From the sequence record NC_028925.1: a stretch of DNA of 64,000 bases; one strand, given 5' to 3'. Source of the stretch: Escherichia phage vB_EcoM_VR25. Positions 1 to 64,000 of this stretch are shown here, in pieces; within the stretch, counting starts at the first letter, position 1; every line of letters starts with the position of its first letter. A program made the translations under genes and the position numbers. The notes below the pieces were generated by a model, which did no database searches, had not been told where the DNA came from, and worked only from the letters and a program-made list of their open reading frames with translations.

Positions 1-58
1 CTTCACAGATTAGTGCACGGATTTGGTCTTCAATTTCTTTAACAGTTTTAGTAGTCAT
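1..58 (-). CDS. hypothetical protein, 5' fragment (gene continues beyond window start)
   Basis: ATG at 56-58 (minus) preceded by AAGGA RBS; open frame runs off the left edge (MTTKTVKEIEDQIRAL...). Confidence 0.3.
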   Translation of the reverse strand, partial: MTTKTVKEIEDQIRALICE

Positions 59-66
59 TTATTTCC

Positions 67-264
67 TTAGCATTCGTAAGAGGAGGACACCCAAGAGGTA
101 CCGCTAATAGTAATGCATCCATTATAAAGCGTGATATGCCTGTCTAAGTCACGAACACCGCTAATATAGATATCAGCTTCTTCACGTTCTTCTTTACAAA
201 TCTGGATAACATTTTCAATAGCCGCTTTAGCGGTACGGATTGCACAATCTAATTCACGAGACAT
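67..264 (-). CDS. small hypothetical protein, member 1 of WVSSSxEC C-terminal tail family
   Basis: ORF track 65 aa; AAGGA RBS upstream of ATG at 264; C-terminus ...GTSWVSSSYEC. Confidence 0.5.
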   Translation of the reverse strand: MSRELDCAIRTAKAAIENVIQICKEEREEADIYISGVRDLDRHITLYNGCITISGTSWVSSSYEC

Positions 265-273
265 AATATTTCC

Positions 274-555
274 TTAACATTCAGCAGAAGAGGACACCCA
301 ACCACCTTCTGCAAGGTCTGTGGTGTAGTCATGTTGGTTAACAATAGCATATTGGGCTTCACCGTAGTTTTCCCAATGTTCAAGGTCAGCTTTCAGGGCG
401 CCAGGAGAATAATAGTCACCGCCCATACCGCGAGCAGGGTATATATTAAAATGAGTCTCATATTTGTCTGCAATTTCCTCAGCGCGACGAATAGCTTCAT
501 GGATTTCTTTTACTGCGGCCAGAAGCTCTGGTTGGTTATGGTTATCATTCATCAT
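274..555 (-). CDS. small hypothetical protein, member 2 of WVSSSxEC family
   Basis: ORF track 274..756 trimmed to internal ATG at 553-555 (MMNDNHN...) because the upstream part overlaps the next gene; C-terminus ...GGWVSSSAEC. Confidence 0.45.
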   Translation of the reverse strand: MMNDNHNQPELLAAVKEIHEAIRRAEEIADKYETHFNIYPARGMGGDYYSPGALKADLEHWENYGEAQYAIVNQHDYTTDLAEGGWVSSSAEC

Positions 556-556
556 A

Positions 557-847
557 TTAACACATCTCAGAAGAGGAGACCCAAGCACCAACGGTAACAA
601 CCCCATTTTCAACTTTTCCACCGTTGGCTTCAATATGATGGGTAAACCATTCAGAGCATTCATAACCGACTGGGTGGTATGTACGACCTGTGCCGTAATC
701 GCCGGTGCTGAATTCAATGCCATATTCATCAGCGATTTCTTCACAATGTGTTTCAATTTCAGAGGTCTTATTTAGAAGAGAATAGATAGCTTTTTCTGCA
801 GATTTCTCATCATAATACTTAGGGATAGCGATTTCAATTTTATTCAT
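557..847 (-). CDS. small hypothetical protein, member 3 of WVSSSxEC family
   Basis: ORF track 96 aa; start ATG overlaps stop of upstream gene (ATGA); C-terminus ...GAWVSSSEMC. Confidence 0.5.
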   Translation of the reverse strand: MNKIEIAIPKYYDEKSAEKAIYSLLNKTSEIETHCEEIADEYGIEFSTGDYGTGRTYHPVGYECSEWFTHHIEANGGKVENGVVTVGAWVSSSEMC

Positions 848-1197
848 GATTTACATTCCTTAATAAAGGTTTCAAGGTCATTACGTTTTGTTTTGTTCAG
901 GAACTTATTATACTCAGCCATTGCCAAAGCGTATCTCTTACGGATGGGAGCATTCAAGGCGTTTGTGTAACAGATATCATACACAACCGGGATAAAATAG
1001 GCCACAACAGCCGGAGCAATTATCATAAAGAAGCCCATCTCAATAGGCATGACTCCCTCGATTGCAGCCATAACCGTTGTCATTACCAGGCCAACCAGGC
1101 CACCGAGCATAGCGGTGGCAATCCCTAATAATAAATTGGCACCAATATCATATTCAGCCAATTGATAAACATGTGATGCAAGACTAGGCCGTTCCAT
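844..1197 (-). CDS. small membrane protein (two predicted hydrophobic helices)
   Basis: ORF track 844..1290 trimmed to ATG at 1195-1197 with AAGGAGG RBS; hydrophobic stretches LLLGIATAMLGGLVGLVMTTVMAAI and FFMIIAPAVVAYFIPVV. Confidence 0.5.
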   Translation of the reverse strand: MERPSLASHVYQLAEYDIGANLLLGIATAMLGGLVGLVMTTVMAAIEGVMPIEMGFFMIIAPAVVAYFIPVVYDICYTNALNAPIRKRYALAMAEYNKFLNKTKRNDLETFIKECKS

Positions 1198-1543
1198 TAC
1201 GAACCTCCTTGATAAATTCTTCTGCACATTTAATTTTGTGCTCTTTTTGTAGGGAAACGCATTTTTGTTCCCACTCTTTAACTCGACCACGATATCCTTT
1301 ATTCATATGATTTTGATGCCACACATTTATCAATATCATACTCAGGACTGTAATAAAAGGAGCTGCAATTATTAGTGCCCAGGCGACTCCAACACTAATG
1401 ATATTCATATCCCCACAAAGCACCATCATTATAACCCCAACGATGCACATGGACAGAGCTCCAAATGGAGGCATAAGGTCTTTATCAATCTTGTCTGCGT
1501 ACACAAATTTTTCTGGTTTACCTGGCAGATATAACGTTCGCAT
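1184..1543 (-). CDS. small membrane protein
   Basis: ORF track 1184..1567 trimmed to ATG at 1541-1543; hydrophobic segments CIVGVIMMVL and VAWALIIAAPFITVLSMILI. Confidence 0.45.
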   Translation of the reverse strand: MRTLYLPGKPEKFVYADKIDKDLMPPFGALSMCIVGVIMMVLCGDMNIISVGVAWALIIAAPFITVLSMILINVWHQNHMNKGYRGRVKEWEQKCVSLQKEHKIKCAEEFIKEVRNGTA

Positions 1544-2072
1544 TTTGAACCCCTTTAGCGTATTCACGGCATTCTTTAATAAAACGATTAAGCTTACGCT
1601 GCTGTTTACGACTTTCTAATGTATATTCGTCGGCCAAAATAGTAAGCTCATCTTTATCGTAATTTTTAATATCAGAGTAAGATGGTCTACGGTCAACCAT
1701 TCCAAATACATCGCCATTTTCTAGCGCTACATAACATACTAAATGGTAATCATCATCTGCTATATTAAGAAGCACACAATCATCGCTCTCGTTTAACGCA
1801 TACACAGAATAGCGTAATCCAGCGAATTCCACTCGTTGAATACCCAGATTTACATCAATAATTTCCAAGGCATCTGCGAAAGAAAGGTCTTCAGCTAAAG
1901 CAAAAATAAAAGGCAATTTTGTAGTATCGCCACGGCTAGTTGTTCTTCTTAAGAAATCATTGGAATAACCCAAGTCACCGCGGATTCTGTAAAGAACTGT
2001 ATTAGTTTCAGTAGCAAGGCCACTACCGCCAAACCAGTCTACATTTGATATAAGGTCAGTATATAAGCTCAT
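1518..2072 (-). CDS. hypothetical protein
   Basis: ORF track 1518..2090 trimmed to ATG at 2070-2072 with GGAGAGGAG RBS. Confidence 0.5.
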   Translation of the reverse strand: MSLYTDLISNVDWFGGSGLATETNTVLYRIRGDLGYSNDFLRRTTSRGDTTKLPFIFALAEDLSFADALEIIDVNLGIQRVEFAGLRYSVYALNESDDCVLLNIADDDYHLVCYVALENGDVFGMVDRRPSYSDIKNYDKDELTILADEYTLESRKQQRKLNRFIKECREYAKGVQNANVISAR

Positions 2073-2093
2073 AATTTTCTCCTCTCCCAATTA

Positions 2094-2116
2094 GGGGGCA
2101 AAGCCCCCTTTATCTT
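2094..2116. terminator. GC hairpin GGGGGC-aaa-GCCCCC with T-run on plus side
   Basis: perfect 6-bp inverted repeat between two minus-strand genes; U-tract is on the plus-strand side, so function on the minus transcript is uncertain. Confidence 0.3.
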
Positions 2117-2708
2117 ACTTAAGTGAATTGATGTATTCTTCAATGTCAGCGGATGTGGTATCCACACCAACCTGTGGACCTTTGAAGGTTTCAACACGCA
2201 TCAGAGTGTCTTCAATATCAATCTTAGTCAATGCAGCGATTTCAACAACATCATCTGCGGTTGCAATACCTAGGGCAGACACCTTACGGGTTTCGCGGAT
2301 GTATTCCAGTTTAACAGCTAGTTCCTGACGAGAGTCATCCAGCTCTTTAACTTTCAATTTAATTTCATTACGCATTTCAACATAATCATCTGCCTTCTTA
2401 CGAAGTTGTTTAGCAGTGCGACGATACAGGAGACCCAGTTTAGCATGGACCTGGACATCAGCACCATCAGCAATCAGTTTACGAATTTCACGCTCTTTTG
2501 AAGCGGCGAGCTGGTCTTTTTCATTCGCTAACTCGCGGATGCGTTTTTCTTCATTAACAGACTTAACGTGGGCAGTCTGGAGCTCAGTAATCTTGTCAAT
2601 CAGGGTAGAAGCCGCTTTAGTATATTGGTCTTCAATAGACAGGTTTTGTGCCATTGCAGTACCCAGTTTGGAGCGGATGAATTCAACAAGTTTCTTTAAA
2701 GTATTCAT
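2115..2708 (-). CDS. hypothetical protein, probably coiled-coil (K/E/R-rich heptad-like sequence)
   Basis: ORF track 197 aa. Confidence 0.55.
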
Positions 2709-2784
2709 GGTATTTCCTTCAGTTGGTTAATGTTTTATTATCCAGGGAACATACTATCATGTTCCCGTTAAAGCGTACACTGAT

Positions 2785-3090
2785 TTAGATTTTATTTTCC
2801 TGCACACCATAGTAAAGTTCATCAGACACGATATTCAGGATGCGGCGAACATATTCATCATGGTAACGACATTCAAAATCAAATTCAACTGTAGTTTCTG
2901 CTTCACGAGTAAACTTAACAACCACATTCAGGTGGTTAACAACTTTAGTAAAGCTGTCAGTAAAGAATTCTTTTGCTACTGCTTGTTGTACTTGTACTTT
3001 GAACTTAGTGTTGCGAATCATGTTTTCAGCTGATGCGAAATTACCAGTTTTATCAAAGTCAACAAGCGCCAGGTTGATGATGAATTTCAT
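2785..3090 (-). CDS. hypothetical protein
   Basis: ORF track 101 aa; conserved leader ...ATACTGAGTTACCAAATAAAACTGGAGAATAAA-ATG directly upstream. Confidence 0.55.
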   Translation of the reverse strand: MKFIINLALVDFDKTGNFASAENMIRNTKFKVQVQQAVAKEFFTDSFTKVVNHLNVVVKFTREAETTVEFDFECRYHDEYVRRILNIVSDELYYGVQENKI

Positions 3091-3107
3091 TTTATTCTCC
3101 AGTTTTA

Positions 3108-3158
3108 TTTGGTAACTCAGTATGGAATCATTATGCCTTAAAGCAGGGGGCTTGTATA
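3108..3158 (-). promoter_or_regulatory. early promoter-like -10 (CATAAT) plus conserved leader cassette
   Basis: 24-mer TAACTCAGTATGGAATCATTATGC (plus-strand spelling) repeated at 3113, 3641, 4529; sits immediately upstream of the gene start at 3090. Confidence 0.45.
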
Positions 3159-3168
3159 CCCCCTTTTT
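3146..3168. terminator. GC hairpin GGGGG-cttgtata-CCCCC followed by TTTTT (plus side)
   Basis: inverted repeat read directly; lies between gene end 3172 and the promoter cassette. Confidence 0.35.
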
Positions 3169-3171
3169 GAA

Positions 3172-3615
3172 TTAAATTTCAAATTCTTTGCGGAAGTTGG
3201 AAGCATAAGATTGAACAGATGCTTTGTTGAATCCAAACTCACGCACAATCATATCAATAACAGCTCTGCGAGCAGCACCATTAGACATATTAACAGTTTT
3301 GAACATATCATAGCATAAATCTTTGTTGCTCATACCGGAGCGTTTAGGTGCCTTACGCTCAGCTTTTGGTTCAGCTTTAGGAGTAGGTTTAACTTCTGGT
3401 TTAACCTGCCCATCATTCAGACCTTTAAAAATTTTACCTGCCAGAGTTGCCAGTTTAGCAGCTTCACCACGAGTGATACCAAATACTGCCGGGTTAAATG
3501 AAATACCTTCAGCTGTCAGACGTTTGAAGAACATACGCGCTGCGGATTGCGCTTCAGCTTCAGAAGAGTTGTTTAATGCCAGTTTAACGTACTTAACCAG
3601 TTTTGAAGTTTTCAT
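3172..3615 (-). CDS. hypothetical protein; lysine/proline-rich linker; C-terminal domain shared with 4068..4493
   Basis: ORF track 147 aa; C-terminus ...AARRAVIDMIVREFGFNKASVQSYASNFRK. Confidence 0.55.
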   Translation of the reverse strand: MKTSKLVKYVKLALNNSSEAEAQSAARMFFKRLTAEGISFNPAVFGITRGEAAKLATLAGKIFKGLNDGQVKPEVKPTPKAEPKAERKAPKRSGMSNKDLCYDMFKTVNMSNGAARRAVIDMIVREFGFNKASVQSYASNFRKEFEI

Positions 3616-3635
3616 TTTATTATCCCGTTTGTTTA

Positions 3636-3686
3636 TTTGGTAACTCAGTATGGAATCATTATGCCTTAGTTAAATTCCAAAGTACA
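3636..3686 (-). promoter_or_regulatory. early promoter (-35 TGTACT, 17 bp, -10 CATAAT) plus conserved leader
   Basis: minus-strand reading; same leader repeat as 3108 and 4525. Confidence 0.45.
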
Positions 3687-3688
3687 CA

Positions 3689-3985
3689 TTAATTTTCAGA
3701 AGTTGGGAAATAAACTTCAAAGTCATACATGTTTACTACTGCAGATGCAATTGCTTGATACTGCATACCCAAGAAAGTTTTCTTGTTCTTGCGCCATAAG
3801 TTAACCATTTCTGTTTTGATGCATGCCAGAGAATAGTTGGATGCAGGATACTGTTTGATGATTGCAACAACTTCTTCAGAAGCAGTTTCGCACAATTCAT
3901 TCAGTTGAGCTTCAATTTTAGCAGAAATGATTGCTTTGTTTTCTTCTTGAGCTTGTGTAGCGTGCCATGCAGGTGCGTTAAACAT
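3689..3985 (-). CDS. hypothetical protein
   Basis: ORF track 98 aa; GGAG RBS; conserved leader upstream. Confidence 0.55.
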   Translation of the reverse strand: MFNAPAWHATQAQEENKAIISAKIEAQLNELCETASEEVVAIIKQYPASNYSLACIKTEMVNLWRKNKKTFLGMQYQAIASAVVNMYDFEVYFPTSEN

Positions 3986-4004
3986 TTTATTCTCCAGTGT
4001 TTTA

Positions 4005-4056
4005 TTTGGTAACTCAGTATGGGATAATTATACACTATCCCACCTGGAAGTAAAAC
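4005..4056 (-). promoter_or_regulatory. early promoter (-35 TTTTAC, 17 bp, -10 TATAAT) with -10 inside GGGATA/TATCCC inverted repeat, plus conserved leader
   Basis: minus-strand reading of 4021-4055; 23-mer TGGGATAATTATACACTATCCCA is an exact repeat of 6394-6416. Confidence 0.5.
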
Positions 4057-4067
4057 ACTTTTCTCAA

Positions 4068-4493
4068 TTATTTTTGAGCTTTGCGGAAGTTGGAAGCATA
4101 AGACTGAACAACAGTCTTTTTGATATCATGGGTGGTAACCAGAACATCAATCAGAGCGCGGCGTGCTGCATTATCATTCATATCAATTTCTGCAAATGCC
4201 TGGAAGCAAATGTCACGGGCGTTACCAGATTTGGACTGGATTTTTTCTTCTTTAACTTCTTCAATTGGGAATTCAATCATTTCAGCTTGGATTAATTCAA
4301 TGATGGATTCTTTTGACTGTTTGGTGTTTACCTTCAGTTCAGAATTAAGGGACTTAGCGATGGCAACAATCTGGGTTGAAGTCAGATGGATAAGTGCATC
4401 TTCACGAATACAGATTTCACATACTTCGTCGGCAACCATTTTGTTAGTGATGCGGGTAACAGAGAATGCAGAGGTCAGGGTCAGAAAGTTCAT
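4068..4493 (-). CDS. hypothetical protein; C-terminal domain paralogous to 3172..3615
   Basis: ORF track 4068..4574 trimmed to ATG at 4491-4493 (GGAG RBS) because a promoter/leader cassette occupies 4525-4573; C-terminus ...AARRALIDVLV...VQSYASNFRK. Confidence 0.5.
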   Translation of the reverse strand: MNFLTLTSAFSVTRITNKMVADEVCEICIREDALIHLTSTQIVAIAKSLNSELKVNTKQSKESIIELIQAEMIEFPIEEVKEEKIQSKSGNARDICFQAFAEIDMNDNAARRALIDVLVTTHDIKKTVVQSYASNFRKAQK

Positions 4494-4524
4494 TTTATTT
4501 CTCCAAAGTTTTGTTTGATTCAGT

Positions 4525-4573
4525 GTGTAACTCAGTATGGAATCATTATGCACCCGGTCAATTCGGATGTACA
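4525..4573 (-). promoter_or_regulatory. early promoter (-35 TGTACA, 17 bp, -10 CATAAT) plus leader
   Basis: minus-strand reading; shares the 24-mer repeat. Confidence 0.45.
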
Positions 4574-4611
4574 CTACTTTTTGAAGAAAATTTCAAATTT
4601 ATTCGGGGTAT

Positions 4612-4640
4612 AAAAAAGCCCCAACCTTTCGGAAGGGGCT
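4612..4640 (-). terminator. rho-independent terminator closing the tRNA cluster transcript
   Basis: hairpin AGCCCC-N12-GGGGCT followed on the minus strand by a U6 run (plus-strand A6 at 4612-4617). Confidence 0.5.
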
Positions 4641-4689
4641 AAGCCTTGCGGCAACCTTGTCGGGGTTCCACCTGCTAGGCAAGTGTTTG

Positions 4690-4783
4690 TACGAAACGCC
4701 GGGATTTGAACCCGGTTATCAAGTAGTTGACGCTACTCAATATTTTTAAAAGGCCATATCTCGACCATATCCGAACGTTCCGT
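4690..4783 (-). ncRNA. tRNA-like element (acceptor-like ends with G-U pair, T-arm CCGGG-TTCAAAT-CCCGG); type unresolved
   Basis: T-arm and acceptor complementarity read by eye; D and anticodon arms could not be folded canonically, so this may be a type II tRNA or a stable RNA like T4 species 1/2. Confidence 0.25.
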
Positions 4784-4957
4784 CAAAAACGCCACTCGGC
4801 TTACGGCAAAGATATTTCCTCGAATCGTTAATTAGGTGCGCCGTTTCAGCTGTGAAATAAGGGACTTTAAGAGGTCAACTCATGTACGCCTTAAAATCGG
4901 GTCTTATTCAGGGAACTTCAGTCCGACGACTTACCGGTAGCGACCCGGCTTCTTGTT

Positions 4958-5033
4958 TGGTCGAGACAGTAGGGATCGAACCTACGACCTAGGACTTAGA
5001 AGGTCCTTGCTCTTCCTTCTGAGCTATGCCTCG
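4958..5033 (-). tRNA. tRNA-Arg (anticodon UCU)
   Basis: full cloverleaf folded by hand: acceptor CGAGGCA/TGTCTCG, D arm GCTC-AGAAGGAA-GAGC, anticodon arm AGGAC-CTTCTAA-GTCCT, T arm GTAGG-TTCGATC-CCTAC, encoded CCA. Confidence 0.7.
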
Positions 5034-5034
5034 T

Positions 5035-5167
5035 GTTTGTTCATAGCGGGGTGGACTCGAACCACCAATATTAAGTCACTCATGCTCCAAGCATGCTAGG
5101 GCACTTACCCCGGACGGAATCGAACCGCATCTACAATACCTATCGCCATGATAATTTAAAATAAGTT
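5035..5167 (-). ncRNA. tRNA-like / stable-RNA candidate region carrying two T-arm-like motifs
   Basis: plus-strand spellings GGTGGACTCGAACCACC (5050-5066) and GGAATCGAACC (5117-5127) are reverse complements of GGTTCGANTCC T-loops; no canonical cloverleaf found by hand. Confidence 0.25.
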
Positions 5168-5241
5168 TGGTGGCCCTGGGTGGAATCGAACCACCATCCA
5201 GCGATTATGAGTCGCTCGCTTGACCGTCCAGCTACAGGGCC
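5168..5241 (-). tRNA. tRNA with anticodon CAU (Met, or Ile if C34 is modified)
   Basis: cloverleaf folded by hand: acceptor GGCCCTG/CAGGGCC, anticodon arm AGCGA-CTCATAA-TCGCT, T arm GGTGG-TTCGATT-CCACC, encoded CCA. Confidence 0.7.
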
Positions 5242-5301
5242 TTAATTCTATTATGAAAGGCTCTTTGAGGGAAGAACCTTTGGTAATAGAGGGTACTTAT
5301 T

Positions 5302-5327
5302 AATAATAACGCGTTTTTATTAAAGCA
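5302..5327 (-). promoter_or_regulatory. middle-promoter-like element (MotA-box-like TGCTTTA, about 11 bp, TATTAT) upstream of the tRNA cluster
   Basis: minus-strand reading; overlaps the stop codon of 5320..5799. Confidence 0.3.
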
Positions 5328-5799
5328 TATCAAGTGCTTTAACGTTCGGAATTTGGATTTCTTCTTCGATGATGTATAATTTTACCCACGAAACTACGCG
5401 CATAAAATCGCTATCATATTCCACTGGCTCGCCCAGTAATTCCTGGAGAGAATATAATAATTCAAATTCCTGGTCATTGTCACCTTCAACCAGGTTTTCC
5501 AGATTTTCAATACAAAGTGTTTTGTTAATGAATTCAGAAGTTAATTGACCAGATTTTACACCAGATTCAATGTGTGCGATAACCAAGTCTTTAACTACGT
5601 CCCATTCCGAATTGCCACATTTATCTGGATAGTTACAATGAGAACCTTGAAAAAGTTCCAGGATATATTTGTACTGCTGGATTTCTTGTTCTTCTACACC
5701 AAATATTGTCTGGGTTTTATAGTTGTCACCATCATTTTCCCAGGTTTCAATTTCAATCACATAACCTTTAGGGATGGTCTGACCAAATTTAATATTCAT
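5320..5799 (-). CDS. hypothetical protein (acidic)
   Basis: ORF track 5320..5805 trimmed to ATG at 5797-5799 with GAAGG RBS. Confidence 0.5.
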   Translation of the reverse strand: MNIKFGQTIPKGYVIEIETWENDGDNYKTQTIFGVEEQEIQQYKYILELFQGSHCNYPDKCGNSEWDVVKDLVIAHIESGVKSGQLTSEFINKTLCIENLENLVEGDNDQEFELLYSLQELLGEPVEYDSDFMRVVSWVKLYIIEEEIQIPNVKALDML

Positions 5800-5801
5800 A
5801 A

Positions 5802-6185
5802 TCAACCTTCATCAACAATAGTATGGGTATTGGCATTAACAATCTGCCACCAGTCAAAACGGTTAGAACCATAACATGGTTTATTCTCGTTTTCTTTAAT
5901 GATATCACGCAGTTCATCTTCAGTCGCAGCTTTTGCGATTAGGTCTGCATAACCGCCACGGGGATAATAGCTATCGCCAGCAAACAGTAAAAAGTTTGTT
6001 TTGATATTCTTGAATTCTTCAAGAGTAATAACCGTTCCAGATGGTTGTTGAACAATATCTACGTAACTATACCCCAATTGCTGGGCTTTATCTACCGCTT
6101 CAAGCAGGGTGTCATGTGCCCACCCAATTTGACATTCTGGTTTGTCAGATGGGTTTGCCTGATAATCCGCATACACTTTATACAT
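5802..6185 (-). CDS. hypothetical protein
   Basis: ORF track 5802..6233 trimmed to ATG at 6183-6185 with AAGGTGAG RBS. Confidence 0.45.
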   Translation of the reverse strand: MYKVYADYQANPSDKPECQIGWAHDTLLEAVDKAQQLGYSYVDIVQQPSGTVITLEEFKNIKTNFLLFAGDSYYPRGGYADLIAKAATEDELRDIIKENENKPCYGSNRFDWWQIVNANTHTIVDEG

Positions 6186-6186
6186 T

Positions 6187-6372
6187 TTACTCACCTTTAG
6201 ACATTTTATCCATAACGAAAGAGATTGAACCAATTAAGAATGCAACTACTAAAGAGATTATATTCTCAGAAGTTGAAAGCATATTCAACATAAAGCCAGC
6301 AAACATGCTAAAACCAAAAGCGGTAACAGCAACAAGGGCAGTAACATTTCTAATTAATTCACAACGTTTCAT
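6187..6372 (-). CDS. small hydrophobic (membrane) protein
   Basis: ORF track 61 aa; GAGGAG RBS; hydrophobic core VTALVAVTAFGFSMFAGFML. Confidence 0.4.
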   Translation of the reverse strand: MKRCELIRNVTALVAVTAFGFSMFAGFMLNMLSTSENIISLVVAFLIGSISFVMDKMSKGE

Positions 6373-6384
6373 TTTATTCTCCTC

Positions 6385-6430
6385 ATTAGTTGATGGGATA
6401 ATTATACACTATCCCATATCTAAAAGTACA
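6385..6430 (-). promoter_or_regulatory. early promoter with -10 TATAAT inside GGGATA/TATCCC inverted repeat
   Basis: minus-strand reading; exact 23-mer shared with 4020-4042. Confidence 0.45.
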
Positions 6431-6431
6431 C

Positions 6432-6665
6432 TTATTTTTTACGGAAAATTGATTTATACTTGTTAGCCCATTTCTCGATAACTTCTGCCGGACCCTGGAT
6501 AACAAAATAGTCCCCAAACTCTTCACCGCCGAGCTGACCGTAATTATCTAAGGCGTCGCGGAGAGTTCCATAAGGCATTTCGCCCATTTTATCTTTCTTG
6601 CCGGTGTAAATGAATTGCACTTTAACATCAGCAGTTTCATTAATAAATTCTTGATAAGTTTTCAT
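6432..6665 (-). CDS. internal-protein-like small protein with N-terminal capsid-targeting sequence (MKTYQEFINE)
   Basis: ORF track 77 aa; N-terminus nearly matches the T4 IPI/IPII/IPIII targeting peptide MKTYQEFIAE as I recall it; sits at the position of the T4 ipI locus (between tRNAs and 57B). Confidence 0.6.
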   Translation of the reverse strand: MKTYQEFINETADVKVQFIYTGKKDKMGEMPYGTLRDALDNYGQLGGEEFGDYFVIQGPAEVIEKWANKYKSIFRKK

Positions 6666-6674
6666 GTTGTCTCC

Positions 6675-6719
6675 AGTAGTTGATGGGATAATTATACTGC
6701 ATTTATCCCATCGTGTACA
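6675..6719 (-). promoter_or_regulatory. early promoter (-35 TGTACA, 17 bp, -10 TATAAT) with -10 flanked by GGGATA/TATCCC
   Basis: minus-strand reading of 6683-6719. Confidence 0.45.
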
Positions 6720-7019
6720 TTACATTTTTGAACCGCGAATTACACCATAAGCGGCGAAGTCGTCAGTGATATTTTTAGGGGTGTTCTTACCAGTTTCAAT
6801 ATATGCAATGCTGGATTTCTGACTAAATGAGGTAATTTTATTATAGTTAGAGTCAAGGAAGGTATAACCATTTTTACGCAGCTGGTCAAAGTCTTCAGCG
6901 TCGCCTTTACCTTTGAAGTCAACCCATTTGTATGTGTTTTTCTTCTGAAGGCCCAGAGGCCAAGTTTTTGCTTCTGCCAGGTAATTATTTTCTACCAAAA
7001 ATTCGTGGAACGTTTGCAT
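6720..7019 (-). CDS. internal-protein-like small protein with targeting-like N-terminus (MQTFHEFLVE)
   Basis: ORF track 99 aa. Confidence 0.55.
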   Translation of the reverse strand: MQTFHEFLVENNYLAEAKTWPLGLQKKNTYKWVDFKGKGDAEDFDQLRKNGYTFLDSNYNKITSFSQKSSIAYIETGKNTPKNITDDFAAYGVIRGSKM

Positions 7020-7027
7020 TTGAAATC

Positions 7028-7300
7028 CTATTTTAGATAAATTGCGTATTTTTTATAACCAGCTGTCTCATGGCGGAGACCCTTGTCATTGGCAAAACGC
7101 TCAATGTTGTTGATTTGGTTCTGGTCAAGTTCAGAGATGTCAAACGCGAAAAAGTTGCGTTTGTTACCAATTGTTATATGGTCAGTCAAGTCAATGCTGT
7201 ACAGGTGATTGATATTGTCAATCATAGCTTTGACTGCTTTACTAATTTTTACTTCTTCATTCAGTTGGGACTCGTTGAAAAGTTCATTAAAAGTTTTCAT
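7028..7300 (-). CDS. internal-protein-like small protein with targeting-like N-terminus (MKTFNELFNE)
   Basis: ORF track 90 aa; late-promoter octamer TATAAATA 13 nt upstream of the ATG. Confidence 0.55.
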   Translation of the reverse strand: MKTFNELFNESQLNEEVKISKAVKAMIDNINHLYSIDLTDHITIGNKRNFFAFDISELDQNQINNIERFANDKGLRHETAGYKKYAIYLK

Positions 7301-7308
7301 AAGAAACC

Positions 7309-7641
7309 TTATTTATACAGTTTAGCTAGTTCTTTACGTCCGCGAGCAGACATAATGAATTGTTCATCACCAATTTTGAAATAAGCCATACCGCCGTCAA
7401 CAGCGATGCCAATTTCTTTAGTACCTTCTTTGCCTTTCCACTTGCCACCAGATTTCAGGACAGCTTCAACTGCAGCTTTGGAATATTTGGACGTTTGAAA
7501 ACGTTCATTACCAATCTGAAAGAAAACACCATCTGCATTTTTGGATAAACCAAATTTCAGAGAGCCTTCACTATCATCAATTGATTTGGTTTCATTGATG
7601 GCGGATTCGGCTAAAAACTCGTTATAAGTCTTGATGTTCAT
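7309..7641 (-). CDS. internal-protein-like small protein with targeting-like N-terminus (MNIKTYNEFLAE)
   Basis: ORF track 7309..7674 trimmed to ATG at 7639-7641 with GGAG RBS. Confidence 0.5.
   Translation of the reverse strand: MNIKTYNEFLAESAINETKSIDDSEGSLKFGLSKNADGVFFQIGNERFQTSKYSKAAVEAVLKSGGKWKGKEGTKEIGIAVDGGMAYFKIGDEQFIMSARGRKELAKLYK
7310..7317 (-). promoter_or_regulatory. T4-type late promoter core TATAAATA
   Basis: exact octamer on the minus strand upstream of the gene starting at 7300. Confidence 0.4.
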
Positions 7642-7659
7642 TTTAACTCCGTTTGTTCG

Positions 7660-7701
7660 TGGGTGTAGGAACATAATACTGTGCCTACACTCATTTGTAC
7701 A

Positions 7702-7702
<1 letters not shown>
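7660..7702 (-). promoter_or_regulatory. early promoter (-35 TGTACA, -10 TATTAT) with -10 inside TGTAGG/CCTACA inverted repeat
   Basis: minus-strand reading of 7664-7702. Confidence 0.4.
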
Positions 7703-8386
<684 letters not shown>

Positions 8387-8387
<1 letters not shown>

Positions 8388-9064
8388 TATATTACCTTAT
8401 TAATTTTATCAAAAAGTTCTTCGAGTGTGCCATCGTTTTTAATAACAATGTCACTAGCTAGTGGTGGAAGTCCAGCTTCCGTAATGTGTGTATCAGTAGA
8501 ATGATTTGCTTCATCGCGTTCTACAAAGATTATTGTAGCACCCATCGCCCGAAGCGAATCAAGTTCGTTCTTTTGGCGAACATCTGGGACAACGTAATAT
8601 TTATATCCAGAATAGAGGTTGTCAAGATAATCGCATGCAAAAGTTTTAATCCAAAACATGCTGTCGAACTCTGTACAAACGATGTCAGTTCCAAGGGTCT
8701 GCATGAAACGTCTAACTGTCCAGGGCTCAACATTATTTAGTGTGTGAAATTCAATGATTTTACGAACCATATCTGGATTCGGAAGGTCAAGATTATATTG
8801 CTGTTTCAACCATTCAAGAGCGTCAACCAGAAGAATATGAGCTTCAGTGTTGTTCATTATCAAGGTTTTTTCACGGTCATAACCTTGTCCATCAAAATTT
8901 TCCAGGGTCAAATTGTGTGGCAGGTCTTGACGAACCCACGCTTTATAAAGCGCTTCTTTAATTGGACCAGCAAGTTGCCACTTTGTTCCGTTTTGACTAA
9001 TAACATAATCAGCAGTCGTATCTTTACCACTGCGTTTTTTACCCACAATCGCAATTAATTTCAT
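8387..9064 (-). CDS. 1: deoxynucleoside monophosphate kinase (gene 1)
   Basis: ORF track 225 aa; P-loop GKKRSGKDT near the N-terminus; conserved position. Confidence 0.8.
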
Positions 9065-9660
9065 ACGTTTCTCATAGATGGATGCATTGACTTAGACCTG
9101 ATTTCCTGTTGCATTGCTGCATTACTATCAATCTGTGGTCTACCTTCTATTATTATACCATCAATTTCTACAGCAAAAGACTTAAAGTTAAAAGTTGCTG
9201 TTGCATTGATAGCAGGGTCAGAATCTTCTTTATATGAATACTGAATCTCTGACAGGTCGGACGGCCATGCTCCATAGTAATGGATTGACATGACAATTTT
9301 GTCCTTGTTATTATCTAAGATATGAAGCGTGACCGCTTCGGGACGACCCTTTGGATGCCATGCTTTTGATTCGTGTGTGATGTAATTGTTAAGCGAGAGC
9401 ATCCATTTATAGATATCAAGCCATGCCCTTAGGTCTTTGTCACACAGAAAGTTAACAATCAGCGGGTCGAATTCTATTGTACTACCAGGAAGACTGGAGC
9501 GATTTATACCTTGCGTTCCGCCGGGGACATCTGTAACAGGGATGTGAACCCCTGGGAGGGTAACGTCTTGAACGTTGAGTTTAAAAGTCTGTGTGAGGTT
9601 TGAATCGCTTACCTCTAATATAAAGTTAGTCGTGTTAGTTTGATTATATAAACCTGACAT
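9061..9660 (-). CDS. 3: gp3 tail completion / sheath stabiliser
   Basis: ORF track 199 aa; position between genes 1 and 2 as in T4; sequence identity not independently recalled. Confidence 0.6.
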   Translation of the reverse strand: MSGLYNQTNTTNFILEVSDSNLTQTFKLNVQDVTLPGVHIPVTDVPGGTQGINRSSLPGSTIEFDPLIVNFLCDKDLRAWLDIYKWMLSLNNYITHESKAWHPKGRPEAVTLHILDNNKDKIVMSIHYYGAWPSDLSEIQYSYKEDSDPAINATATFNFKSFAVEIDGIIIEGRPQIDSNAAMQQEIRSKSMHPSMRNV

Positions 9661-9672
9661 AGTGCACCTTGT

Positions 9673-9710
9673 TTGCTTTAAACCAATCAGTGTTATAATG
9701 GTTCTAGACC
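9673..9710 (+). promoter_or_regulatory. middle-promoter-like element (TTGCTTTA, 13 bp, TATAAT, GGTTCTAGACC) oriented antisense to the HNH gene
   Basis: plus-strand reading; same TATAATGGTTCTAGACC core as the minus-oriented copies at 44704 and 52228. Confidence 0.35.
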
Positions 9711-9745
9711 TTTTGTCCTTACCAATAACACTGACCGATAATAGA

Positions 9746-10420
9746 TTATTTTATTAATGTGTTAAGTCTTAGCTTAGTCATAAACGGATAACGTTCCAAC
9801 ATTGGCTTTACCCAGTATCGAGGATGCAATTCCTTTTTATATGCTAGGACCAACTCTCGAGCTTGCTCGACGGTATCAACTCCGAAGTTTTTACACATTT
9901 CTTGCCTATCTTTTTCCCACCGGCGCTTTCTCAATTCATCCTGAATCTCTTTATTTTTAAAATGTCCATTATTGCGAGAATGTTTTGTGCCCTTGGTTGG
10001 ACTGTAATGTCTTCCTTTGACAAACCCATCCGGAACATCTTCCCATGGAAATAGTTTTATCGATTTGACACCATTAGTAAAGTAAACTTTACCGGTTTGA
10101 CTTTTAGAAATATTGTCAGCGTGTCTACGTCTTAACCAGCCAAATAATTTATTATTACGTTTCAAATACTTGCTTGACTGACTCATAGATGTGGCGGCAA
10201 AACTTAAACCTGGATTTGTAGGATATATTTTAACCAATAGTTGATGGGCTACATAATGTTCCTCGGGAGTCAAATCGACTAGGTTATCAGGAGCATTTGA
10301 ACCACCCATACATTTCGGAATGATGTGATGAGATTCTTTATATGAAATCAGGACCCTGTTACGGGCCCTTTCAATTAACGATGAATATATAAACTGATAA
10401 TTCAAAGTGAATTTCTCCAT
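9746..10420 (-). CDS. free-standing HNH homing endonuclease
   Basis: ORF track 224 aa; HNH motif [29 protein letters not shown]; basic C-terminal half; inserted between genes 3 and 2, which are adjacent in T4. Confidence 0.75.
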
Positions 10421-11238
10421 ACTTTCTGTGAAGAAAATCTTTTGCCTTTTGAAAAAAACTGCTGAAGGGGAAGTAATACCACATTTGCCCAGTCGCTGGG
10501 CTTGATTTCAGTGATAGTACCTTTTATATTACCAGGTATATATGCTTTAATCATCTGGTCAGCCCCTTTAAATCCCTTCACCTTTGACCAATCAATCTTC
10601 AGATGAGTCTTGTTCGTAATCGTAGGAGTATTAGCATATTGCTTAAGAAGTTCCTCAAGGAACTCTTGACGCGCCTTCGGTGGAATATAGTGCAAGTTCA
10701 AACCATACATCAAATTGTGTTTGCCTAACCCAAGATAAATGATTAACGGATATTTGTCCCAGTATGGAAGAGTATCCTTATGCTTTGCATCATAGATATA
10801 AGCATAAATCTTACCTGGTTGAGGTTTAGCCGTTACGTGTCCTCTGACAGCTTTCTTAATTGTCTCTGCGAACCATCTGGCAGATTTGGTGTTGCTTGCA
10901 GCGCCTTCGTTAGCAATCTTATCTCTTATACTCTTTCTAAAGCTATTCACCATTATCAGTTGGCGTTCAGTCTTCGTAAGTTTACCAGCAGGTTTCTTTT
11001 TGAGTTTGGATACTTTATAAGCAGTCTGAATTCTCGAATGATATCTTGACATGCTTTTGGTAAAGGTTGAATAGTTGATTCCTTTCTCTTCAGCAAACTT
11101 TTTCGAGGTCATTCCCTTTTCTTTTGCTGTATAAAATTCAACCCCTATCTCAACCCATTGTTGTTCGGATTTACTGGGTTTTGGACCTGGTTTATCTGCA
11201 GATTCATTGATAAATGTAAAAATACTCATCCTTTCCAT
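10402..11238 (-). CDS. 2: gp2 DNA end-protector protein
   Basis: ORF track 278 aa (T4 gp2 about 274 aa); conserved position. Confidence 0.7.
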
Positions 11239-11675
11239 CCTAATTTTTTCAGTGAGTTTTCAGTGATTATCCTGAACGTTATACCCATTTTATCTGCCGT
11301 AGATTGTGCAGCTTTCCATTTGTCCGAGTTAACAGCCCAGGTATACATCTCGTTAATAAATCTCTTTTTGCTCGCAGCGGTATTATTAACAGGTTTGGTT
11401 GGTGGTCTTGTTTCTTTTAATGGCTTAACTTCGAAAAAGAACTGTTGTCCTGTATCAAACTTAACCCAGAAATCCATATAATACCTGCGCTTTTTACCAT
11501 CGGCATTGCTAAAGTAAGGGATGATAACAGTCTCAGAACCCCATTGAACAACGTTCGGATGGTTGTCGAGCCATCTCATAAGCCATGCCTCCCAGCTTGA
11601 CCTGTATTGTATTTTCTTCCAGTCGCCCTTATATTTTTCTATATTAGTGGGCTTAAATTTCCCGGAGTATGCCAT
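11226..11675 (-). CDS. 4: gp4 head completion protein
   Basis: ORF track 149 aa; MAYSGKF... resembles T4 gp4 (about 150 aa). Confidence 0.8.
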
Positions 11676-11723
11676 ATAGCCTCCTAATAAATATTGATAT
11701 ACTTATTTATAAATGGAGGCTTT

Positions 11724-12326
11724 ATGCTTTTTTCATTTTTTAACCCAATTGATTATGATGCTAAAACAATCAGAAAAAACCCTGCATCATTGACGAAAGA
11801 AGATGTCTTAAGCATTCCAATGACAGACATCTTCAGAAATTATCGTGCTTACTTTGATAAGGTCGCGGTCAATTATACACCAAAAACCTATTACATCGCC
11901 GGAGCTCCGAGACCTGAAGAATTATCATATCAGCTTTACGGTAACACGCAGCTATATTGGGTTCTCCTTATGCTCAATGATATCTATGACCCTTATTATG
12001 GTTGGCTTTGTACCCAAGAAGCATCGTATCAAGCATCAATTCAGAAATATTCGAATGTCGGGGGTAATCAGGTCCTTTATCATGTGAATGAAGATGGTGA
12101 AAAGTTCTGGAACCTTGTTTCTTATCCTGATAATCCATACACATGGTACGATAAAGGTGACAAGAACAAATTATATCCACAATACGAAGGTCCATTAGCT
12201 GCAGTGGATATCTATGAAGATGCTATCCGTAAAAATGAATACAAACGCGAAATAAAAATAATCGACCCGGAAGATATTGAGTCATTTATTTCCGCACTTA
12301 TCCGTGAAATGGAGAAGGCGCTATGA
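11724..12326 (+). CDS. 53: gp53 baseplate wedge protein
   Basis: ORF track 11694..12326 trimmed to ATG at 11724 preceded by GGAGG; divergent from gene 4 as in T4. Confidence 0.8.
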   Translation: MLFSFFNPIDYDAKTIRKNPASLTKEDVLSIPMTDIFRNYRAYFDKVAVNYTPKTYYIAGAPRPEELSYQLYGNTQLYWVLLMLNDIYDPYYGWLCTQEASYQASIQKYSNVGGNQVLYHVNEDGEKFWNLVSYPDNPYTWYDKGDKNKLYPQYEGPLAAVDIYEDAIRKNEYKREIKIIDPEDIESFISALIREMEKAL

Positions 12327-14053
12327 TTAATATGTCAGATAGTGTAAGTTGGTTCGTCGGTGTAGTTGAAGACCGAATGGACCCGCTTCAGCAAGGCCGT
12401 GTGCGCGTTCGCGTGTGGGGTATGCATCCATATGAGAAAGCACAAGGTCCTGTGAAAGGTATCAGAACCGAAGACCTCCCTTGGATGTCTGTATTGATGC
12501 CAACATCATCTGCGTCGGTTTCTGGAATTCAAACCGCAATGACTGGTATGGTACCAGGGACTCAGGTATATGGTCACTTTTTGGACAAGTGGAAGCTCAA
12601 CGGTCTTGTCATTGGTACATATGGTTCAGCCTCAAGACAAAAAGCAAATCCTAACGAAGGCTTCTCTGACCCCACGGGACAATATCCACTTTATGTCGGT
12701 AATGATGCTGCAGCGCTTAACCGTGGGGGTGAAGTTGGTTATGATGCTACTTCGAACGTAATCCAGGATGCAAACCTTGACCTTGGTATTAACCCTGATG
12801 GCCTTGATTTAAGCCAGGTTAAGCCAGATGATAATCCCAATTTCACAATTGAAAATATGCTTCACCGCGATGAAGGTCTTCGTTTGAAAGTATATTGGGA
12901 CTCCGAAGGATATCCGACTGTCGGGATTGGTCACCTTATTACCCCGCAAAAAATTCGTAATATGGAACAAATCAACTTGATATTATCAAAGCAAGTTGAC
13001 CGTGAAGTTAAAGGAAACCCAGGCACAATATCCATGGATGAAGCTTCGAAGTTATTCCAGGAAGACCTTAAGAAAGTACAAAAAGATATTGGCAGTACAA
13101 ATGCGCTTTTATCCCAGGTTTATAACCAAGAAAACAGGTCAAGACAAATGGCCCTGGAAAACATGGCATTCCAAATGGGTGTAGGTGGACTGGCTAAGTT
13201 TCGTAGCATGCTAGGCAATATGCTTGTTAAAGATTATAAAGCCGCTTTCGATAACGCAAGGGATTCGGTTTGGTTCCAACAGACAAAAGGCCGGGCATCA
13301 AGGGTATCGATGATTATCTTGACTGGCAACATGGAGTCATATGGCATCATGGCTCCAAAAGAAGGTGGACGTGCTCGCATGACTACTTTTGCCGAACCAA
13401 GAGAAGCCGACCCGGCTGACCCGTGGACTCCAGAAGATACAAGGATTCTGTTTAAAGAACCAGAATCAAGTTACAAAGGCGAATATCCTTACATACAGAC
13501 AATGCAAACCGAAGGCGGTCACATTCAGGAATTCGATAACACTCCTGGACAAGAACGTTATCGACTGATTCACCCGACTGGCTCCTATGAGGAAGTTGCT
13601 CCGGATGGTCGTAAGACTTCAAAGACAGTAGCCGATGGTTATTATATGACCCAGGGCGATTCGAGCACTTATGTTGGCGGTAATAATAAAGTCAACGTCG
13701 GCGGCGATGAAACCTATTACAATATGGCTAACGTTCGCAGACAAACCGATGGAAACGAAAGCATTCATATCAGAGGGAATGAAACCAAAACTATCGAAGG
13801 TGACGGTACAATTATTGTCAAAGGTAATGTAAGTATTCTGGTCGAAGGTAATGCTGAAATAACTGTTAAAGGTGATGCAAAAACTCTTGTCGAAGGTAAC
13901 CATGATTATACAGTAAATGGTAATGTCAAATGGTCCGTTAATGGAAACGTTGATATGACTGTAGCTGGCAACTGGTCCGAGACTATGGCTTCAATGAGTT
14001 CTATTGCATCCGGACAATATACTATTGATGGTTCGAGGATTGACATTGGCTAA
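12323..14053 (+). CDS. 5: gp5 baseplate hub / cell-puncturing protein with lysozyme domain
   Basis: ORF track 576 aa; WFVGVVED...GRVRVRV N-terminus, lysozyme-like DEGLRLKVYWDSEGYPTVGIGHL, C-terminal VxGxxxxx beta-helix repeats. Confidence 0.9.
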   Translation: MINMSDSVSWFVGVVEDRMDPLQQGRVRVRVWGMHPYEKAQGPVKGIRTEDLPWMSVLMPTSSASVSGIQTAMTGMVPGTQVYGHFLDKWKLNGLVIGTYGSASRQKANPNEGFSDPTGQYPLYVGNDAAALNRGGEVGYDATSNVIQDANLDLGINPDGLDLSQVKPDDNPNFTIENMLHRDEGLRLKVYWDSEGYPTVGIGHLITPQKIRNMEQINLILSKQVDREVKGNPGTISMDEASKLFQEDLKKVQKDIGSTNALLSQVYNQENRSRQMALENMAFQMGVGGLAKFRSMLGNMLVKDYKAAFDNARDSVWFQQTKGRASRVSMIILTGNMESYGIMAPKEGGRARMTTFAEPREADPADPWTPEDTRILFKEPESSYKGEYPYIQTMQTEGGHIQEFDNTPGQERYRLIHPTGSYEEVAPDGRKTSKTVADGYYMTQGDSSTYVGGNNKVNVGGDETYYNMANVRRQTDGNESIHIRGNETKTIEGDGTIIVKGNVSILVEGNAEITVKGDAKTLVEGNHDYTVNGNVKWSVNGNVDMTVAGNWSETMASMSSIASGQYTIDGSRIDIG

Positions 14054-14063
14054 TATCCTACCA

Positions 14064-14585
14064 ATGAGCGCTGATTTAGGAGACTCCATGGAAGGAGCCT
14101 CAATCGATGTTACGTTTACAGCTCAATTAGAAACAAACGAAACATTAGTCGAAATAAATATAACTGAATATGAGGCCACCCCTGGCGTTAATGTTGAGGG
14201 CAATCATCTTTATGGTGTTTATGAATCCGTGTTCGGATTTGCAGATGATGCGCTTAAATATCGGCTTAACGATGAATTTAAAACTGCTGGTTCATGGGAA
14301 GACCTTCCTGCGGATAAGAGTACTCAATTGTATCTCTGGAGGGCCCCAGCGAGCCTCCAGAAGGTCTTTTCATACACAGTAACCCTAACCTATGACTTTC
14401 AAGAAGAGAGCTCTGGTGGAGACACAGGGAACTCTGGTGGCAGTAATAGTCGTGCAGGTAATGAGACTAACCCACCGCCAGCTCCAGTAAGGAAGACAAT
14501 GACAAAAGTTTACACAAAAACTATCGTCGGTAACTGGAGCCGGTGGGCAGATAAATTGCGTTCATACGTATACGCGAGGGATTAA
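14064..14585 (+). CDS. 5.1: gp5.1-like hypothetical protein
   Basis: ORF track 14004..14585 trimmed to the first ATG after the gene 5 stop; position between 5 and 5.4. Confidence 0.5.
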
Positions 14586-14878
14586 TGGCTGGATTAAGTT
14601 TTAATCAATGTGTTACAGCAGGTCACGAAGCATGGCCGCCGACTGTAATCAATGCAACTCAAGGTAAAGTATTCACCGGGGGAATTCCTGTGTTAGTTGC
14701 CGGGGACCCTATTACCGAGCATACCGAAATTAAAAAACCATATGAAACCCACGGTGGAGTAACACAACCAAGAACTCCGAAGGTATTTGTTACCGGTAAG
14801 AAAGCTGTTCAAATGGCGGACCCGATTTCATGTGGTGATACTGTGGCTCAAGCCTCATCAAAAGTCTTTATAAAATAG
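14585..14878 (+). CDS. 5.4: gp5.4 PAAR-like spike-tip protein
   Basis: ORF track 97 aa, same length as T4 gp5.4; position after 5.1. Confidence 0.7.
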
Positions 14879-14886
14879 GAAATAAA

Positions 14887-16845
14887 ATGGCTACTCCTAC
14901 GAATTACCAATTAACAAGAACCGTTAACGCTATCCCAAAAGTATTTGTGGGAGCTACGTTTGAAGAAATTAAAAAGAACATCATCGACTGGTTATCAAGC
15001 CAGGATGAATTTAAGGATTATGATTTCGTAGGTTCGCGAATGAACATCCTGATTGATATGCTTGCATATAATACATTGTATATGCAGCAGTTTGCTAATA
15101 CAGCGGTTTATGAAACATTCATCGGAACTGCAAACTTAAGGTCTTCGGTTGTTCAGGCTGCACAGGATAATGGTTATCTACCATCTTCACGTTCGGCTGC
15201 AAAGACTTCGGTTATGTTGACATGTTCTCACGCTCTGCAACCATCGAATATTGAAATTCCGCGCGGGACTAAGTTCCTGGCTTATGCTCGTGATACATCA
15301 GCTGACCCTTATATGTTTGTCACAACGGATAATGTAATCGCGGTAAAAGACATTAACAACCAATATCTGCCGATTGTATCCCTTGCACAAGGTCGTATTA
15401 TTCGTACTGAACTTTTGTATGACCCGAAACAACCTATTCTTATTCGTGACCCGGATATTGACCGAAAAGAAGTTAAGCTTTTCGTGAACGGTATCGAGTG
15501 GACAGACTGGACAAACAAATCAATGGTTCATGCTGGCTCAACGTCCACTATTTTCTATATGCGCGAAACTGTTGATGGTAATACCGAATTCTTCTTTGGT
15601 GAAGGTGAAGCATCGAAATCTGTTGCCGGGGGTGTCATGGAAGCCAACTATATTGGTGGTCTGAAACCTGTACAAGACTCGACCATTGTTATCGAATATC
15701 TTCGCACTTCAGGAGCCGATGCAAACGGCGCAGTTGATTTCAGCTATGCAGACTCCTTGACTTATATCACAGTTGACAAGATTACAGAAAACTACAATAA
15801 TGACCCAGATTATGTTGGTGCTGATGGTGGCGGTGACCCGGAAGATATTGAACGAATTCGTGAACTGGCTGTAGTTAAACGTGAAGCGCAAATGCGTGCA
15901 GTCACCGGGACCGATTATGATACCTTCGTATCAGAAAGATTCGGCTCAATCGTGCAAGCCGTACAGACGTTTACGGACGCGAATAAGCCTGGGTATGCGT
16001 TTATATCAGTTAAACCTAAATCGGGCTTGTATCTCACCGCAGTGCAGCGTGAGGACATCAAAAACTACCTTAGTGAGTTCAACGTATCGACAATTACACC
16101 ATCGGTAATTTCTCCCGATTATTTGTTCCTTAAACACAATATCAAAGTGTCTTATGCGCTGAATAAATTACAGGAATCTGAACAGTGGTTACAAGCACAA
16201 ATCATTAACCAGATTGACCGTTATTATATTGATGAAGTTGAATTGTTTAACCACAGCTTTGCCAAATCGAAAATGCTCACTTATGTGGATAATACTGACC
16301 ATAGTATTTTGGGTTCGTCTGCAACAGTGACAATGGTTCGTGAAGTCTTGAACTTCTTTAAGACTCCGGAATCCGGCATTAAATATTATAATCAATATAC
16401 TAATAGGTCTGTGGAATCAAGCGAATTCGAATTTGTTCCAACTAACCAAAGTGATACCGTTACCTCCTATAATGTTCGTATTGTAGCGACTGACCGTAAC
16501 TCATCTGGTGATGGTAAAATGGTCATTGGCCCATTCCGTGTGGGTGATGTGCAGCTTAATGCGAATATTCAACCTTATACAGGTACTGACTTTAATAAGA
16601 TGGCTGCTCCGGCTGACCAGACTCAATACTTTGTAATCGGCGAAATCGATTATTGGTCTGATTATATTTTCTGGGACATTGCTGCAATTGGTTTATCTTC
16701 TGAACGTTTTGAAGTGCAATCAATCGAATTGTATGCAGGCCCCGACCAGGACAACATCTATACAAAAGACGGTTCGCTTATCGTATTCGAAAATGACCTT
16801 CGTCCACAGTATACGACTATTAATTTAGAACCAATTACATTATAA
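14887..16845 (+). CDS. 6: gp6 baseplate wedge protein
   Basis: ORF track 652 aa; conserved order. Confidence 0.85.
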   Translation: MATPTNYQLTRTVNAIPKVFVGATFEEIKKNIIDWLSSQDEFKDYDFVGSRMNILIDMLAYNTLYMQQFANTAVYETFIGTANLRSSVVQAAQDNGYLPSSRSAAKTSVMLTCSHALQPSNIEIPRGTKFLAYARDTSADPYMFVTTDNVIAVKDINNQYLPIVSLAQGRIIRTELLYDPKQPILIRDPDIDRKEVKLFVNGIEWTDWTNKSMVHAGSTSTIFYMRETVDGNTEFFFGEGEASKSVAGGVMEANYIGGLKPVQDSTIVIEYLRTSGADANGAVDFSYADSLTYITVDKITENYNNDPDYVGADGGGDPEDIERIRELAVVKREAQMRAVTGTDYDTFVSERFGSIVQAVQTFTDANKPGYAFISVKPKSGLYLTAVQREDIKNYLSEFNVSTITPSVISPDYLFLKHNIKVSYALNKLQESEQWLQAQIINQIDRYYIDEVELFNHSFAKSKMLTYVDNTDHSILGSSATVTMVREVLNFFKTPESGIKYYNQYTNRSVESSEFEFVPTNQSDTVTSYNVRIVATDRNSSGDGKMVIGPFRVGDVQLNANIQPYTGTDFNKMAAPADQTQYFVIGEIDYWSDYIFWDIAAIGLSSERFEVQSIELYAGPDQDNIYTKDGSLIVFENDLRPQYTTINLEPITL

Positions 16846-16873
16846 GCCTCTCCGGAGGCTTTAAGGAATCTTA

Positions 16874-19800
16874 ATGACCGTTAAAGCCCCTTCTGTTACT
16901 AGCTTGCGGATTGATAAACTATCTGCCAACCAGGTTAGTATTAAATGGGATGATGTAGGCTCCAACTTTTACTATTTTGTGGAGATTGCGCAAATCACAG
17001 AAAATGGAGTACACATCCCAACTAGAGATTTAATTTGGCGTGACCTTGGTTATACCGCAGACAATGAATGGTTCGAGCAGGAATATATTCGTCCGTTAAC
17101 AAGTTATCAGATGCGTGTGTCTGTTGCGGCAATGGGCTTCGAACAGTCTGATTGGGAATACACCGAAGAATTTGAAACCTTTGCAACAAACGCATATACT
17201 TTTGAACATATGCGCGAATTTAGTTTGGCCAATAAATTCATTGAAGAAAAATTCACCAATAACAATCAGAGATATATCAACTTTAACAATGATGCTATTA
17301 TGGCCTCATTGATGTCCGAAGACTTTACATGGACCTCTGCATATTCTCATTTGTCTTCAATCTCGAACTATGTTTTACAAGAAGACCAATATCACGAAAT
17401 CCAGGGACCGATTCAAGCAGTTTGTGTTGACCAAAACCGCACGATGCTTGCTGAACTCGGTGGAGTTCTTTATTTGTTCGAACGCTTCCAGCCGATGGTT
17501 AAAGTCTCCAATGACAAAGGTCAGAACTGGTATTACATAAGACTCTTTAACGAGCGTATCGGTAACCCTGTATCAAGAACTGTGTATTACCAGACTGATA
17601 CCACAACTTACGTTTTGGGGTATGACCGTATATTCTATGGTCGCCAATCAAGTGACATAAGATGGTCTGCAGATGATGTTCGATTCAGTTCTGAAGATAT
17701 TACATTTGCTAAAGTCGGTTCGGATATTAACCTTGGATTTGATATTGAAATCTTCGGTAACTATGCAAGACTTCCGGCCTATATTTCGCAAATAGCAGAA
17801 GCTATTACGGTTTCGGATGAGTTCATTTATGTCGCGGCTCGTGGTCGTGTATATAAAGCAAAAACCTCTGATGCGCCGATTGATACAACCCCAGGGTCTC
17901 CGACCTTTGGTGAAAAACTATTTGAAACTGGTTACAGTACAATTACGGCGAACCCTAAAGCAGTTTGCTATAAAATGGATTCGGTTCAAGGTCATACGTT
18001 TGCATTAATTACGGGCGAAGTTAAAGAAGAAAGACAAGACCCAACTAAACCTGAAAACGTTGTTGACTCTCTGGATAAAGGTGTTTATAAATTAGACCCT
18101 GTTACTGATACATGGACGAGAGTTTTTGGTAATACAGAAGAAGAACGTCGTCGAATCGAACATGGTTATGCGAGCATGTCAACTGATGGCATCGAAGTGT
18201 TCTTTAGCTCCAGCAACTTCAAATATTCGGTTGAGCCTGATACTGAACTCCCTCTTAAATATCCTGATGAAGTTAACGAAGCAGTCAAATACGTTTACGA
18301 TGAACAATGGATACATGATAAGCATTACCTGATGATGAGCTTCAGAGCTGGTGAAGATTCTGGCTTCGAAGAGTTCAAACCTGGGCGTATGACTTACTAT
18401 GCAGAGCCGTTCTTTAACTGGTCAAGACGTGACGATACTCGTTGTTGGATTACAACTTCTGACCGAGCAATGGTCGTATATAACGATGTCCTTTATCAGT
18501 ACATCATCGATACATTTGGTGGAACTTCCCCAGAACGTATTGTACATGAATACTGGAACAAAGGTCAAGTAACGATTACTGCACCTAACATCGAATTCAA
18601 TAGCTTTAAAAAATATGCCTCCGGGATTATGCTTCATAAAAATACCGGGGAATTAATTGGCTATTTTGAGTTTGACTATCGCGTGCGTGATGAAGTGCGT
18701 ATCATCTGGAAGCCAAAAGAAATTATGCTTATGGCTGAACTGCAAAACCAGGAACACGATATTCCATGGACTCCGGAAAATGAGAACAAGGAAAAAGACC
18801 CTGACTTACAGCCACTGTTAACGAAGATGGTCCCGGATAGTTATCTTTTACAGGATAGCAAATTTGAAAAATTCTGTGAATACTATTTGCAGTTCATCAG
18901 TGATGGCTCCGGTACATACTATAACAACCTGTTGAATCTTATTCGCAACCAATATCCGCGAGAGGAAGATGCATGGGAATATCTCTGGAGCGAAATGTAC
19001 AAACGCAACATTTATCTCTCCAAGGAAAAACGTGACGAAGCTGTTCGATTCTTCCAAGCCAGACAATCTGATTTTTGGGCAACAAAAGGCACAGAAGCGT
19101 CTTATAAGTTCCTGTTCAAATTGTTATATAATGAAGATGTTGAAATTGACATCGAATCCAAGAACGGAACCGAGTATGATATCGTAGTTGAATCTGATAA
19201 TATCAGTGAAGACATTGTAGGCCAAACCATTTATACCGCTACCGGGCGCAGTAATGTGACTTATATGGAGCGCGATTATAAAGATGGTAAATTAAGATGG
19301 CGCATCACGATTCATAACCTCCTGGGCCGTTTTATTGCTGGACAAGAAATTAAATCAGAAAGAACCTCATTCGAGGGGATGATTGTACAAGGTGTTCGTG
19401 GTAAAGAGTTGTTGAGTAACAACATCGATTATATTAACCGTAATCGCTCTTATTACGTAATGACAATTAAGTCAAACCTTCCGACCTCCCGTTATCGTAA
19501 TGACGTTTTAAGATTCGTTCACCCGGTTGGATTTGGATTCATCGGTATTACGTTGCTGACAATGTTTGTTAACGTTGGTTTGACTCTTAAACACACCGAG
19601 ACAATCATTAATAAATTAAGTAACTATAGATGGTCTTCTGGTATTCCGTCCGAATGGAATGACCGAGTTGCGGTGATTGGTGTTGATGGTACTATTGAGA
19701 AAAACCCTACCACAGGCGAAGCAATATATAACATCGCTCCTAATGCTGGTCAACCTTTCCCGTTACCTGCGGATTATGATGCTGAGAATGATTTCTCCAT

Positions 19801-19969
19801 GTTCTATGGGTTGTTACCGTCACAACGTCGTGGAAAATATAGTCCACTGTTTGACCAGTCTGCTGTTACATTCTCGAATTGGAGAGCATTAGTTGACCAA
19901 CGTCTTAAAGATGATATTGGTAATCCAAGAGACCCGGTTAATCCTACACAGGTAAATGTAAATGAATAA
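16874..19969 (+). CDS. 7: gp7 baseplate wedge initiator
   Basis: ORF track 1031 aa (T4 about 1032); conserved order. Confidence 0.85.
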   Translation: MTVKAPSVTSLRIDKLSANQVSIKWDDVGSNFYYFVEIAQITENGVHIPTRDLIWRDLGYTADNEWFEQEYIRPLTSYQMRVSVAAMGFEQSDWEYTEEFETFATNAYTFEHMREFSLANKFIEEKFTNNNQRYINFNNDAIMASLMSEDFTWTSAYSHLSSISNYVLQEDQYHEIQGPIQAVCVDQNRTMLAELGGVLYLFERFQPMVKVSNDKGQNWYYIRLFNERIGNPVSRTVYYQTDTTTYVLGYDRIFYGRQSSDIRWSADDVRFSSEDITFAKVGSDINLGFDIEIFGNYARLPAYISQIAEAITVSDEFIYVAARGRVYKAKTSDAPIDTTPGSPTFGEKLFETGYSTITANPKAVCYKMDSVQGHTFALITGEVKEERQDPTKPENVVDSLDKGVYKLDPVTDTWTRVFGNTEEERRRIEHGYASMSTDGIEVFFSSSNFKYSVEPDTELPLKYPDEVNEAVKYVYDEQWIHDKHYLMMSFRAGEDSGFEEFKPGRMTYYAEPFFNWSRRDDTRCWITTSDRAMVVYNDVLYQYIIDTFGGTSPERIVHEYWNKGQVTITAPNIEFNSFKKYASGIMLHKNTGELIGYFEFDYRVRDEVRIIWKPKEIMLMAELQNQEHDIPWTPENENKEKDPDLQPLLTKMVPDSYLLQDSKFEKFCEYYLQFISDGSGTYYNNLLNLIRNQYPREEDAWEYLWSEMYKRNIYLSKEKRDEAVRFFQARQSDFWATKGTEASYKFLFKLLYNEDVEIDIESKNGTEYDIVVESDNISEDIVGQTIYTATGRSNVTYMERDYKDGKLRWRITIHNLLGRFIAGQEIKSERTSFEGMIVQGVRGKELLSNNIDYINRNRSYYVMTIKSNLPTSRYRNDVLRFVHPVGFGFIGITLLTMFVNVGLTLKHTETIINKLSNYRWSSGIPSEWNDRVAVIGVDGTIEKNPTTGEAIYNIAPNAGQPFPLPADYDAENDFSMFYGLLPSQRRGKYSPLFDQSAVTFSNWRALVDQRLKDDIGNPRDPVNPTQVNVNE

Positions 19970-20966
19970 CTCTACCATAGTTTACCGTTCGATTGTTACA
20001 TCAAAATTCAGAACGGAAAAAATGTATAACTTTTACGGCGCTATCGGGGATAGCGCCACTGAAAATACAATGTATGTCACGTTCGGTCGTGCAGAACCAT
20101 GGGCTGCAAACGAGAACGACCCAGGGTTTGCTCCACCTTATCCGGTTGATGATGCTCAAGGCGTTGAAGATGTTTGGACTAATATGATGGGGGCAGTCAA
20201 GGTGTATAAATCTATGCTTGACTGTGTAGTTCCTCGTAAAGATTGGGGTGATGTTCGTTATCCTAACCCGTTGAACTTCCAGATTGGTGAAATTGTTGTA
20301 AGTAATACCGCGCCATATAACCGAACTGATGTTGGTAAAGGTTGGATGGTTTATCGTTGTGTGGATGTTCCTGAATCTGGTACATGTTCGATTTATTCCA
20401 TCACCAATAAGCAAGAATGTCTTAAGCTTGGTGGCAAATGGACATCAGACTATGCTTCCAGCCGTGCTCCATCTGGGACCGGTGACACCGAAGGTCGTGT
20501 TGATATGGGTGATGGCTATCTCTGGGAATATCTCTATGAGATTCCGCCTGACGTATCCATTAACCGCTGTACAAACGAATATATCGTTGTTCCATGGCCA
20601 GAAGAAATTGCAGAAGACCCAGAACGTTGGGGGTACAAAGATAACCTGACATGGCAGCAAGATGATTATGGTTTAATCTATCGTATCAAGGGTAATACAA
20701 TTCGATTCAAGGCTTTCATGGATTCGATTTATTTCCCCCAGTTCAGTCTTCCAGGTAACAAAGGATTTAGACAGATTTCAATTGTCGCCAACCCTCTGGA
20801 AATTAAAGCTGCACCTAATGACCCGAACATCAAAGCAACAAAAGAATATTACGATGCTATTGATTTGAGTCGACATTCTGGTGAAATGATTTACATGGAA
20901 AACAGACCACCTGTTTATCGTGCAATGGACCAAACCGAAGAAGTAAATATTATTTTTGAATTCTAA
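19962..20966 (+). CDS. 8: gp8 baseplate wedge protein
   Basis: ORF track 334 aa (T4 334). Confidence 0.85.
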   Translation: MNNSTIVYRSIVTSKFRTEKMYNFYGAIGDSATENTMYVTFGRAEPWAANENDPGFAPPYPVDDAQGVEDVWTNMMGAVKVYKSMLDCVVPRKDWGDVRYPNPLNFQIGEIVVSNTAPYNRTDVGKGWMVYRCVDVPESGTCSIYSITNKQECLKLGGKWTSDYASSRAPSGTGDTEGRVDMGDGYLWEYLYEIPPDVSINRCTNEYIVVPWPEEIAEDPERWGYKDNLTWQQDDYGLIYRIKGNTIRFKAFMDSIYFPQFSLPGNKGFRQISIVANPLEIKAAPNDPNIKATKEYYDAIDLSRHSGEMIYMENRPPVYRAMDQTEEVNIIFEF

Positions 20967-20969
20967 CTA

Positions 20970-20991
20970 GGGACCTTCGGGTCCCTTTTTT
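20970..20991 (+). terminator. rho-independent terminator GGGACC-UUCG-GGUCCC plus U-run
   Basis: perfect hairpin with UUCG tetraloop followed by TTTTTT. Confidence 0.6.
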
Positions 20992-20995
20992 ATTT

Positions 20996-21003
20996 TATAA
21001 ATA
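20996..21003 (+). promoter_or_regulatory. late promoter TATAAATA
   Basis: exact octamer 28 nt upstream of the gene 9 ATG. Confidence 0.55.
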
Positions 21004-21030
21004 TAGCTATATCAATAATGAGGCTTACCT

Positions 21031-21900
21031 ATGATTAATCAAACCCCAAAACTTTTAATAGATGTCGGCGAAATTGGTAACGCCAGCACCGGCGATATCT
21101 TATATGATGGTGGTCGTAAAATTAACGAAGATTTTGATAACGTCTACAATACCTTCGGTGACCAACGTCTTTATTCAATCGATAACGGTCAGAACTCCCA
21201 AGTCTTGCATGCTACTGGTTATTATCAAAAAGCAACAAACATAATCGAATGGAACACTCCTGTTGCACTCGGTTCTCTCCGTGACGTTGATACCTCCAAG
21301 GGTGTTGTTACTGCCAGGATTGCCCGCGGTAAAATGGGTGAAGGTATTATCTTCATTAACTCTAACGGGACTTTATCACCGACTCAATCTCTGGAAATCG
21401 AACTACAAGGCACAGATACTTTCGTTTCGGCTCCGACCAACAAAATTCGCTTCACCAGCCCTTACACAAAGATTACTCTTTGGTGTATCGATGATGCAAA
21501 CGGCGTCGGTACCTGGGATTATTCAATCGAAAATATGTTTGGTGTAAAACACATTCCTTTGGACCGAACTTATAATATTGGCCTGAACGCAAGAGATATT
21601 CCGATTGCATTGCGCGGTGATTTCAAAACAATGAAACTTTTGTTAACCGCTATATCTACTGATGAAACTAAATACAAAGCATCAGAGGTCATGCTCTTTG
21701 TAGACACTCAAGCTAACCAAGTGTATAGCACAGAATACGGTGTATTGCGTCGTGGTCACGTGAATGACGATGATGAGTTATATACCATTAACTTTAAAAT
21801 AGGCGCTGACAACTTCGTTACGGCGACCGTAAGCGCACCAGTCTCCATGAAGCTCGCCTTTAAGGTAGCCGAGACACAAACCATTGGGGTAGCAATCTAA
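21031..21900 (+). CDS. 9: gp9 baseplate wedge tail-fiber connector
   Basis: ORF track 289 aa; ...IDVGEIGNASTGDILYDGG... matches T4 gp9. Confidence 0.88.
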   Translation: MINQTPKLLIDVGEIGNASTGDILYDGGRKINEDFDNVYNTFGDQRLYSIDNGQNSQVLHATGYYQKATNIIEWNTPVALGSLRDVDTSKGVVTARIARGKMGEGIIFINSNGTLSPTQSLEIELQGTDTFVSAPTNKIRFTSPYTKITLWCIDDANGVGTWDYSIENMFGVKHIPLDRTYNIGLNARDIPIALRGDFKTMKLLLTAISTDETKYKASEVMLFVDTQANQVYSTEYGVLRRGHVNDDDELYTINFKIGADNFVTATVSAPVSMKLAFKVAETQTIGVAI

Positions 21901-23711
21901 TGAAACAAAATTTAAAAATAGGCGTGATGGTCGATGATGGCACCGGCGATTATCTTCGTCTCGGCGGCCAAAAAATTAATAATAACTTTGATGACCTTTA
22001 CTACCAGCTCGGTGATGGGGAAAATCCTCATGCTGCTGGCGCATGGAAAACATGGTCAGTAGCTGATGGTACAACCCTGGAAGCTGTTATGGGTCGTAGC
22101 TATGCAGTGAATACCTCAAATGGTATGATTACTGTTAAACTCCCTAAAGGAACTCCAGCCGAATATAATTACGTTATTCGTTTGCGTGATGTATTTGCAA
22201 CATGGCAAGTCTCCCCGGTGACGATTGTTCCGGCTGTCGGTGACACAATGAAAGGTTCTCCTGACCCTGTTATTATCCGTCGCAACCTGGCAGATATCGA
22301 ACTGGTTTATTGCTCTCCGGGTCGTTGGGAATATATTGACAACAAACAAATTGACAAGATTTCGAATAACGATGTAGCAACCGTTGAGACCCAGCAATTC
22401 ATTGCAACAGAAGGCCAAACGGACTTCCTGGATGTGTTTAATGGTCGTCCTTATAACATTGCTAGCCTCGAAGTTAAACATCGTGGTAACGACCTGTTTT
22501 ATGGTAAAGATGATATTTTCGACCCGGTTAATGCTGAATTCGGTTCCCCTGGGGCATCACCTGGTGAAATTGTAACCCTTGATGGTCGCAATATTCGTTT
22601 ACGTATGCCTTGTGCTGCCGGTGATACAGTCATTGTTAGAACATTCAACGATGGTATTGCCCAGTATCGTAGTTCTTATAACCGCCGTGATGTTCAAATT
22701 CGTGATTCGAAATTTACCCTTGAAACCCCGGTTGAAGGTTCTTTGGTTGTAGCTGATTTATCTACTAAACATCTTTTTATGGTTACTGAACTGGCGGTAT
22801 CTCCAAGCAGTCCGATTAACCCGAATGCATGCGAAGTTTATATCAACAGCATATTGCAGCACGAAGCCGGGACTGCAAACTATCCAGCTTATACATGCGA
22901 AGGTGCTGATGGTGAAACTGCAGAAGAGTGTACAGATAATGGTGGTCAATGGTCTAAATCAAAAGAAGACTATATAACAGCCTTTGATGAAGACAACCGT
23001 ATTGAATCTTTTGAGTTTGCTCGCACATTTGAAGATGGTGATATTCTGTCTATCGTTTGGTATAATAACGATATCGGCACCACAATGACTCTTGACGAAA
23101 TTACAGATGAAACAAATAACATCTATGTTTCCCAGGGTCCAGAAGTTTCAATCACCGGCGATATAAGAATTACGGATTACGATAATCCATTTGCTCCTAA
23201 CCTGGAACCGGTTGACCCGAGCGAAATTAAACCATCTGCTGTTTCGATTCTCTTTAATATGTTCCACCCAATTGGCACAATTTATGAGAATACGACTAAC
23301 CCAAATAACCCTGCAACATATATGGGTATGGGAACATGGAAGCGCCTTGAAGAGCGTGTTTTGATTGGTTGGTCTGCTGACCCTGCCTCGAACTTCCATA
23401 CGAACAATAACGACCTAGATTCTTCTGGTGTTCCACAGGCAACTGCAGGCGGAACTGGTGGTGATGTGCAGATTCATATTAAACCGGCCAATATTCCTAA
23501 AATTCAGACCGATGAAAAAGTATTGGTAGCTGATGCAACTGGCCCAATTATTGTTGGTGGTTGTCAGATTGACCCGGATGCGCAAGGTCCTGCTTATACA
23601 AACTATCGTGAAGACAAAGCAACCATTAACGAAGCTCTTGACCCACTGGCCCAGCCAATAGCTACGCTTCCTCCATATTTGATTGTTTACCGTTGGGTAA
23701 GGATTGCATAA
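21900..23711 (+). CDS. 10: gp10 baseplate wedge / tail pin
   Basis: ORF track 603 aa; ...VDDGTGDYLR...GAWKT... and C-terminus ...YRWVRIA match T4 gp10. Confidence 0.88.
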   Translation: MKQNLKIGVMVDDGTGDYLRLGGQKINNNFDDLYYQLGDGENPHAAGAWKTWSVADGTTLEAVMGRSYAVNTSNGMITVKLPKGTPAEYNYVIRLRDVFATWQVSPVTIVPAVGDTMKGSPDPVIIRRNLADIELVYCSPGRWEYIDNKQIDKISNNDVATVETQQFIATEGQTDFLDVFNGRPYNIASLEVKHRGNDLFYGKDDIFDPVNAEFGSPGASPGEIVTLDGRNIRLRMPCAAGDTVIVRTFNDGIAQYRSSYNRRDVQIRDSKFTLETPVEGSLVVADLSTKHLFMVTELAVSPSSPINPNACEVYINSILQHEAGTANYPAYTCEGADGETAEECTDNGGQWSKSKEDYITAFDEDNRIESFEFARTFEDGDILSIVWYNNDIGTTMTLDEITDETNNIYVSQGPEVSITGDIRITDYDNPFAPNLEPVDPSEIKPSAVSILFNMFHPIGTIYENTTNPNNPATYMGMGTWKRLEERVLIGWSADPASNFHTNNNDLDSSGVPQATAGGTGGDVQIHIKPANIPKIQTDEKVLVADATGPIIVGGCQIDPDAQGPAYTNYREDKATINEALDPLAQPIATLPPYLIVYRWVRIA

Positions 23712-24376
23712 TGACTACGTTGACAAATAAAAAGGCGAGTGTAATATCTCGCCAGGCTGGTTACCTCCAGTTTGATTATACAACTACTGATTCCACTGCT
23801 GTAGCGGGTAACCGCTATATCGGTGGCCCGTCTGCTAACCAGACAAATGATGGTGTGTTCTATCCAACAGTCCAAAGTGCAATTGATGATATTGCATTTC
23901 GTGCAGAACTCCCTGTTGGTTCGATAATTACTCGTCATGAGAATACCGCCCCTGGATTTATTAGTCAGTCTGATAAAATTAAGTTCACTGGGTCTATTTC
24001 CGGTGAAACTCTTGGCGCAACCGTGCTTATTAAAGTATTCGGTTTCCCGGTAGAAGTTATTGTTGGTGACTCAAGCGTGCTGGTTGCATCGAAGGTCAAT
24101 GATGTTCTTTTGACTGCAATTTCACAAGGTCTTATTCTTGCGGAAACAGCAATTGATGCACTGGACCAGTCTATATTAAATATTACATATAACGACTATC
24201 AGAATCATATCTTTGAATCCAAATCCCAATATGGTTGCGTTATGGAACAAACTATTGTTCAACAACCACGTGCTGGGTATGGACAATGGGAATATCTTGG
24301 TGCACAAGATGTAACCTTGCAAGGTGGTTCGGTTAATGGTCCAACATCTCTTTACTACTATAAGCGAGTCTACTAA
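23711..24376 (+). CDS. 11: gp11 baseplate wedge / short tail fiber attachment
   Basis: ORF track 23693..24376 trimmed to ATG at 23711 overlapping the gene 10 stop (TAATG). Confidence 0.8.
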   Translation: MTTLTNKKASVISRQAGYLQFDYTTTDSTAVAGNRYIGGPSANQTNDGVFYPTVQSAIDDIAFRAELPVGSIITRHENTAPGFISQSDKIKFTGSISGETLGATVLIKVFGFPVEVIVGDSSVLVASKVNDVLLTAISQGLILAETAIDALDQSILNITYNDYQNHIFESKSQYGCVMEQTIVQQPRAGYGQWEYLGAQDVTLQGGSVNGPTSLYYYKRVY

Positions 24377-25911
24377 TGACAACGACTAACACGCTAAAAC
24401 ATATTAGCGATAAATCCGAATATAAAACATTTGACCCGACGGGAACTTCATTTCCTCCGTCAGTAACAAATGTTCAGGAAGCATTGGGGGCTTTGGCTCC
24501 TATTGCTATTGATGGATTTATCCCAGAATCTACGGTTGCGGTACCAGGTATTATTCGCCTGGCGACTGAACAAGAAGTTATTGATGGCATAGGCAATAAC
24601 ACAGCAGTAACCCCCGAAACTCTTAAAGCTCGTTTGAATATTCCAACCCAGGCCACAGAGACTGTTGTCGGAATTACCCGTTACGCAACCAATGCAGAAG
24701 CTATTGATGGCACAGTAACCGATGCAGCTATTGTCCCATCAAGCCTTAAAGCTTCTATTGATAATACATTTAATACCCGCACTTCTACAGAAGACCGTAA
24801 TGGTGTAATTAAGATTTCGACCCAAGCCGCTGCTCTGGCAGGAACGGATGATACAACGGCCATGACTCCTTTGAAGGTTTCATTGGCCATCGGTGCAGCA
24901 ACTGCAGCTCTTCCAACTTATAGCACAGCAACAACCACTATACAAGGGATTGTTAAAATTGCAACCCCAGCCGAGGTTCAAGCTGGTGCAATGAATAACG
25001 GTGTGGCAGTTTCTCCACTTGGGCTTATTTCATTGACTGCAAATGCCTCCCGCAGAGGGTTGGTCCAATTGGCTTCCAGTGCTGAAGCAATTACAGGTAC
25101 GGATGCAACAAAAGCAATTACTCCACAAGCTCTTCAGGCAAAAACTGGTAATACCGGGCGACTTGGCATTGTCAAACTGACAACTACCGTTGGTTCAGGG
25201 GATGGTAACACTGCTCTTGCATATAATGCAAACGTAATTTCAACCACTGGCGGTACAATTAATGGAACTCTTAACGTTAATGGAACTTTACGCAGAAATG
25301 GTCAGGATGTTGTAACCCGTAACGAACTAAAAGATAGTGTGCCAATCGGAACTATTATTATGTGGGGCGGTCAAACTGGTAATATTCCTTCTGGTTGGGA
25401 AATTTGTGACGGCGGTAATGTCGGTGATGCTGGTTTCCGAAATGTCGTTGGTAGTAAATGGGGCGCAACTGGTAATAAGCCAGATTTTCGTGGATTGTTT
25501 CCCCGTGGTTCCAACAGCTCTAACGATGGTGCTATGAAGGAATGGGAAACAAACATTAATATAAGAAACGCCAAGGGAAATGATTCCAAACAAAAACCTA
25601 AATTGGGCCAAGGTGTTGGTTCATATGGTCACGGTACAGTACAGGCACAACAACTCCGTTTCCACAAGCACGCCGGTGGTTTTGGTGAACATGATAATTC
25701 GGGTGCATTTGGTAACACAGTTCGTTCAAACTATGCAGGCACCCGTAAAGGTTTGGACTGGGATAACCGTTCTTATTTTACGAACGAAGGTTATGAAATC
25801 GATGGCGCTGGTAGCCGTGATTCTCGAACTACATTAAACAGCGAAGGTCTGATAGGTAATGAAAGCCGCCCATGGTCCATGTCCATTCTTTTTATTATTA
25901 AGGTCAGATAA
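24376..25911 (+). CDS. 12: gp12 short tail fiber
   Basis: ORF track 511 aa; conserved order. Confidence 0.85.
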   Translation: MTTTNTLKHISDKSEYKTFDPTGTSFPPSVTNVQEALGALAPIAIDGFIPESTVAVPGIIRLATEQEVIDGIGNNTAVTPETLKARLNIPTQATETVVGITRYATNAEAIDGTVTDAAIVPSSLKASIDNTFNTRTSTEDRNGVIKISTQAAALAGTDDTTAMTPLKVSLAIGAATAALPTYSTATTTIQGIVKIATPAEVQAGAMNNGVAVSPLGLISLTANASRRGLVQLASSAEAITGTDATKAITPQALQAKTGNTGRLGIVKLTTTVGSGDGNTALAYNANVISTTGGTINGTLNVNGTLRRNGQDVVTRNELKDSVPIGTIIMWGGQTGNIPSGWEICDGGNVGDAGFRNVVGSKWGATGNKPDFRGLFPRGSNSSNDGAMKEWETNINIRNAKGNDSKQKPKLGQGVGSYGHGTVQAQQLRFHKHAGGFGEHDNSGAFGNTVRSNYAGTRKGLDWDNRSYFTNEGYEIDGAGSRDSRTTLNSEGLIGNESRPWSMSILFIIKVR

Positions 25912-25920
25912 GGAATAAAA

Positions 25921-27507
25921 ATGATTAACAAATTAGAATTAGCGAATCTTCCGTTTGTCGATGGTGTACCAGAAGCTGACCAGAAACGAATTGAATGGAT
26001 TCGCAACGGTGATTGCTTAACTGCAGCCACTACCAAATACGGGCACGATGGTGCCCTTAATGCTGCAGCTTTGGGTGTGCAGACCAACGTTGAAACTCTG
26101 GAAAAGAATGACACGACCACTAAAGACAAAGTAAACGAAATTGTCGATAGCGTTAACCAGATTAAAGAAGCTCTGGATATTTCTACAGATGCAAGCGTTA
26201 TTCAACAGATTGAAACCAACCGTATTAATATTGTAAGCCTCCAGACAGGATTAGCTGAAACTGATATTGCTTTACTTGATACCAGTACAAATCTCGGTGA
26301 ATTACAGGAAGATGTTGGTTATTATAACCCACTGGAAGATGGACCATATTTGACCGTGCGCGCCAATATTAATCGTATTAAGCGCGAAATGGGCCATTAT
26401 GCGAACCAAGATATCAACGGTGACCCATTGCCTGAAGGTGAAACCAATGATGCCACCGGGATGAAACGTATTATCATCGATAACAGTACGGCAATTGCAA
26501 CCACGCAACGTCGTCTTACTATTCTCGAAGATAATTATAATGATTCGGATGTTGGTGGCCTCACGATTAAATTAAATGAGATGCGCGAAGAACTTGGTCC
26601 TCGCACTGAAGGTATTGGTAAATCTCCTGTTTATACTCGTTTGACTGCAGTCGAAGCTAAAGCGGAAACTAATGAAACTGATGTAAGCAATATCAAAGCC
26701 GCAATTGGTTTTGACCAAGGACAAAGTATTGCAAACCGTGTTGGGACTCTGGAAACCAAGGCAACAAATTTAGAAAATACCACATCTGGTATGAATACAA
26801 GATTGTCAACGGTTGAAACTGATATTGGCACTGATGCCGAACCTACTTCAATTAATGGTCGTCTAAAAACGTTGCGTGACGATATGACAGGTGTTCGTGT
26901 TGTTATCGGGGAAAATACAAGCAGTGGTTTGCAAGGACAAGTTGTTGCCCTTAACGTTGCAGTAGGTATTAGCGATAGCCCGGCGCCAACTTCCTTGATT
27001 CCGCGTATGCGTGAAGTCGAAACTTCTAGTCGCGCAAATACCGCGGCTATTCAGGATATTCAGGCTGAAATTGGTAACAATCAGTCAGGCATCAAAGGTT
27101 CTATCCTGACGATTAAATCACAAATCGACGGGACTAACCCAAACGGTTCTACGGTTGCTGAAAAAGGTATTCTTCCGACTGTTGAAACTCTTAACAACGA
27201 AATGCCTACCAAAATTAGTGATGCTCCATCTGATACGAAGATATATGGTCGCCGTGATGCAGCATGGGTAGAAATCGCTACAGGCGGTGATGTATCTGCT
27301 CTGACATTGCGTGTGGATGGTATCGAAACGCGCACCGGTGAAGCCGAGACGAAGATAACTGAACTAGAAGGTAAAGTATCAGCCCTAGAAACAGAGCTCT
27401 CCAAAAGGCCTCCTGTCGCCCCTGCGGCTGATGGTCTTCCTTATGTACTTGTTGATAATGCATGGGTTCTTTTGTCTACATTCGTGACATTAAATCCAGC
27501 GCCATAA
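25921..27507 (+). CDS. wac: fibritin (whisker antigen control)
   Basis: ORF track 528 aa; coiled-coil body and C-terminal foldon-like ...PYVLVDNAWVLLSTF... Confidence 0.85.
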   Translation: MINKLELANLPFVDGVPEADQKRIEWIRNGDCLTAATTKYGHDGALNAAALGVQTNVETLEKNDTTTKDKVNEIVDSVNQIKEALDISTDASVIQQIETNRINIVSLQTGLAETDIALLDTSTNLGELQEDVGYYNPLEDGPYLTVRANINRIKREMGHYANQDINGDPLPEGETNDATGMKRIIIDNSTAIATTQRRLTILEDNYNDSDVGGLTIKLNEMREELGPRTEGIGKSPVYTRLTAVEAKAETNETDVSNIKAAIGFDQGQSIANRVGTLETKATNLENTTSGMNTRLSTVETDIGTDAEPTSINGRLKTLRDDMTGVRVVIGENTSSGLQGQVVALNVAVGISDSPAPTSLIPRMREVETSSRANTAAIQDIQAEIGNNQSGIKGSILTIKSQIDGTNPNGSTVAEKGILPTVETLNNEMPTKISDAPSDTKIYGRRDAAWVEIATGGDVSALTLRVDGIETRTGEAETKITELEGKVSALETELSKRPPVAPAADGLPYVLVDNAWVLLSTFVTLNPAP

Positions 27508-27513
27508 CAAAAA

Positions 27514-27531
27514 GGGCTTCGGCCCTTTTTT
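27514..27531 (+). terminator. rho-independent terminator GGGC-UUCG-GCCC plus U6
   Basis: hairpin read directly. Confidence 0.6.
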
Positions 27532-27533
27532 CG

Positions 27534-27541
27534 TATAAATA
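27534..27541 (+). promoter_or_regulatory. late promoter TATAAATA
   Basis: exact octamer upstream of gene 13. Confidence 0.55.
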
Positions 27542-27559
27542 CAGTAAAGAGGAAAACAT

Positions 27560-28498
27560 ATGGCAACTGAATCATACAACCCGAAACAATTAAAAGATGC
27601 AATCCTTCGTCGTCTTGGTGCACCAATCACGAATATCGAAGTTACGACCGAACAGGTTTATGATTGTATCCAGCGTGCATTAGAATTATATGGCGAATAT
27701 CATTATAATGGTTACAACAAAGGCTATCAGGCTTTTTATATTGGTCATGATGAAGTTTCACAACAGAAATTCCGTGATGGTGTTTTCGATTTAAAAGGTC
27801 GTAATATTTTTGCAGTAACACAAATTATTCGTACTAACGTCGGTTCATTAACTTCAATGGATGGCCAGGCAACATATCCATGGTTTACAGATTTCGTTCT
27901 GGGACTTGCCGGGATTAACGGTGGGATGGGTAGCTCGTGTAATAGCTTTGGGCCAAATGCCTTTGGTGCAGACCTTGGTTATTTTACACAGCTTATGCAA
28001 TATCGTTCGATGATGCAAGACCTGATGGTTCCACTGCCAGATTACTGGTATAATGACGATACTGAACAACTTAAAATTATGGGCAACTTCCGCCAGGGAG
28101 ATGTGATTGTAATTGAAGTTTACACCAAATCCTTTAATGGCGTTGATGCAATGGCCAGCAATACGGCAGGTTATGGTTATGCTTCTGGTGATTGTTCAAA
28201 TCCATGGAACACTGGTGCGCAGTGGGATAACCCTGCACGCAGAATAAGCGGCATGAGAGCTGGTGAGGACCTTGGACTTCAAGATGGCGCATACAACAAC
28301 CGTTGGGTGAAAGACTATGCCACGGCGCTTGTTAAGGAAGTTAACGGCAACGTATTGGCAAAGCACCAGGGAATGATGATGCCAGGTGGAGTTACGGTTG
28401 ATGGTGTTCGTTTAATTGAAGAAGCTCGTATGGAAAAAGAACGTCTCCGCGAAGAACTTGACCTGCTGGATGCACCGACTCCTATATTGGTGGGCTAA
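27560..28498 (+). CDS. 13: gp13 neck protein
   Basis: ORF track 312 aa; conserved order. Confidence 0.82.
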
Positions 28499-29283
28499 TG
28501 ACTACATACGACGCAAGATTATTCGCCCGGCTCGAAGACGGGACCGGGTATGACAATACCAATGCTACAGAGATATTGAACCCTTATGTAAACTTTATGC
28601 ATCATGAAAATACCCAGACTTTAGCCGATGCTATTGTTGCTGAAAGTATTCAGATGCGCGGGATGTCTCTCTATTACATCCCAAGACAATTCGTTAAACC
28701 AGATTTGTTATTCGGTGAAGACCTCCAGAGTAAATTTGATAAAGCATGGAAATTTGCTGGTTATCTGGATACGTTCGATGCTTATCAGGGTGATGGTTCC
28801 ATCTTCAGTAAATTTGGTATGACTGTGAATGATGAAATCACAGTGTCGATTAACCCTAATCTGTTTAAACATCAATGCAACGGCACCGAACCTATTGCAG
28901 GGGATTTGATTTATTTCCCTCTTGATAACAGTCTGTTCGAAATAACCTGGGTGCAACCTTATGACCCGTTCTATCAGGTAGGTCAAAACGCCATCCGTAA
29001 AATCACCGCGAGCAAATACATTTACTCCGGAGAAGAGCTTAAACCTGAATTGCAACGAAATGAAGGTATTAATATTCCAGAATTCAGTGAGCTCGATTTG
29101 CAACCAATCCACAATATCGATGGCCTTACAGATATCAGTGATATCCCTTATGCTGAATCCGATGAGATTAACGCAGAAGCAGCTGAATATGTTAAACCAT
29201 ATTTTGTGCAGAATGGCCGTGGACTTGAGTCACCGCCTAAGGCAAAACAGGATAGCTTTGACGATAGTTTCTTTGATGAATAA
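28498..29283 (+). CDS. 14: gp14 neck protein
   Basis: ORF track 261 aa; conserved order. Confidence 0.82.
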
Positions 29284-29326
29284 ATACATTTATTAATGCG
29301 CCCGAACTGGGCGCCTGGAGGTTACT

Positions 29327-30198
29327 TTGTTTGGGCATTTTTATAATTCGTCTCTGCGTCGCTATATCGTTTTAATGGGCGATTTATTTTCCCATGTACA
29401 AGTGGCCAGAACCAGAGAAGACACTGGACTTAAATATATTAAGGTCCCTATTTCCTATGCATCAAAAGAAAAATTCATGATGCAGCTTGGAAAATGGACC
29501 GCAATTCAGAATACACCGACTCCTGACATGTCACCACAAGAACGTGCTGCTCAGAAGGCTAAAATCGAGACCGTACTGCCCCGTATGAACTTACATCTTG
29601 TTGACTTGATGTATAACGGGCAATATAAAACGGCTCTCCAGAATCACACACAGGCGCGATTTGCTAATAACGACCCTCGCAAGCAGATATCTCAATATTC
29701 TCCGGTGCCGGTCAAAATGATTTTTGAGCTTGGAATATATACAAGGCATCAAGATGATATGTTCCAGATTATCGAACAAATCATGCCTTACTTCCAGCCA
29801 CATTTTAATACAACTATCACCGAACTTTACACGAATGAAATTACATTCGAACGTGATATACGAATCGTGCTTCAGTCCATTGCTATGGATGAGCAAATTG
29901 AAGGTGATGCAATGACTCGTCGTAGACTCGAATGGTCCATTATGTTCGAAGTCAACGGTTGGTTATATCCACCGGTTAAAGAAGTGGCCGGAGAAATCCG
30001 TACTATCTATCTTGACTTCTTTGCAAATTCCAGAGAGCTTGCGCCGGAAGGTAATTTCGAATCTGTTGACTCGGAAGCCGTTCCGCGAGATGTCGACCAA
30101 GAAGACTGGCAAGGTGAATCCGTTCAAACATACTCGCAGGATATTCCTGTACCGGTTGACCCAGCGCCTCCAGCACCAAGAAAAAATAGGGTACCATT

Positions 30199-30202
<4 letters not shown>
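29327..30202 (+). CDS. 15: gp15 tail sheath terminator/completion protein
   Basis: ORF track 291 aa with TTG start after GGAG; N-terminus [13 protein letters not shown]... matches T4 gp15. Confidence 0.8.
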
Positions 30203-32509
<2,307 letters not shown>

Positions 32510-32538
32510 AAGTAAAGCAAACTATTAGAGGACTCAAA

Positions 32539-34518
32539 ATGGCTTTATTATCCCCGGGCATTGAGCTCAAAGAAACAACGGTCCAAAGCACTGTTGTTCG
32601 TAACGCGACGGGTCGTGCGGCGCTGGTTGGTAAATTCCAGTGGGGCCCAGCTTTCCAGGTAACTCAGATTACAAACGAAGTGGAACTTGTTGATTTGTTT
32701 GGTGGCCCGAACAATATCACAGCTGACTACTTTATGAGTGGAATGAACTTCCTTCAATATGGTAATGACCTGCGCACAGTTCGTGTAGTTAACCGCGACC
32801 ACGCTAAAAACGCATCCCCGGTAGCAGGGAACATCGAAAGTACAATCGCTACTGCAGGTTCTAACTATGCAGTCGGTGACGTTATCCAGGTTAAACACAA
32901 CCAGACTGTTGTTGAAACTTCTGGCCGTATTACCAAGGTTGACGTTGACGGGAAAATCCTCGCGGTCTTCATTCCGTCTGACAAAATTATTGCCTTTGCA
33001 AAATCTGTAAACCAGTATCCGGACCTTGGTCCAGCATGGACTGCTGAAATCCTGACCACTTCTTCAGGTGTGTCTGGTACGATTACCCTTGGGAAAATTG
33101 TCACCGATTCTGGTATCCTGTTGACCGAAGCAGAAAATAGCGAAGAAGCTATTACCTCTTTGGAATTCCAGGCTTCCCTGCAGAAATATGCAATGCCAGG
33201 TGTTGTTGCTCTTTATCCTGGTGAAATCGGTTCGACTCTCGAAGTTGAAATCGTTTCCAAAGCTGCATATGATGTTGGCGCTTCGAAGATGCTTGACATT
33301 TATCCGAATGGTGGTTCCCGTGCTTCTGTTGCTCGTGCGGTGTTTAACTATGGTCCGCAGACTGACGACCAGTATGCAATCATCGTTCGTCGTGATGGCG
33401 CTATCGTTGAAAACGTTGTTCTGTCAACCAAAGAAGGCGATAAAGACGTTTACGGCAACAACATTTATCTGGACGACTACTTTGCAAAAGGTACTTCCAA
33501 TTACATCTATGCAACTTCTCTGAACTGGCCAAAAGGCTTTGCAGGCATCATCAATCTGATGGGTGGTATTTCTGCAAACGACCAGGTTACTGCTGGTGAT
33601 TTGATGCAAGGTTGGGACCTGTTTGCTGACCGTGAAGCACTGCATATTAACCTGCTTATCGCTGGTGCAGTAGCTGGTGAAGGTGATGCAACCGCTTCAA
33701 CTGTTCAGAAGCACGTGGTTTCTATCGCTGACGAACGTCAGGATTGCCTGGCATTTATCTCTCCACCAAAAGGCCTTCTGGTTAACGTTCCTCTGACCCG
33801 TGCAGTGGATAACCTGATTGACTGGCGTACAGGTGGCGGCTCATTCGATACTGATAACATGAATATCAGCACGACTTATGCAGCGATTGATGGCAACTAT
33901 AAATATCAGTATGATAAATATAACGACGTTAACCGTTGGGTTCCTCTGGCAGCTGATATGGCTGGTCTGTGTGCTCGTACTGATGATGTTTCTCAGCCTT
34001 GGATGTCTCCGGCCGGTTATAACCGTGGTCAGATTCTGAACGTACTGAAATTGGCTATCGAACCTCGTCAGACCCAACGTGACCGCATGTATCAAGAAGC
34101 TATCAACCCGGTTGTTGGTTTCGCAGGTGGTGATGGTTTTGTTCTTTACGGTGATAAGACTGCAACTAAAGTTCCATCTCCGATGGACCATATCAACGTT
34201 CGTCGTCTTACGAATATGCTGAAGAAAAATATCGGTGACGCATCCAAATATAAACTGTTTGAGCTTAACGATAACTTCACTCGTGCATCATTCCGTATGG
34301 AAACTTCTCAATACTTGGATGGTATTCGTGCGCTCGGTGGCATTTATGAAGGTCGTGTGGTTTGTGATACTACCAACAACACCCCGTCGGTCATAGACCG
34401 AAATGAGTTTGTTGCTAGCATTTATTTTAAACCTGCGCGCAGCATCAACTACATCACACTTAATTTCGTAGCCACAAGCACTGGTGCTGATTTTGATGAG
34501 CTGATTGGGCCGCAATAA
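32539..34518 (+). CDS. 18: gp18 contractile tail sheath
   Basis: ORF track 659 aa (T4 659). Confidence 0.92.
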   Translation: MALLSPGIELKETTVQSTVVRNATGRAALVGKFQWGPAFQVTQITNEVELVDLFGGPNNITADYFMSGMNFLQYGNDLRTVRVVNRDHAKNASPVAGNIESTIATAGSNYAVGDVIQVKHNQTVVETSGRITKVDVDGKILAVFIPSDKIIAFAKSVNQYPDLGPAWTAEILTTSSGVSGTITLGKIVTDSGILLTEAENSEEAITSLEFQASLQKYAMPGVVALYPGEIGSTLEVEIVSKAAYDVGASKMLDIYPNGGSRASVARAVFNYGPQTDDQYAIIVRRDGAIVENVVLSTKEGDKDVYGNNIYLDDYFAKGTSNYIYATSLNWPKGFAGIINLMGGISANDQVTAGDLMQGWDLFADREALHINLLIAGAVAGEGDATASTVQKHVVSIADERQDCLAFISPPKGLLVNVPLTRAVDNLIDWRTGGGSFDTDNMNISTTYAAIDGNYKYQYDKYNDVNRWVPLAADMAGLCARTDDVSQPWMSPAGYNRGQILNVLKLAIEPRQTQRDRMYQEAINPVVGFAGGDGFVLYGDKTATKVPSPMDHINVRRLTNMLKKNIGDASKYKLFELNDNFTRASFRMETSQYLDGIRALGGIYEGRVVCDTTNNTPSVIDRNEFVASIYFKPARSINYITLNFVATSTGADFDELIGPQ

Positions 34519-34551
34519 TTATCATCGCTTAGAATTTAATTAGTAGTGAAA

Positions 34552-34602
34552 CCGTAGAACCATTATACAGTGTTATAAATAAAAGCATAATCGGTTCTAC
34601 GG
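34552..34602. promoter_or_regulatory. 10-bp perfect inverted repeat (CCGTAGAACC / GGTTCTACGG) with 31-nt loop containing TATAAATA and a minus-oriented MotA-box-like/TATAAT pair
   Basis: read directly in the gene 18-19 intergenic region. Confidence 0.4.
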
Positions 34603-34660
34603 GCTCCTGTAATCAATTCTGGGAAGCCATTATCTTGAGATGATGAATCATATTACCTAG

Positions 34661-34668
34661 TATAAATA
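34661..34668 (+). promoter_or_regulatory. late promoter TATAAATA
   Basis: exact octamer upstream of gene 19. Confidence 0.55.
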
Positions 34669-34720
34669 CATGCATCAGGGACGCGTTCGCGCGACCTGTG
34701 TCTATAAAGAGGATTCCTTA

Positions 34721-35212
34721 ATGGAGTTGACCGATATCACACGCGCTTTCGAATCCGGTGACTTTGCTCGCCCTAACCTGTTCGAAGTCGAAATCCCATT
34801 CCTGGGTAAAAACTTTGCTTTCCATTGTAAAGCAGCCCCGATGCCTGCTGGCATTGTAGAAAAAGTACCAGTTGGTTATATGAACCGTAAAATCAACGTT
34901 GCGGGAGACCGTACATTTGATGACTGGACTATTACGATTTATAACGACGATGCTCATAAAGTTCGTCAAGCAATTGTTGATTGGCAAAATATGTGTCACG
35001 GTATGACTAACGAAATTACCGGTGCAGCTCCTGCTGATTATAAGAAAACCGCTACTGTCCGCCAGTTCCATCGTGATGGCAAGACCATTACTAAAGAAGT
35101 TGTTATCACCGGCATGTGGCCAACTAACGTTGGGGAAGTCCAGATGGATTGGGATTCGAATAATGAGATTGAGACATTCGAAACTACGTTTGCAATTGAC
35201 TGGTGGGAATAA
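34721..35212 (+). CDS. 19: gp19 tail tube protein
   Basis: ORF track 34670..35212 trimmed to ATG at 34721 (AAAGAGGA RBS), giving 163 aa as in T4. Confidence 0.88.
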   Translation: MELTDITRAFESGDFARPNLFEVEIPFLGKNFAFHCKAAPMPAGIVEKVPVGYMNRKINVAGDRTFDDWTITIYNDDAHKVRQAIVDWQNMCHGMTNEITGAAPADYKKTATVRQFHRDGKTITKEVVITGMWPTNVGEVQMDWDSNNEIETFETTFAIDWWE

Positions 35213-35213
35213 G

Positions 35214-35221
35214 TATAAATA
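35214..35221 (+). promoter_or_regulatory. late promoter TATAAATA
   Basis: exact octamer upstream of gene 20. Confidence 0.55.
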
Positions 35222-35269
35222 AAGTTATTATGAGGCTTCGGCCTCATTTCCCAAACTTCGGAGACTCTA

Positions 35270-36844
35270 ATGGCAGGTTTTAATACAATACTAAATTTTC
35301 TTAAGCCTTGGGCTAAAGAAGATGAACAAGAATATAAGCAACAAGAAAAAAATAATTTAGAGTCAATGACCGGGCCGAAGTTTGATGATGGGGCTCGCGA
35401 AATTGAGTCACAAGAACAAAACGTCCCGTATAATGCATTGATGCAACAGATGTTCGGGAGCAACGAACCGGAAGTAAAAAACACCAGGGAATTAATTGAC
35501 ACATACCGCAACCTACTAAATAATTATGAAGTTGATAACGCGGTGCAAGAAATTGTGTCTGATGCTATCGTTTTTGAAGATGGTAAAGATGTCGTAGCTC
35601 TTAACCTTGATGCTACTGAATTTAGTCAGAAAATTAAAGACCGAATTCTCGAAGAATTCTCGGAAGTTAATAACCTCCTTAATTTCGAGCGTAAAGGTTC
35701 TGACCACTTTAAACGTTGGTATGTGGATTCTCGAATTTTCTTCCACAAAATTATCAACCCTTCAAAACTTAAAGAAGGCGTTCAAGAACTTCGTCGCCTT
35801 GACCCAAGACAAATCCAGTTCATCCGTGAAATCGTTACACGCATGGAAAATGGTACGAAAATTGTTGACGGTTACAGAGAATATTTTGTATACGATACTG
35901 GACATGAAAGCTATTGTGCCGATGGTCGTATATATGAAGCGGGTACTAAAATAAAAATTCCTCGTGCGGCAATTGTATATGCACATTCCGGATTACTTGA
36001 TTGTTGCGGTAAGAATATCATCGGATACCTGCAACGAGCAATCAAACCTGCAAACCAATTAAAACTATTAGAAGATGCTTTAGTCATTTATCGTATAACT
36101 CGTGCGCCAGACCGCCGAGTCTTTTATATCGATACTGGGAATATGCCGTCTCGTAAAGCAGCAGCACATATGCAACATATTATGAACACGATGAAAAACC
36201 GTGTCGTATATGATGCAACTACGGGTAAAATCAAAAATCAACAGCATAATATGTCAATGACAGAAGACTATTGGTTGCAACGTCGTGACGGTAAAGCAGT
36301 CACTGAAGTTGATACTCTCCCAGGTGCACAAGGCATGTCGGATATGGACGATGTTCGCTGGTTTAAGAACAACCTATATCAGGCTCTCAGAATTCCATTA
36401 TCTCGTATCCCTAATGACCAGAACAGTGGCGTTATGTTTGATGCGGGGGCGACAATTACTCGCGATGAATTGAATTTCTCTAAATGGATTAGACAACTAC
36501 AGAATAAATTTGAAGAAGTTTTCCTCGACCCGCTTAAAACCAACCTTATCCTGAAAAAAGTTATTTCAGAAGAGGAATGGGACAAGGAACTAAATAATAT
36601 TAAAGTTACGTTCAACCGTGATAGCTATTTCACCGAAATGAAAGATGCAGAAATCATGGAACGCAGAATCAATATGCTAACGATGGCTGAACCGTTTATC
36701 GGTAAATATATTTCGCATCAAACTGCAATGAAGGATTTCCTCCAGATGTCTGATGAAGAAATTAATCAAGAAGCTAAGCAAATTGAATTGGAGTCCAAAG
36801 AGGCTCGTTTCCAAAACCCTGAAGAAGAAGAAGAGGATTTCTAA
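35270..36844 (+). CDS. 20: gp20 portal vertex protein
   Basis: ORF track 524 aa (T4 524). Confidence 0.92.
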
Positions 36845-37098
36845 TGGATGATTTATTTGAAGCCATTAAATCAAACGACCTCGTAGCCGTTCGCAAATAT
36901 TTTGCTGAAAACATTGGCCCAGTATGCGGTAGTTTGATTGAAGAACGTAAGATTGAAATTGCACGTTCCATCATGATTGAAGGTGAAGAGCCTAAAGAAG
37001 ATGATGAAAACAAGGACGACAAAGCAGAAAAGAAAGACAAAAAAGAATCTGACGACGCTGACGAAGGCGACGACGATGAAGATGAGGACGATGAATAA
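36844..37098 (+). CDS. 67: gp67 prohead core protein
   Basis: ORF track 84 aa with acidic C-terminal tail; conserved position. Confidence 0.72.
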
Positions 37099-37526
37099 TG
37101 TTTATTATCCCTGACGATTACGAATTAACTCTTGAAAACATCGAAAGTGTTTCCGAAGAAGCTCAGGGACAATTTGATTCATTATCTGAAGCCTTAGAAA
37201 AAGACGATATAAATATTATTGTAGAAAACATGTTTGCAGCCGGTGAATATGAAAAAGCAACGGTTATCGGCGCACTGAATGAAGGTGTTCAGCTTAACGA
37301 ATTTATCGTTAAACATGTATCGTCTCGCGGTGAGTTAACCCGCACAAAAGACCGAGCTACTCGTAAGCGTAATGCTTTCCAAACAACTGGTCTTTCTAAA
37401 GCTAAACGTCGTCAAATTGCCCGACTGGCTACTAAAACGAAAAGAGCAAACCCATCTACGCAAATCAGAGCAGAGCGCAAGCGTAAAAAAGCTCGAGCTA
37501 AGCGTAAAGCATTCGGACTTGATTAA
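37098..37526 (+). CDS. 68: gp68 prohead core protein
   Basis: ORF track 142 aa; conserved position. Confidence 0.72.
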
Positions 37527-38164
37527 TGGAACAGAAACCAGAGTTACTAATCGAACACTGGGGTCAACCGGGCGAAATTAAAGATGGTGTACCGATGTTG
37601 GAATCTCATGATGGTTCCAGCAGCGGTTTAAAGCCAGGACTTTATATTGAAGGTATTTTCCTACAAGCTGAAGTTGTTAACCGTAATAAACGACTTTATC
37701 CTAAACGTATTTTGGAAAAAGCCGTTGCGGACTATATCGCCGAACAGGTTGAAACCAAGCAGTCTCTTGGAGAATTAAACCATCCACCTCGTGCAAACGT
37801 TGACCCTATGCAGGCAGCAATTATTATCGAGGAAATGTGGTGGAAAGGGAATGATGTATATGGCCGCGCGCGTATTATCGAAGGCGACCATGGTCCAGGT
37901 GATAAACTTGCTGCGAATATAAGAGCGGGTTGGATTCCTGGTGTATCTAGTCGTGGGCTCGGTTCCCTGACTAAATCAGCAAAAGGTTATAACATCGTCA
38001 ATGAAGGTTTTAAATTGACGGTTGGAGTAGATGCAGTATGGGGGCCAAGTGCTCCGGACGCTTGGGTCAAACCAAAGCAGATTACAGAATCACAAACGGC
38101 GGAAGCCGATACAAGTGCCGACGACGCCTTTATGGCTCTCGCAGAGGCTTTAAAGACGTTATAA
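37526..38164 (+). CDS. 21: gp21 prohead core protease
   Basis: ORF track 212 aa (T4 212). Confidence 0.88.
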   Translation: MEQKPELLIEHWGQPGEIKDGVPMLESHDGSSSGLKPGLYIEGIFLQAEVVNRNKRLYPKRILEKAVADYIAEQVETKQSLGELNHPPRANVDPMQAAIIIEEMWWKGNDVYGRARIIEGDHGPGDKLAANIRAGWIPGVSSRGLGSLTKSAKGYNIVNEGFKLTVGVDAVWGPSAPDAWVKPKQITESQTAEADTSADDAFMALAEALKTL

Positions 38165-38167
38165 ATA
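38160..38167 (+). promoter_or_regulatory. late promoter TATAAATA
   Basis: exact octamer upstream of gene 22. Confidence 0.55.
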
Positions 38168-38196
38168 AATGTATATCTTAACAACAGGACTACAAA

Positions 38197-39015
38197 ATGC
38201 TTAAAGAACAACTCATTTCTGAAGCTCAAAACATCGATGCTTCCGTTGCTCTCGATAGTATTTTCGAATCAGTTAATTTGTCCCCGGAAGCGAAAGCTAC
38301 CTTCGGCACTGTATTCGAAGCTACCGTCAAGCAACACGCCATCAAACTGGCAGAATCTCACATTCACGCCATCGCTGAAAAAGCTGAAGAAGAAGTCGAA
38401 AAGAATAAAGAAGAATCCGACGAAAAAGCAGAGAAAAAACTGAAAGAATCTGCAGCTAAATTCCTGGACCACGTTGCTAAAGAATGGCTTGCTGAAAACA
38501 AACTGGCTGTCGACCGTGGCATTAAAGCTGACCTGTTCGAATCCATGTTTACCGGCATGAAAGAACTGTTCGTTGAGCACAACGTTGTTGTTCCAGAAGA
38601 ATCTGTTGATGTTGTTGCAGAAATGCAGGAAGAACTGGAAGAGCAAAAAGCTGAAACCGCTAGTCTGTTCGAAGAAGTTTCTAAGCGTGATGCTTATATC
38701 AATTATGTCCAGCGCGAAGTTGCGTTGACTGAAGCGACCAAAGACCTGACCGAATCTCAAAAAGAAAAAGTTGGTTCTCTGGTAGAAGGTATGGATTATT
38801 CCGATGCGTTCGGTACCAAAATTGGCGCTATCGTTGAAATGGTTAAAGGTCAGGTAGACACCGCCGAAAAACCTATCACCGAAGCAGCTATAAATAATTC
38901 TGTAGACGATGCTGCGGCACTGAATTACATCTCAGAAGCAGTTGAAGAAAAAGGCGCCAAGCCTACCCTGTCCTTCGCGGACTTGTCTGCTCTCGCAGCA
39001 TCACGAATTTCTTAA
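38197..39015 (+). CDS. 22: gp22 prohead scaffold core protein
   Basis: ORF track 272 aa; E/K-rich helical sequence. Confidence 0.85.
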   Translation: MLKEQLISEAQNIDASVALDSIFESVNLSPEAKATFGTVFEATVKQHAIKLAESHIHAIAEKAEEEVEKNKEESDEKAEKKLKESAAKFLDHVAKEWLAENKLAVDRGIKADLFESMFTGMKELFVEHNVVVPEESVDVVAEMQEELEEQKAETASLFEEVSKRDAYINYVQREVALTEATKDLTESQKEKVGSLVEGMDYSDAFGTKIGAIVEMVKGQVDTAEKPITEAAINNSVDDAAALNYISEAVEEKGAKPTLSFADLSALAASRIS

Positions 39016-39036
39016 TTTAATAAGGTTATACAACAC

Positions 39037-40596
39037 ATGAAAAAGAATGCATTAGTTCAAAAATGGTCCGCTCTGCTGGAAAACGAAGCTCTTCCTGAAA
39101 TCGTTGGTGCTTCTAAACAAGCTATCATCGCTAAAATCTTTGAAAACCAGGAACAAGATATCCTGACCGCTCCTGAATACCGTGACGAAAAAATCTCCGA
39201 AGCATTTGGTTCTTTCCTGACTGAAGCTGAAATCGGTGGTGACCATGGTTATGATGCTACCAATATCGCGGCTGGCCAGACCTCTGGTGCAGTAACTCAG
39301 ATTGGGCCGGCAGTTATGGGTATGGTTCGTCGTGCTATCCCGCATCTGATTGCGTTTGATATTTGTGGCGTGCAGCCTCTGAACAACCCGACTGGCCAGG
39401 TATTTGCCCTGCGTGCAGTTTACGGTAAAGACCCTGTAGCTGCTGGTGCTAAAGAAGCTTTCCACCCGATGTATGCTCCGAACGCTATGTTCTCTGGTCA
39501 GGGCGCTGCTGAAGCTTTCGAAGCTCTGGCTGCAAGCAAAGTTCTTACCGTTGGTAAAATTTATTCTCACTTCTTCGAAGCAACCGGTTCCGCACACTAC
39601 CAGGCTGTTGAAGCTGTAACCGTTGATGCTGGCGCTACTGATGCTGCTAAACTTGACGCTGAAGTTACCAAACTGCTCGAAGCTGGTAAACTGGCAGAAA
39701 TTGCTGAAGGTATGGCTACCTCTATCGCCGAACTGCAGGAAGGTTTCAACGGTTCTCAGGATAACCCGTGGAACGAAATGGGCTTCCGCATCGATAAACA
39801 AGTTATCGAAGCTAAATCCCGTCAGCTGAAAGCAAGCTACTCTATCGAACTGGCACAGGACCTGCGCGCTGTTCACGGTATGGACGCTGATGCTGAATTG
39901 AGTGGTATTCTGGCTACTGAAATTATGCTGGAAATCAACCGCGAAGTTATCGATTGGATTAACTACTCCGCACAGGTTGGTAAATCTGGTATGACCAACA
40001 CCGTTGGCGCTAAAGCTGGTGTGTTTGACTTCCAGGACCCAATTGATATCCGTGGCGCTCGTTGGGCTGGTGAAAGCTTCAAAGCTTTACTGTTCCAGAT
40101 TGATAAAGAAGCCGCTGAAATCGCTCGTCAGACCGGTCGTGGTGCAGGTAACTTCATCATCGCTTCCCGTAACGTAGTTAACGTACTGGCTGCAGTTGAT
40201 ACCTCCGTATCTTATGCTGCTCAGGGTCTGGGTAAAGGTTTCAACGTTGACACCACTAAAGCTGTGTTCGCTGGTGTTCTGGGTGGCAAATACCGTGTCT
40301 ATATCGACCAGTATGCTCGCGCAGATTACTTCACCATCGGTTACAAAGGCGCTAACGAAATGGATGCTGGTATCTACTACGCACCATATGTTGCACTGAC
40401 CCCGCTGCGTGGCTCTGACCCGAAAAACTTCCAGCCGGTTATGGGCTTCAAAACCCGTTACGGTATCGGTATTAACCCGTTCGCTGACCCGGCAGCTCAG
40501 GCTCCGACCAAGCGTATTCAAAACGGCATGCCGGACATTGTTAACAGCCTCGGCTTGAACGGTTACTTTAGACGTGTATATGTAAAAGGTATCTAA
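39037..40596 (+). CDS. 23: gp23 major capsid protein
   Basis: ORF track 519 aa; codon usage typical of a highly expressed gene; conserved position. Confidence 0.95.
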   Translation: MKKNALVQKWSALLENEALPEIVGASKQAIIAKIFENQEQDILTAPEYRDEKISEAFGSFLTEAEIGGDHGYDATNIAAGQTSGAVTQIGPAVMGMVRRAIPHLIAFDICGVQPLNNPTGQVFALRAVYGKDPVAAGAKEAFHPMYAPNAMFSGQGAAEAFEALAASKVLTVGKIYSHFFEATGSAHYQAVEAVTVDAGATDAAKLDAEVTKLLEAGKLAEIAEGMATSIAELQEGFNGSQDNPWNEMGFRIDKQVIEAKSRQLKASYSIELAQDLRAVHGMDADAELSGILATEIMLEINREVIDWINYSAQVGKSGMTNTVGAKAGVFDFQDPIDIRGARWAGESFKALLFQIDKEAAEIARQTGRGAGNFIIASRNVVNVLAAVDTSVSYAAQGLGKGFNVDTTKAVFAGVLGGKYRVYIDQYARADYFTIGYKGANEMDAGIYYAPYVALTPLRGSDPKNFQPVMGFKTRYGIGINPFADPAAQAPTKRIQNGMPDIVNSLGLNGYFRRVYVKGI

Positions 40597-40614
40597 GCCT
40601 TAAAAATTAAAAAA

Positions 40615-40641
40615 GGGACCTTCGGGTCCCTTTCTTGTTTT
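40615..40641. terminator. bidirectional-looking terminator GGGACC-UUCG-GGUCCC flanked by A-run and U-rich tract
   Basis: hairpin read directly between gene 23 (+) and the convergent 97-aa ORF (-). Confidence 0.6.
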
Positions 40642-40934
40642 CATACCATACCATTTAAATGAACTTCTACCCGGCGCTTGATGAGGTCTCTGAAATTAAC
40701 ACTGTTCTCTTGAAGTTTCAACCAGTTACCTGATTTGTCTTTGGTGTGAGTAGAATAATTACCATTCCACCAAAAATCAGTATCATATGCTAAGTTTTCA
40801 TATTTTTTAACTAGTTTGTTCAGAGCATTACCATTAACACCATTTGGGTATTTGTTGACCAATGCAACAACTTCAATTTCCAGATTTTTAAAGGTATTCC
40901 GAAGGAAAGATACTTTGTTCATTTTAGACTCCAT
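40641..40934 (-). CDS. hypothetical protein (early gene embedded in the late module)
   Basis: ORF track 97 aa; own early promoter and conserved leader upstream. Confidence 0.5.
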   Translation of the reverse strand: MESKMNKVSFLRNTFKNLEIEVVALVNKYPNGVNGNALNKLVKKYENLAYDTDFWWNGNYSTHTKDKSGNWLKLQENSVNFRDLIKRRVEVHLNGMV

Positions 40935-40937
40935 TGT

Positions 40938-40988
40938 TTGGTAACTCAGTATGAAATCATTATGTCTTATCTTAATCGGGTTGTAAAC
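40938..40988 (-). promoter_or_regulatory. early promoter (-35 GTTTAC, 17 bp, -10 CATAAT) plus conserved leader
   Basis: minus-strand reading; leader GGTAACTCAGTATG shared with the cassettes at 3.1-4.5 kb. Confidence 0.5.
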
Positions 40989-40994
40989 AACTTT

Positions 40995-41002
40995 TATAAA
41001 TA
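40995..41002 (+). promoter_or_regulatory. late promoter TATAAATA
   Basis: exact octamer upstream of gene 24. Confidence 0.55.
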
Positions 41003-41027
41003 AAGTATATCACAAAAGGAAAGCGCA

Positions 41028-42308
41028 ATGGCAAAGATTAACGAACTGCTGCGCGAGTCAACTACCACTACCAGCAACTCCTTGGGCCGCCCGAATCTTG
41101 TTGCTTTGACCCGTGCTACAACCAAATTGATTTACCGCGATATTATCGCTGAACAACGTACTAACCAGCCAGTTGCGGCTCTGTACGGTGTTAAATATCT
41201 TACTCCTGATAATGAATTCAGTTTCCAGACTGGTGCTACTTATGGTGGTGAAGTCGGTTCTAAAGACCGTACAACTATTCCAGAATTAGCTACAGCTACT
41301 CAGCCTGTTGCTAAAGGCGAATATGTAAAATATCAAAATATCGTTTACAAAGCTCTGGTGGATAATCCATTTGCAACAACCACAGAAACAGTATTATCTG
41401 ATGTTCTACAGGAAGGTCTTATTGCATCGACTATTCGTTTAGTTCCTGATGCAGCGCATACCGAGAAATTTGAAGCCGGTGATGTTGAAATTAGTAACGC
41501 CGTGTTCCAGGTTAATAAATGGAATGCTCCTGTTAAATCCCGTAAATTGAAAACTGCACTGACTGTTGAACTTGCTCAGGATATGGAAGCAAACGGTTTT
41601 AATGCTCCTGCTTTCCTGGAAGACCTGCTTGCAACTACCATGGCAGACGAAATTAACAAAGATGTTCTGCAGTCTCTGATTACCGTTTCCAAGCGTTATA
41701 AAGTCACTGGCGTTTCTGATAAAGGTTTCATCGATTTGACATATGATTCAGCTCCAGAAGGCGCACGTAAACTATACGAACTGGTTTGCGAAATGAACTC
41801 TGAAATTCAGAAAACTACATCTTACTCTGGTACATTCGTTGTTGCCTCAAGTCGTGTGGCCGCGATGCTCGCCGGTTCCGGTTGGTTGAAACATAAACCT
41901 GAAGATGAACAATGGCTCCCGGAAACCGCGTACGGCTATTTGATTAATGGTCTTCCTGTATTCTGTGATGTTAACAGTCCATTGGATTATGTAACCGTTG
42001 GCGTTAAAGAAAATTACGGTGGAAACGAAGTCGTAGGCTCAATCTTCTATGCTCCTTATACCGAAGGCCTGGACTTAGATGATGAAGAACATGTAGGTGC
42101 GTTTAAGGTCATTGTGGACCCAGACAGCTTGCAGCCATCTATCTCCTTGATGGTTCGATATGCACTTTCAGCTAACCCTTACACCGTTGCTAAAGACGAC
42201 AAAGAAGCTCGTATTATCGATGCAACTAATATGGATTTAATGGCCGGCCAGAGCAACATGTCTTATCTGCTCGGTGTTAAACTTCCACCAATCATTTATG
42301 AGGCGTAA
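41028..42308 (+). CDS. 24: gp24 head vertex protein
   Basis: ORF track 426 aa; N-terminus MAKINELLRESTTT...GRPNLVALTRATTKLIY matches T4 gp24. Confidence 0.9.
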   Translation: MAKINELLRESTTTTSNSLGRPNLVALTRATTKLIYRDIIAEQRTNQPVAALYGVKYLTPDNEFSFQTGATYGGEVGSKDRTTIPELATATQPVAKGEYVKYQNIVYKALVDNPFATTTETVLSDVLQEGLIASTIRLVPDAAHTEKFEAGDVEISNAVFQVNKWNAPVKSRKLKTALTVELAQDMEANGFNAPAFLEDLLATTMADEINKDVLQSLITVSKRYKVTGVSDKGFIDLTYDSAPEGARKLYELVCEMNSEIQKTTSYSGTFVVASSRVAAMLAGSGWLKHKPEDEQWLPETAYGYLINGLPVFCDVNSPLDYVTVGVKENYGGNEVVGSIFYAPYTEGLDLDDEEHVGAFKVIVDPDSLQPSISLMVRYALSANPYTVAKDDKEARIIDATNMDLMAGQSNMSYLLGVKLPPIIYEA

Positions 42309-43592
42309 ATGCAAAAGATTAACGCACTAATTCACGAATCAACATTAACGGCGGCCAACCAGGTCGCCCGTCCTAATTTGCTTTCTTATACTCGGGCTAC
42401 GAATAAACGAATTTTTAAAGCTCTTGTGGCCGAACAGAAAACTACTCAGCCAGTCGCAGCGCTGTATGGCGTTCGTGTTCTGAACCCAGATGATAAAATG
42501 ACTTATCTTGGTGGAGCAACATTTGCAGGCCAGATTGGTATGTTCGAGCGTAAGAATATTCCAGAATTTACGAACAAAGACGAAGCTTATGCAGTCGGCA
42601 ACATGTTCCAGTTTGAAAGCATTGTATTCAAAGCTTTGGAAGCTTCTCCTTTTGCCGGGACCCTCGAAACTGATTTGGGTGAAGTTATTTCTGAAGCCAT
42701 TGCGGCTGGCCATATAAGAATGATGTCAGATGCGGCTTTCACTGATAAATTTGAACAAGGACATCCTGAAATTGCTGAAGCCGGTTTCCGTATTGATAAA
42801 TGGCAGACTGAAGTTAAATCCAGAAAACTGAAAACCTCTTTAACCGTTGAGCTTGCGCAAGACCTGGAAGCAAATGGTTTCGACGCAACAGATTTTATTG
42901 ATAATATCCTTGGTATTCAAATGGCAGAGGAAATTAATAAGGACGTACTGCAATCTTTAATTACCGTGAGTTCGCGTTTTAAAGTCCAGGGTGTTTCCGA
43001 AAAAGGTGTACTTAATCTTACTGATGCCGCTTATGATAATGCTCAGGACCGTGCTCGAACTCTGTATTATTATATGTGCGAAATGAATTCCGCAGTTCAA
43101 CGTCAGACTTCGTTCGCTGGTACATATGCAGTCGCTTCTTCCCGTTGTGCAGCTATTTTAGCAGCTTCTGGCTGGGTTGAGAAAAAGGAAGACCAAGATG
43201 AATTGGCCTATGGTGTTCTGAAGAACGGTTTGCCACTTTATGCAGATATGAATAGCCCGTGCGATTATGTTATTGTTGGTGTAAATGCTGATATGGGTGA
43301 AGGTCAGACAGTCGCATCTTTGTATTATGCGCCTTATACGGAAGGTCTTAGTGAAGTTGATGATGAGGGTGACACCTCGGTTGGGGAATTCAAGGTTATC
43401 GTTGACCCCGAAAGTTTACAGCCTACAGTTGCACTGTTAGCTCGTTATGCACTGACTGCAAACCCTTACACCGTTGCTAAAGACGATAAAGAAGCTCGCA
43501 TTATTGATGGAGCTGATATGGATAAGATGGCTAACCAAAGCCAATTGAGTTCTTATCTTGGTGTTAAACTTCCACCACTGGAAAAAGAATAA
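42309..43592 (+). CDS. gp24 paralog (second head vertex protein copy, tandem duplicate)
   Basis: ORF track 427 aa; collinear similarity to the preceding gene (MQKINALIHEST..., ...PYTVAKDDKEARIID...GVKLPP). Confidence 0.85.
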   Translation: MQKINALIHESTLTAANQVARPNLLSYTRATNKRIFKALVAEQKTTQPVAALYGVRVLNPDDKMTYLGGATFAGQIGMFERKNIPEFTNKDEAYAVGNMFQFESIVFKALEASPFAGTLETDLGEVISEAIAAGHIRMMSDAAFTDKFEQGHPEIAEAGFRIDKWQTEVKSRKLKTSLTVELAQDLEANGFDATDFIDNILGIQMAEEINKDVLQSLITVSSRFKVQGVSEKGVLNLTDAAYDNAQDRARTLYYYMCEMNSAVQRQTSFAGTYAVASSRCAAILAASGWVEKKEDQDELAYGVLKNGLPLYADMNSPCDYVIVGVNADMGEGQTVASLYYAPYTEGLSEVDDEGDTSVGEFKVIVDPESLQPTVALLARYALTANPYTVAKDDKEARIIDGADMDKMANQSQLSSYLGVKLPPLEKE

Positions 43593-43611
43593 GGGCCTTG
43601 CGGCCCTTTTT
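43593..43611. terminator. terminator hairpin GGGCC-UUGC-GGCCC plus U-run
   Basis: read directly between the gp24 paralog (+) and rnlB (-). Confidence 0.55.
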
Positions 43612-43612
43612 A

Positions 43613-44617
43613 TTAACTAATTAATGCAATCCAAACATGTCTTAATGTATCTCTTACATTTGCAATGAGTTGCTTTTTAACTTCAACAGGATTTTCCGTC
43701 TGGGTTAATTCAAGGCCTTCCCGACCTGCTTCTTCCAAAATATCTTGAACAGTCAAACCCATTACCTTTCCAAAATCCTTTGGCGTTACTTCCCCAATTT
43801 TACTGATAACATTGTTGATGCGGTTAACAGTCACATAATCAGTGAACTTCCATAAAATGTCCAGGTCTTCCTGGGACAACACAACAGCAGCCTTGATAGG
43901 CTTATCAGACTTTTTCTTTTCGCTGAATTTAGAGTTCTTACATTTAATCGCTACGCGCTCACCATTAGGTAACCAGGCCGGAGTATCAGGTTTAAGAACA
44001 TACCCTTCTGCAGTGAATACTTTACCTTCAACCTTTGCGTCAAAATCGGTGGTATTCGCGGTAGTCAAACCCGCATTATCTACTGTAAAATTGTAATCAG
44101 GAACCACAGAATCCAGGTCGTTAGGGAGCTTAATCAAGTCTTCAAAGCTACCCGTAGCCAGTCGTGGGGCAACCTTAAATTTATGGATAATACAGAAGGC
44201 TTCCATCAATGAATCAGTCAAAACAGATTCAGAGCCATCTTCCTTAGTAACGCGGATATCAAATACATAGAAATCTTTGTCACCATAATCAACATTCTTC
44301 TGGATACCCGCCCCGGCAAACTCACCATAAATTTGGTATGATTGATAATTAATATCCTGTAAAAGTCTCTGCACAGTTTTAATGGAATCTGCATAGTTCT
44401 TGAGTACAATTTCGTAGCCATAGAAATCTTCTGCAGGTAGGATAGGTCCAGTGCGTTTCGCACATGTCACATTGTCTTGTTCAATGATTAATGAAAAGTT
44501 GGTGCCATGAATTTTCTCACGCGCTACCCATTCACCGCTGGTGAAGCCTTGCAGGCGAATCTTTTCAATGAACTTGTTGTTATAGTGATTTTCAAGGCTG
44601 TTGTATTTCTTAAACAT
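43613..44617 (-). CDS. rnlB: RNA ligase 2
   Basis: ORF track 334 aa (T4 Rnl2 334); [13 protein letters not shown]... and nucleotidyltransferase motif KIHGTN. Confidence 0.9.
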
Positions 44618-44703
44618 AATCTCTCACTTTTGATGTTATAAATATCATTATAAATTATACCCTCTATACTTTCTTTCTCTGAAAGGAATTAATCGTATCG
44701 GAA

Positions 44704-44740
44704 GGTCTAGAACCATTATACCACAATTTTATTTGAAGCA
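44704..44740 (-). promoter_or_regulatory. middle-promoter-like element (MotA-box-like TGCTTCA, 13 bp, TATAAT, GGTTCTAGACC) upstream of rnlB
   Basis: minus-strand reading. Confidence 0.45.
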
Positions 44741-44746
44741 AAAAGG

Positions 44747-45010
44747 TCAGAATTTTACATACAATGTTGGCTTGTTTTCTTGCCAATTATAATTCCAGGT
44801 AAATGATGTAAATTTTTCTGCCCGCAGAAAATCAGATATCTTTGTGCGGTTTCCTTCTTCATACTCTTTTTCAGAAACTGCCATATTAACAGCATCTTTG
44901 CCATTCTCGGCAGCGGCAATAGCCACTTTGCGAAATATAACAATAAAGTCATTTGCAACTTTATCTTGTGATTCTTTAGCCATTTGGCGTAGTTCTTCTG
45001 CGAATGTCAT
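44747..45010 (-). CDS. hypothetical protein
   Basis: ORF track 87 aa. Confidence 0.45.
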   Translation of the reverse strand: MTFAEELRQMAKESQDKVANDFIVIFRKVAIAAAENGKDAVNMAVSEKEYEEGNRTKISDFLRAEKFTSFTWNYNWQENKPTLYVKF

Positions 45011-45210
45011 TTCTTCACCTTTTTGTTAAACAACCGCTTGCGGTATACGATTTTCTCTCGTGACTTGAACTTTTCTTTAGCTTGTTCAACATCAACCCAT
45101 GCCTTTGCCATTTCTTTAGCGGTCCCGCCTAATACCTTGGCGATTTCAATAAATGTCATACCAGTTTCATGCAGGAAATGTACTTTAACCTTATTCATAA
45201 CCATTCTCAT
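45007..45210 (-). CDS. hypothetical small basic protein
   Basis: ORF track 67 aa; start/stop overlap with the downstream gene. Confidence 0.4.
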   Translation of the reverse strand: MRMVMNKVKVHFLHETGMTFIEIAKVLGGTAKEMAKAWVDVEQAKEKFKSREKIVYRKRLFNKKVKK

Positions 45211-45347
45211 GTTGAGTTAGTGAAGCTATCTTAACATGGAATTTTTAACTTGTAAACAGGAGTTTTATGCCAGATATTCTTGAACGTAAAGATTTACTTT
45301 ACAACCGCCACTACTTTAATAAATATTAAATTAATAACGGAGGATTT

Positions 45348-46928
45348 ATGACACAAACTACAGGTGAAAAAGAAGGCGTATTTTACGGTTATTCTCTTTA
45401 TGATTTGAATAAAGAAAAACTAATAACTTTTGATGAATTACTTACAGGTGTTCAAGGAGAGCCCGGAGAAAATGGCGATATTGGACCAAAAGGCCCTATT
45501 GGTTTAACAGGTCCTCAAGGACCGAAAGGTGATACCGGGTCAAAAGGTATTAAAGGTGATACCGGCCCTCAAGGTATTCAAGGGCCCGCTGGCCCACAAG
45601 GTCCTCAGGGAGAAAAGGGAGTCCAAGGTTTAGCTGGAGTCCAAGGCATTCAAGGACCAGTCGGCCACCAAGGAGTGAAAGGTGATACCGGCCCTCAAGG
45701 TATTCAAGGACCGAAAGGTGATACAGGTCCTCAAGGCCCACAAGGTGACAAAGGCGAAATGGGTCCGGTGGGTCCGGCTGGTCTAACATGGAAAGGAACA
45801 TGGGACGCTGATGTAGAGTATTCTATAAATGAGGCTGTCGGATATGGTGGTTCTTTATATTTCGCCAAAACAAAAGTTCCTAATGGCGAAATACCAACAC
45901 CGACTTCTAACTATTGGGGTGTTTTGGCTACCGAGGGTCCACAAGGTCCACAAGGTCAACAAGGTCTTAAAGGTGATACCGGTCCTCAAGGTATTCAAGG
46001 ACCTGTAGGGCCTGTAGGGCAGCAGGGTATTCAGGGACCAAGAGGACTTCAAGGGTCAGAAGGTGAAATAGGACCGCGGGGTATTCAAGGGCTAAAAGGC
46101 GAAACTGGGCCCGCTGGTCCACAGGGTATTCAAGGGCTAAAAGGCGAGGTGGGTGCTCAGGGTCCTTCTGGTTCTCCTGGACTTACAGGACCAGAAGGAC
46201 CTCGTGGGTTAACAGGCGAAGCTGGAGCTCAAGGACCTCGTGGTGCTATAGGTCCTATCGGTTTAACAGGTCCTATCGGTTTAACGGGTCCTCAAGGTAT
46301 TCAAGGTCCTAAAGGTGATACAGGTCCTCAAGGCTTACAAGGTCCTCAAGGCTTACGAGGTATTCAAGGAGCTCCTGGAGTAAAAGGAGAAGCGGGTGCA
46401 CAAGGTCCTATCGGTTTAACAGGTCCGAAAGGTGATACCGGTCCTCAAGGTATTCAAGGACCGAAAGGTGATACAGGAGCACAAGGTCCTATTGGTTTAA
46501 CTGGACCTAAAGGTGATACAGGCCCGAGCCCTTATACTGTTTATAATTATTCTAATGTTGCAACTGGTTATGCTGAAATGGTTATGCCTGGTGTGTCATC
46601 AAACACAGTATTTAGACTTCGTTCAGTTGGAACTAATATAGAATATAGTGTTCTAAGTAAAGGCGGAGCTAATAGATATGTAGATTGGCACTTTTCAATT
46701 CCAAGTGTTTCCGGCAATACAGTAAGTACTAATAGCGGAACTAATACATTAACTCCTACAGGTAATTTTACTATTGTGGCGACCGCTTATAATGGACTAA
46801 GGGGATTTACAATAACATTATGCGAGTGGGGTTCAAGAGCTATTGTTGATATCACTGTTTATCATCATGGGCGTTCGGGAGACACAACCAAAGCTGTGGC
46901 TATTCGTATGACTACTACAAAATACTAA
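45348..46928 (+). CDS. collagen-like (Gly-X-Y repeat) protein with C-terminal globular domain
   Basis: ORF track 526 aa; two long Gly-X-Y runs separated by a roughly 50-aa non-collagenous insert; GGAGG RBS; no counterpart in T4 at this position. Confidence 0.8.
   Translation: MTQTTGEKEGVFYGYSLYDLNKEKLITFDELLTGVQGEPGENGDIGPKGPIGLTGPQGPKGDTGSKGIKGDTGPQGIQGPAGPQGPQGEKGVQGLAGVQGIQGPVGHQGVKGDTGPQGIQGPKGDTGPQGPQGDKGEMGPVGPAGLTWKGTWDADVEYSINEAVGYGGSLYFAKTKVPNGEIPTPTSNYWGVLATEGPQGPQGQQGLKGDTGPQGIQGPVGPVGQQGIQGPRGLQGSEGEIGPRGIQGLKGETGPAGPQGIQGLKGEVGAQGPSGSPGLTGPEGPRGLTGEAGAQGPRGAIGPIGLTGPIGLTGPQGIQGPKGDTGPQGLQGPQGLRGIQGAPGVKGEAGAQGPIGLTGPKGDTGPQGIQGPKGDTGAQGPIGLTGPKGDTGPSPYTVYNYSNVATGYAEMVMPGVSSNTVFRLRSVGTNIEYSVLSKGGANRYVDWHFSIPSVSGNTVSTNSGTNTLTPTGNFTIVATAYNGLRGFTITLCEWGSRAIVDITVYHHGRSGDTTKAVAIRMTTTKY
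45553..46477 (+). repeat. near-identical direct repeats inside the collagen-like gene
   Basis: 32-mer AAAGGTGATACCGGCCCTCAAGGTATTCAAGG exact at 45553 and 45678, one mismatch at 45969, again within 46425-46477; tandem CCTATCGGTTTAACAGGT at 46252/46267. Confidence 0.7.
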
Positions 46929-46937
46929 GGAGCTTTA

Positions 46938-47801
46938 ATGGAACCGGTTAAAGCTGTGTTAGAGCCTGATGTAATAGATGTGGAATATGGTAATACATAC
47001 TCGGCTACTGTAACTCTGTCTCCTATAGAAAATATTCCAGATGGTTCCGTGATAAGATATGATTGGGTTGTTAATAACAAGTTCGTTGGTACGGGTGAAG
47101 CTACTCGTACCACCCAACCATCTCAGACCGGAAATTATGTATTATCATGTAGAGTATTCATTACTCCGCCTAATGAAAATACTGTAATGATAACAACTAA
47201 TAAATCATATGGGTATGTATATAAAAATTCCGATACAAGTCCAGTAGATGCAGAAATATTATATGATAACAAGATATACCAAATAGGAAGCAAAGTTAGA
47301 TTATTAGCCGTTGCCAATAACCCAGATACCAACTTTGTTAAAGGTATTATATGGAAGGATGCTGATGGTAAGATAATAGGTATAGGTCGGGAATATATCC
47401 ATACAATGCAATCAGAGTATGATATAGTTCGAGCTAAAGTTACAATGGATTCGCCTATAAGAGATGAATTTAGTAAGAACTTTACTATACATTTGTACGC
47501 TATAAATGTTCAAGAAGGAACATGTATAAGATATATTCATCCTTTAGACCACAGGGATGCAGGATTTATCTGGTGTGGTTGGTGGGTTATGGATGAAATC
47601 CAACGAGCGATAAAACTTGGGCTGGATTGGAAAAATCCAAAAGAGCTAGATTTAAATTACAAGTGTGATTTAGAGACATTAGCGTTATTGCTCAAGACAT
47701 ATCCTGAAGCCGAAGTTCAAGAATCAAGACACGGATATATAATAACCAGACTACAAATTGAGACTGGCGAAATATATAAAAAACCATATGAAGTAAAATA
47801 A
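46938..47801 (+). CDS. Hoc-like capsid decoration protein (second copy)
   Basis: ORF track 287 aa; C-terminal ...HPLDHRDAGFIWCGWWVMDEIQRAIK...YPEAEVQESRHGYII... parallels the capsid-binding C-terminus of the hoc product downstream. Confidence 0.7.
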   Translation: MEPVKAVLEPDVIDVEYGNTYSATVTLSPIENIPDGSVIRYDWVVNNKFVGTGEATRTTQPSQTGNYVLSCRVFITPPNENTVMITTNKSYGYVYKNSDTSPVDAEILYDNKIYQIGSKVRLLAVANNPDTNFVKGIIWKDADGKIIGIGREYIHTMQSEYDIVRAKVTMDSPIRDEFSKNFTIHLYAINVQEGTCIRYIHPLDHRDAGFIWCGWWVMDEIQRAIKLGLDWKNPKELDLNYKCDLETLALLLKTYPEAEVQESRHGYIITRLQIETGEIYKKPYEVK

Positions 47802-47804
47802 AAG

Positions 47805-47822
47805 GGCCTTGCGGCCCTTTAT
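47805..47822. terminator. terminator hairpin GGGCC-UUGC-GGCCC between convergent genes
   Basis: read directly. Confidence 0.5.
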
Positions 47823-47824
47823 CA

Positions 47825-48928
47825 TTAATAGACGTAATCGTATATAATACCAGCTTCCAATGCCGAACGGTGGACGATACGACCGTTACGAGATTCCTGT
47901 ACATCAACTTCCGGGTAATCACTAAGCATTTTGGCTAATACCGCCAGATGACAATAATATGGTGTATCCTCTTTAGTGGCTTTTTTCCAATCTGTACTTT
48001 CAGATGTTAATTTCTGAATAGCGTCCATAACCCACCAGCCACACCAAATATACGCAGTATTACGGACAGGAAGTGGATGTACATAAATTAAAGGGCATTC
48101 TTCTGGAATAACAGGCTCTGCTTCTTCCACAGTAACGGACTTAGTACCTGATTTAACTGAATTTGTAAAGCCTGTTTGTGATGCGGTAACTTCACAAGTA
48201 TATGTCTTCAAGCCTTCAGTGGATTCCGTTATTGCTCTTGTTGCTTCTGTTGAGTTGTCGTCCCATTTATATGCAAGAGTCGCACCAGGGATAGCAGGGG
48301 ACACAGAAGCTGTCAAATTGAATGGAACATCAACCGTTGCAGTAGACGGGCCTGAAATCTCAACAGTGAACTCAGGAAATGTATTGTTTTCGACCGTAAC
48401 AACTACTGCCTCAGGATTAATAACTTGATTGTCATAATCTGCCGCAGAAACGGTAATTTGGCAAGTTAAAGAAACTGGTCCTGCGTCAGTAGCAGCACGA
48501 GTAATATCTTTAGTAATTTCACCAGTAGACCACAAATATGCTATTGTAGCTCCACCGGGTTCACCTGTTACATTAGCCGAAGCGTTATATTCCTGACCAA
48601 CTTTAACAGTAGGAGTGGAAGTTGTTAATGTTGCTGTTGCAGCCATAGTCTTATTATTAACCGTAATGGTTGTTTGAGCCTCTGCCGTTTCAGGCTCTCC
48701 TTCTTCCGGCGTTGTGGTGGCAACAACTTTAATTACTTTTGAACCTGCTGGGCCAGCTGCAATATAATCCATAGTAGCAATAACAGAATCTTGTGGAACA
48801 TCATCAACGGTCCATACAAAAGATTCGGTACCAGCGACAGCGGCTCCAGCCCCAGTAGCAGTAAAATTAGTTGTTGCACCTATAACCGCTGTAGGTGTTA
48901 AAGGGGCAATTGATACAGTATAAGCCAT
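47825..48928 (-). CDS. hoc: Hoc, highly immunogenic outer capsid protein
   Basis: ORF track 367 aa (T4 about 376); C-terminus ...CPLIYVHP...AYIWCGWWVMD...YPEVDVQESRNGRIVH... matches T4 Hoc; minus orientation as in T4. Confidence 0.8.
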   Translation of the reverse strand: MAYTVSIAPLTPTAVIGATTNFTATGAGAAVAGTESFVWTVDDVPQDSVIATMDYIAAGPAGSKVIKVVATTTPEEGEPETAEAQTTITVNNKTMAATATLTTSTPTVKVGQEYNASANVTGEPGGATIAYLWSTGEITKDITRAATDAGPVSLTCQITVSAADYDNQVINPEAVVVTVENNTFPEFTVEISGPSTATVDVPFNLTASVSPAIPGATLAYKWDDNSTEATRAITESTEGLKTYTCEVTASQTGFTNSVKSGTKSVTVEEAEPVIPEECPLIYVHPLPVRNTAYIWCGWWVMDAIQKLTSESTDWKKATKEDTPYYCHLAVLAKMLSDYPEVDVQESRNGRIVHRSALEAGIIYDYVY

Positions 48929-48939
48929 AAAACCTCCAA

Positions 48940-48958
48940 GGGCCGAAGCCCTTTTGTT
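48940..48958. terminator. GC hairpin GGGC-N4-GCCC (UUCG loop on the minus strand)
   Basis: read directly between inh end and hoc start; may be a terminator or a stabilising 5' hairpin. Confidence 0.35.
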
Positions 48959-49637
48959 AATTTAAACGAATAAAAGATGAGTTACGTGTTTCACGAATAA
49001 GAATGGAACCGTCACGATTGATATAGTAAATCAAACTAAACAATGTTTGGTGTGCGCTTGCATGAGTAAAAGAAGTAGGGCGTTCTTTCCAGTCCGGGGT
49101 CTCTTTAATCCACTGGTAAATCCACCAAGGGAGAGTACAATATCCAGGAGCTTTGCCCAGCATAAGCAGATTGGGGCTAAAATTTTTAGGCAGTGTAAAT
49201 TTAGGAGTTTCAGCTTCGATGATTTGAGCGACAGCTTCTTCAAAGTCTTCGGAAACAAACGGCACTTCAATTTCAACGAGTTTAACTTCTGATTCAGGAA
49301 CAACTTCCTGGGTAACTTCGACTACTTCAACGGGTGCTTCTGGAGCATCAAACAAAAGAACAGCTTCAGGTTTAGCTGATTCTTCACCTTCAAACTTACC
49401 ACCTGATAATTCATCATCGGCATTAATAAGGTCGGTGATGCTTAAGCCTTCGTTATCGTCCGGCATAGGCATGTCAGCAAATGCTTGCAGCCCGGCTTCC
49501 AGGTCAATCAACATATTATCGAAAGTTTTTGTTTTCTTAACATCAACACCAAGCGATGATGCATATTCAGCTAATTTTTCTTTGGCTTCTTTTTTCTCGA
49601 GGACACGAATTTCCTCAATATAGTTCTTATCAATCAT
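48957..49637 (-). CDS. inh: Inh, inhibitor of prohead protease
   Basis: ORF track 226 aa (T4 Inh 226); position next to hoc. Confidence 0.7.
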   Translation of the reverse strand: MIDKNYIEEIRVLEKKEAKEKLAEYASSLGVDVKKTKTFDNMLIDLEAGLQAFADMPMPDDNEGLSITDLINADDELSGGKFEGEESAKPEAVLLFDAPEAPVEVVEVTQEVVPESEVKLVEIEVPFVSEDFEEAVAQIIEAETPKFTLPKNFSPNLLMLGKAPGYCTLPWWIYQWIKETPDWKERPTSFTHASAHQTLFSLIYYINRDGSILIRETRNSSFIRLN

Positions 49638-49655
49638 AATGAACCTCGGTTATTG

Positions 49656-49663
49656 TATAAATA
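49656..49663 (+). promoter_or_regulatory. late promoter TATAAATA
   Basis: exact octamer upstream of uvsW. Confidence 0.5.
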
Positions 49664-49691
49664 TAGATATATTTATTACCTTGGAATCATC

Positions 49692-51191
49692 ATGGATATC
49701 AAAATCAACTTTTTAAATTTTAGTCATGTACATGTTGAATGTGAAGATAGTATCTTCTATGAACTCCGTGACTATTTCAGTTTTGAAGCCGAAAACTATC
49801 GGTTTAACCCTAAATTCAGAGCGGGAGTTTGGGACGGACGTATCCGTCTCCTGGATTATAACCGTAAATTACCGTACGGCTTAGTTAACCAGATTAAAAA
49901 ATTCGCTGACCAGTTTGGTTATTCATTTTGGATTGACCCTCAAATCACCGAGAAAGAGGAAATCTCCCGTGTGGATTTCGATAAATGGGTCGAGTCAAAA
50001 GAAATCTATTCAGGCCATACCAAGATTACTCCCCATTGGTACCAAACAGACGCCGTATACGACGGTCTGGTCAACAGAAGAAAGATATTGAACTTACCTA
50101 CGTCTGCAGGTAAAAGCCTCATCCAGGCGCTCCTGGCGCGATATTATCTCGAGAACTATGAAGGCAAGGTTCTTATCCTTGTACCTACAACCGCGCTCGT
50201 TGACCAGATGATTAACGATTTCGTCGATTACAGATTGTTCCCTCGAGAAGCCTGTCTCGGTATCCGCTCCGGAACTAAACGTGATTCGGATGCAATGATT
50301 TATGTGTCTACTTATCAGACGGCAGTAAAACAACCTAAAGAATGGTTTTCACAGTTCGGTCAGTTTATGAATGATGAATGTCATATGGCTACTGGTAAAT
50401 CCATTTCGACCGTTATCGAAGGCCTGACTAATTGTATGTTTAAATTTGGTCTCTCTGGTTCTCTCCGTGATGGCAAAGCAAACCTTATGCAATATATGGG
50501 TCTGTTTGGTGATATCTTTAAACCCGTATCCACATCCCAATTAATGGATGAAGGCCAAGTTACTGACCTTAAGATAAATAGTATTTTCCTTCGTTACCCT
50601 GATGAATTCACCATTAAAATGAAAGGCAAATCTTATCAAGATGAAATCAAGGTAATTACAAAAGCTACGCGTAGAAATAAATGGGTAACAAACCTTGCAC
50701 TCAAGCTTGCTAAAAAAGATGAAAACGTCTTTTTGATGTTTAAGAATATCGAGCACGGTAAATCGATGTTTGAAATGCTTAAGGAAGCTGGTCATGAGAA
50801 TGTGTATTATGTTTCCGGGGAAGTTGATACAGAAACACGTAACGCATTAAAGGTCATGGCAGAGAATGGAAAGGGAATTATCGTTGTAGCTTCATATGGT
50901 GTATTCTCGACGGGAATTTCCGTTAAAAACCTCCATCATATTATTTTCGCTCACCCGGTCAAGTCAAAGGTAATTGTACTCCAGACAATTGGTCGTGTAC
51001 TTCGAAAACATGAATCCAAATCGACCGCAAACGTGTGGGACATCGTGGACGATATGGGGGTCAAACCCAAATCAGCAAACGCTAAAAAGAAATATGTTCA
51101 CTTGAACTTTGCACTGAAACACGCATTAGAACGTATTCAGCGGTATGCAGACGAAAAATTCAATTATATCATTAAACAGGTGGAAATATAA
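49692..51191 (+). CDS. uvsW: UvsW RNA-DNA / DNA helicase
   Basis: ORF track 49653..51191 trimmed to MDIKINF... (T4 UvsW starts MDIKVHF); helicase motif I PTSAGKS and DECH box. Confidence 0.88.
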   Translation: MDIKINFLNFSHVHVECEDSIFYELRDYFSFEAENYRFNPKFRAGVWDGRIRLLDYNRKLPYGLVNQIKKFADQFGYSFWIDPQITEKEEISRVDFDKWVESKEIYSGHTKITPHWYQTDAVYDGLVNRRKILNLPTSAGKSLIQALLARYYLENYEGKVLILVPTTALVDQMINDFVDYRLFPREACLGIRSGTKRDSDAMIYVSTYQTAVKQPKEWFSQFGQFMNDECHMATGKSISTVIEGLTNCMFKFGLSGSLRDGKANLMQYMGLFGDIFKPVSTSQLMDEGQVTDLKINSIFLRYPDEFTIKMKGKSYQDEIKVITKATRRNKWVTNLALKLAKKDENVFLMFKNIEHGKSMFEMLKEAGHENVYYVSGEVDTETRNALKVMAENGKGIIVVASYGVFSTGISVKNLHHIIFAHPVKSKVIVLQTIGRVLRKHESKSTANVWDIVDDMGVKPKSANAKKKYVHLNFALKHALERIQRYADEKFNYIIKQVEI

Positions 51192-51418
51192 TGAAGTCAT
51201 TTGAAGAAATTATGTATGAAGCGGCAATTGAAAGCTTCATGTCTAAGATAGGTTCTTGTCAGACCATGGACGGTCTGAAGGAGCTGGAAGGTTATTATAA
51301 AAAGCGCAGCAAAGAAGCTGAATTGAAAGATTCCGATGATATCAGTGTTCGCGATGCTCTAGCGGGTAAACGTGCCGAGCTTGAGGATATGGACGACGAA
51401 GAAGACGAAGATTTCTAA
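51191..51418 (+). CDS. uvsW.1: UvsW.1 small acidic protein
   Basis: ORF track 75 aa; overlaps the uvsW stop. Confidence 0.65.
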   Translation: MKSFEEIMYEAAIESFMSKIGSCQTMDGLKELEGYYKKRSKEAELKDSDDISVRDALAGKRAELEDMDDEEDEDF

Positions 51419-51420
51419 AT

Positions 51421-51449
51421 AAAAAGGCCCCAACCAAAAAGGAAGGGGC
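51421..51449 (-). terminator. rho-independent terminator (minus): GCCCC-N13-GGGGC then U5
   Basis: read directly downstream of the small minus-strand ORFs that follow uvsY. Confidence 0.45.
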
Positions 51450-51475
51450 AAAACCAAAATGGTTAACAACACTAG

Positions 51476-51643
51476 CTAAATTAAAAGTTGGGTCTCGTTC
51501 AGTTGCTCTTGTGTATTTTCCGTAACTGGCAAACTCTGAACATAATTATAACAGGCGCCCGGATGCACCGGACCTTGGTCTGTATCCACAACCAATGCAG
51601 AATCGATTGGAGTTTTACAGACAACACAAATCTTATCTGACAT
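51476..51643 (-). CDS. small Cys-containing protein (uvsY.-2-like position), 55 aa
   Basis: hand-translated MSDKICVVCKTPIDSALVVDTDQGPVHPGACYNYVQ...; GGAG RBS; below the ORF-track size cut-off. Confidence 0.4.
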   Translation of the reverse strand: MSDKICVVCKTPIDSALVVDTDQGPVHPGACYNYVQSLPVTENTQEQLNETQLLI

Positions 51644-51675
51644 GATTGTCTCCTCAGTTAAACTTACATATCTAT

Positions 51676-51780
51676 TTAGTGCTTCTTTAATGCGGCATTA
51701 ATAAACTGTTGAAATTCACGCATCTTCTCTTCAGAAGGTTTTAATGGTTTTCTAATATTTGCTTTACGACAACCCATCAT
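51676..51780 (-). CDS. very small basic ORF (34 aa), possibly uvsY.-1-like
   Basis: hand-translated MMGCRKANIRKPLKPSEEKMREFQQFINAALKKH; ATG overlaps the uvsY stop (ATGA). Confidence 0.25.
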   Translation of the reverse strand: MMGCRKANIRKPLKPSEEKMREFQQFINAALKKH

Positions 51781-52211
51781 TTACCTGCCTCAAATTGTCT
51801 TATTTCTAACATATGTTTAAGCGCGAAACTTCGTGACTTAACACCATCTAATGCAGCGCTACAGAAGTCCTGGAGCAGTGCCCAATATTGAATTGAAGTA
51901 TCAATCTTAAGCACGCTTGAATCTGCAGCCATGACTGTTTTCAATTCTGACTTCTCGTACACATCCATGCATACTTCTTCCCCTGGGTCACCCCTTCCTG
52001 TATAATGGTCAAGCCTCTTTTTAAGAGCTGTTTTCTTCTGAATCTCAAGACGCATTATTTCTTTCTTGCAGTTAGTATACAATCTCAACCATTTGCTATG
52101 CAACAAAACGTTGTTTTGTGTTTCATATTGAATTTGTGTACCATCAATTTTTAAATCTGCATCCAACTCATCCTGAAATACTTCCAACTTATATTCAATC
52201 TCTGTTTTCAT
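51777..52211 (-). CDS. uvsY: UvsY recombination mediator
   Basis: ORF track 51777..52241 trimmed to ATG at 52209-52211 because the upstream ATG lies inside the -10; C-terminus ...YWALLQDFCSAALDGVKSRSFALKHM...FEAGK matches T4 UvsY. Confidence 0.85.
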   Translation of the reverse strand: MKTEIEYKLEVFQDELDADLKIDGTQIQYETQNNVLLHSKWLRLYTNCKKEIMRLEIQKKTALKKRLDHYTGRGDPGEEVCMDVYEKSELKTVMAADSSVLKIDTSIQYWALLQDFCSAALDGVKSRSFALKHMLEIRQFEAGK

Positions 52212-52227
52212 AATGTATCCAATGTAA

Positions 52228-52264
52228 GGGTCTAGAACCATTATACAGCCATAAAATTAAAGCA
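52228..52264 (-). promoter_or_regulatory. middle promoter candidate for uvsY (MotA-box-like TGCTTTA, 12 bp, TATAAT, GGTTCTAGACC)
   Basis: minus-strand reading; T4 uvsY is known to have a MotA-dependent middle promoter. Confidence 0.5.
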
Positions 52265-52654
52265 TTAACCATTTTGACTTAACTGAATCCTGATTTGTTC
52301 GAGGGTGTCAGGGTCATCAACAATGCTGAACTGAACCGTTACGATGATGGAGTTATCATCATACATAGGGACAACCGCAACCTGTAGATTGCTTATCCTT
52401 GGTTCGAAGTTCCGCACCGCGGAGACGATGTTGCGTTTAATAGTATCTGTGATTAATGGAGTGATATTCTCAAAAAGCTGATTACTTATATCACATCCAA
52501 ATTCAGGCATAAAAGGCCTTGACCCTTTTCTTGTGGTGATTATTCCCAGAAGACTGTTCTTAACAGACCTTGCACCAGTTACTTTAGCAACGTCTTTATC
52601 CCAACTCATTGACAAGTCGGGAGGCACATCGCTATACATTTTGTTTATATTCAT
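52265..52654 (-). CDS. 25: gp25 baseplate wedge protein
   Basis: ORF track 129 aa; ...SLLGIITTRKGSRPF.PEFGCD... matches T4 gp25. Confidence 0.9.
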   Translation of the reverse strand: MNINKMYSDVPPDLSMSWDKDVAKVTGARSVKNSLLGIITTRKGSRPFMPEFGCDISNQLFENITPLITDTIKRNIVSAVRNFEPRISNLQVAVVPMYDDNSIIVTVQFSIVDDPDTLEQIRIQLSQNG

Positions 52655-53278
52655 TTACATAAACTTAAAGAATTCTTTAAGCCCCTTAATTACATGGACA
52701 GAATGCGCTCCACACTCACAAGAGATAGGAATAGCCATTTGGACCTGTGGCTTGAGAAGTTCTTCCGTTAGTGCATTGATATCATCGAGGGTAATTGCAT
52801 TGTACAGGTCCTCGATTTCGGCCTCATTTAAGTCATCAACAACGATGCGCTCGCCGCCTTCCGTGATAATATATTCAATGCAACAAGCAATCATTTTTCC
52901 TTTATCACCGTCTTCAAACAGCCCAGGATAACGGAATTTGATTTTAAACGACCCGAAATCACGAATAACTTCAGACTCGTCCACGATGCTCGCACGGCTA
53001 ATCGTTACCGGAATATCTTGTTCCTTTCCACACTCACATACCCATGTATGCTCGACGTTGACAGCTCCGAGACTATTTGCCCAGAGATTAATAAGAAGCA
53101 GTTCAGCTTCCTGTTTGTTTAACCCTTTAGCATCAGTGCATTTATTAAGCAGTTCAATTATTGCAGGTTCCATACGCTTTTCTAATTTTGCCTGAAGCAA
53201 ATCTTTATATTCGCGCAAGGTAAAAGCCCTACAATTTATAGTTTTATTTTTAATTTGGACAATAAATTCATAAGTCAT
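52655..53278 (-). CDS. 26: gp26 baseplate hub protein
   Basis: ORF track 52655..53311 trimmed to ATG at 53276-53278 with AAAGGAG RBS (207 aa; T4 208). Confidence 0.75.
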   Translation of the reverse strand: MTYEFIVQIKNKTINCRAFTLREYKDLLQAKLEKRMEPAIIELLNKCTDAKGLNKQEAELLLINLWANSLGAVNVEHTWVCECGKEQDIPVTISRASIVDESEVIRDFGSFKIKFRYPGLFEDGDKGKMIACCIEYIITEGGERIVVDDLNEAEIEDLYNAITLDDINALTEELLKPQVQMAIPISCECGAHSVHVIKGLKEFFKFM

Positions 53279-53299
53279 AATTTGCTCCTTTACTGTATT

Positions 53300-53307
53300 T
53301 ATAAATA
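53300..53307 (+). promoter_or_regulatory. late promoter TATAAATA
   Basis: exact octamer upstream of gene 51. Confidence 0.5.
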
Positions 53308-53331
53308 TCAATAAAGATAAAAGGGGATTCT

Positions 53332-54084
53332 ATGGCCAATATCGTAAGATGTGAAATGCCAGACGGAGTTCATCGTTTCAAACCGTTTACAGTCGCTGAT
53401 TACCGTGATTTACTGCTTGTGCGAAACGACATGAACAACAAACCCGTCGAAGAACAAAAACAATTATTAGACGAACTGTTAGAAGATTATTTTGGAGAGT
53501 ATCCGAAAGCATGGAGACCTTACATATTCTTGAAGGTATTCACTTCCTCTATCGGCAAGACAAAAGTCCCGGTAGCGTTCGAATGTCAAAAATGTAAAAA
53601 GACAAAGCAGACTTTGTTTAACATGAGTCAAGGCCCATTGATAAATCCAACGATGGAAACCGCAGGGATAAAAATACAATTTAAGTTCCCTGAAATGGAA
53701 TATAAAGATAAGTCGGAGCTTGTTCTAAACACCATCCAGACTGTCGAAGACTCAGAACAAAAGTACAATTGGGAAGACCTTCCTGAAGAAACGAAGATGC
53801 AGGTTATTGATGCCATTGATATAGAGAGTCTCGAAGAGCTCCTTAAGAAAATGCACTCGATTTATCTTCCATTTACATATGGTTGTTGCGAAAAGCACAA
53901 AACCGAATACACTGACCTGCTTGATGTCTTTAAGCTCATCCTTAACCCGGATGAAGTCTTTATATTTTACCAAATTAACCACTTGCTGGTAAAGAATCAA
54001 TATTCGCTGGATAGCATCATGCACATGATTCCTATCGAACGAGGTATCGCTTTATCGTTAGTTGAGAAGGACTTGAAGAAATGA
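53332..54084 (+). CDS. 51: gp51 baseplate hub assembly catalyst
   Basis: ORF track 250 aa (T4 249); conserved position. Confidence 0.78.
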
Positions 54085-55250
54085 CAGCTAAATCTATGCA
54101 GCGCGAAGGCTTTCCTAATATCAGCATACGCCTTTACGAAGATTATGATGCCTGGCTTGAACACCGTTTTGTAGAACTGGCTGCAACATTTACAACGTTA
54201 ACCATGCGTGATTCCCTTTATGGAAGAAACGAGGGGCTGTTGCAATTCTATGACACAAAGAACTTACATACAAAAATGAATGGCGAACAAATTATTCAGG
54301 TCTCCGTTAAGAATGCCAACTCAGACCGAACCCAATCCAGGATATACGGAAGCAAGCACTTTGCTGTTTCTGTGGATGCAAAGGGTGATAACATAATTAC
54401 AATTCAACTGGCACCGATTCATGAAATTGAGGACCTGAAATTTAGCCGTATGTTTTACCCGAGTGTACAAGAAACATTAGTCGAAATGACCGGGGTAATT
54501 TATCAGGACCGACCATTACTTGCTCCTCCGATAAACGGCATAAACGTTTATGCTCCTAATGTTCCATGGTGTGATTCGATGAACCAATATATGGAATTCA
54601 TAAGGGAAGTAGGTCTTGCGGTTGAGTCTGATAAATTTGTATTTGTTTGGGAAGATATCGATGGCATAAGTATTCAGGATTATGAGTGGTTAACCACCCA
54701 AGAGCCGATTAATTTTGTGGTAGGAGAACCTCGATTGGTTGGTCAGTTTGTACAAAACCTCGAGACTCCGTTAGCCTTCGATTTTGAATGGTTAACAAAA
54801 GCAAACCAACATACAAGAAAACCATATGAAAACGCAACCGTGTACGCGCATTCATTCCTTGACAAGAATGCAACCAGAATAACTTTTGGGGAAGGACAAA
54901 ACAGCATTCTGGTATCTCGTTCCGGGGGCTATTCGGATTACACATACCGAAATGGTTTCGAGGAAGCACAACGATTAATAACCATGTCTCAATATGATGG
55001 TTACGCGCACTGCAAAACATACGGGAACTTTGAATTAACCCCGGGTGATAAGATTAACTTCTATGACCCGAAGAACCAATTCAAATATGATTTTTACGTA
55101 GACGAAGTTATTCATGAAGTGAGTAACAATACATCAATTACAAACCTCTATATGTTTACCAATGGTAAGCCTATCGAAGTTGAAGAACCACCGAAGGTTA
55201 AAAATGAACTTAAAACTGATTCTGCCGACGAAGAAAATACAGCTGGGTGA
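54081..55250 (+). CDS. 27: gp27 baseplate hub protein
   Basis: ORF track 389 aa (T4 391). Confidence 0.88.
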
Positions 55251-55722
55251 TAAAGAGATTCACGTTCCTAAGCTTGGACTCAAGCATCACAATCTGATTA
55301 AAAACGAGGCCAACCCTTACGCTGCATTAAGAAAGGTTATGCAATCGATATTCCCTAATCTTACGGCAGCCGAATCCGACTTTGTATCCTTACATCTTCT
55401 GGAATTCAATGGCAAGCTAAAAGACAAACGCGAGATTAATGGATTTACATATAAGCTGGACGATGTTTATATCTGCCAACGTCTTGAATTCTCTTATCAA
55501 GGAAAGACATTTAAATTCCGCTCGAATAAACCGTATGAAGAATTCGGGCCAGTTGACAATCTTCTGGAGACTCTTTATCTCGGGGAAGATGTTCCAGACT
55601 TTCTGGATATGCCTGCTTTTGTTGCTAAGTGGGCAGACGATATCACAAGCACATTAGCAATCCCGGGCCCGAATGGTCCTGTTAAGGGGTTACTGAAAAT
55701 AATGGAACTCCTAAATGAATAA
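55204..55722 (+). CDS. 28: gp28 baseplate hub distal subunit
   Basis: ORF track 55162..55722 trimmed to internal ATG ([11 protein letters not shown]...); overlaps the gene 27 end in another frame. Confidence 0.72.
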
Positions 55723-57460
55723 GAACTCCGAACAAACGAGCTTCAGACGCGGTGGACCGAATAAAAAGCTTATCGAAGAATTAGCACCACAAAGGAGGGC
55801 GGAAGCCCTCTCTGCTGAACAGAATGATGAACTATCGAATCTGAATACGACTCTTACAAATACTCAGGCTGCGACCGAACTTGTATCGGAAGCTATTGAG
55901 GATAAGGGTAATCAGATTATCGAGAATATCCAAACCAATAATGGAGTCCTCCAGGATATCAGTGCCGGGGTCGAACTGACGGCTGAAGCCACCGAGAAGA
56001 CTCAACAAGGGATTAAAAACCTCACGGATATTCTCTCGGATAAGCTCGACAAACTCAGCGCAATGATAAGCGGTAAAATAGGCGTCACGTCTCCTGTGGC
56101 TGGTTCTGAAAGCCTTAAACCCGTTGAGGATGCATTACCAGAGCCTGAAGAGAATAAGCCCACAGCGAGCGTTCCAGCGCTTATACCACCCGAAGAACAA
56201 AAGCCAGATGCAGACTTCATACCGGAACCGGAGCAGCCAAAGAATGATGCAGAAGGTAAAGAGACTAACACTTGGTCTCTCGGCGATAAGCTTGACACTC
56301 TTTCGAAGATAACCGAAAAAGGATTTAAGGCATCGGTTTCTGTAGCCGACCGAATCTCAGGGATGCTGTTCAAATACACAATAACTGCGGCAGCAGAAGC
56401 AGCTAAATTAATAGGCGGATTATTGTTGTTGGTATTCGGTATCGATGCAATACGAGTTTACTTCCAATATTTTATGAAGCAATTTGAAGCTGGTTGGAAA
56501 GAATTTAATGATAAGTTCAAAGAGTGGGGGCCGTTACTCGAAGGATTAATGACTTGGGCTAAGAATGCTGAAGCTATGTTTAGTGAAAGAAATTGGCTTG
56601 GGCTGGCAGAAGCTATTATCCGTGGAATGGTTAACTTAACGAAGAATATGGCTCAACTTCTTATGCTTGGTATTTCAAAATTAATCTCGGCTATCTTAAG
56701 TAAAATCCCTGGGATGGGTGACCTGGCAGATAATGTGGAAGCCTCTGCGTTGATGTCTTATCAGCAAAACACGGGCGCAGCCCTTGATGATGAAGACCAA
56801 ACGAAGATAGCTAAGTATCACGATAAACGTTCGGCCGAAGCAATGAAAACTGCGGAGAAGATGAATAAGAAGTATAAGGATAAACCTGAACTGATTAATC
56901 AAGCCGAAAAATATGGCAATCTTACCAAGGAACAAGCTGACCAGCTTCGTGCGGGTGGTATTGACACAAGCTTCAGAGACCTTCCAGAAGAAGAACGTCT
57001 GGACTATTTCAAGAAGCGTGATAAAACCCAAGCCGATATTATTCGTTTAACCCAGACTGCAGATAACTTAATGAAGCCAGATGCAACCGATAAAAAGAAT
57101 GCTGAAGCCTCATATAAAGCAATCCAGGAACAGTTGGCTGACCCTGTTATGGCAAAAGGTGGAGCCCCGAAAGACCTTAATATGCATGCCCTCCTGGAAA
57201 AACTCGATAAGTCTCTTGAGAAGTTCAAAGACGAACCGAAAGTTAAACCACCTGATGTTAAGGCTTCTCCGGATGCACAACAAGCTGCGAAGGTTGACGA
57301 AGGCATGAAGGCCAAAGAAAATAAATACAAGGATGCACCAGCTAATGCGCAAATTAACACGGTCAATAATATTCAGAAGACTTCCAGGACGCAATACAAT
57401 ATGCCTCCTCAAAGTTCAACCCCTGCCCCTGGCATGAGACAGGCCACGAGAATTAACTAA
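55715..57460 (+). CDS. 29: gp29 baseplate hub / tail length determinator
   Basis: ORF track 581 aa (T4 590). Confidence 0.85.
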   Translation: MNKNSEQTSFRRGGPNKKLIEELAPQRRAEALSAEQNDELSNLNTTLTNTQAATELVSEAIEDKGNQIIENIQTNNGVLQDISAGVELTAEATEKTQQGIKNLTDILSDKLDKLSAMISGKIGVTSPVAGSESLKPVEDALPEPEENKPTASVPALIPPEEQKPDADFIPEPEQPKNDAEGKETNTWSLGDKLDTLSKITEKGFKASVSVADRISGMLFKYTITAAAEAAKLIGGLLLLVFGIDAIRVYFQYFMKQFEAGWKEFNDKFKEWGPLLEGLMTWAKNAEAMFSERNWLGLAEAIIRGMVNLTKNMAQLLMLGISKLISAILSKIPGMGDLADNVEASALMSYQQNTGAALDDEDQTKIAKYHDKRSAEAMKTAEKMNKKYKDKPELINQAEKYGNLTKEQADQLRAGGIDTSFRDLPEEERLDYFKKRDKTQADIIRLTQTADNLMKPDATDKKNAEASYKAIQEQLADPVMAKGGAPKDLNMHALLEKLDKSLEKFKDEPKVKPPDVKASPDAQQAAKVDEGMKAKENKYKDAPANAQINTVNNIQKTSRTQYNMPPQSSTPAPGMRQATRIN

Positions 57461-57468
57461 GGAATAAC

Positions 57469-58569
57469 ATGAAAGTAAAAGAACTCGATTTCGATTTAGA
57501 TATTGCGGGTTTATTTAACGGAGGTTCTAAGACCTCCGCTGGGCAGTCAAAAGCTGCCCAGACTCAAGCTACTATTGTGGCGCAATATCCAGCAGAACGA
57601 GCTTCCGGTAATGATTCTTCAGATGATATGCGAGTTAATGACCTTTATAAAAATGGTCTGTTATTCACGGCATACAATTTCAGTTCAAGAACATCTCCGG
57701 AATTACGCTCAGACCGGTCAAGCCAATTGACTTCATTAAAGAAAGTTTCCAATGGTGCTTCATTTAACCCGGTTAAAAGTTTAACATCTTTTGCTAAATC
57801 AAAATTAACCGGCTCCGGTTCAACAGGTAAAAGTTTTGATTCGAACGCTGTTGCAAATATCCTGTTGCCTCGTTCGAAGTCTGATGTAGAATCCGTATCG
57901 CATCGATTCAATGATGTTGGCGAATCTCTTGTTACGAAAGGCGGCGGCTCAGCCACTGGTATTCTTAGTAACATCGCATCGACTGCAGTTTTTGGCGCGC
58001 TCGAATCAGTTACAAACGGTGTAATGGCCGACCATGGCGAACAGATTTACACAACGGCAAGAAGCATGTATGCTGGTCCGGATAACAGGACAAAAGTTTA
58101 CACATGGGAAATGACTCCACGTAGCGCGCAAGACTTAATCCAGATAGTGAAGATATACGAGATTTTCAACTATTATTCTTATGGTGAAACTGGTAAAAGC
58201 TCCTTTGCTTCCGAGCTGAAAGATAAAATCGATACGTGGTATAAATCCACCTTCAAAAAGGAAGCAATCGATAACTTTGATGGTAAGTTGCTCGGTGAAG
58301 AGATAACAAGCTTCTTAACGAACGTTCTGGTGGTCTCTAACCCTACTATCTGGTATATCCGCAACTTCGGTGATACAAGCTCATACGATGGCCGTGGGGA
58401 GCTATTTGGGCCATGTCAGATTCAGAGCATAAGATTCGATAAATCTCCGGATGGTCATTTCGGTGGATTAGCTATTGCTCCTAACCTGCCATCGACTTTT
58501 GTACTTGAAATCACTTTCCGTGAAATCATTACGCTTAACCGTGGCTCATTATATGCGGAAGGTTTCTAA
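57469..58569 (+). CDS. 48: gp48 baseplate tail-tube cap
   Basis: ORF track 366 aa (T4 364). Confidence 0.85.
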   Translation: MKVKELDFDLDIAGLFNGGSKTSAGQSKAAQTQATIVAQYPAERASGNDSSDDMRVNDLYKNGLLFTAYNFSSRTSPELRSDRSSQLTSLKKVSNGASFNPVKSLTSFAKSKLTGSGSTGKSFDSNAVANILLPRSKSDVESVSHRFNDVGESLVTKGGGSATGILSNIASTAVFGALESVTNGVMADHGEQIYTTARSMYAGPDNRTKVYTWEMTPRSAQDLIQIVKIYEIFNYYSYGETGKSSFASELKDKIDTWYKSTFKKEAIDNFDGKLLGEEITSFLTNVLVVSNPTIWYIRNFGDTSSYDGRGELFGPCQIQSIRFDKSPDGHFGGLAIAPNLPSTFVLEITFREIITLNRGSLYAEGF

Positions 58570-59528
58570 TGTTTACTTTACAAGAATTTCAAACACAAGC
58601 GATTAATATCGACTTGCAGAGGAATAACCTTTTTAGCGTGGTCTTCGCGACCGCGCCTTCCTCTAAATCTCAGAATCTATTGGACCAGTTCGGTGGTGCG
58701 TTATTCAGTAACCTTCCTGTTAACTCGGATTGGTTTGGTTTAACGCAAGGCGACTTAACCCAGGGAATAACAACTCTTGTTACTGCCGGGACACAAAAGC
58801 TTATTCGTAAATCAGGGATAAGCAAATATCTTATAGGGGCAATGAGTAACCGTGTTGTGCAATCATTATTAGGGGAATTTGAGGTTGGTACTTACCTGCT
58901 TGATTTCTTTAATATGGCTTATCCAACTGCTGGGCTATTAGTTCACTCCGTTAAGCTTCCGGACAACACATTGAACTACGAAATGGACCTTAACCATAAC
59001 GCGCCAAATATCAAGATAACAGGGAGAGAATATTCTCCGTTGGTATTAAGCTTTAGAATGGATTCAGAGGCAGGGAACTTCAGAGCATTTAACGATTGGG
59101 TTAACTCTGTACAGGACCCAGTTACCCAGCTAAGGGCTTTGCCTGAAGATGTTGAAGCAGATATTCAGGTCAACCTTCACTCACGTAATGGATTGCCACA
59201 CACGGTTGTTATGTTAACTGGTTGTGTTCCTGTAAGTGTATCTGCACCTGAATTGAGTTATGAAGGGGATAATCAGATAGCTACATTTGATGTGACTTTT
59301 GCTTATCGCGTTATGTCAACTGGGGCGGTGGGAAGAAATGCTGCATTAGAATGGTTAGAAGATAAGGTTATTAAGGGTGTATCTGGTATTAGTTCAGATA
59401 ACAACTTGAACGCAGAAGTTGCCAAATTGAGTCGCCTGTCTGGTGCCCAATCTGGATTAACAAGTCTGTACAATACGTTCACTGGTTCTGGGAGAGCAGT
59501 CTCTGGTGGAAGTCAACGTATATTATAA
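58569..59528 (+). CDS. 54: gp54 baseplate tail-tube initiator
   Basis: ORF track 319 aa (T4 320). Confidence 0.85.
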   Translation: MFTLQEFQTQAINIDLQRNNLFSVVFATAPSSKSQNLLDQFGGALFSNLPVNSDWFGLTQGDLTQGITTLVTAGTQKLIRKSGISKYLIGAMSNRVVQSLLGEFEVGTYLLDFFNMAYPTAGLLVHSVKLPDNTLNYEMDLNHNAPNIKITGREYSPLVLSFRMDSEAGNFRAFNDWVNSVQDPVTQLRALPEDVEADIQVNLHSRNGLPHTVVMLTGCVPVSVSAPELSYEGDNQIATFDVTFAYRVMSTGAVGRNAALEWLEDKVIKGVSGISSDNNLNAEVAKLSRLSGAQSGLTSLYNTFTGSGRAVSGGSQRIL

Positions 59529-59535
59529 AAAGAAA

Positions 59536-59557
59536 GGGACCCGAAGGTCCCTTTTTT
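59536..59557. terminator. terminator GGGACC-CGAA-GGUCCC with flanking A-run and U6
   Basis: read directly between gene 54 (+) and the convergent minus-strand genes. Confidence 0.6.
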
Positions 59558-59846
59558 ATTTGCGGAATGAAATGAAACCTGCTACAGTCATTACAGCTTC
59601 TTTCTTAACAAAGACTGTAATCGCAATTGGTGCTTCAGATTCAAGCTGTCCAGTTACTATACCATTAAAAATATTTTCTGTTTGTTCAGAATTTACAAAG
59701 TTTTCAACAGGGCGAAGGTCGAACTTCTTATCTTCACCAAATACACGTCGTAATTCATTACCCACTGCGCTGTCAAACTCTTCTGAAGCTGGGATAACAT
59801 TCTCAACTACCAGTTCCTGACCATTAAAGCGAAAAGATGATTTCAT
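59556..59846 (-). CDS. hypothetical protein (alt.-1-like position)
   Basis: ORF track 59556..59879 trimmed to ATG at 59844-59846 with GAGGA RBS. Confidence 0.45.
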   Translation of the reverse strand: MKSSFRFNGQELVVENVIPASEEFDSAVGNELRRVFGEDKKFDLRPVENFVNSEQTENIFNGIVTGQLESEAPIAITVFVKKEAVMTVAGFISFRK

Positions 59847-59909
59847 TTTGTTTTCCTCATGTGCAATTGATATGAACATTGTATCGCACTTCCTTGTGCT
59901 TGTAAACCC

Positions 59910-61961
59910 CTACGAAAGGAATTTAGGAGGAATACTTTCCAAATTAATACAACTAGCAAGAATACCAAGGCCTTGGTTGACTTTCTTCGTCACCCTGGAG
60001 GATGCAAACGATGCGAAGTCAACAGATTCTTCTGGTTCCTCGCCTTTATAAACGACAAGCTCGCCAGTTTCCATCAACACATCACCATCATAGATAACTG
60101 CATTTTCATCCAGTTGGTCAGTGGTCTGAATGTCAGCTTCCAGCATTTTGACGTTCGCATTTCCTTGATACGACGCATCCGTAATTTTTGTAATCTTAAC
60201 TATAGTTCCACGAGGAAGAATAACTTCTTGCTCGGTCGGGTTTCCTGACAATTCACCAGGAACAATTACGTTAATTAAGTCCGCTCCAGAAATTTTCCAA
60301 CCGACATGCATCATTACGTGGTCGCGGCGGGCATCCGGCATATCTGGTAAAACAATTTCGTCATCAGCCTGGAAAGATGTCCCATCACGATAGTCCTGAT
60401 GAACTGCGGCCATAGCAACGTTCGCCACCCAGCCACCAAAGATAATCGGTTTAAACGACGTTGATACATAGTTCCTGAAATAAAATAATTTAGATTTCTT
60501 AATTTTATCAAATGTAGGAACGTTTAAATATTGACCACGCCAAAGAGTTGTATTAGGCGGCAACTTATGTCCAATTTCAAAGGCCGAATCCAATTCCTTA
60601 ATTGTTTCGACAACTCTGTCTAGATTTAGGAATTCAGCTTCTTCTTCATAATATTTGCCCATCAAATAATTATTAATATCGGCATAGTTTGCTCCACAAT
60701 AATCTGCAATTGCTTCTCGCTGGCCATAATGGAAACGGTTGTCAGTATACCCTGCTGTGAAATTAAGAGTATTTTCTGATGCTTCTTCGGCAAAGTCTTT
60801 AACTGCAACACGAATGGCGCTTGTGTATTCTTTTTCCCAGAGCGAGGCTGCATAAGTGGCTGCATCCAGGTTAGGAGGAGCATCATTCATTTTTCTTTCG
60901 ATAAATGCGGCTTTGCGAAGGTTAAGAATCTCTGCGCATGATTCGGCAAAAATCTGCATCTGCTTCATGCTACCAACTGGGGCACGTTTAAGTTCACGAT
61001 GCATACGGTTAAAAATTGGGTCAGTGTCTTCAACACGAATTTCTTCTTTCCAAACACCATTTGCTCGCATAGCCGTATCCGCGGCGCGCATACGAGCCAT
61101 AGTATTCGTTTCAGAAGGCCGGACGAAAATTTCCAGTTCTTCGGCATCATCAATTAATTCAGCAGTTGCAGGTCGACTAAATTTAGCAGCTTCTGCATCA
61201 ATTTCGTCCCAACCTTCTGGCACGGAATCACTTGGTGCGTACTGGGCTTGTGCAATAGCTCGGCGACTGATTTTAGTTTTCTGTGCAACAGAAGCATCAG
61301 TCTTTTTGTTTGCGGCATCAATCAGAACTTCGGCTGCAATTTCTTGTTTGGAGACTTGTGCACCGTTATCTTTATTAGTGAATACGTCGCCAACTTTTGT
61401 TGTGACTTTTTGATATTTCTCAGGGACTGGTGGCATACCATCAACCGAAAGTAAGTCAACCCCCTTTTTGTACATAATTACATAAGCGTTCTTTTTACCG
61501 AGACCAGATGCATTCGGAAGAACATGATAACGCCCGGAAGTTTTCATTTGAATCAGTCGATTCATAATACGAATAACAGCTTGCTCTTGACCTTTCATCT
61601 TTTTGGAGGGGAAACGGAACAAGACTACATCAGGTTTGCCTAGCTTAATACTTTCCCAGACTGTGGTAAAAATCAGGTTAATCGCATCAAGAGGTTTTTC
61701 ACCTAGGCCGCCTTTCAGAGGAACAGCATGACCATGTGAAGTCCCGGATAACAGGAATACCTCAGCAATTGCATCACCGCGTTTATATTGTTTAACTGTT
61801 TCTTTACCCGTGAATTGCATCAAACGAGCCATAAGAGAATTGGTCCCAGGAACACCGAATTGCCACACCTGTGGGACCTTGTATTTCGGGTTCATATTAA
61901 TGACAGGATAACCGAAGACTTCGATATATTTGTCAAAGAGTTCATTTAATTGTTCAGACAT
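59910..61961 (-). CDS. alt: Alt ADP-ribosyltransferase (packaged, modifies host RNA polymerase)
   Basis: ORF track 683 aa (T4 Alt 682); conserved position between gene 54 and gene 30. Confidence 0.82.
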   Translation of the reverse strand: MSEQLNELFDKYIEVFGYPVINMNPKYKVPQVWQFGVPGTNSLMARLMQFTGKETVKQYKRGDAIAEVFLLSGTSHGHAVPLKGGLGEKPLDAINLIFTTVWESIKLGKPDVVLFRFPSKKMKGQEQAVIRIMNRLIQMKTSGRYHVLPNASGLGKKNAYVIMYKKGVDLLSVDGMPPVPEKYQKVTTKVGDVFTNKDNGAQVSKQEIAAEVLIDAANKKTDASVAQKTKISRRAIAQAQYAPSDSVPEGWDEIDAEAAKFSRPATAELIDDAEELEIFVRPSETNTMARMRAADTAMRANGVWKEEIRVEDTDPIFNRMHRELKRAPVGSMKQMQIFAESCAEILNLRKAAFIERKMNDAPPNLDAATYAASLWEKEYTSAIRVAVKDFAEEASENTLNFTAGYTDNRFHYGQREAIADYCGANYADINNYLMGKYYEEEAEFLNLDRVVETIKELDSAFEIGHKLPPNTTLWRGQYLNVPTFDKIKKSKLFYFRNYVSTSFKPIIFGGWVANVAMAAVHQDYRDGTSFQADDEIVLPDMPDARRDHVMMHVGWKISGADLINVIVPGELSGNPTEQEVILPRGTIVKITKITDASYQGNANVKMLEADIQTTDQLDENAVIYDGDVLMETGELVVYKGEEPEESVDFASFASSRVTKKVNQGLGILASCINLESIPPKFLS

Positions 61962-62002
61962 AATAGGTTCCTTATAAAATATGATGTATTTATACTAAAA
62001 AA

Positions 62003-62018
62003 GGGCCGAAGCCCTTTT
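62003..62018. terminator. GC hairpin GGGC-CGAA-GCCC plus T-run between gene 30 and alt
   Basis: read directly. Confidence 0.4.
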
Positions 62019-62019
62019 G

Positions 62020-63552
62020 TTATTTTAACCCCGTCTGTGACCAGTCGCCAAATACTTCTTCGAAAGTATCTGCCTTATCTTTATCGAATCTGAAACCTTT
62101 GATAATCGGAAGGAACAGTTTAACGGTATTATCTTTACGAGTTTCAGAAGTCAACCAACCATTACATTCACAATCAGCAATCATTCCAACTAATTCACCT
62201 TTGCGAGCCTTAATCATAAGAGCTTCGCGGTCCATTTCATGACGCTCATCAATTGGGATAATAGTCCATTTCTTAGTCTTCGGGTCTTTGACTTGTGTTG
62301 TATCTTTGAAGCCTGACCCACAATTGGTAACAATTTTACCGCAAGAAGATTGAAGTACAACACCACCAATTTTATTTGGGTCTTTCTCGTGCTCATAGAA
62401 TCCGATAATTTCCAAAGCGATGTCAATAACTTCTTTGAACTTGTACATATTCTTAGAACGCTTGTTTTCCCAAGGAGCTGCAGTGTTTTTAAGAATAATA
62501 CCTTCGAGTTTTAAAGCAATATATTTCTTATAGATGGCTTTGGCTTCTTCGAGGTTATTAACCACGTGGTTTTCAATCAGAATCATACGGTCGTAGCCAT
62601 GAAGCACCACGTTATCTGCAATCATCTTCTCTAATACCGCGAACCGCACATCATATTTCAGAGGGTTAAGAATTTTAACATCTGAATACACTTCAATCAA
62701 CGGAACATAATCCCAGACCTGGAATTTCATGCCAGCTGCTTCAACCGCAGTGATAGTTCCTTTTAATGATTTGTTCGCTAGACCGTTTGACTTAGTACGA
62801 GATTCCGCAGATTCAATTTGAGTCTCGGCTTGCTCTGTATCGCCAAAAAGGAAGCCCAAACCGTCATTCTGGGGAGCTACTTTCTGTTCATGGTATACTA
62901 ACTCGCCATCAATTAAAACGCCCTCAGGATGTCTCTCACGCGCTTCACGGGTAGCTTCAATCAATTCCTTTTTAAGGAGGTCAAGCTTAAGGTATTCGTT
63001 ACCAGCTCGGGATAGCAATCGAACATCATCCAACTCATCGCCACGAACTTCTGCAAAACACCGAGCACCATCGGCTTTCAATTGTGCAAAGGCCGGGAAC
63101 TTAATGTTCTTGGCAATACCGGCTTCATCATAGGAAGAAGCGAGCATCTGCGGTTGTTCGGGAATTAAACCTTTCCAAACTTTATTCGCAATCGATACGG
63201 ATGCACCACATTCCAGGTCACGCATCATCACACGGCGCAGGACTTCAACATCATCTTTTTTACCATCAGCAATATAGCCAGATAATTCCTCAATTGCAGC
63301 ATTACCTGTTAATTTACGAGGTGCCAATGTAAATTCGATAAAGTCAAGCATATCATCGATATTCAACATGCCAAAGCTTTGAGTCGTTGTCCCGGGTTTT
63401 GGCCATTTCTTGATATAAAACTGAATACCTTTGGAATATGTCAAACGATATACACGTTTAAGGGTTTCATTTTCAGAATACGATTCCAGGATAGCTTGTT
63501 TCTCTTTCGTAGAATCGGTTGCAGCAATTTCATTTAAAATATCTAAAATCAT
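62020..63552 (-). CDS. 30: ATP-dependent DNA ligase (gene 30)
   Basis: ORF track 510 aa; N-terminus MILDILNEIA...KRVYRLTYS...YIKKWPKPG and adenylation motif KADGAR match T4 DNA ligase. Confidence 0.9.
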   Translation of the reverse strand: MILDILNEIAATDSTKEKQAILESYSENETLKRVYRLTYSKGIQFYIKKWPKPGTTTQSFGMLNIDDMLDFIEFTLAPRKLTGNAAIEELSGYIADGKKDDVEVLRRVMMRDLECGASVSIANKVWKGLIPEQPQMLASSYDEAGIAKNIKFPAFAQLKADGARCFAEVRGDELDDVRLLSRAGNEYLKLDLLKKELIEATREARERHPEGVLIDGELVYHEQKVAPQNDGLGFLFGDTEQAETQIESAESRTKSNGLANKSLKGTITAVEAAGMKFQVWDYVPLIEVYSDVKILNPLKYDVRFAVLEKMIADNVVLHGYDRMILIENHVVNNLEEAKAIYKKYIALKLEGIILKNTAAPWENKRSKNMYKFKEVIDIALEIIGFYEHEKDPNKIGGVVLQSSCGKIVTNCGSGFKDTTQVKDPKTKKWTIIPIDERHEMDREALMIKARKGELVGMIADCECNGWLTSETRKDNTVKLFLPIIKGFRFDKDKADTFEEVFGDWSQTGLK

Positions 63553-63562
63553 TAATCACCTC

Positions 63563-63841
63563 TTAGTCGTTGGCTCTATTATATGCCACGTCTTCCAAAA
63601 GCAAATCCAGACGCTTATGATATGAGAACACAAATTTCGTGGCACCATCTGGTTTCATTTTAGTCATGAAGTGAACATAAATGAATCCTTGCTCAACACA
63701 TTCACGCCAAACGGGATTATCTTTAGCCGGATTAATATCAAACGAGTAATCATGATTCACATGACGAATAAACTGGTTAACATGACCATAATCCATCGTG
63801 GTGGTTGGACCACGGTCAGAAATAGTATGAACGACAAACAT
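63563..63841 (-). CDS. hypothetical protein (30.1-like position)
   Basis: ORF track 63563..63883 trimmed to ATG at 63839-63841 with GGAAGGGG RBS. Confidence 0.45.
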   Translation of the reverse strand: MFVVHTISDRGPTTTMDYGHVNQFIRHVNHDYSFDINPAKDNPVWRECVEQGFIYVHFMTKMKPDGATKFVFSYHKRLDLLLEDVAYNRAND

Positions 63842-64000
63842 ATTAACCCCTTCCACAGGTCGGTTGATTATACCAGTATTCAATACCAGTACCTACGCCA
63901 TATTGGTATGGATATGCTGGATTATATCCAGGAGTCCATGGCTGACCTGGCTGCCAGCCTTGTTGCATTTGTTGCTGAAGACGTCGAGTTTCACGAAACA
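63842..64000 (-). CDS. hypothetical Pro/Gly/Tyr-rich small protein, 3' fragment (start beyond window end)
   Basis: hand-translated ...MQQGWQPGQPWTPGYNPAYPYQYGVGTGIEYWYNQPTCGRG; frame open to the right edge. Confidence 0.2.

What the first reader, a model, noticed from the sequence alone, without database searches (positions are those of the whole stretch)
45348..46928. Collagen-like Gly-X-Y repeat protein inserted in the head-decoration region
A 526-aa ORF has a short N-terminal segment, two long Gly-X-Y triplet runs (G-P/E/D-x-G-x-K/Q... for about 100 and about 200 residues) separated by a roughly 50-aa non-collagenous insert, and a 140-aa C-terminal globular domain. T4 has no gene here (between the 24.x genes and hoc). 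It is transcribed with a second Hoc-like gene directly downstream, so it could be an additional capsid or fibre decoration, possibly for adhesion to host or mucosal surfaces.
Basis: partly seen in the sequence, partly recalled or inferred. Interest (0 to 1): 0.7.

Follow-up and report, generated by a model that had tools for sequence, protein, structure and literature searches.

The report
Collagen-like fibre gene beside hoc
A T4-like coliphage carries, next to its head-decoration gene hoc, an optional two-gene cassette encoding a roughly 90-100 nm collagen-like fibre and a second Hoc-like protein; relatives in other phage families point to a capsid-mounted adhesion fibre, but this has not been shown experimentally.

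Summary
ORF 45348-46928 (+) encodes 526 aa. It has a 33-aa N-terminus, 38 and 66 unbroken Gly-X-Y triplets, a 49-aa insert and a 132-aa C-terminal domain.

The window is a Gaprivervirus. The protein is 95.6% identical to phage VR26 gp244 and orthologous to VR7 ORF196w. So the gene is already in databases, auto-annotated "tail fiber protein", but I found no characterisation of it.

New here:
- The insert is a CBM5/12-type module.
- The C-terminal domain is a rare beta-sandwich that phages exchange among themselves.
- The family has one fixed body and lineage-specific N-terminal anchors.
- In T4-likes the gene always precedes a second Hoc-like gene.
- In Drexlerviridae it sits just upstream of the major capsid gene and starts with two DUF1737 domains. 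Cryo-EM of phi24B showed DUF1737 to be a hexon-pore capsid-binding domain.
- In Vequintavirinae it lies between the capsid and neck genes.

Best reading (about 0.55): a dispensable, trimeric, capsid-borne adhesion fibre. The main rival is an accessory tail or neck fibre. The attachment site of the 33-aa anchor and the ligand are both unknown. Interest is moderate.

The parts
45267..45329 (+). 20-aa leader mini-ORF (MPDILERKDLLYNRHYFNKY) with its own AGGAG. Whether it belongs to the functional unit is uncertain.
   Evidence: It is conserved in VR26, VR7 and VR5. In KIT01 and JS10 the same ribosome-binding site and ATG start the collagen gene itself. VR20, which lacks the cassette, keeps that site and ATG followed by only 9 codons.
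45318..45325 (+). AATAAATA, a 7-of-8 match to the T4 late-promoter box TATAAATA, 30 nt upstream of the start codon. It is a candidate only.
   Evidence: No exact TATAAATA lies closer than 711 nt upstream on the + strand. That distant copy is also present in VR20, which lacks the cassette.
45348..46928 (+). Coding sequence of the collagen-like fibre protein, 526 aa.
   Evidence: It is 95.6% identical to VR26 gp244.
45348..45446 (+). N-terminal anchor, aa 1-33, with core motif G-x3-G-(V/T)-(F/Y)-Y-G-Y-x-(L/F)-Y-D-L...F.
   Evidence: It is 100% identical in VR26, VR7 and VR5 even though their C-terminal tips differ. A related motif occurs in the Vequintavirinae and JS10-type homologues. It has no Pfam hit and is unrelated to DUF1737.
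45447..45788 (+). Collagen run 1, aa 34-147, 38 Gly-X-Y triplets, about 33 nm if triple-helical.
45789..45935 (+). CBM5/12-type module, aa 148-196, interrupting the collagen stalk.
   Evidence: A profile of 36 such inserts hits the chitin-binding domain of chitinase A1 (1ED7) at E = 3.8e-7, and other CBM5/12 domains. The single sequence scores only E = 0.046 against Pfam. The module is present in all 13 family members examined.
45936..46529 (+). Collagen run 2, aa 197-394, 66 triplets, about 57 nm. It contains 18- and 36-nt tandem repeats.
   Evidence: It is 6 triplets longer than in VR26 through an in-frame indel.
46530..46925 (+). C-terminal 10-strand beta-sandwich tip, aa 395-526.
46938..47801 (+). 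Hoc-like protein 2, 287 aa, the co-oriented cassette partner.
   Evidence: Its N-terminal domains are found only downstream of collagen-like genes in the phage collection.
47801..47820 (.). Perfect GC-rich hairpin between the convergent Hoc-like 2 and hoc genes, a likely bidirectional terminator. It marks the right edge of the cassette.
47825..48928 (-). Canonical hoc, 367 aa. Context only, not part of the cassette.

Best explanation
The ORF encodes a subunit of a trimeric collagen-like fibre displayed on the virion, most likely on the capsid.

Proposed architecture, N- to C-terminus:
- a 33-aa anchor that fixes the fibre to the particle;
- about 33 nm of triple helix;
- a knob made of three CBM5/12-type modules;
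- about 57 nm of triple helix;
- a beta-sandwich tip that phages exchange among themselves.

The gene forms a dispensable 2.5-kb cassette with a second Hoc-like capsid protein. The cassette sits between 24.3 and hoc.

The proposed job is accessory, reversible adhesion of the particle to glycans on host envelopes, biofilm or mucus. This would raise the encounter rate without triggering infection.

Shown: the sequence architecture, the CBM5/12 relationship, the fold class of the tip, the gene neighbourhoods, the modular exchange of parts, and the DUF1737 anchors in the Drexlerviridae relatives.

Inferred: trimerisation, presence in virions, capsid attachment in T4-like phages, and the ligand.
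For: 1. Collagen identity and architecture are established.

2. The same body plan (anchor, collagen, CBM5/12, collagen, tip) occurs in 13 phage proteins. The anchors are lineage-specific and the tips are shuffled, which is the pattern expected of a surface fibre whose base fits the particle and whose tip fits a ligand.

3. In Drexlerviridae (e4/1c, AugustePiccard/Bas01, AN_ECEAS, Phagiculus) the gene lies immediately upstream of the major capsid protein gene, after the head protease. It is not among the tail-fibre genes.

4. Three of those four (e4/1c, Bas01, Phagiculus), and the metagenomic homologue P0016, start with DUF1737 at 33-38 bits against a cut-off of 24. The three phage proteins show two DUF1737 stretches; P0016 shows one. 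AN_ECEAS scores below the cut-off (14 bits). Cryo-EM of phi24B shows DUF1737 bound as a hexamer ring in the pore of capsid hexons (bioRxiv 10.64898/2026.04.10.717836). A trimer carrying two DUF1737 domains per chain supplies six, enough for one ring. That last step is my inference.

5. In Vequintavirinae the gene lies between the major capsid protein (with an Inh_N-like gene) and the neck genes. The rV5 tail-fibre genes are elsewhere in that genome (PMC3606486). The neighbouring large collagen protein's positional equivalent, CB7_10, is in virions by mass spectrometry (PMC7344957).

6. In T4-like phages the gene is always followed by a Hoc-like gene that keeps the Hoc capsid-binding domain. 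That partner's N-terminal domains occur nowhere else in 50,697 phage records. The same pairing is seen in metagenomic contigs.

7. A collagen-like capsid decoration has a precedent in SPP1 gp12, listed in the review PMC7602432 as a collagen-like trimer at quasi-sixfold positions with a host-adhesion role.

8. The ORF is intact in every isolate genome examined. Its length variation relative to VR26 is in frame.
Against: - No virion proteomics or imaging for any T4-like member was available. The VR7 genome paper is not held in the library.
- The 33-aa anchor has no detectable relation to DUF1737 (hhalign probability 1%) or to any Pfam family. Capsid attachment therefore rests on analogy and gene position.
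- In T4-like capsids the hexon centre is the Hoc site, so a different site or an adaptor would be needed.
- Vequintavirinae share the anchor motif but have no Hoc-like partner, which argues against Hoc-like 2 being the dock.
- RefSeq and PHROGs call the protein a tail fibre. Collagen shafts are well documented in lateral tail fibres (PMC3368898; phi24B gp61).
- In the alignment to the 1ED7 chitin-binding domain, the Trp of its GWEP segment aligns with Glu in this protein. From my own knowledge, that Trp is the key chitin-contact residue, so carbohydrate binding cannot be assumed.
- The cassette is absent from VR20 in the same genus, so it is dispensable.
- One metagenomic contig carries a shortened copy with an in-frame stop codon.
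Confidence: 0.55

Rival explanations
1. It is an accessory tail or neck fibre, comparable to a side tail fibre or a whisker. The N-terminal motif would dock on the baseplate, tail tip or collar, and the tip would act as an extra receptor-binding protein that widens host range.
For: - PHROG 5073 and RefSeq annotate it as a tail fibre protein.
- Collagen-like shafts occur in lambdoid side-tail proteins (PMC3368898) and in the phi24B gp61 lateral fibres.
- CBM5/12-like profile hits include solved tail-fibre chains (8ke9, and the F2 pyocin fibre more weakly).
- Folds like the C-terminal domain occur at the C-termini of proteins named tail fibre in the BFVD library.
- Tip swapping is typical of receptor-binding proteins.
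- The anchor motif is shared by two myovirus groups whose capsid decoration differs. That would fit a tail or neck docking site, if they share one.
Against: - In none of the three phage families does the gene lie with the tail-fibre genes.
- Sibling proteins carry a proven capsid-binding domain as their anchor.
- There is no similarity to known tail-attachment domains; Pfam finds only Collagen.
- The 'tail fibre' names are automatic annotations with no experiment behind them.
Confidence: 0.27
2. The fibre does not bind the capsid shell directly. It hangs from the co-transcribed Hoc-like protein 2, which acts as an adaptor sitting at hexon centres. This is a sub-variant of the head-fibre model.
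For: - Gene linkage is strict in all T4-like cases.
- The two genes are 9 nt apart, and a ribosome-binding site overlaps the stop codon.
- The short anchor type pairs with the YIHPLDHRD-type Hoc-like 2. The JS10-type anchor pairs with the JS10-type Hoc-like 2. These pairings hold even though the tip, which is encoded between the anchor and Hoc-like 2, is swapped independently.
- Kosakonia phage 305 keeps only this Hoc-like gene and the fibre gene.
Against: - The anchor is 100% identical in VR26 and VR7, while their Hoc-like 2 proteins share only about 40% identity overall (33% over the outward-facing N-terminal domains).
- Vequintavirinae have the same anchor motif but no Hoc relative nearby.
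- Hoc binds as a monomer, per the review table, whereas the fibre should be a trimer.
- The co-variation rests on only two classes and could simply reflect inheritance of the cassette as a unit.
Confidence: 0.2
3. The protein is not a virion component. It would be either a product acting in or on the infected cell, or a decaying passenger gene of a mobile cassette with no current function.
For: - The cassette is dispensable: VR20 and T4 lack it.
- One metagenomic contig has a shortened copy with an in-frame stop codon.
- No exact late promoter lies directly upstream.
Against: - The ORF is intact in all 13 isolate genomes across three families, and its domains are conserved.
- The repeat-length change relative to VR26 is in frame.
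- It has a strong ribosome-binding site.
- The N-terminus is not hydrophobic and does not look like a signal peptide.
- Its neighbours are structural genes in every lineage.
- The defective contig comes from an automatic short-read assembly, which may have collapsed the repeats.
Confidence: 0.08

Closest known systems
VR26 gp244 (YP_009214030) and VR7 ORF196w (YP_004063877), with homologues in VR5, ESCO10, KIT01, JS10 and Kosakonia phage 305
   Same: These are orthologues at the same locus (24.3, fibre, Hoc-like 2, hoc). VR26 is 95.6% identical and has an identical C-terminal domain. VR7, VR5 and KIT01 share the anchor, collagen runs and CBM5/12 insert.
   Different: VR26 is 6 triplets shorter. 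VR7, VR5 and KIT01 carry unrelated C-terminal tips. JS10 has a longer anchor region and much shorter collagen runs. I found no experimental characterisation of any of them. Their annotations read 'hypothetical', 'collagen triple helix repeat' or an automatic 'tail fiber protein'.
Drexlerviridae collagen repeat proteins (AugustePiccard bas01_0010, e4/1c gp0011, Phagiculus, AN_ECEAS)
   Same: They share the collagen, CBM5/12, collagen, beta-sandwich body. The tip is 29-52% identical.
   Different: Their anchor is a domain of about 100 aa rather than the 33-aa motif. In e4/1c, Bas01 and Phagiculus it scores as two DUF1737 domains. The gene sits directly upstream of the major capsid protein gene.
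phi24B gp84 N-terminal DUF1737 capsid-decorating domain (bioRxiv 10.64898/2026.04.10.717836)
   Same: It is an experimentally defined capsid anchor carrying a glycan-directed payload. It supplies the anchor type used by the Drexlerviridae siblings of this protein.
   Different: The window protein has no DUF1737. The gp84 payload is an esterase, not a collagen fibre.
SPP1 gp12 collagen-like capsid decoration protein
   Same: It is a collagen-like trimer on the outside of a tailed-phage capsid with a proposed adhesion role (review PMC7602432).
   Different: From my own knowledge, gp12 is a very small protein with only a few Gly-X-Y triplets, no CBM module and no globular tip, and it is encoded next to the SPP1 capsid gene. 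I did not compare the sequences.
EHEC prophage collagen-like proteins EPclA and EPclB, and phi24B gp61 lateral tail fibres
   Same: They are phage-encoded trimeric collagen stalks interrupted by a non-collagen element and ending in a small C-terminal globular domain (PMC3368898).
   Different: They have a PfN N-terminal domain, an alpha-helical coiled-coil interruption and a PfC trimerisation domain, and they are tail-associated. Here Pfam finds only Collagen, the interruption is CBM5/12-type, and the gene sits in a head-gene context.
T4 Hoc
   Same: It is a dispensable outer-capsid adhesin encoded at the same locus and is credited with mucus or host adhesion.
   Different: Hoc is a monomer built of Ig-like domains plus a C-terminal capsid-binding domain. 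The fibre has neither. Only its downstream neighbour is Hoc-like.

Membership tests
Collagen triple-helix repeat proteins (Pfam PF01391) | Long uninterrupted Gly-X-Y repeats scoring above the Pfam gathering threshold | tested here: met
   168.9 bits against a cut-off of 27.2. There are 38 and 66 perfect triplets. Pro fills 41 of 104 X positions and Gln 37 of 104 Y positions.
Collagen triple-helix repeat proteins (Pfam PF01391) | Formation of a trimeric triple helix | not testable with these tools
   This needs circular dichroism, SEC-MALS or EM of the protein, or multimer modelling. Only monomer prediction was available.
CBM5/12 carbohydrate-binding modules (PF02839) | Sequence-profile relationship to solved CBM5/12 domains | tested here: met
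   A profile of 36 inserts hits 1ED7 (chitinase A1 chitin-binding domain) at E = 3.8e-7, plus Chitinase 60, chitin deacetylases and chitinases B and C. PF02839 is precomputed on many collagen homologues. The window sequence alone scores 14.2 bits, below the cut-off of 26.2.
CBM5/12 carbohydrate-binding modules (PF02839) | Surface aromatic residues that contact the polysaccharide, and actual binding | tested here: inconclusive
   The conserved W, Y and W of the fold core are present. The Trp of the 1ED7 GWEP segment aligns with Glu in GEIP. Binding itself cannot be tested here.
DUF1737 capsid-decorating proteins (PF08410, phi24B gp84 type) | An N-terminal DUF1737 domain | tested here: not met
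   The N-terminus has no Pfam hit at E <= 10. hhalign of the anchor profile against the DUF1737 repeats of the sibling proteins gives a probability of 1%. The Drexlerviridae siblings e4/1c, Bas01 and Phagiculus do meet this feature.
Hoc-like head decoration proteins (PHROG 1149) | Ig-like domains plus the conserved C-terminal capsid-binding domain (WxGWWVxD ... QESRxG) | tested here: not met
   The fibre has no Hoc PHROG hit among the 25 best of its 51 matches. Both neighbouring genes do, and both carry the motif.
Lambdoid side-tail collagen-like proteins (EPclA type) | PfN N-terminal domain, PCoil coiled coil, PfC C-terminal trimerisation domain, and location in the tail-fibre region | tested here: not met
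   Pfam reports only Collagen. The interruption is CBM5/12-type, not a coiled coil. The locus is next to hoc. I did not align the protein directly with an EPclA sequence.
C1q/TNF-like (BclA-type) collagen C-terminal domains | A jelly-roll C1q/TNF fold at the C-terminus | tested here: not met
SPP1 gp12-type collagen-like capsid decoration | Binding of the trimer to capsid hexamers | not testable with these tools
   This needs virion proteomics, cryo-EM or a binding assay. Only the review-level description was available.
Virion structural protein (any location) | Detection in purified particles | not testable with these tools
   No proteomic data for VR7, VR26 or JS10 could be retrieved. The only indirect support is CB7_10 in a Vequintavirinae phage.

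The most novel reading that the evidence does not exclude
A single family of long collagen fibres has been fitted onto the heads of three unrelated groups of enterobacterial phages by swapping only the N-terminal capsid anchor. In Drexlerviridae the anchor is two DUF1737 domains per chain, so a trimer presents six domains, matching the hexameric DUF1737 ring seen in hexon pores. That would be a neat solution to the mismatch between threefold and sixfold symmetry. In T4-like phages and Vequintavirinae the anchor is a previously unrecognised motif of about 25 residues. T4-like phages such as this one would then carry head fibres of roughly 90-100 nm, as long as the head itself and too thin to see by negative stain. 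These fibres would act with two kinds of Hoc as a combinatorial adhesion coat.
Probability: 0.35. Interest if true: 0.65.

Novelty: new variant of a known kind. Interest (0 to 1): 0.45.

Why it matters
Phage capsids are usually treated as passive containers, with Hoc as the textbook exception. If this protein is a head fibre, some T4-like phages carry a second and much longer adhesin on the capsid. It would have an exchangeable tip and a carbohydrate-module knob.

That bears on three things:
- how phages loiter in mucus, biofilm or on cell surfaces;
- host-range prediction, because these genes are currently auto-annotated as tail fibres and would be miscounted as receptor-binding proteins;
- capsid display engineering, because it would offer a new anchor and a rigid spacer of about 90 nm.

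The practical correction already available is that the label 'tail fiber protein' has no support from gene context in any of the three phage families.

Tried and rejected

2. An exact T4 late promoter in front of the gene. None was found. The nearest, at 44637, also exists in VR20, which lacks the cassette.

3. A hidden Hoc-like partner in Vequintavirinae. The 211-aa and 216-aa neighbouring proteins gave hhalign probabilities below 1%.

4. A relationship between the 33-aa anchor and DUF1737. hhalign probability was 1%.

5. Word-indexed homologue searches. The C-terminal domain and the N-terminus each returned a single hit. The full-length query was swamped by generic collagens. I recovered the informative relatives by local BLAST and by tblastn against phage genomes.

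6. PDB sequence searches with the C-terminal domain and with the Drexlerviridae anchor gave nothing significant.

7. Literature on VR7, VR26 or JS10 virion proteomics and on collagen head fibres. Nothing usable was held in the library.

8. dN/dS against VR26. There are too few differences to use: 6 synonymous and 4 non-synonymous codons.

9. The second structure-prediction slot was not used.
Full report
**Observation**

The ORF at 45348-46928 (+) is real and encodes 526 aa. A GGAGG ribosome-binding site lies 5 nt before the ATG. A script over the translation gave this layout:
- a 33-aa N-terminus;
- 38 uninterrupted Gly-X-Y triplets (aa 34-147);
- a 49-aa non-collagen insert (aa 148-196);
- 66 uninterrupted triplets (aa 197-394);
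- a 132-aa C-terminal domain.

Pfam Collagen scores 168.9 bits against a cut-off of 27.2. Pro dominates the X position (41 of 104) and Gln the Y position (37 of 104). At 0.286 nm per residue, the established rise of a collagen helix, the two runs would span about 33 and 57 nm.

The only small difference is the C-terminal domain, which is 132 aa rather than about 140.

**Genomic setting**

The gene order in the window is:
- gp24(1) and gp24(2) (+);
- rnlB, 24.2 and 24.3 (-);
- the collagen gene (+);
- a 287-aa Hoc-like gene (+), 9 nt downstream;
- a perfect hairpin at 47801-47820;
- canonical hoc and inh (-);
- uvsW (+).

T4 has only about 100 nt between 24.3 and hoc.

The window is a Gaprivervirus. 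The fibre is 95.6% identical to VR26 gp244 and differs by a handful of substitutions and one in-frame 18-aa (6-triplet) indel. VR7 ORF196w was already annotated as a collagen triple-helix repeat domain protein. So the gene is in public databases. I found no functional study of it. RefSeq's label 'tail fiber protein' follows PHROG 5073.

VR20, in the same genus, lacks the whole 2.5-kb cassette. The cassette junctions lie at about 45273 and at the hairpin. The cassette is therefore accessory.

**The parts of the protein**

*Insert.* The window sequence alone scores only E = 0.046 against Pfam CBM_5_12. A profile of 36 homologous inserts hits the chitin-binding domain of chitinase A1 (1ED7) at E = 3.8e-7, and several other CBM5/12 domains. 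Many collagen homologues carry precomputed PF02839. The Trp of the 1ED7 GWEP segment aligns with Glu here. From memory, that Trp is the main chitin-contact residue, so ligand binding is not assured.

*C-terminal domain.*
- With a 10-sequence alignment, AlphaFold2 gives a confident 10-strand beta-sandwich (pLDDT 89, pTM 0.82).
- In the BFVD library the fold recurs at the C-termini of other uncharacterised phage collagen-like or 'tail fiber' proteins.
- The sequence family is tiny: about 16 clusters among 1.84 billion representative proteins and 20 phage records.

*N-terminus.* It has no Pfam hit. Its core motif (G-x3-G-V/T-F/Y-Y-G-Y-x-L/F-Y-D-L ... F) recurs in the T4-like, JS10-type and Vequintavirinae homologues.

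**Family comparison: the key result**

I extracted thirteen homologues from annotated phage genomes. All have the same body: collagen, CBM5/12, collagen, tip. The ends are modular.
- VR26, VR7, VR5 and KIT01 share an identical or near-identical anchor but carry three unrelated tips.
- The window's tip type occurs in T4-likes (VR26, JS10, B-01, Kosakonia 305), in Vequintavirinae (A5-4, A7_1) and in Drexlerviridae (e4/1c, RobRod40, Bas01, AN_ECEAS, Phagiculus, MM01).
- The anchors follow the phage lineage.

Gene context by lineage:
- *T4-like phages.* The fibre gene is always followed by a Hoc-like gene on the same strand. The N-terminal domains of that partner occur nowhere else in the phage collection. 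Kosakonia phage 305 even lacks the canonical hoc and keeps only this pair.
- *Drexlerviridae.* The gene sits between the head protease (plus a small protein, or in Bas01 a GDSL esterase annotated as head decoration) and the major capsid protein gene.
- *Vequintavirinae.* The order is major capsid protein, an Inh_N-like protein, a giant beads-on-a-string collagen protein, a small ORF, this fibre, then the adaptor and neck genes.
 - The recognised rV5 tail-fibre genes lie elsewhere in that genome (PMC3606486).
 - The positional equivalent of the giant collagen protein in phage CB7 is a virion protein by mass spectrometry (PMC7344957).

**The capsid-anchor link**

The Drexlerviridae anchors are tandem DUF1737 domains. 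e4/1c, Bas01 and Phagiculus score 33-38 bits against a cut-off of 24 with two matched stretches each. The metagenomic homologue P0016 scores 34 bits with one stretch. AN_ECEAS falls below the cut-off.

A 2026 preprint on phi24B (10.64898/2026.04.10.717836) shows by cryo-EM and proteomics that the DUF1737 domain of the gp84 esterase is a capsid-decorating domain. It binds as a hexameric ring in the central pore of hexons.

So at least the Drexlerviridae members of this fibre family carry an experimentally defined capsid anchor. A trimer with two DUF1737 domains per chain offers exactly six, which would reconcile a threefold fibre with a sixfold pore. That last point is my inference and was not tested.

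The window protein's anchor is unrelated to DUF1737 (hhalign probability 1%). For T4-like phages, capsid attachment is therefore an extrapolation from the shared body plan plus the hoc-locus position.

**Mechanism proposed**

The proposal is a trimeric fibre of about 90-100 nm, fixed by its N-termini to the head. It carries a mid-fibre CBM5/12 knob and an exchangeable beta-sandwich tip, and it serves as an accessory, reversible adhesin. This parallels Hoc and SPP1 gp12, both listed with adhesion roles in PMC7602432.

I put about 0.8 on 'virion surface fibre' and about 0.55 on 'capsid-borne'.

The attachment site is open. Hoc-like 2 as an adaptor is attractive for two reasons: the gene linkage is strict, and the two anchor classes pair with the two Hoc-like 2 classes despite independent tip swapping. 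Two findings weaken it:
- The anchor is invariant between VR26 and VR7, while their Hoc-like 2 proteins share only about 40% identity overall (33% over the outer domains).
- Vequintavirinae use the same anchor motif without any Hoc relative.

**Rivals**

The main rival is an accessory tail or neck fibre. It is supported by database names and by the well-known use of collagen shafts in lateral tail fibres, but gene context in three families argues against it.

A non-structural or decaying gene is unlikely, given intact ORFs in all isolates. One metagenomic contig does show a VR5-type copy with collapsed repeats, no CBM module and an in-frame stop codon. That could be a real pseudogene or an assembly artefact.

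**Expression**

No exact TATAAATA lies near the gene. The motif is otherwise enriched in the window, with 20 copies against 4.5 expected. A 7-of-8 variant, AATAAATA, sits 30 nt upstream of the start codon and is conserved in VR26, VR7 and VR5. Late expression is plausible but not shown.

**Verdict**

The gene is already catalogued but uncharacterised. It is a new variant of a known kind, namely phage surface fibres and capsid decoration. Interest is moderate.

Noticed in passing
window 45267-45329 (+): A 20-aa mini-ORF (MPDILERKDLLYNRHYFNKY) with its own AGGAG lies just upstream of the fibre gene. It is conserved in VR26, VR7, VR5 and a metagenomic contig. In KIT01 and JS10 the very same ribosome-binding site and ATG start the fibre gene itself. 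VR20, which lacks the cassette, keeps that site and ATG followed by only 9 codons. This looks like a scar of cassette loss, or a recombination junction.
   Followed up: partly
window 41028-42308 and 42309-43592 (+): There are two tandem paralogues of the capsid vertex protein gp24, back to back. VR7, VR26, VR5, JS10 and Kosakonia phage 305 also have two. T4 and KIT01 have one.
   Followed up: no
L019 1845-2597 (Logan SRR22213611 contig): A VR5-type fibre gene has only about 25 triplets, no CBM5/12 insert and one in-frame stop codon, while its Hoc-like 2 neighbour is intact. It is either a natural pseudogene or a repeat collapse in the short-read assembly.
   Followed up: partly
L006 4272-5561 (phage AugustePiccard/Bas01): The gene upstream of the Bas01 fibre gene, annotated as head outer capsid or head decoration, is a GDSL/SGNH esterase (PF13472, E = 4e-13). 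This echoes the capsid-borne esterase gp84 of phi24B, so two glycan-directed decorations appear to sit side by side.
   Followed up: partly
L004 1463-5263 and L013 778-4059 (Vequintavirinae): A giant protein of 1,093-1,266 aa has many short collagen segments alternating with globular repeats of about 45 aa. It is encoded between an Inh_N-like gene (next to the capsid gene) and the fibre homologue. Its positional equivalent in phage CB7 is a virion protein by mass spectrometry.
   Followed up: partly
window 47801-47820: A perfect 8-bp GC-rich hairpin (AAAGGGCC-TTGC-GGCCCTTT) lies between the convergent Hoc-like 2 and hoc genes, with T-runs on both strands. VR20 has a similar hairpin after hoc, and it coincides with the right junction of the cassette.
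   Followed up: partly
window 46400-46460 (aa 352-369 of the fibre): An in-frame 54-nt (6-triplet) length difference from VR26 lies inside 18- and 36-nt tandem repeats of collagen run 2. This suggests that fibre length varies by repeat slippage or recombination.
   Followed up: yes
window, whole: The T4 late-promoter box TATAAATA occurs 20 times against 4.5 expected, mostly on the + strand ahead of structural genes. None lies directly ahead of the fibre gene or of hoc and inh.
   Followed up: partly

What the first reader, a model, noticed from the sequence alone, without database searches (positions are those of the whole stretch)
45553..46477. Recombination-prone direct repeats inside the collagen-like gene
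Exact or near-exact 30-50-bp direct repeats recur within the Gly-X-Y coding region (for example the 32-mer at 45553 and 45678, copies near 45969 and 46425-46477, and a tandem 15-bp duplication at 46252/46267). Such repeats predict in-frame expansion and contraction of the collagen stalk by unequal recombination, that is, length variation of this protein.
Basis: seen in the sequence. Interest (0 to 1): 0.45.

Follow-up and report, generated by a model that had tools for sequence, protein, structure and literature searches.

The report
Length-variable collagen-like phage fibre gene
A T4-like coliphage gene for a collagen-like fibre really is full of exact in-frame DNA repeats, and related phages carry versions that differ by whole Gly-X-Y triplets, an ordinary and already known behaviour of collagen-like genes.

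Summary
The repeats are real. Window 45348-46928 (+) encodes a 526-aa collagen-like protein with 38 + 66 Gly-X-Y triplets. It contains exact direct repeats of 35, 35, 32 and 24 nt and an 18-nt (not 15-nt) tandem duplication, all in frame. They exceed what triplet shuffling or synonymous-codon resampling gives, so the DNA identity goes beyond protein constraint.

The predicted length variation exists among relatives. The nearest allele (phage VR26, 10 substitutions) lacks one 54-nt in-frame segment (46407-46460), in the most repeat-dense part. VR7, VR5, ESCO10, KIT01 and JS10 alleles carry 23-104 triplets, and every indel measured is a multiple of 9 nt. VR7 has a perfect 90-nt tandem duplication.

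Half of the window/VR26 substitutions are clustered patches in which both states copy another repeat, which indicates intragenic gene conversion. However, the 54-nt indel junction has only short homology and does not lie at the 30-35-nt repeats. Unequal homologous crossover is therefore not shown, and no within-lysate data exist.

The same behaviour is known for BclA, S. thermophilus phage antireceptors and the Guarani virophage, so this is a new member of a known kind.

Side lead: gene context in three phage families is a head module, not a tail-fibre module.

The parts
45348..46928 (+). Collagen-like fibre gene, 526 aa plus stop. It is the orthologue of VR26 gp244 / VR7 ORF196w, which are annotated 'tail fiber protein' or 'collagen triple helix repeat protein'.
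   Evidence: ORF list. Pfam Collagen E=1.9e-50. PHROG 5073 E=4e-154. 99% nt identity to VR26.
45348..45446 (+). N-terminal 33-aa non-collagen domain, the presumed virion anchor. Its length is constant in six T4-like alleles.
   Evidence: The same motif occurs in Vequintavirinae homologues P0067, P0107 and A7_1. It gives an EF-hand-like match in PDB at E=2.2e-5.
45447..45788 (+). Collagen block 1, 38 uninterrupted Gly-X-Y triplets.
   Evidence: Relatives have 38-50 triplets here.
45789..45935 (+). Middle 49-aa non-collagen module (WKGTW...YWGVLA), CBM5/12-like.
   Evidence: Pfam CBM_5_12 at E=0.04, 14.4 bits, below the 26.2-bit cut-off. Many database collagen proteins that carry a similar module have PF02839 among their precomputed Pfam domains. 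Weak match to the N-termini of solved tail fibre/spike chains, E=0.008.
45936..46529 (+). Collagen block 2, 66 Gly-X-Y triplets. This is the most length-variable part.
   Evidence: Relatives have 60 (VR26), about 54 (KIT01), 39 (ESCO10) and 32 (VR5, VR7) triplets.
46530..46928 (+). C-terminal 132-aa all-beta distal domain plus stop. This domain is exchanged between alleles.
45552..45583 (+). 32-nt exact repeat, copy 1. Copy 2 is at 45678-45709, spacing 126 nt (14 triplets).
   Evidence: VR26 differs here at 45563 and 45566, and its version matches the 46310 copy for 24 nt.
45678..45709 (+). 32-nt exact repeat, copy 2.
45969..46003 (+). 35-nt exact repeat A, copy 1. Copy 2 is at 46428-46462, spacing 459 nt.
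46428..46462 (+). 35-nt exact repeat A, copy 2. It lies largely inside the 54 nt that VR26 lacks.
45693..45727 (+). 35-nt exact repeat B, copy 1 (block 1). Copy 2 is at 46443-46477 (block 2), spacing 750 nt. Recombination between them would remove the middle domain.
   Evidence: In VR26 this copy matches window 46443-46486 for 44 nt.
46443..46477 (+). 35-nt exact repeat B, copy 2.
46250..46292 (+). Tandem 18-nt duplication (AGGTCCTATCGGTTTAAC, 2.4 copies, encoding GPIGLT x2). Its first 24 nt recur exactly at 46403-46426.
46079..46147 (+). Pair of 24-nt exact repeats at 46079 and 46124, spacing 45 nt (GIQGLKGE).
46407..46460 (+). 54-nt (18-aa, 6-triplet) segment present in the window and absent from the otherwise 99%-identical VR26 allele. 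It is not a tandem copy of its neighbours.
   Evidence: Identity to the flanking 54 nt is 41% and 54%, which is background. Junction homology is CAAGG[T/A]CC. An alternative route is 36 + 18 nt deletions between CCGAAAGGTGATAC and AGGTCC repeats.
46938..47801 (+). Second Hoc-like head-decoration gene. It is co-inherited with the collagen gene as a two-gene accessory cassette.
   Evidence: PHROG 1149 'Hoc-like head decoration' at E=1.2e-57. The cassette is present in VR26, VR7, VR5, ESCO10, KIT01 and JS10 and absent from VR20.
45318..45325 (+). AATAAATA, a 7/8 match to the T4 late-promoter box TATAAATA, 23 nt upstream of the ATG. This is a possible late promoter, by inference only.
   Evidence: Read from the sequence. 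Exact TATAAATA is enriched in the window, 20 observed against 4.5 expected, but none lies directly upstream of this gene.

Best explanation
The region is the Gly-X-Y-coding part of a gene for a trimeric collagen-like fibre.

Architecture: a 33-aa N-terminal anchor, 38 triplets, a 49-aa CBM5/12-like knob, 66 triplets and a 132-aa beta-sandwich distal domain. The gene sits with a second Hoc-like gene in an accessory cassette at the hoc locus of a Gaprivervirus (a T4-like coliphage).

Its collagen-coding DNA is built from a few reiterated motifs, above all AAAGGTGATAC(C/A)GG(T/C)CCTCAAGGTATTCAAGG, which encodes KGDTGPQGIQG. Copies of these motifs are kept identical, even at synonymous sites, by gene conversion between copies.

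Because every copy is in the same codon and Gly phase, any misaligned pairing adds or removes whole triplets. This holds whether it arises from strand invasion during the recombination-dependent replication typical of T4-like phages or from polymerase slippage. The reading frame and triple-helix register are preserved, so such variants are viable. The fibre length therefore drifts or is selected between isolates. At 0.286 nm per residue, the spans are about 89 nm here, about 84 nm in VR26, about 61 nm in VR5 and about 20 nm in JS10.

The same collagen motifs abut the C-terminal domain and could also serve as crossover points for swapping that domain between alleles.

Shown here: the repeats, their excess over null models, the in-frame indels between alleles, and conversion-like substitution patches.

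Inferred: the molecular pathway, the trimeric fibre, and any functional consequence of its length.
For: Repeats and their significance.

Nearest allele, VR26:
- There are 10 substitutions and one 54-nt in-frame indel.
- The non-collagen parts of the gene have 1 substitution in 645 nt.
- The indel falls where the 24-nt and the two 35-nt exact copies lie.

Conversion signature:
- At 45563/45566, both allelic states are exact copies (23-32 nt) of other repeat copies.
- At 45728/29/31, both allelic states match other copies for 24-44 nt.
- At 46310, both allelic states match other copies for 17-27 nt.
- A random base change creates a >=23-nt match with P about 0.009, or 0.034 at third codon positions.

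Other alleles:
- VR7 has +99 nt relative to VR5 and a 114-nt perfect repeat at 90-nt spacing. ESCO10 has +63 nt relative to VR5. Both indels are multiples of 9.
- Block 1 has 38-50 triplets and block 2 has 32-66, while the N-terminal (33 aa) and middle (48-49 aa) domains are constant.
- JS10 has only 23 triplets.
- Alleles share exact 20-32-nt words out of register.
- C-terminal domains differ between alleles, and the switch point lies at the end of the last KGDTG motif.

Literature precedent:
- An 81-nt in-frame deletion in the collagen-like ORF8 of the Guarani virophage was associated with its host-range expansion. That paper also cites collagen-like repeats as recombination hot spots in S. 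thermophilus phages and a spontaneous deletion in phage Sfi21 (PMC7242381).
- BclA has a strain-specific number of triplets (PMC10470788).
- Deletions between direct repeats are a recognised mutation class in T4 (PMC4120765).
Against: - The single indel against the closest allele does not have its endpoints in the long (24-35 nt) exact repeats. Its junction homology is 2 nt exact or 8/9 imperfect, or 14 + 6 nt if two events are assumed. The long repeats themselves are therefore not demonstrated to be the crossover sites.
- The direction of the event (deletion in VR26 or gain in the window lineage) could not be polarised for lack of a close outgroup.
- Only five T4-like alleles with the same N-terminal domain (plus JS10, which has a different N-terminus) were found in the phage collection. 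None turned up in IMG/VR beyond VR26 and VR5, in JGI metagenomes, or in the large protein database. The sample of events is therefore small.
- No data exist on variation within a lysate.
- Triple-helix formation, trimerisation and virion location are untested.
Confidence: 0.75

Rival explanations
1. The repeats are a passive by-product of selection for a reiterated peptide motif (stabilising KGD/KGE triplets) plus codon bias. They do not make the gene unusually unstable, and the length differences between phages are old, rare events.
For: The protein itself repeats GPKGDTGPQGIQ 3-4 times. Collagen coding is inherently low in complexity. Only one indel separates the window from VR26.
Against: With the protein held fixed and synonymous codons resampled, exact 24-mer pairs fall from 36 to 0.9 (P about 0.0005). 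VR7 has a 114-nt perfect repeat, which indicates a very recent duplication. The substitution clusters between the window and VR26 copy other repeats.
Confidence: 0.1
2. Length changes arise mainly by replication slippage or microhomology-mediated deletion and duplication between very short repeats (2-14 nt). They do not arise by homologous unequal crossing-over at the 30-35-nt repeats. The long repeats are a consequence (duplication or conversion products) rather than the cause.
For: The 54-nt indel junction has 2 nt of exact (8/9 imperfect) homology, or resolves into 36-nt and 18-nt deletions between 14-nt and 6-nt repeats. Tandem 18-nt and 90-nt duplications are classical slippage products. 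Deletions between direct repeats are a known T4 mutation class (PMC4120765).
Against: Patchy conversion between copies 150-750 nt apart needs strand exchange between distant copies, which slippage alone does not explain. T4-like phages replicate through recombination (general knowledge, not tested here).
Confidence: 0.35
3. The main biological role of the collagen repeats is as homology patches for recombination between co-infecting phages, which swaps the C-terminal (ligand-binding) domain. Length change is a side effect.
For: Three unrelated C-terminal domains follow a shared ...KGD(K/T)G... collagen end in alleles with near-identical N-termini. Exact 20-32-nt words are shared out of register between alleles. 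The window-type C-terminal domain occurs behind different N-termini in Drexlerviridae and Vequintavirinae. Collagen-like repeats separate the antireceptor domains of S. thermophilus phages (PMC5601072), and PMC7242381 cites them as proposed recombination hot spots.
Against: No recombinant pair with a mapped crossover inside a collagen motif was found. Nucleotide identity at the block 2 / C-terminal junction between allele types is low apart from about 11 nt.
Confidence: 0.3
4. The differences between alleles are sequencing or assembly artefacts caused by the repeats.
For: Repetitive coding regions are prone to collapse or expansion in short-read assemblies. VR7 also has a 1-nt T-run frameshift in the same gene, which could be an error.
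Against: Exact repeats in the window and in VR26 are at most 35 nt, shorter than any common read length. All indels are multiples of 9 and keep the frame. Independent genomes from different laboratories (Lithuania, France, Viet Nam, JS10) all differ.
Confidence: 0.05

Closest known systems
BclA exosporium filament protein of Bacillus anthracis and B. cereus (collagen-like region length polymorphism)
   Same: Both have a short N-terminal anchor (38 aa in BclA, 33 aa here), a central Gly-X-Y region whose triplet number differs between strains, and a C-terminal globular domain of about 130 aa (134 against 132). For BclA, length polymorphism changes filament length (PMC10470788 and Sylvestre 2003 cited there).
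Collagen-like repeats in Streptococcus thermophilus phage antireceptor genes (Desiere 1998; Duplessis and Moineau 2001; Bruttin and Brussow 1996, phage Sfi21)
   Same: In both, collagen-like repeats in a phage surface or adhesion gene separate or flank variable domains. [quoted passage not shown]
   Different: Those are tail antireceptors of siphophages of a Gram-positive host, with short collagen stretches. Here there are two long blocks (104 triplets) in a T4-like coliphage gene that sits in the head-decoration locus. No passage data exist here.
Guarani virophage ORF8 collagen-like protein
   Same: An in-frame deletion of a multiple of 9 nt (81 nt) inside tandem collagen-like repeats arose spontaneously and was associated with host-range expansion (PMC7242381). 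This is the type of event inferred between the window and VR26 (54 nt).
   Different: Guarani is a virophage of giant viruses with a regular array of five 27-nt repeats. Here the repeats are dispersed and mosaic, and no phenotype is known.
VR7 ORF196w / VR26 gp244 / JS10 gp176 ('collagen triple helix repeat protein', 'tail fiber protein')
   Same: These are direct orthologues at the same locus. VR26 is 99% identical at the DNA level.
   Different: The window allele is the longest found (526 aa). It has 54 nt that VR26 lacks, and a C-terminal domain different from those of VR7, VR5, ESCO10 and KIT01.
SPP1 gp12 collagen-like capsid decoration protein, and T4 Hoc
   Same: SPP1 gp12 is a precedent for a collagen-like trimer that binds a phage capsid (PMC7602432). 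The gene here is adjacent to hoc, a Hoc-like gene and inh, and its homologues lie in head modules in other phage families.
   Different: No sequence relationship was found or tested. gp12 is described there only as an elongated trimeric spike predicted to be collagen-like, with no domains like those here. Capsid attachment of the window protein is pure inference from synteny.

Membership tests
Collagen triple-helix repeat proteins (Pfam PF01391), bacterial/phage collagen-like proteins | Long uninterrupted Gly-X-Y repeats that match the Collagen profile above its curated cut-off | tested here: met
   168.9 bits against a 27.2-bit cut-off, 6 stretches. Uninterrupted blocks of 38 and 66 triplets.
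Collagen triple-helix repeat proteins (Pfam PF01391), bacterial/phage collagen-like proteins | Formation of a homotrimeric triple helix, nucleated by a flanking globular domain | not testable with these tools
   Only a monomer model of the C-terminal domain was made. No biophysical data exist.
Length-polymorphic collagen-like filament proteins (BclA type) | The number of Gly-X-Y triplets differs between strains while the flanking domains are conserved | tested here: met
   Six alleles have an N-terminal domain of 33 aa and a middle domain of 48-49 aa. Block 1 has 38-50 triplets and block 2 has 32-66. The window/VR26 indel is 54 nt.
Length-polymorphic collagen-like filament proteins (BclA type) | C-terminal C1q/TNF-like jelly-roll trimerisation domain | tested here: not met
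Collagen-like repeats as recombination hot spots in phage adhesion genes (S. thermophilus phage type) | Collagen-like repeats border domains that are exchanged between related phages | tested here: met
   Three different C-terminal domains begin directly after the last collagen motif in alleles with the same N-terminus.
Collagen-like repeats as recombination hot spots in phage adhesion genes (S. thermophilus phage type) | Spontaneous in-frame deletions or duplications with endpoints in the repeats, observed on passage | not testable with these tools
   Only between-isolate comparison was possible. The one close-pair junction lies in short (2-14 nt) repeats, not in the longest ones.
Phage tail fibre (the label in RefSeq/PHROG annotation) | The gene lies in the tail-fibre/baseplate module | tested here: not met
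   In T4-likes it lies between rnlB/24.3 and hoc-like/hoc/inh. In e4/1c it lies between the prohead protease and the major head protein. In Vequintavirinae it lies between an Inh_N-like gene and the head-tail adaptor.
Phage tail fibre (the label in RefSeq/PHROG annotation) | Non-collagen domains homologous to characterised tail-fibre domains | tested here: inconclusive
   The middle module gives weak hits to the N-termini of solved 'putative tail fiber' and 'tail spike gp124' chains (E=0.008 and 0.036). The PHROG 'tail fiber' labels rest largely on the collagen part. The C-terminal domain has no solved relative by sequence.
Capsid decoration / head-fibre proteins (Hoc, SPP1 gp12, phi29 gp8.5) | The gene lies in the head-morphogenesis module next to other decoration genes | tested here: met
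Capsid decoration / head-fibre proteins (Hoc, SPP1 gp12, phi29 gp8.5) | Demonstrated binding to the capsid surface or presence on the head | not testable with these tools
   This needs virion mass spectrometry, immuno-EM or cryo-EM.

The most novel reading that the evidence does not exclude
The protein may not be a tail fibre. It may instead be a collagen-like head fibre, anchored to the capsid by its conserved 33-aa (EF-hand-like) N-terminus. It would be co-inherited with a second Hoc-like decoration protein and would display a CBM-like knob and an exchangeable beta-sandwich tip. Its reach (about 20-90 nm) would be tuned by repeat-mediated gain and loss of triplets. That would make it a length-adjustable capsid adhesin shared as a module between Straboviridae, Vequintavirinae and Drexlerviridae.
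Probability: 0.3. Interest if true: 0.55.

Novelty: new member of a known kind. Interest (0 to 1): 0.3.

Why it matters
Repeat-driven length change in collagen-like surface proteins is well documented (BclA, the Guarani virophage, S. thermophilus phages), so the finding mainly adds a T4-like coliphage example.

Its practical value is modest:
- It warns that this gene is a hot spot for assembly and annotation differences.
- It offers an easy PCR marker for typing related phages.
- It gives a tractable system, a recombination-proficient T4-like phage, for separating slippage from homologous exchange.

The more interesting lead is the side observation that this widely mislabelled 'tail fiber' may be a modular head fibre. 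That would bear on how phage capsids adhere to mucus or host surfaces.

Tried and rejected
1. I searched for more close alleles in several collections.
   - IMG/VR with the full protein returned only distant collagen proteins plus VR5.
   - IMG/VR with a collagen-free concatenated query returned only VR26 and VR5.
   - JGI metagenomes returned nothing.
   - The 5.8-billion-protein search was swamped by collagen words. With the collagen-free query it returned no hit at all.
   - The event sample therefore stays small.

2. I tested whether the 54 nt is a tandem duplication in the window lineage. This is rejected. Identity to the neighbouring 54 nt is 41% and 54%, which is background.

4. I tested the middle domain as a bona fide CBM5/12. 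It scores only a sub-threshold 14.4 bits.

5. I looked for an exact T4 late promoter upstream of the gene. There is none, only a 7/8 match. The sigma-70 and terminator scans were at background level.

6. Rfam found no RNA family in the region, only two tRNAs far away.

7. The antisense ORFs at 45550-45801 and 45855-46052 were judged to be by-products of the repetitive G+C-rich coding strand and were not pursued.

8. The EF-hand reading of the N-terminus rests on a significant PDB hit. However, the Ca-ligand positions are not conserved in the homologues, so it is not adopted.
Full report
**What is there**

The flagged interval lies inside one gene, window 45348-46928 (+), encoding a 526-aa protein. 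Pfam Collagen matches it at E=1.9e-50.

The window comes from a T4-like coliphage of the genus Gaprivervirus. Its structural genes at 30000-42000 are 98.4% identical to phage vB_EcoM-VR7.

Neighbouring genes:
- a gp24 capsid-vertex paralogue (42309-43592)
- rnlB (43613-44617, minus strand)
- 24.2 and 24.3 (44747-45210, minus strand)
- the collagen-like gene
- a second Hoc-like gene (46938-47801, +)
- hoc (47825-48928, minus strand)
- inh

These assignments rest.

The protein has five parts:
- a 33-aa N-terminal domain
- 38 uninterrupted Gly-X-Y triplets (45447-45788)
- a 49-aa non-collagen module (45789-45935), only weakly CBM5/12-like (E=0.04, below the Pfam cut-off)
- 66 triplets (45936-46529)
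- a 132-aa C-terminal domain, modelled with high confidence (pLDDT 88.8) as a ten-strand beta-sandwich

**Checking the observation**

Exact direct repeats are present essentially as described:
- 35 nt at 45969/46428
- 35 nt at 45693/46443
- 24 nt at 46250/46403, 46079/46124 and 45714/46311
- several 20-21-nt families

The '15-bp tandem duplication' is an 18-nt unit at 46250/46268 (TRF: period 18, 2.4 copies, 96% matches). Nothing reaches 50 nt. All spacings are multiples of 3.

Two null models show the repeats are not a trivial consequence of collagen coding:
- Shuffling the 9-nt triplet units gives a mean longest repeat of 20.7 nt, with P(>=35) = 0.0015.
- Keeping the amino-acid sequence and redrawing synonymous codons from the gene's own usage gives 21.4 nt, with P(>=35) = 0.01.
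- The codon-resampling null gives 0.9 identical 24-mer pairs against 36 observed (P about 0.0005).

The copies are therefore identical at silent sites far more often than the repeated peptide motif GPKGDTGPQGIQ demands. That points to recent duplication or homogenisation.

**Testing the prediction with relatives**

The same gene occupies the same locus in six other phages of the INPHARED collection. Their lengths differ:

| Phage | Length (aa) |
|---|---|
| window | 526 |
| KIT01 | 520 |
| VR26 | 508 |
| ESCO10 | 454 |
| VR5 | 433 |
| VR7 | 427 |
| JS10 | 335 |

In the six alleles with the same N-terminus, that domain (33 aa) and the middle module (48-49 aa) do not vary in length. Collagen block 1 has 38-50 triplets and block 2 has 32-66. 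JS10 has only 23 triplets in total.

The closest allele is VR26. It differs from the window by 10 substitutions and a single 54-nt (six-triplet) gap at 46407-46460. The missing segment is exactly where one 24-nt and two 35-nt exact copies sit.

VR7 differs from VR5 by 99 nt and contains a 114-nt perfect repeat at 90-nt spacing, which indicates a very recent tandem duplication. ESCO10 differs from VR5 by 63 nt.

Every indel measured in the collagen-coding blocks is a multiple of 9 nt, that is, whole Gly-X-Y triplets.

Using the standard 0.286 nm rise per residue of a collagen helix (textbook value, not tested here), the stalks would span about 89 nm (window), 84 nm (VR26), 61 nm (VR5) and 20 nm (JS10). 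The 54-nt indel equals about 5 nm.

**Mechanism**

Two observations bear on how the variation arises.

First, the window/VR26 substitutions are not ordinary point mutations.
- Five of the ten lie in two 4-nt clusters (45563/45566 and 45728/29/31), and one more is at 46310.
- At each of these three sites, both allelic states are exact copies, 17-44 nt long, of another repeat copy elsewhere in the gene.
- A random base change in the collagen blocks creates a >=23-nt match elsewhere with P about 0.009, or 0.034 for third codon positions.
- The non-collagen 645 nt of the gene carry only one substitution.

This is the signature of gene conversion between dispersed repeat copies, which requires pairing between copies 150-750 nt apart.

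Second, the 54-nt indel is not a tandem duplication. Its identity to the neighbouring 54 nt is 41% and 54%, which is background.
- Its junction has just CC in common (CAAGG[T/A]CC, 8 of 9).
- Alternatively, the VR26 sequence is reached exactly by two deletions: 36 nt between 14-nt repeats (CCGAAAGGTGATAC) and 18 nt between AGGTCC repeats.
- Such junctions are as compatible with polymerase slippage as with unequal homologous exchange. Deletions between direct repeats are a recognised T4 mutation class (PMC4120765).

My best account is as follows. The repeat family is maintained by conversion. Any misaligned pairing among the many in-phase copies, whether by strand invasion during recombination-dependent replication or by slippage, yields viable triplet-number variants. 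Which pathway dominates is unresolved.

The direction of the 54-nt event could not be polarised. A single-step duplication in the window lineage is excluded, so a deletion in the VR26 lineage is the simpler reading.

**Other roles of the repeats**

Alleles with nearly identical N-termini carry three unrelated C-terminal domains:
- the window/VR26 type
- the KIT01 type
- the ESCO10/VR5/VR7 type

Each begins directly after a final ...KGD(T/K)G... collagen motif.

The window-type C-terminal domain recurs behind other N-termini in T1-like Rogunavirus e4/1c, in Vequintavirinae A7_1 and in JS10.

Alleles also share exact 20-32-nt words out of register. The collagen blocks may therefore also serve as crossover patches for domain exchange, as proposed for Streptococcus thermophilus phage antireceptors (PMC5601072; PMC7242381). 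No mapped recombinant supports this here.

**What the protein is**

RefSeq and PHROG call it a 'tail fiber protein', but that label rests largely on the collagen repeats.

Gene context argues for the head rather than the tail:
- In T4-likes the gene forms a two-gene cassette with a Hoc-like gene, inserted between 24.3 and hoc. The cassette is absent from VR20 and from most relatives.
- In e4/1c it lies between the prohead protease and the major head protein.
- In Vequintavirinae it lies between an Inh_N-like gene and the head-tail adaptor.

A collagen-like capsid decoration protein has precedent in SPP1 gp12 (PMC7602432). This remains inference from synteny, and I give it about 0.3 in the full form stated as the novel case.

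The N-terminal 33 aa gives an unexpected EF-hand-like hit (NCS-1, E=2.2e-5). The calcium-ligand positions are not conserved in the homologues, so I do not build on it.

**Comparison with known systems and novelty**

The architecture and behaviour parallel BclA of Bacillus anthracis: a short anchor, a strain-specific number of triplets and a C-terminal domain of about 130 aa (PMC10470788). They also parallel the in-frame 81-nt deletion in the collagen-like ORF8 of the Guarani virophage, which was associated with its host-range expansion (PMC7242381).

Membership in the BclA family fails on the C-terminal fold. Membership in the generic collagen-like protein family is met. The gene itself is already annotated in VR7, VR26 and JS10.

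The finding is therefore a correct, verifiable observation. It adds a T4-like coliphage example to a known phenomenon: a new member of a known kind, of modest interest.

**Limits**

- Only six comparison alleles were available. Searches of IMG/VR, JGI metagenomes and the large protein database added none.
- All evidence is between isolates, not within populations.
- Assembly error in the published genomes is unlikely, because repeats in the window and in VR26 are at most 35 nt and all indels are in frame. It has not been excluded experimentally.

Noticed in passing
window 45348-46928 and 46938-47801; L090 (VR20) 3305-4758: The collagen-like gene and a second Hoc-like gene form a two-gene accessory cassette of about 2.5 kb between 24.3 and hoc. 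It is present in VR26, VR7, VR5, ESCO10, KIT01 and JS10. It is absent from VR20, where hoc directly follows 24.3, and from most other relatives.
   Followed up: partly
L091 (e4/1c) 4882-6399; L093 (A7_1) 4819-6402; L088 5121-6395: Homologues of the collagen-like protein sit in head-morphogenesis modules in three phage families. They lie next to hoc/inh, next to the major head protein, or just upstream of the head-tail adaptor. The usual 'tail fiber protein' annotation is therefore doubtful, and a head fibre is plausible.
   Followed up: partly
window 45348-45446: The 33-aa N-terminal domain matches the helix-loop-helix of an EF-hand (NCS-1, 1fpw_A, E=2.2e-5), with the loop D-x-N-x-E-K-x-I-T-x-x-E. 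The ligand positions are not conserved in homologues P0067 and P0107, so calcium binding is uncertain.
   Followed up: partly
L004 (VR7) 3646-5056: The VR7 allele has a 1-nt insertion in a T run relative to VR5. This frameshifts and truncates the C-terminal domain (427 aa). It is either a natural pseudogenising or phase-like change or a sequencing error. VR7 also has a 114-nt perfect repeat at 90-nt spacing.
   Followed up: partly
window 45268-45330: A 20-codon mini-ORF (MPDILERKDLLYNRHYFNKY) with a good ribosome-binding site (caggag) lies in the intergenic region just upstream of the collagen gene. This region is 95-98% conserved in VR7 and VR5.
   Followed up: no
L088 733-6395: In a Vequintavirinae-like 80-kb contig, three adjacent genes carry collagen repeats (about 1100 aa, 107 aa and 424 aa). 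The 107-aa protein has an N-terminal motif related to that of the window protein. This suggests a family of fibres that share one anchor.
   Followed up: no
window 47801-47820: A G+C-rich hairpin (AAAGGGCC GCAA GGCCCTTT) lies between the convergent Hoc-like gene and hoc. It is a likely bidirectional terminator.
   Followed up: no
window 42309-43592 and upstream: The phage carries two tandem gp24 (capsid vertex) paralogues, as VR7 and VR26 do ('capsid vertex protein I and II').
   Followed up: no
window 4961-5033 and 5171-5241 (- strand): Rfam finds two tRNA genes here. They are the only RNA-family matches in the window.
   Followed up: no
window 43613-44617 and 47825-48928, compared with L001 (VR26): Divergence from VR26 is mosaic along the locus. 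rnlB differs by 4.3% and hoc by 3.3%. In contrast, 24.3 and the middle and C-terminal parts of the collagen gene differ by 0%, and the second Hoc-like gene by 0.5%. This suggests that the cassette was exchanged recently between otherwise more distant genomes.
   Followed up: no

What the first reader, a model, noticed from the sequence alone, without database searches (positions are those of the whole stretch)
46938..48928. Two convergent Hoc-like decoration genes sharing the capsid-binding C-terminal domain
The plus-strand ORF 46938..47801 and the minus-strand hoc at 47825..48928 both end with a conserved domain (...Y/CIxxHPL...IWCGWWVMD.IQ...YPE.(E/D)VQESR.G.I...), which in T4 Hoc is the capsid-binding module. 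Their N-terminal Ig-like regions differ. Two Hoc variants with different display domains could give alternative or mixed capsid surface properties.
Basis: partly seen in the sequence, partly recalled or inferred. Interest (0 to 1): 0.6.

Follow-up and report, generated by a model that had tools for sequence, protein, structure and literature searches.

The report
Two Hoc capsid-decoration genes, already annotated
This T4-like E. coli phage does carry two different genes for the Hoc fibre that decorates the virus head, but the same gene pair is already annotated in its close relatives and the two-Hoc arrangement has been described in other phages, so it is real but not new.

Summary
ORF 46938..47801(+) (Hoc2, 287 aa) and ORF 47825..48928(-) (Hoc1, 367 aa) both end in the roughly 90-aa Hoc capsid-binding domain (BLASTP E=6e-28; T4 Hoc E=3e-26 and 1e-78). 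Hoc1 is the syntenic T4 hoc orthologue. Hoc2 has two Ig-like domains plus an anchor that keeps 14 of 16 T4 gp23-contact residues, and the gp23 docking loop is 18/19 identical to T4. Hoc2 is under purifying selection (dN/dS 0.07).

The two genes are not a recent duplication. The anchors are 48% identical, and Hoc2's anchor groups with those of Serratia, Erwinia and Kosakonia phages. Hoc2 lies in a roughly 2.5-kb accessory cassette, a collagen-like fibre gene followed by hoc2. The cassette sits in the 24.3-hoc spacer, is absent from sister phage VR20, and is present in three genera. In Kosakonia phage 305, Hoc2 is the only Hoc.

The most likely mechanism is inferred, not shown: both proteins compete for the single site at each gp23 hexamer centre, giving mixed capsid surfaces.

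The VR7 (2010), VR26 and VR5 records already annotate both genes as Hoc-like, and Fokine et al. 2023 describe two-Hoc phages. This is already known, and interest is modest.

The parts
45318..45325 (+). AATAAATA box, a 7/8 match to the T4 late-promoter element TATAAATA, 30 nt upstream of the collagen-like gene
   Evidence: The spacing matches the exact TATAAATA boxes that lie 26-37 nt upstream of the window's structural genes. The same AATAAATA variant precedes the late gene inh on the minus strand (49677..49670). Promoter function is inferred, not shown.
45348..46928 (+). Collagen-like fibre gene (526 aa), first gene of the inserted cassette
   Evidence: Pfam Collagen PF01391, E=2e-50. GXY-coding tandem repeats. 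The N-terminal 35 aa are 94-97% conserved in VR7, VR5, VR26 and KIT01, while the C-terminal domain is swapped between relatives.
46929..46937 (+). 9-nt junction carrying the GGAG ribosome-binding site for Hoc2 (TAA GGA GCT TTA ATG)
   Evidence: The two ORFs are in the same frame here and in VR26, but not in KIT01, JS10, VR7 or Kosakonia phage 305, so a read-through fusion is not supported.
46938..47801 (+). Hoc2, the second Hoc-like decoration gene (287 aa, pI 5.3)
   Evidence: dN/dS = 0.07 against the KIT01 orthologue.
46938..47222 (+). Hoc2 Ig-like domain 1 (aa 1-95)
   Evidence: AlphaFold model, all-beta, pLDDT above 90. Foldseek matches to tandem Ig proteins and RB49 Hoc.
47244..47504 (+). 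Hoc2 Ig-like domain 2 (aa 103-189)
47520..47786 (+). Hoc2 capsid-binding (anchor) domain (aa 195-283)
   Evidence: It aligns to T4 Hoc 291-376. It keeps Y293, H295, H299, R300, W306, W309, W310, D313, Q354, E355, S356, R357, G359 and Y360. The changes are Y304F and N358H. The residue list is from PMC10385173 section 3.4.
47801..47820 (.). GC-rich hairpin flanked by A and T runs, a bidirectional intrinsic-terminator-like element between the convergent genes
   Evidence: Folding gives dG -13.5 and -13.9 kcal/mol on the two strands. An equivalent hairpin is present in VR26, VR7, KIT01, JS10 and Kosakonia phage 305.
47825..48928 (-). Hoc1, the canonical hoc orthologue (367 aa, pI 4.3)
   Evidence: It is colinear with T4 Hoc residues 1-375, E=1e-78. 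It is syntenic with inh and uvsW as in T4.
47828..48097 (-). Hoc1 capsid-binding domain (aa 278-367)
   Evidence: It is 67% identical to the T4-type anchor and 48% identical to the Hoc2 anchor.
48957..49637 (-). inh (prohead protease inhibitor), upstream of hoc1 on the same strand; context only
   Evidence: PHROG 1051, E=1e-88.
40006..40062 (+). gp23 loop equivalent to T4 Gly326-Arg344, the docking site for the Hoc anchor
   Evidence: It is 18/19 identical to T4, including Asp336 and Arg344. It is near-identical in Kosakonia phage 305 and Serratia phage X20, which carry only Hoc2-type anchors.

Best explanation
The phage encodes two bona fide Hoc-family head-decoration proteins of separate ancestry. 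Hoc1 is the resident T4 hoc orthologue, with three Ig-like domains, a T4-type anchor and a very acidic charge. Hoc2 has two different Ig-like domains, an anchor of a different Hoc lineage and a less acidic charge. Hoc2 arrived as the second gene of a ~2.5-kb accessory cassette, a collagen-like fibre gene followed by hoc2. The cassette is inserted in opposite orientation into the 24.3-hoc spacer and is probably transcribed from a late-type promoter. Both anchors keep the residues that contact gp23, and the gp23 docking loop is unchanged. After capsid expansion both proteins should therefore dock at the centre of gp23 hexamers. Each hexamer has a single site, so the two proteins would compete. 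Capsids would then carry a mixture of two display fibres, with a ratio set by expression and affinity. This would broaden or alter the weak adhesion and surface-charge properties of the head. What is shown: homology, domain architecture, conserved contact residues and docking loop, purifying selection, separate anchor lineages, and presence/absence of the cassette among relatives. What is inferred: expression timing, capsid binding of Hoc2, competition, and any adhesive function.
For: Both proteins match T4 Hoc and PHROG 1149. The Hoc2 model shows two Ig-like domains plus an alpha/beta anchor, with pLDDT 85, and Foldseek returns RB49 Hoc as top hit. Hoc2 retains 14 of 16 gp23-contact or structural residues. 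The N358H change also occurs in phages whose only Hoc is of this type. The gp23 loop 326-344 is 18/19 identical to T4, and it is the same in phages that carry only Hoc2-type anchors. dN/dS is 0.07 at dS 0.47 against KIT01. Anchor identities are Hoc1-Hoc2 48%, Hoc1-T4 67%, and Hoc2-Serratia X20 or 92A1 61-62%. In 99.5% of 200 neighbour-joining bootstrap replicates, the Hoc2-type anchors separate from Hoc1 and the T4-type anchors. VR20, which is 95% identical in the head region, lacks the cassette and has 24.3 and hoc adjacent, with the insertion boundaries visible. The cassette is present in Gaprivervirus, Dhakavirus (JS10, KIT01), Kanagawavirus (Kosakonia phage 305) and a metagenomic T4-like contig. 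Kosakonia phage 305 has one Hoc anchor in its whole genome, and it is Hoc2-type. A GGAG ribosome-binding site and an AATAAATA box lie at late-gene spacing. The pI is 4.3 for Hoc1 and 5.3 for Hoc2.
Against: There is no direct evidence that Hoc2 is in the virion or on the capsid, and no proteomics paper for VR7, VR26 or JS10 could be retrieved. There is no exact TATAAATA upstream of the cassette. KIT01 and JS10 lack even the 7/8 box at that position. T4 Hoc is non-essential, so the loss of canonical hoc in Kosakonia phage 305 does not prove that Hoc2 substitutes for it. Y304F and N358H could alter affinity. The anchor phylogeny rests on ~85 columns and neighbour joining only.
Confidence: 0.65

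Rival explanations
1. Hoc2 is mainly an adaptor. The collagen-like protein encoded immediately upstream attaches to the head through Hoc2, or co-assembles with it, and gives the capsid long collagen-like fibres. On this reading the two-gene cassette is one functional unit.
For: The collagen-like gene and hoc2 are adjacent and co-oriented with 9-29 nt gaps in every T4-like carrier found: the window, VR26, VR7/VR5, KIT01, JS10, Kosakonia phage 305 and metagenome contig L036. This holds despite 30-40% identity between Hoc2 alleles and swapped collagen C-terminal domains. The pair persists in Kosakonia phage 305 without canonical hoc. In the unrelated siphovirus AugustePiccard, a homologous collagen gene sits in the head module next to a 'head decoration' gene.
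Against: The conserved collagen N-terminal segment also occurs in Vequintavirinae and Certrevirus fibre proteins. Their neighbouring genes have no Hoc-like domain. The JS10 collagen protein lacks that N-terminus. The collagen C-terminal domain and the Hoc2 display domains vary independently: KIT01 has the same Hoc2 but a different collagen C-terminus. The AugustePiccard neighbour is not homologous to Hoc2. Shared descent from a single insertion could explain the linkage.
Confidence: 0.12
2. Hoc2 is expressed but contributes little to the capsid. It may be outcompeted by Hoc1, made at a different time or condition, or have a non-capsid role, so virions are effectively decorated by Hoc1 only.
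For: No exact late promoter is present. There is one binding site per hexamer, and Hoc1 carries the cognate T4-type anchor. Two contact residues are substituted in Hoc2. The cassette is dispensable within the genus, since VR20 and others lack it.
Against: Strong purifying selection acts on both the display and anchor parts (omega 0.06-0.07). The anchor contact residues are retained. The same anchor type is the sole Hoc in Serratia X20, Serratia 92A1 and Kosakonia phage 305, which have an identical gp23 loop.
Confidence: 0.12
3. The two genes are a recent inverted duplication of hoc within this genome, followed by divergence of the display domains.
For: The genes are adjacent and convergent, and they share the C-terminal domain.
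Against: The anchors are only 48% identical, whereas each is 61-67% identical to anchors of other phage genera. Bootstrap analysis separates them in 99.5% of replicates. Hoc1 is 97-100% identical between the window and VR7, while Hoc2 is only 30-63% identical. VR20 lacks Hoc2 altogether.
Confidence: 0.03
4. Hoc2 binds a different capsid site from Hoc1, for example capsomers near vertices built from one of the two gp24 paralogues, so the two proteins do not compete.
For: The phage has two gp24 paralogues that are 56.5% identical. Hoc2 carries N358H and Y304F at contact positions.
Against: The contact residues are otherwise conserved. The N358H change is found in phages where this anchor type is the only Hoc and the gp23 loop is the same. 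In T4, neither Hoc nor Soc binds gp24 pentamers (established knowledge of T4).
Confidence: 0.05

Closest known systems
vB_EcoM_VR26 gp243/hoc and vB_EcoM_VR7 ORF197w/hoc (Gaprivervirus records NC_028957, NC_014792)
   Same: These are orthologous loci with the same gene order, 24.3, collagen-like, Hoc2, hoc, inh. VR26 Hoc2 is 98-99% identical. Both genes are annotated 'Hoc-like head decoration'. The 2010 VR7 record notes that ORF197w is 'similar to T4 Hoc'.
   Different: The window phage is not identical to any deposited genome (96.5-98% nucleotide identity). VR7 and VR5 carry a different Hoc2 allele, 30-37% identical in the Ig domains, and a different collagen C-terminal domain.
Two-Hoc phages described by Fokine et al. 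2023 (Serratia phage Muldoon; Enterobacter phage PG7), PMC10385173
   Same: One genome encodes a long or canonical Hoc plus a shorter protein that reuses the Hoc capsid-binding domain to display other domains. The authors propose this functionalises the capsid surface.
   Different: Both Muldoon anchors appear to be T4-type: P0033 (1174 aa) and P0046 (314 aa) are 67-76% identical to Hoc1 and 48-49% to Hoc2. Their assignment to Muldoon rests on matching lengths only. Here the second anchor is from another lineage, and it travels with a collagen-like gene on the opposite strand. PG7's second protein has an N-terminal anchor and a lipase-like domain.
T4 Hoc (PDB 5vf3, 8t1x; RB49 Hoc 3shs)
   Same: The architecture is Ig-like domains followed by a C-terminal anchor. 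The gp23-contact residues and the gp23 docking loop are conserved.
   Different: Hoc2 has two rather than three Ig-like domains, and their sequences are unrelated at the BLAST level to most Hocs. It is less acidic, with pI 5.3 against about 4.3-5.
Sole Hoc proteins of Winklervirus and related phages (Serratia X20, CHI14, 92A1; Erwinia phages) and of Kosakonia phage 305
   Same: They have the anchor subtype CIRYIHPLDHR...NVEVQESR(H/N)GY, 61-62% identical to the Hoc2 anchor. In these phages it is the only Hoc and sits with an identical gp23 loop.
   Different: In the Serratia and Erwinia phages the gene occupies the canonical minus-strand hoc position with no collagen partner. Only Kosakonia phage 305 has the cassette arrangement.

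Membership tests
Hoc (T4 highly immunogenic outer capsid protein) family | C-terminal ~90-aa capsid-binding domain homologous to T4 Hoc 281-376 | tested here: met
   Hoc2 aligns to 5vf3_Z through residue 376 with E=3e-26, and Hoc1 with E=1e-78. PHROG 1149 and 21694 match both.
Hoc (T4 highly immunogenic outer capsid protein) family | Conserved gp23-contact and loop residues (Tyr293, His295, Arg300, Trp309, Trp310, Asp313, Glu355-Ser-Arg-Asn-Gly359) | tested here: met
   Hoc2 keeps all of these except N358H, and also has Y304F. Hoc1 keeps all of these, with H299V and Y360R at less conserved positions. The residues were read from the alignments against the list in PMC10385173.
Hoc (T4 highly immunogenic outer capsid protein) family | N-terminal string of Ig-like domains | tested here: met
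   For Hoc2, the AlphaFold model shows two beta-sandwich domains, and Foldseek's top hit is the RB49 Hoc Ig domains, followed by PECAM-1 and Fc receptors. Hoc1 is colinear with the three Ig-like domains of T4 Hoc.
Hoc (T4 highly immunogenic outer capsid protein) family | Cognate docking site on the major capsid protein (gp23 Gly326-Arg344 with Asp336 and Arg344) | tested here: met
   The window gp23 loop is 18/19 identical to T4.
Hoc (T4 highly immunogenic outer capsid protein) family | Canonical genomic position: minus strand between 24.3 and inh, in the late head region | tested here: met
   This is met for Hoc1. Hoc2 is at the same locus but on the opposite strand, inside an inserted cassette, so it is a paralogue and not the positional orthologue.
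Hoc (T4 highly immunogenic outer capsid protein) family | One copy bound at the centre of each expanded gp23 hexamer; present in the virion | not testable with these tools
   This needs virion proteomics, in vitro binding or cryo-EM. No such data were found for this phage group.
Multi-Hoc phages (capsid-binding domain reused by a second display protein; Fokine et al. 2023) | Two or more genes in one genome carrying the Hoc anchor with different display parts | tested here: met
   In the census, 1142 phage records carry an anchor at 1184 places, so at most about 42 records (about 3.7%) carry more than one. Metagenome contig L036 carries three.
Bacterial and phage collagen-like fibre proteins (PF01391), for the upstream cassette gene | Long Gly-X-Y repeat tracts flanked by non-collagen N- and C-terminal domains | tested here: met
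   Pfam Collagen E=2e-50 with 6 stretches. PHROG 5073 E=4e-154. Trimer formation and the attachment site in the virion were not tested.

The most novel reading that the evidence does not exclude
The collagen-like gene and hoc2 form a horizontally mobile 'capsid-surface cassette'. In it, Hoc2 does more than add a second Ig fibre: it cooperates with, or anchors, a trimeric collagen-like fibre on the head. The hoc locus would then be a hotspot where T4-like phages collect and swap anchor-tagged surface modules. Up to three Hoc-anchor genes occur in one locus, and alleles are exchanged between genera.
Probability: 0.12. Interest if true: 0.65.

Novelty: already known. Interest (0 to 1): 0.3.

Why it matters
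Hoc is the platform used for T4 phage display and vaccine work, and it is the protein invoked for phage adherence to mucus. A natural phage that mounts two different Hoc fibres on one capsid would be a ready-made model for two questions. The first is how anchor competition sets surface composition. The second is how display domains are exchanged between phages. As a discovery its value is limited. The gene pair is already annotated in VR7, VR26, VR5 and JS10, and the concept is published. The incremental points from this work are these:
- The two anchors have separate ancestry.
- The cassette shows presence/absence and allelic mosaicism within a genus.
- The link to a collagen-like gene is conserved across carriers.
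- In Kosakonia phage 305 the second Hoc is the only one left.

Tried and rejected
1. Read-through fusion of the collagen-like ORF and Hoc2. They are in the same frame here, separated by TAA plus 9 nt. The frame relation is not conserved in KIT01, JS10, VR7 or Kosakonia phage 305, so I rejected this.

2. Recent local duplication of hoc. Anchor identities and bootstrapped neighbour joining reject it.

3. Hoc-like neighbours of the homologous collagen genes in Vequintavirinae phage A7_1. None were found.

4. Homology between Hoc2 and the AugustePiccard 'putative head outer capsid protein' next to its collagen gene. BLASTP found nothing. That protein belongs to PHROG 9703 and lacks the anchor-like part.

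5. Exact T4 late promoter TATAAATA upstream of the cassette or of hoc/inh. None is present, only 7/8 AATAAATA boxes.

6. Pfam domains for Hoc1 and Hoc2. Only sub-threshold hits appeared.

7. Literature on virion proteomics or a discussion of the second Hoc in VR7, JS10, Gaprivervirus or Kosakonia phage 305. Nothing was found, and the VR7 genome paper is not held.

8. IMG/VR scan for further Hoc2 orthologues. Only VR26 and VR5 turned up.

9. PDB sequence search with the collagen C-terminal domain. No significant hit.

10. A first bootstrap script timed out. I reran it with a numpy implementation.
Full report
**What is there**

The window comes from a T4-like coliphage of the VR7 group (genus Gaprivervirus). 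The head-gene region is 96.5% identical to VR7. The hoc region is 97-98% identical to VR26 and VR7 over the parts that align. Gene order around the finding is as follows:
- gp23, then two tandem gp24 paralogues
- rnlB, 24.2 and 24.3 on the minus strand
- a collagen-like gene, 45348..46928 (+)
- Hoc2, 46938..47801 (+)
- Hoc1, 47825..48928 (-), and inh, 48957..49637 (-)
- uvsW (+)

**Check of the observation**

BLASTP between the two products gives E=6e-28, and the conserved block is the last ~90 residues. Both match PHROG 1149 'Hoc-like head decoration' (E=1e-57 and 3e-116). Both match the solved T4 Hoc chain 5vf3_Z (E=3e-26 and 1e-78).

Hoc1 is colinear with T4 Hoc from residue 1 to 375 and sits next to inh as in T4, so it is the hoc orthologue. 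Hoc2 matches T4 Hoc mainly through the anchor. An AlphaFold model built on an 11-sequence alignment has mean pLDDT 85. It shows two beta-sandwich domains (aa 1-95 and 103-189) and an alpha/beta C-terminal domain (195-283). Foldseek against the PDB returns the Ig-like domains of RB49 Hoc (3shs) first, followed by tandem-Ig proteins.

**Is Hoc2 competent to bind the capsid?**

Fokine et al. 2023 (PMC10385173, section 3.4) list the T4 Hoc residues that contact gp23 or hold the binding loop. I read these positions off the HMMER alignment.
- Retained in Hoc2: Y293, H295, H299, R300, W306, W309, W310, D313, Q354, E355, S356, R357, G359 and Y360.
- Changed in Hoc2: Y304F and N358H.

His at position 358 also occurs in the Hoc proteins of Serratia phage X20 and Kosakonia phage 305. 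In those phages this protein is the only Hoc.

The gp23 segment that Hoc docks onto (T4 Gly326-Arg344) is 18/19 identical in the window phage, and Asp336 and Arg344 are kept. The segment is essentially the same in Kosakonia phage 305 and X20. Both anchor types therefore appear to recognise the same site, of which there is one per hexamer.

**Is Hoc2 a live gene?**

Against the KIT01 orthologue (90% nucleotide identity), dS is 0.47 and dN is 0.033, giving omega 0.07. The value is similar for the Ig part (0.06) and the anchor (0.07).

A GGAG ribosome-binding site lies 7 nt before the ATG. There is no exact T4 late-promoter box (TATAAATA) upstream of the cassette. An AATAAATA box does lie 30 nt before the collagen-like gene. 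That is the spacing of the exact boxes before the window's structural genes, and the same variant precedes the late gene inh. Late co-transcription of the collagen-like gene and hoc2 is therefore plausible but inferred.

A GC-rich hairpin flanked by A and T runs (47801..47820; about -13.5 kcal/mol on either strand) lies between the two stop codons. It looks like a bidirectional terminator, and relatives have an equivalent.

**Origin**

The two anchors are only 48% identical. Hoc1's anchor is 67% identical to the T4-type anchor. Hoc2's anchor is 61-62% identical to the anchors of Serratia phages X20 and 92A1 and of Kosakonia phage 305.

I built a neighbour-joining analysis of 141 anchors taken from the exhaustive HMMER search. 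In 99.5% of 200 bootstrap replicates a split groups Hoc2 with its orthologues and the Serratia-type anchors, apart from Hoc1, the T4-type anchors and the JS10 and KIT01 Hoc1 proteins. This is not a recent in-genome duplication.

Sister phage VR20, 95% identical in the head region, has 24.3 and hoc adjacent with a 116-bp spacer. Alignment shows that the window carries a ~2.5-kb insertion in that spacer, from about 45275 to about 47800.

The collagen-like/hoc2 cassette occurs in these phages:
- Gaprivervirus: window, VR26, VR7, VR5, ESCO10
- Dhakavirus: KIT01, JS10
- Kanagawavirus: Kosakonia phage 305
- A 173-kb metagenomic T4-like contig

The cassette is mosaic:
- VR7 and VR5 share 97-100% identical Hoc1 with the window. 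Their Hoc2 Ig domains are only 30-37% identical, and the anchor is 63% identical.
- The collagen protein keeps its first 35 residues at 97% identity but has an unrelated C-terminal domain in VR7 and VR5.
- KIT01 has a near-identical Hoc2 (96%) but a different collagen C-terminus.

Full-length Hoc2-type proteins are rare, forming three 50%-identity clusters among 1.8 billion representatives.

**How common are two Hocs?**

A tblastn census with the anchor finds 1142 phage records and 1184 places. At most about 42 records (about 3.7%, including GenBank/RefSeq duplicates) carry more than one anchor.

The metagenomic contig L036 carries three in one locus: Hoc2, a 960-aa Hoc and a 185-aa T4-type Hoc. 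Kosakonia phage 305 has only one, of the Hoc2 type. Where canonical hoc should be, there is a ~360-bp gap whose minus strand ends in LEAGTIYSYVY*, a 9/11 match to the Hoc1 C-terminus. This is consistent with deletion of canonical hoc. Because T4 Hoc is dispensable, the loss alone does not prove that Hoc2 substitutes for it.

**Most likely mechanism**

Both proteins are probably made late and bind after capsid expansion to the centre of gp23 hexamers. With one site per hexamer they must compete. That would produce capsids displaying a mixture of a three-Ig, very acidic fibre (pI 4.3, N-terminal net charge about -22) and a two-Ig, less acidic fibre (pI 5.3, about -6). This would change surface charge and the repertoire of weak adhesive contacts. 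The binding, the competition and any adhesion role are inferred.

**Rival explanations**

- Hoc2 acts as an adaptor or partner for the collagen-like fibre. The invariant gene pairing supports this. It is weakened because the conserved collagen N-terminus also occurs in Vequintavirinae and Certrevirus fibre proteins with no Hoc-like neighbour. The two genes' variable parts also change independently.
- Hoc2 is expressed but marginal on the capsid.
- Hoc2 uses a distinct binding site.
- Hoc2 arose by recent duplication. This is rejected.

**Comparison with what is known**

The 2010 VR7 GenBank record already notes ORF197w as 'similar to T4 Hoc'. RefSeq labels both genes 'Hoc-like head decoration' in VR7, VR26, VR5 and JS10. 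Fokine et al. 2023 explicitly discuss phages with two Hoc-like proteins (Muldoon and PG7) and the idea that the anchor is reused to functionalise the capsid.

I found no paper that discusses this particular cassette or gives virion proteomics for it. The finding as stated is therefore already known. The new points are the separate ancestry of the anchors, the cassette structure and its polymorphism, the constant pairing with a collagen-like gene, and the single-Hoc2 state of Kosakonia phage 305.

**Verdict**

Interest is 0.3. The most novel reading still open is that the collagen-like gene and hoc2 form one capsid-surface module. I put that at about 12% probability.

Noticed in passing
window 45348..46928 (+): A 526-aa collagen-like protein gene lies immediately upstream of Hoc2 with a 9-nt gap. 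It has Gly-X-Y tracts, an internal non-collagen segment (aa ~147-195) and a 131-aa C-terminal domain. Relatives keep the first 35 residues at 94-97% identity but swap the C-terminal domain. Homologues of that C-terminal domain occur in JS10, in Vequintavirinae (A7_1), and in Drexlerviridae (AugustePiccard, e4/1c). Its attachment site in the virion is unknown.
   Followed up: partly
window 41028..42308 and 42309..43592 (+): There are two tandem gp24 (capsid vertex protein) paralogues, 56.5% identical over their full length. VR7 annotates them as 24(1) and 24(2), and they are also present in JS10 and Kosakonia phage 305. How two vertex proteins share the 11 pentameric vertices is not obvious.
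   Followed up: partly
window 45268..45330 (+): A 20-codon mini-ORF (MPDILERKDLLYNRHYFNKY*) sits between the 24.3 promoter region and the collagen-like gene. Its ribosome-binding site and ATG are the ones used as the collagen gene start in KIT01 and JS10. They persist in VR20, which lacks the cassette, so they mark the left insertion boundary.
   Followed up: partly
L036 (ENA ERZ27245996 k123_278436) 3372..9462: A metagenomic T4-like contig carries three genes with a Hoc anchor in one locus. A collagen-like gene and Hoc2 (282 aa) lie on one strand. A 960-aa Hoc and a 185-aa T4-type Hoc lie on the other strand.
   Followed up: partly
L003 (Kosakonia phage 305, NC_070776.1) 5841..6202: Canonical hoc is missing. 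The ~360-bp gap ends, on the minus strand, in LEAGTIYSYVY*, which matches the last 11 residues of Hoc1 (9/11). This looks like a relic of a deleted hoc and leaves the Hoc2-type gene as the only Hoc in the genome.
   Followed up: partly
L001 (VR7, NC_014792.1) 4632..4760: The annotated collagen-like ORF of VR7 stops 127 nt before Hoc2, but another frame stays open up to the Hoc2 ribosome-binding site. This suggests a frameshift, either real or a sequencing error, near the 3' end of the VR7 gene.
   Followed up: no
L031 (Escherichia phage AugustePiccard, MZ501051.1) 2591..6421: In this Drexlerviridae siphovirus, a homologous collagen-repeat gene sits inside the head module. It lies between a 'putative head outer capsid protein' (PHROG 9703, not homologous to Hoc2 by BLASTP) and the major capsid protein gene. 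Other members of PHROG 9703 appear to start with a Hoc-anchor-like segment, since Hoc2 matches profile positions 1-67 with E=0.002.
   Followed up: partly
window 46938..47801 vs 45348..46928: Hoc2 has 35% G+C, against about 41% for the window and 46% for the adjacent collagen-like gene. This is consistent with a foreign or mosaic origin for the cassette parts.
   Followed up: no
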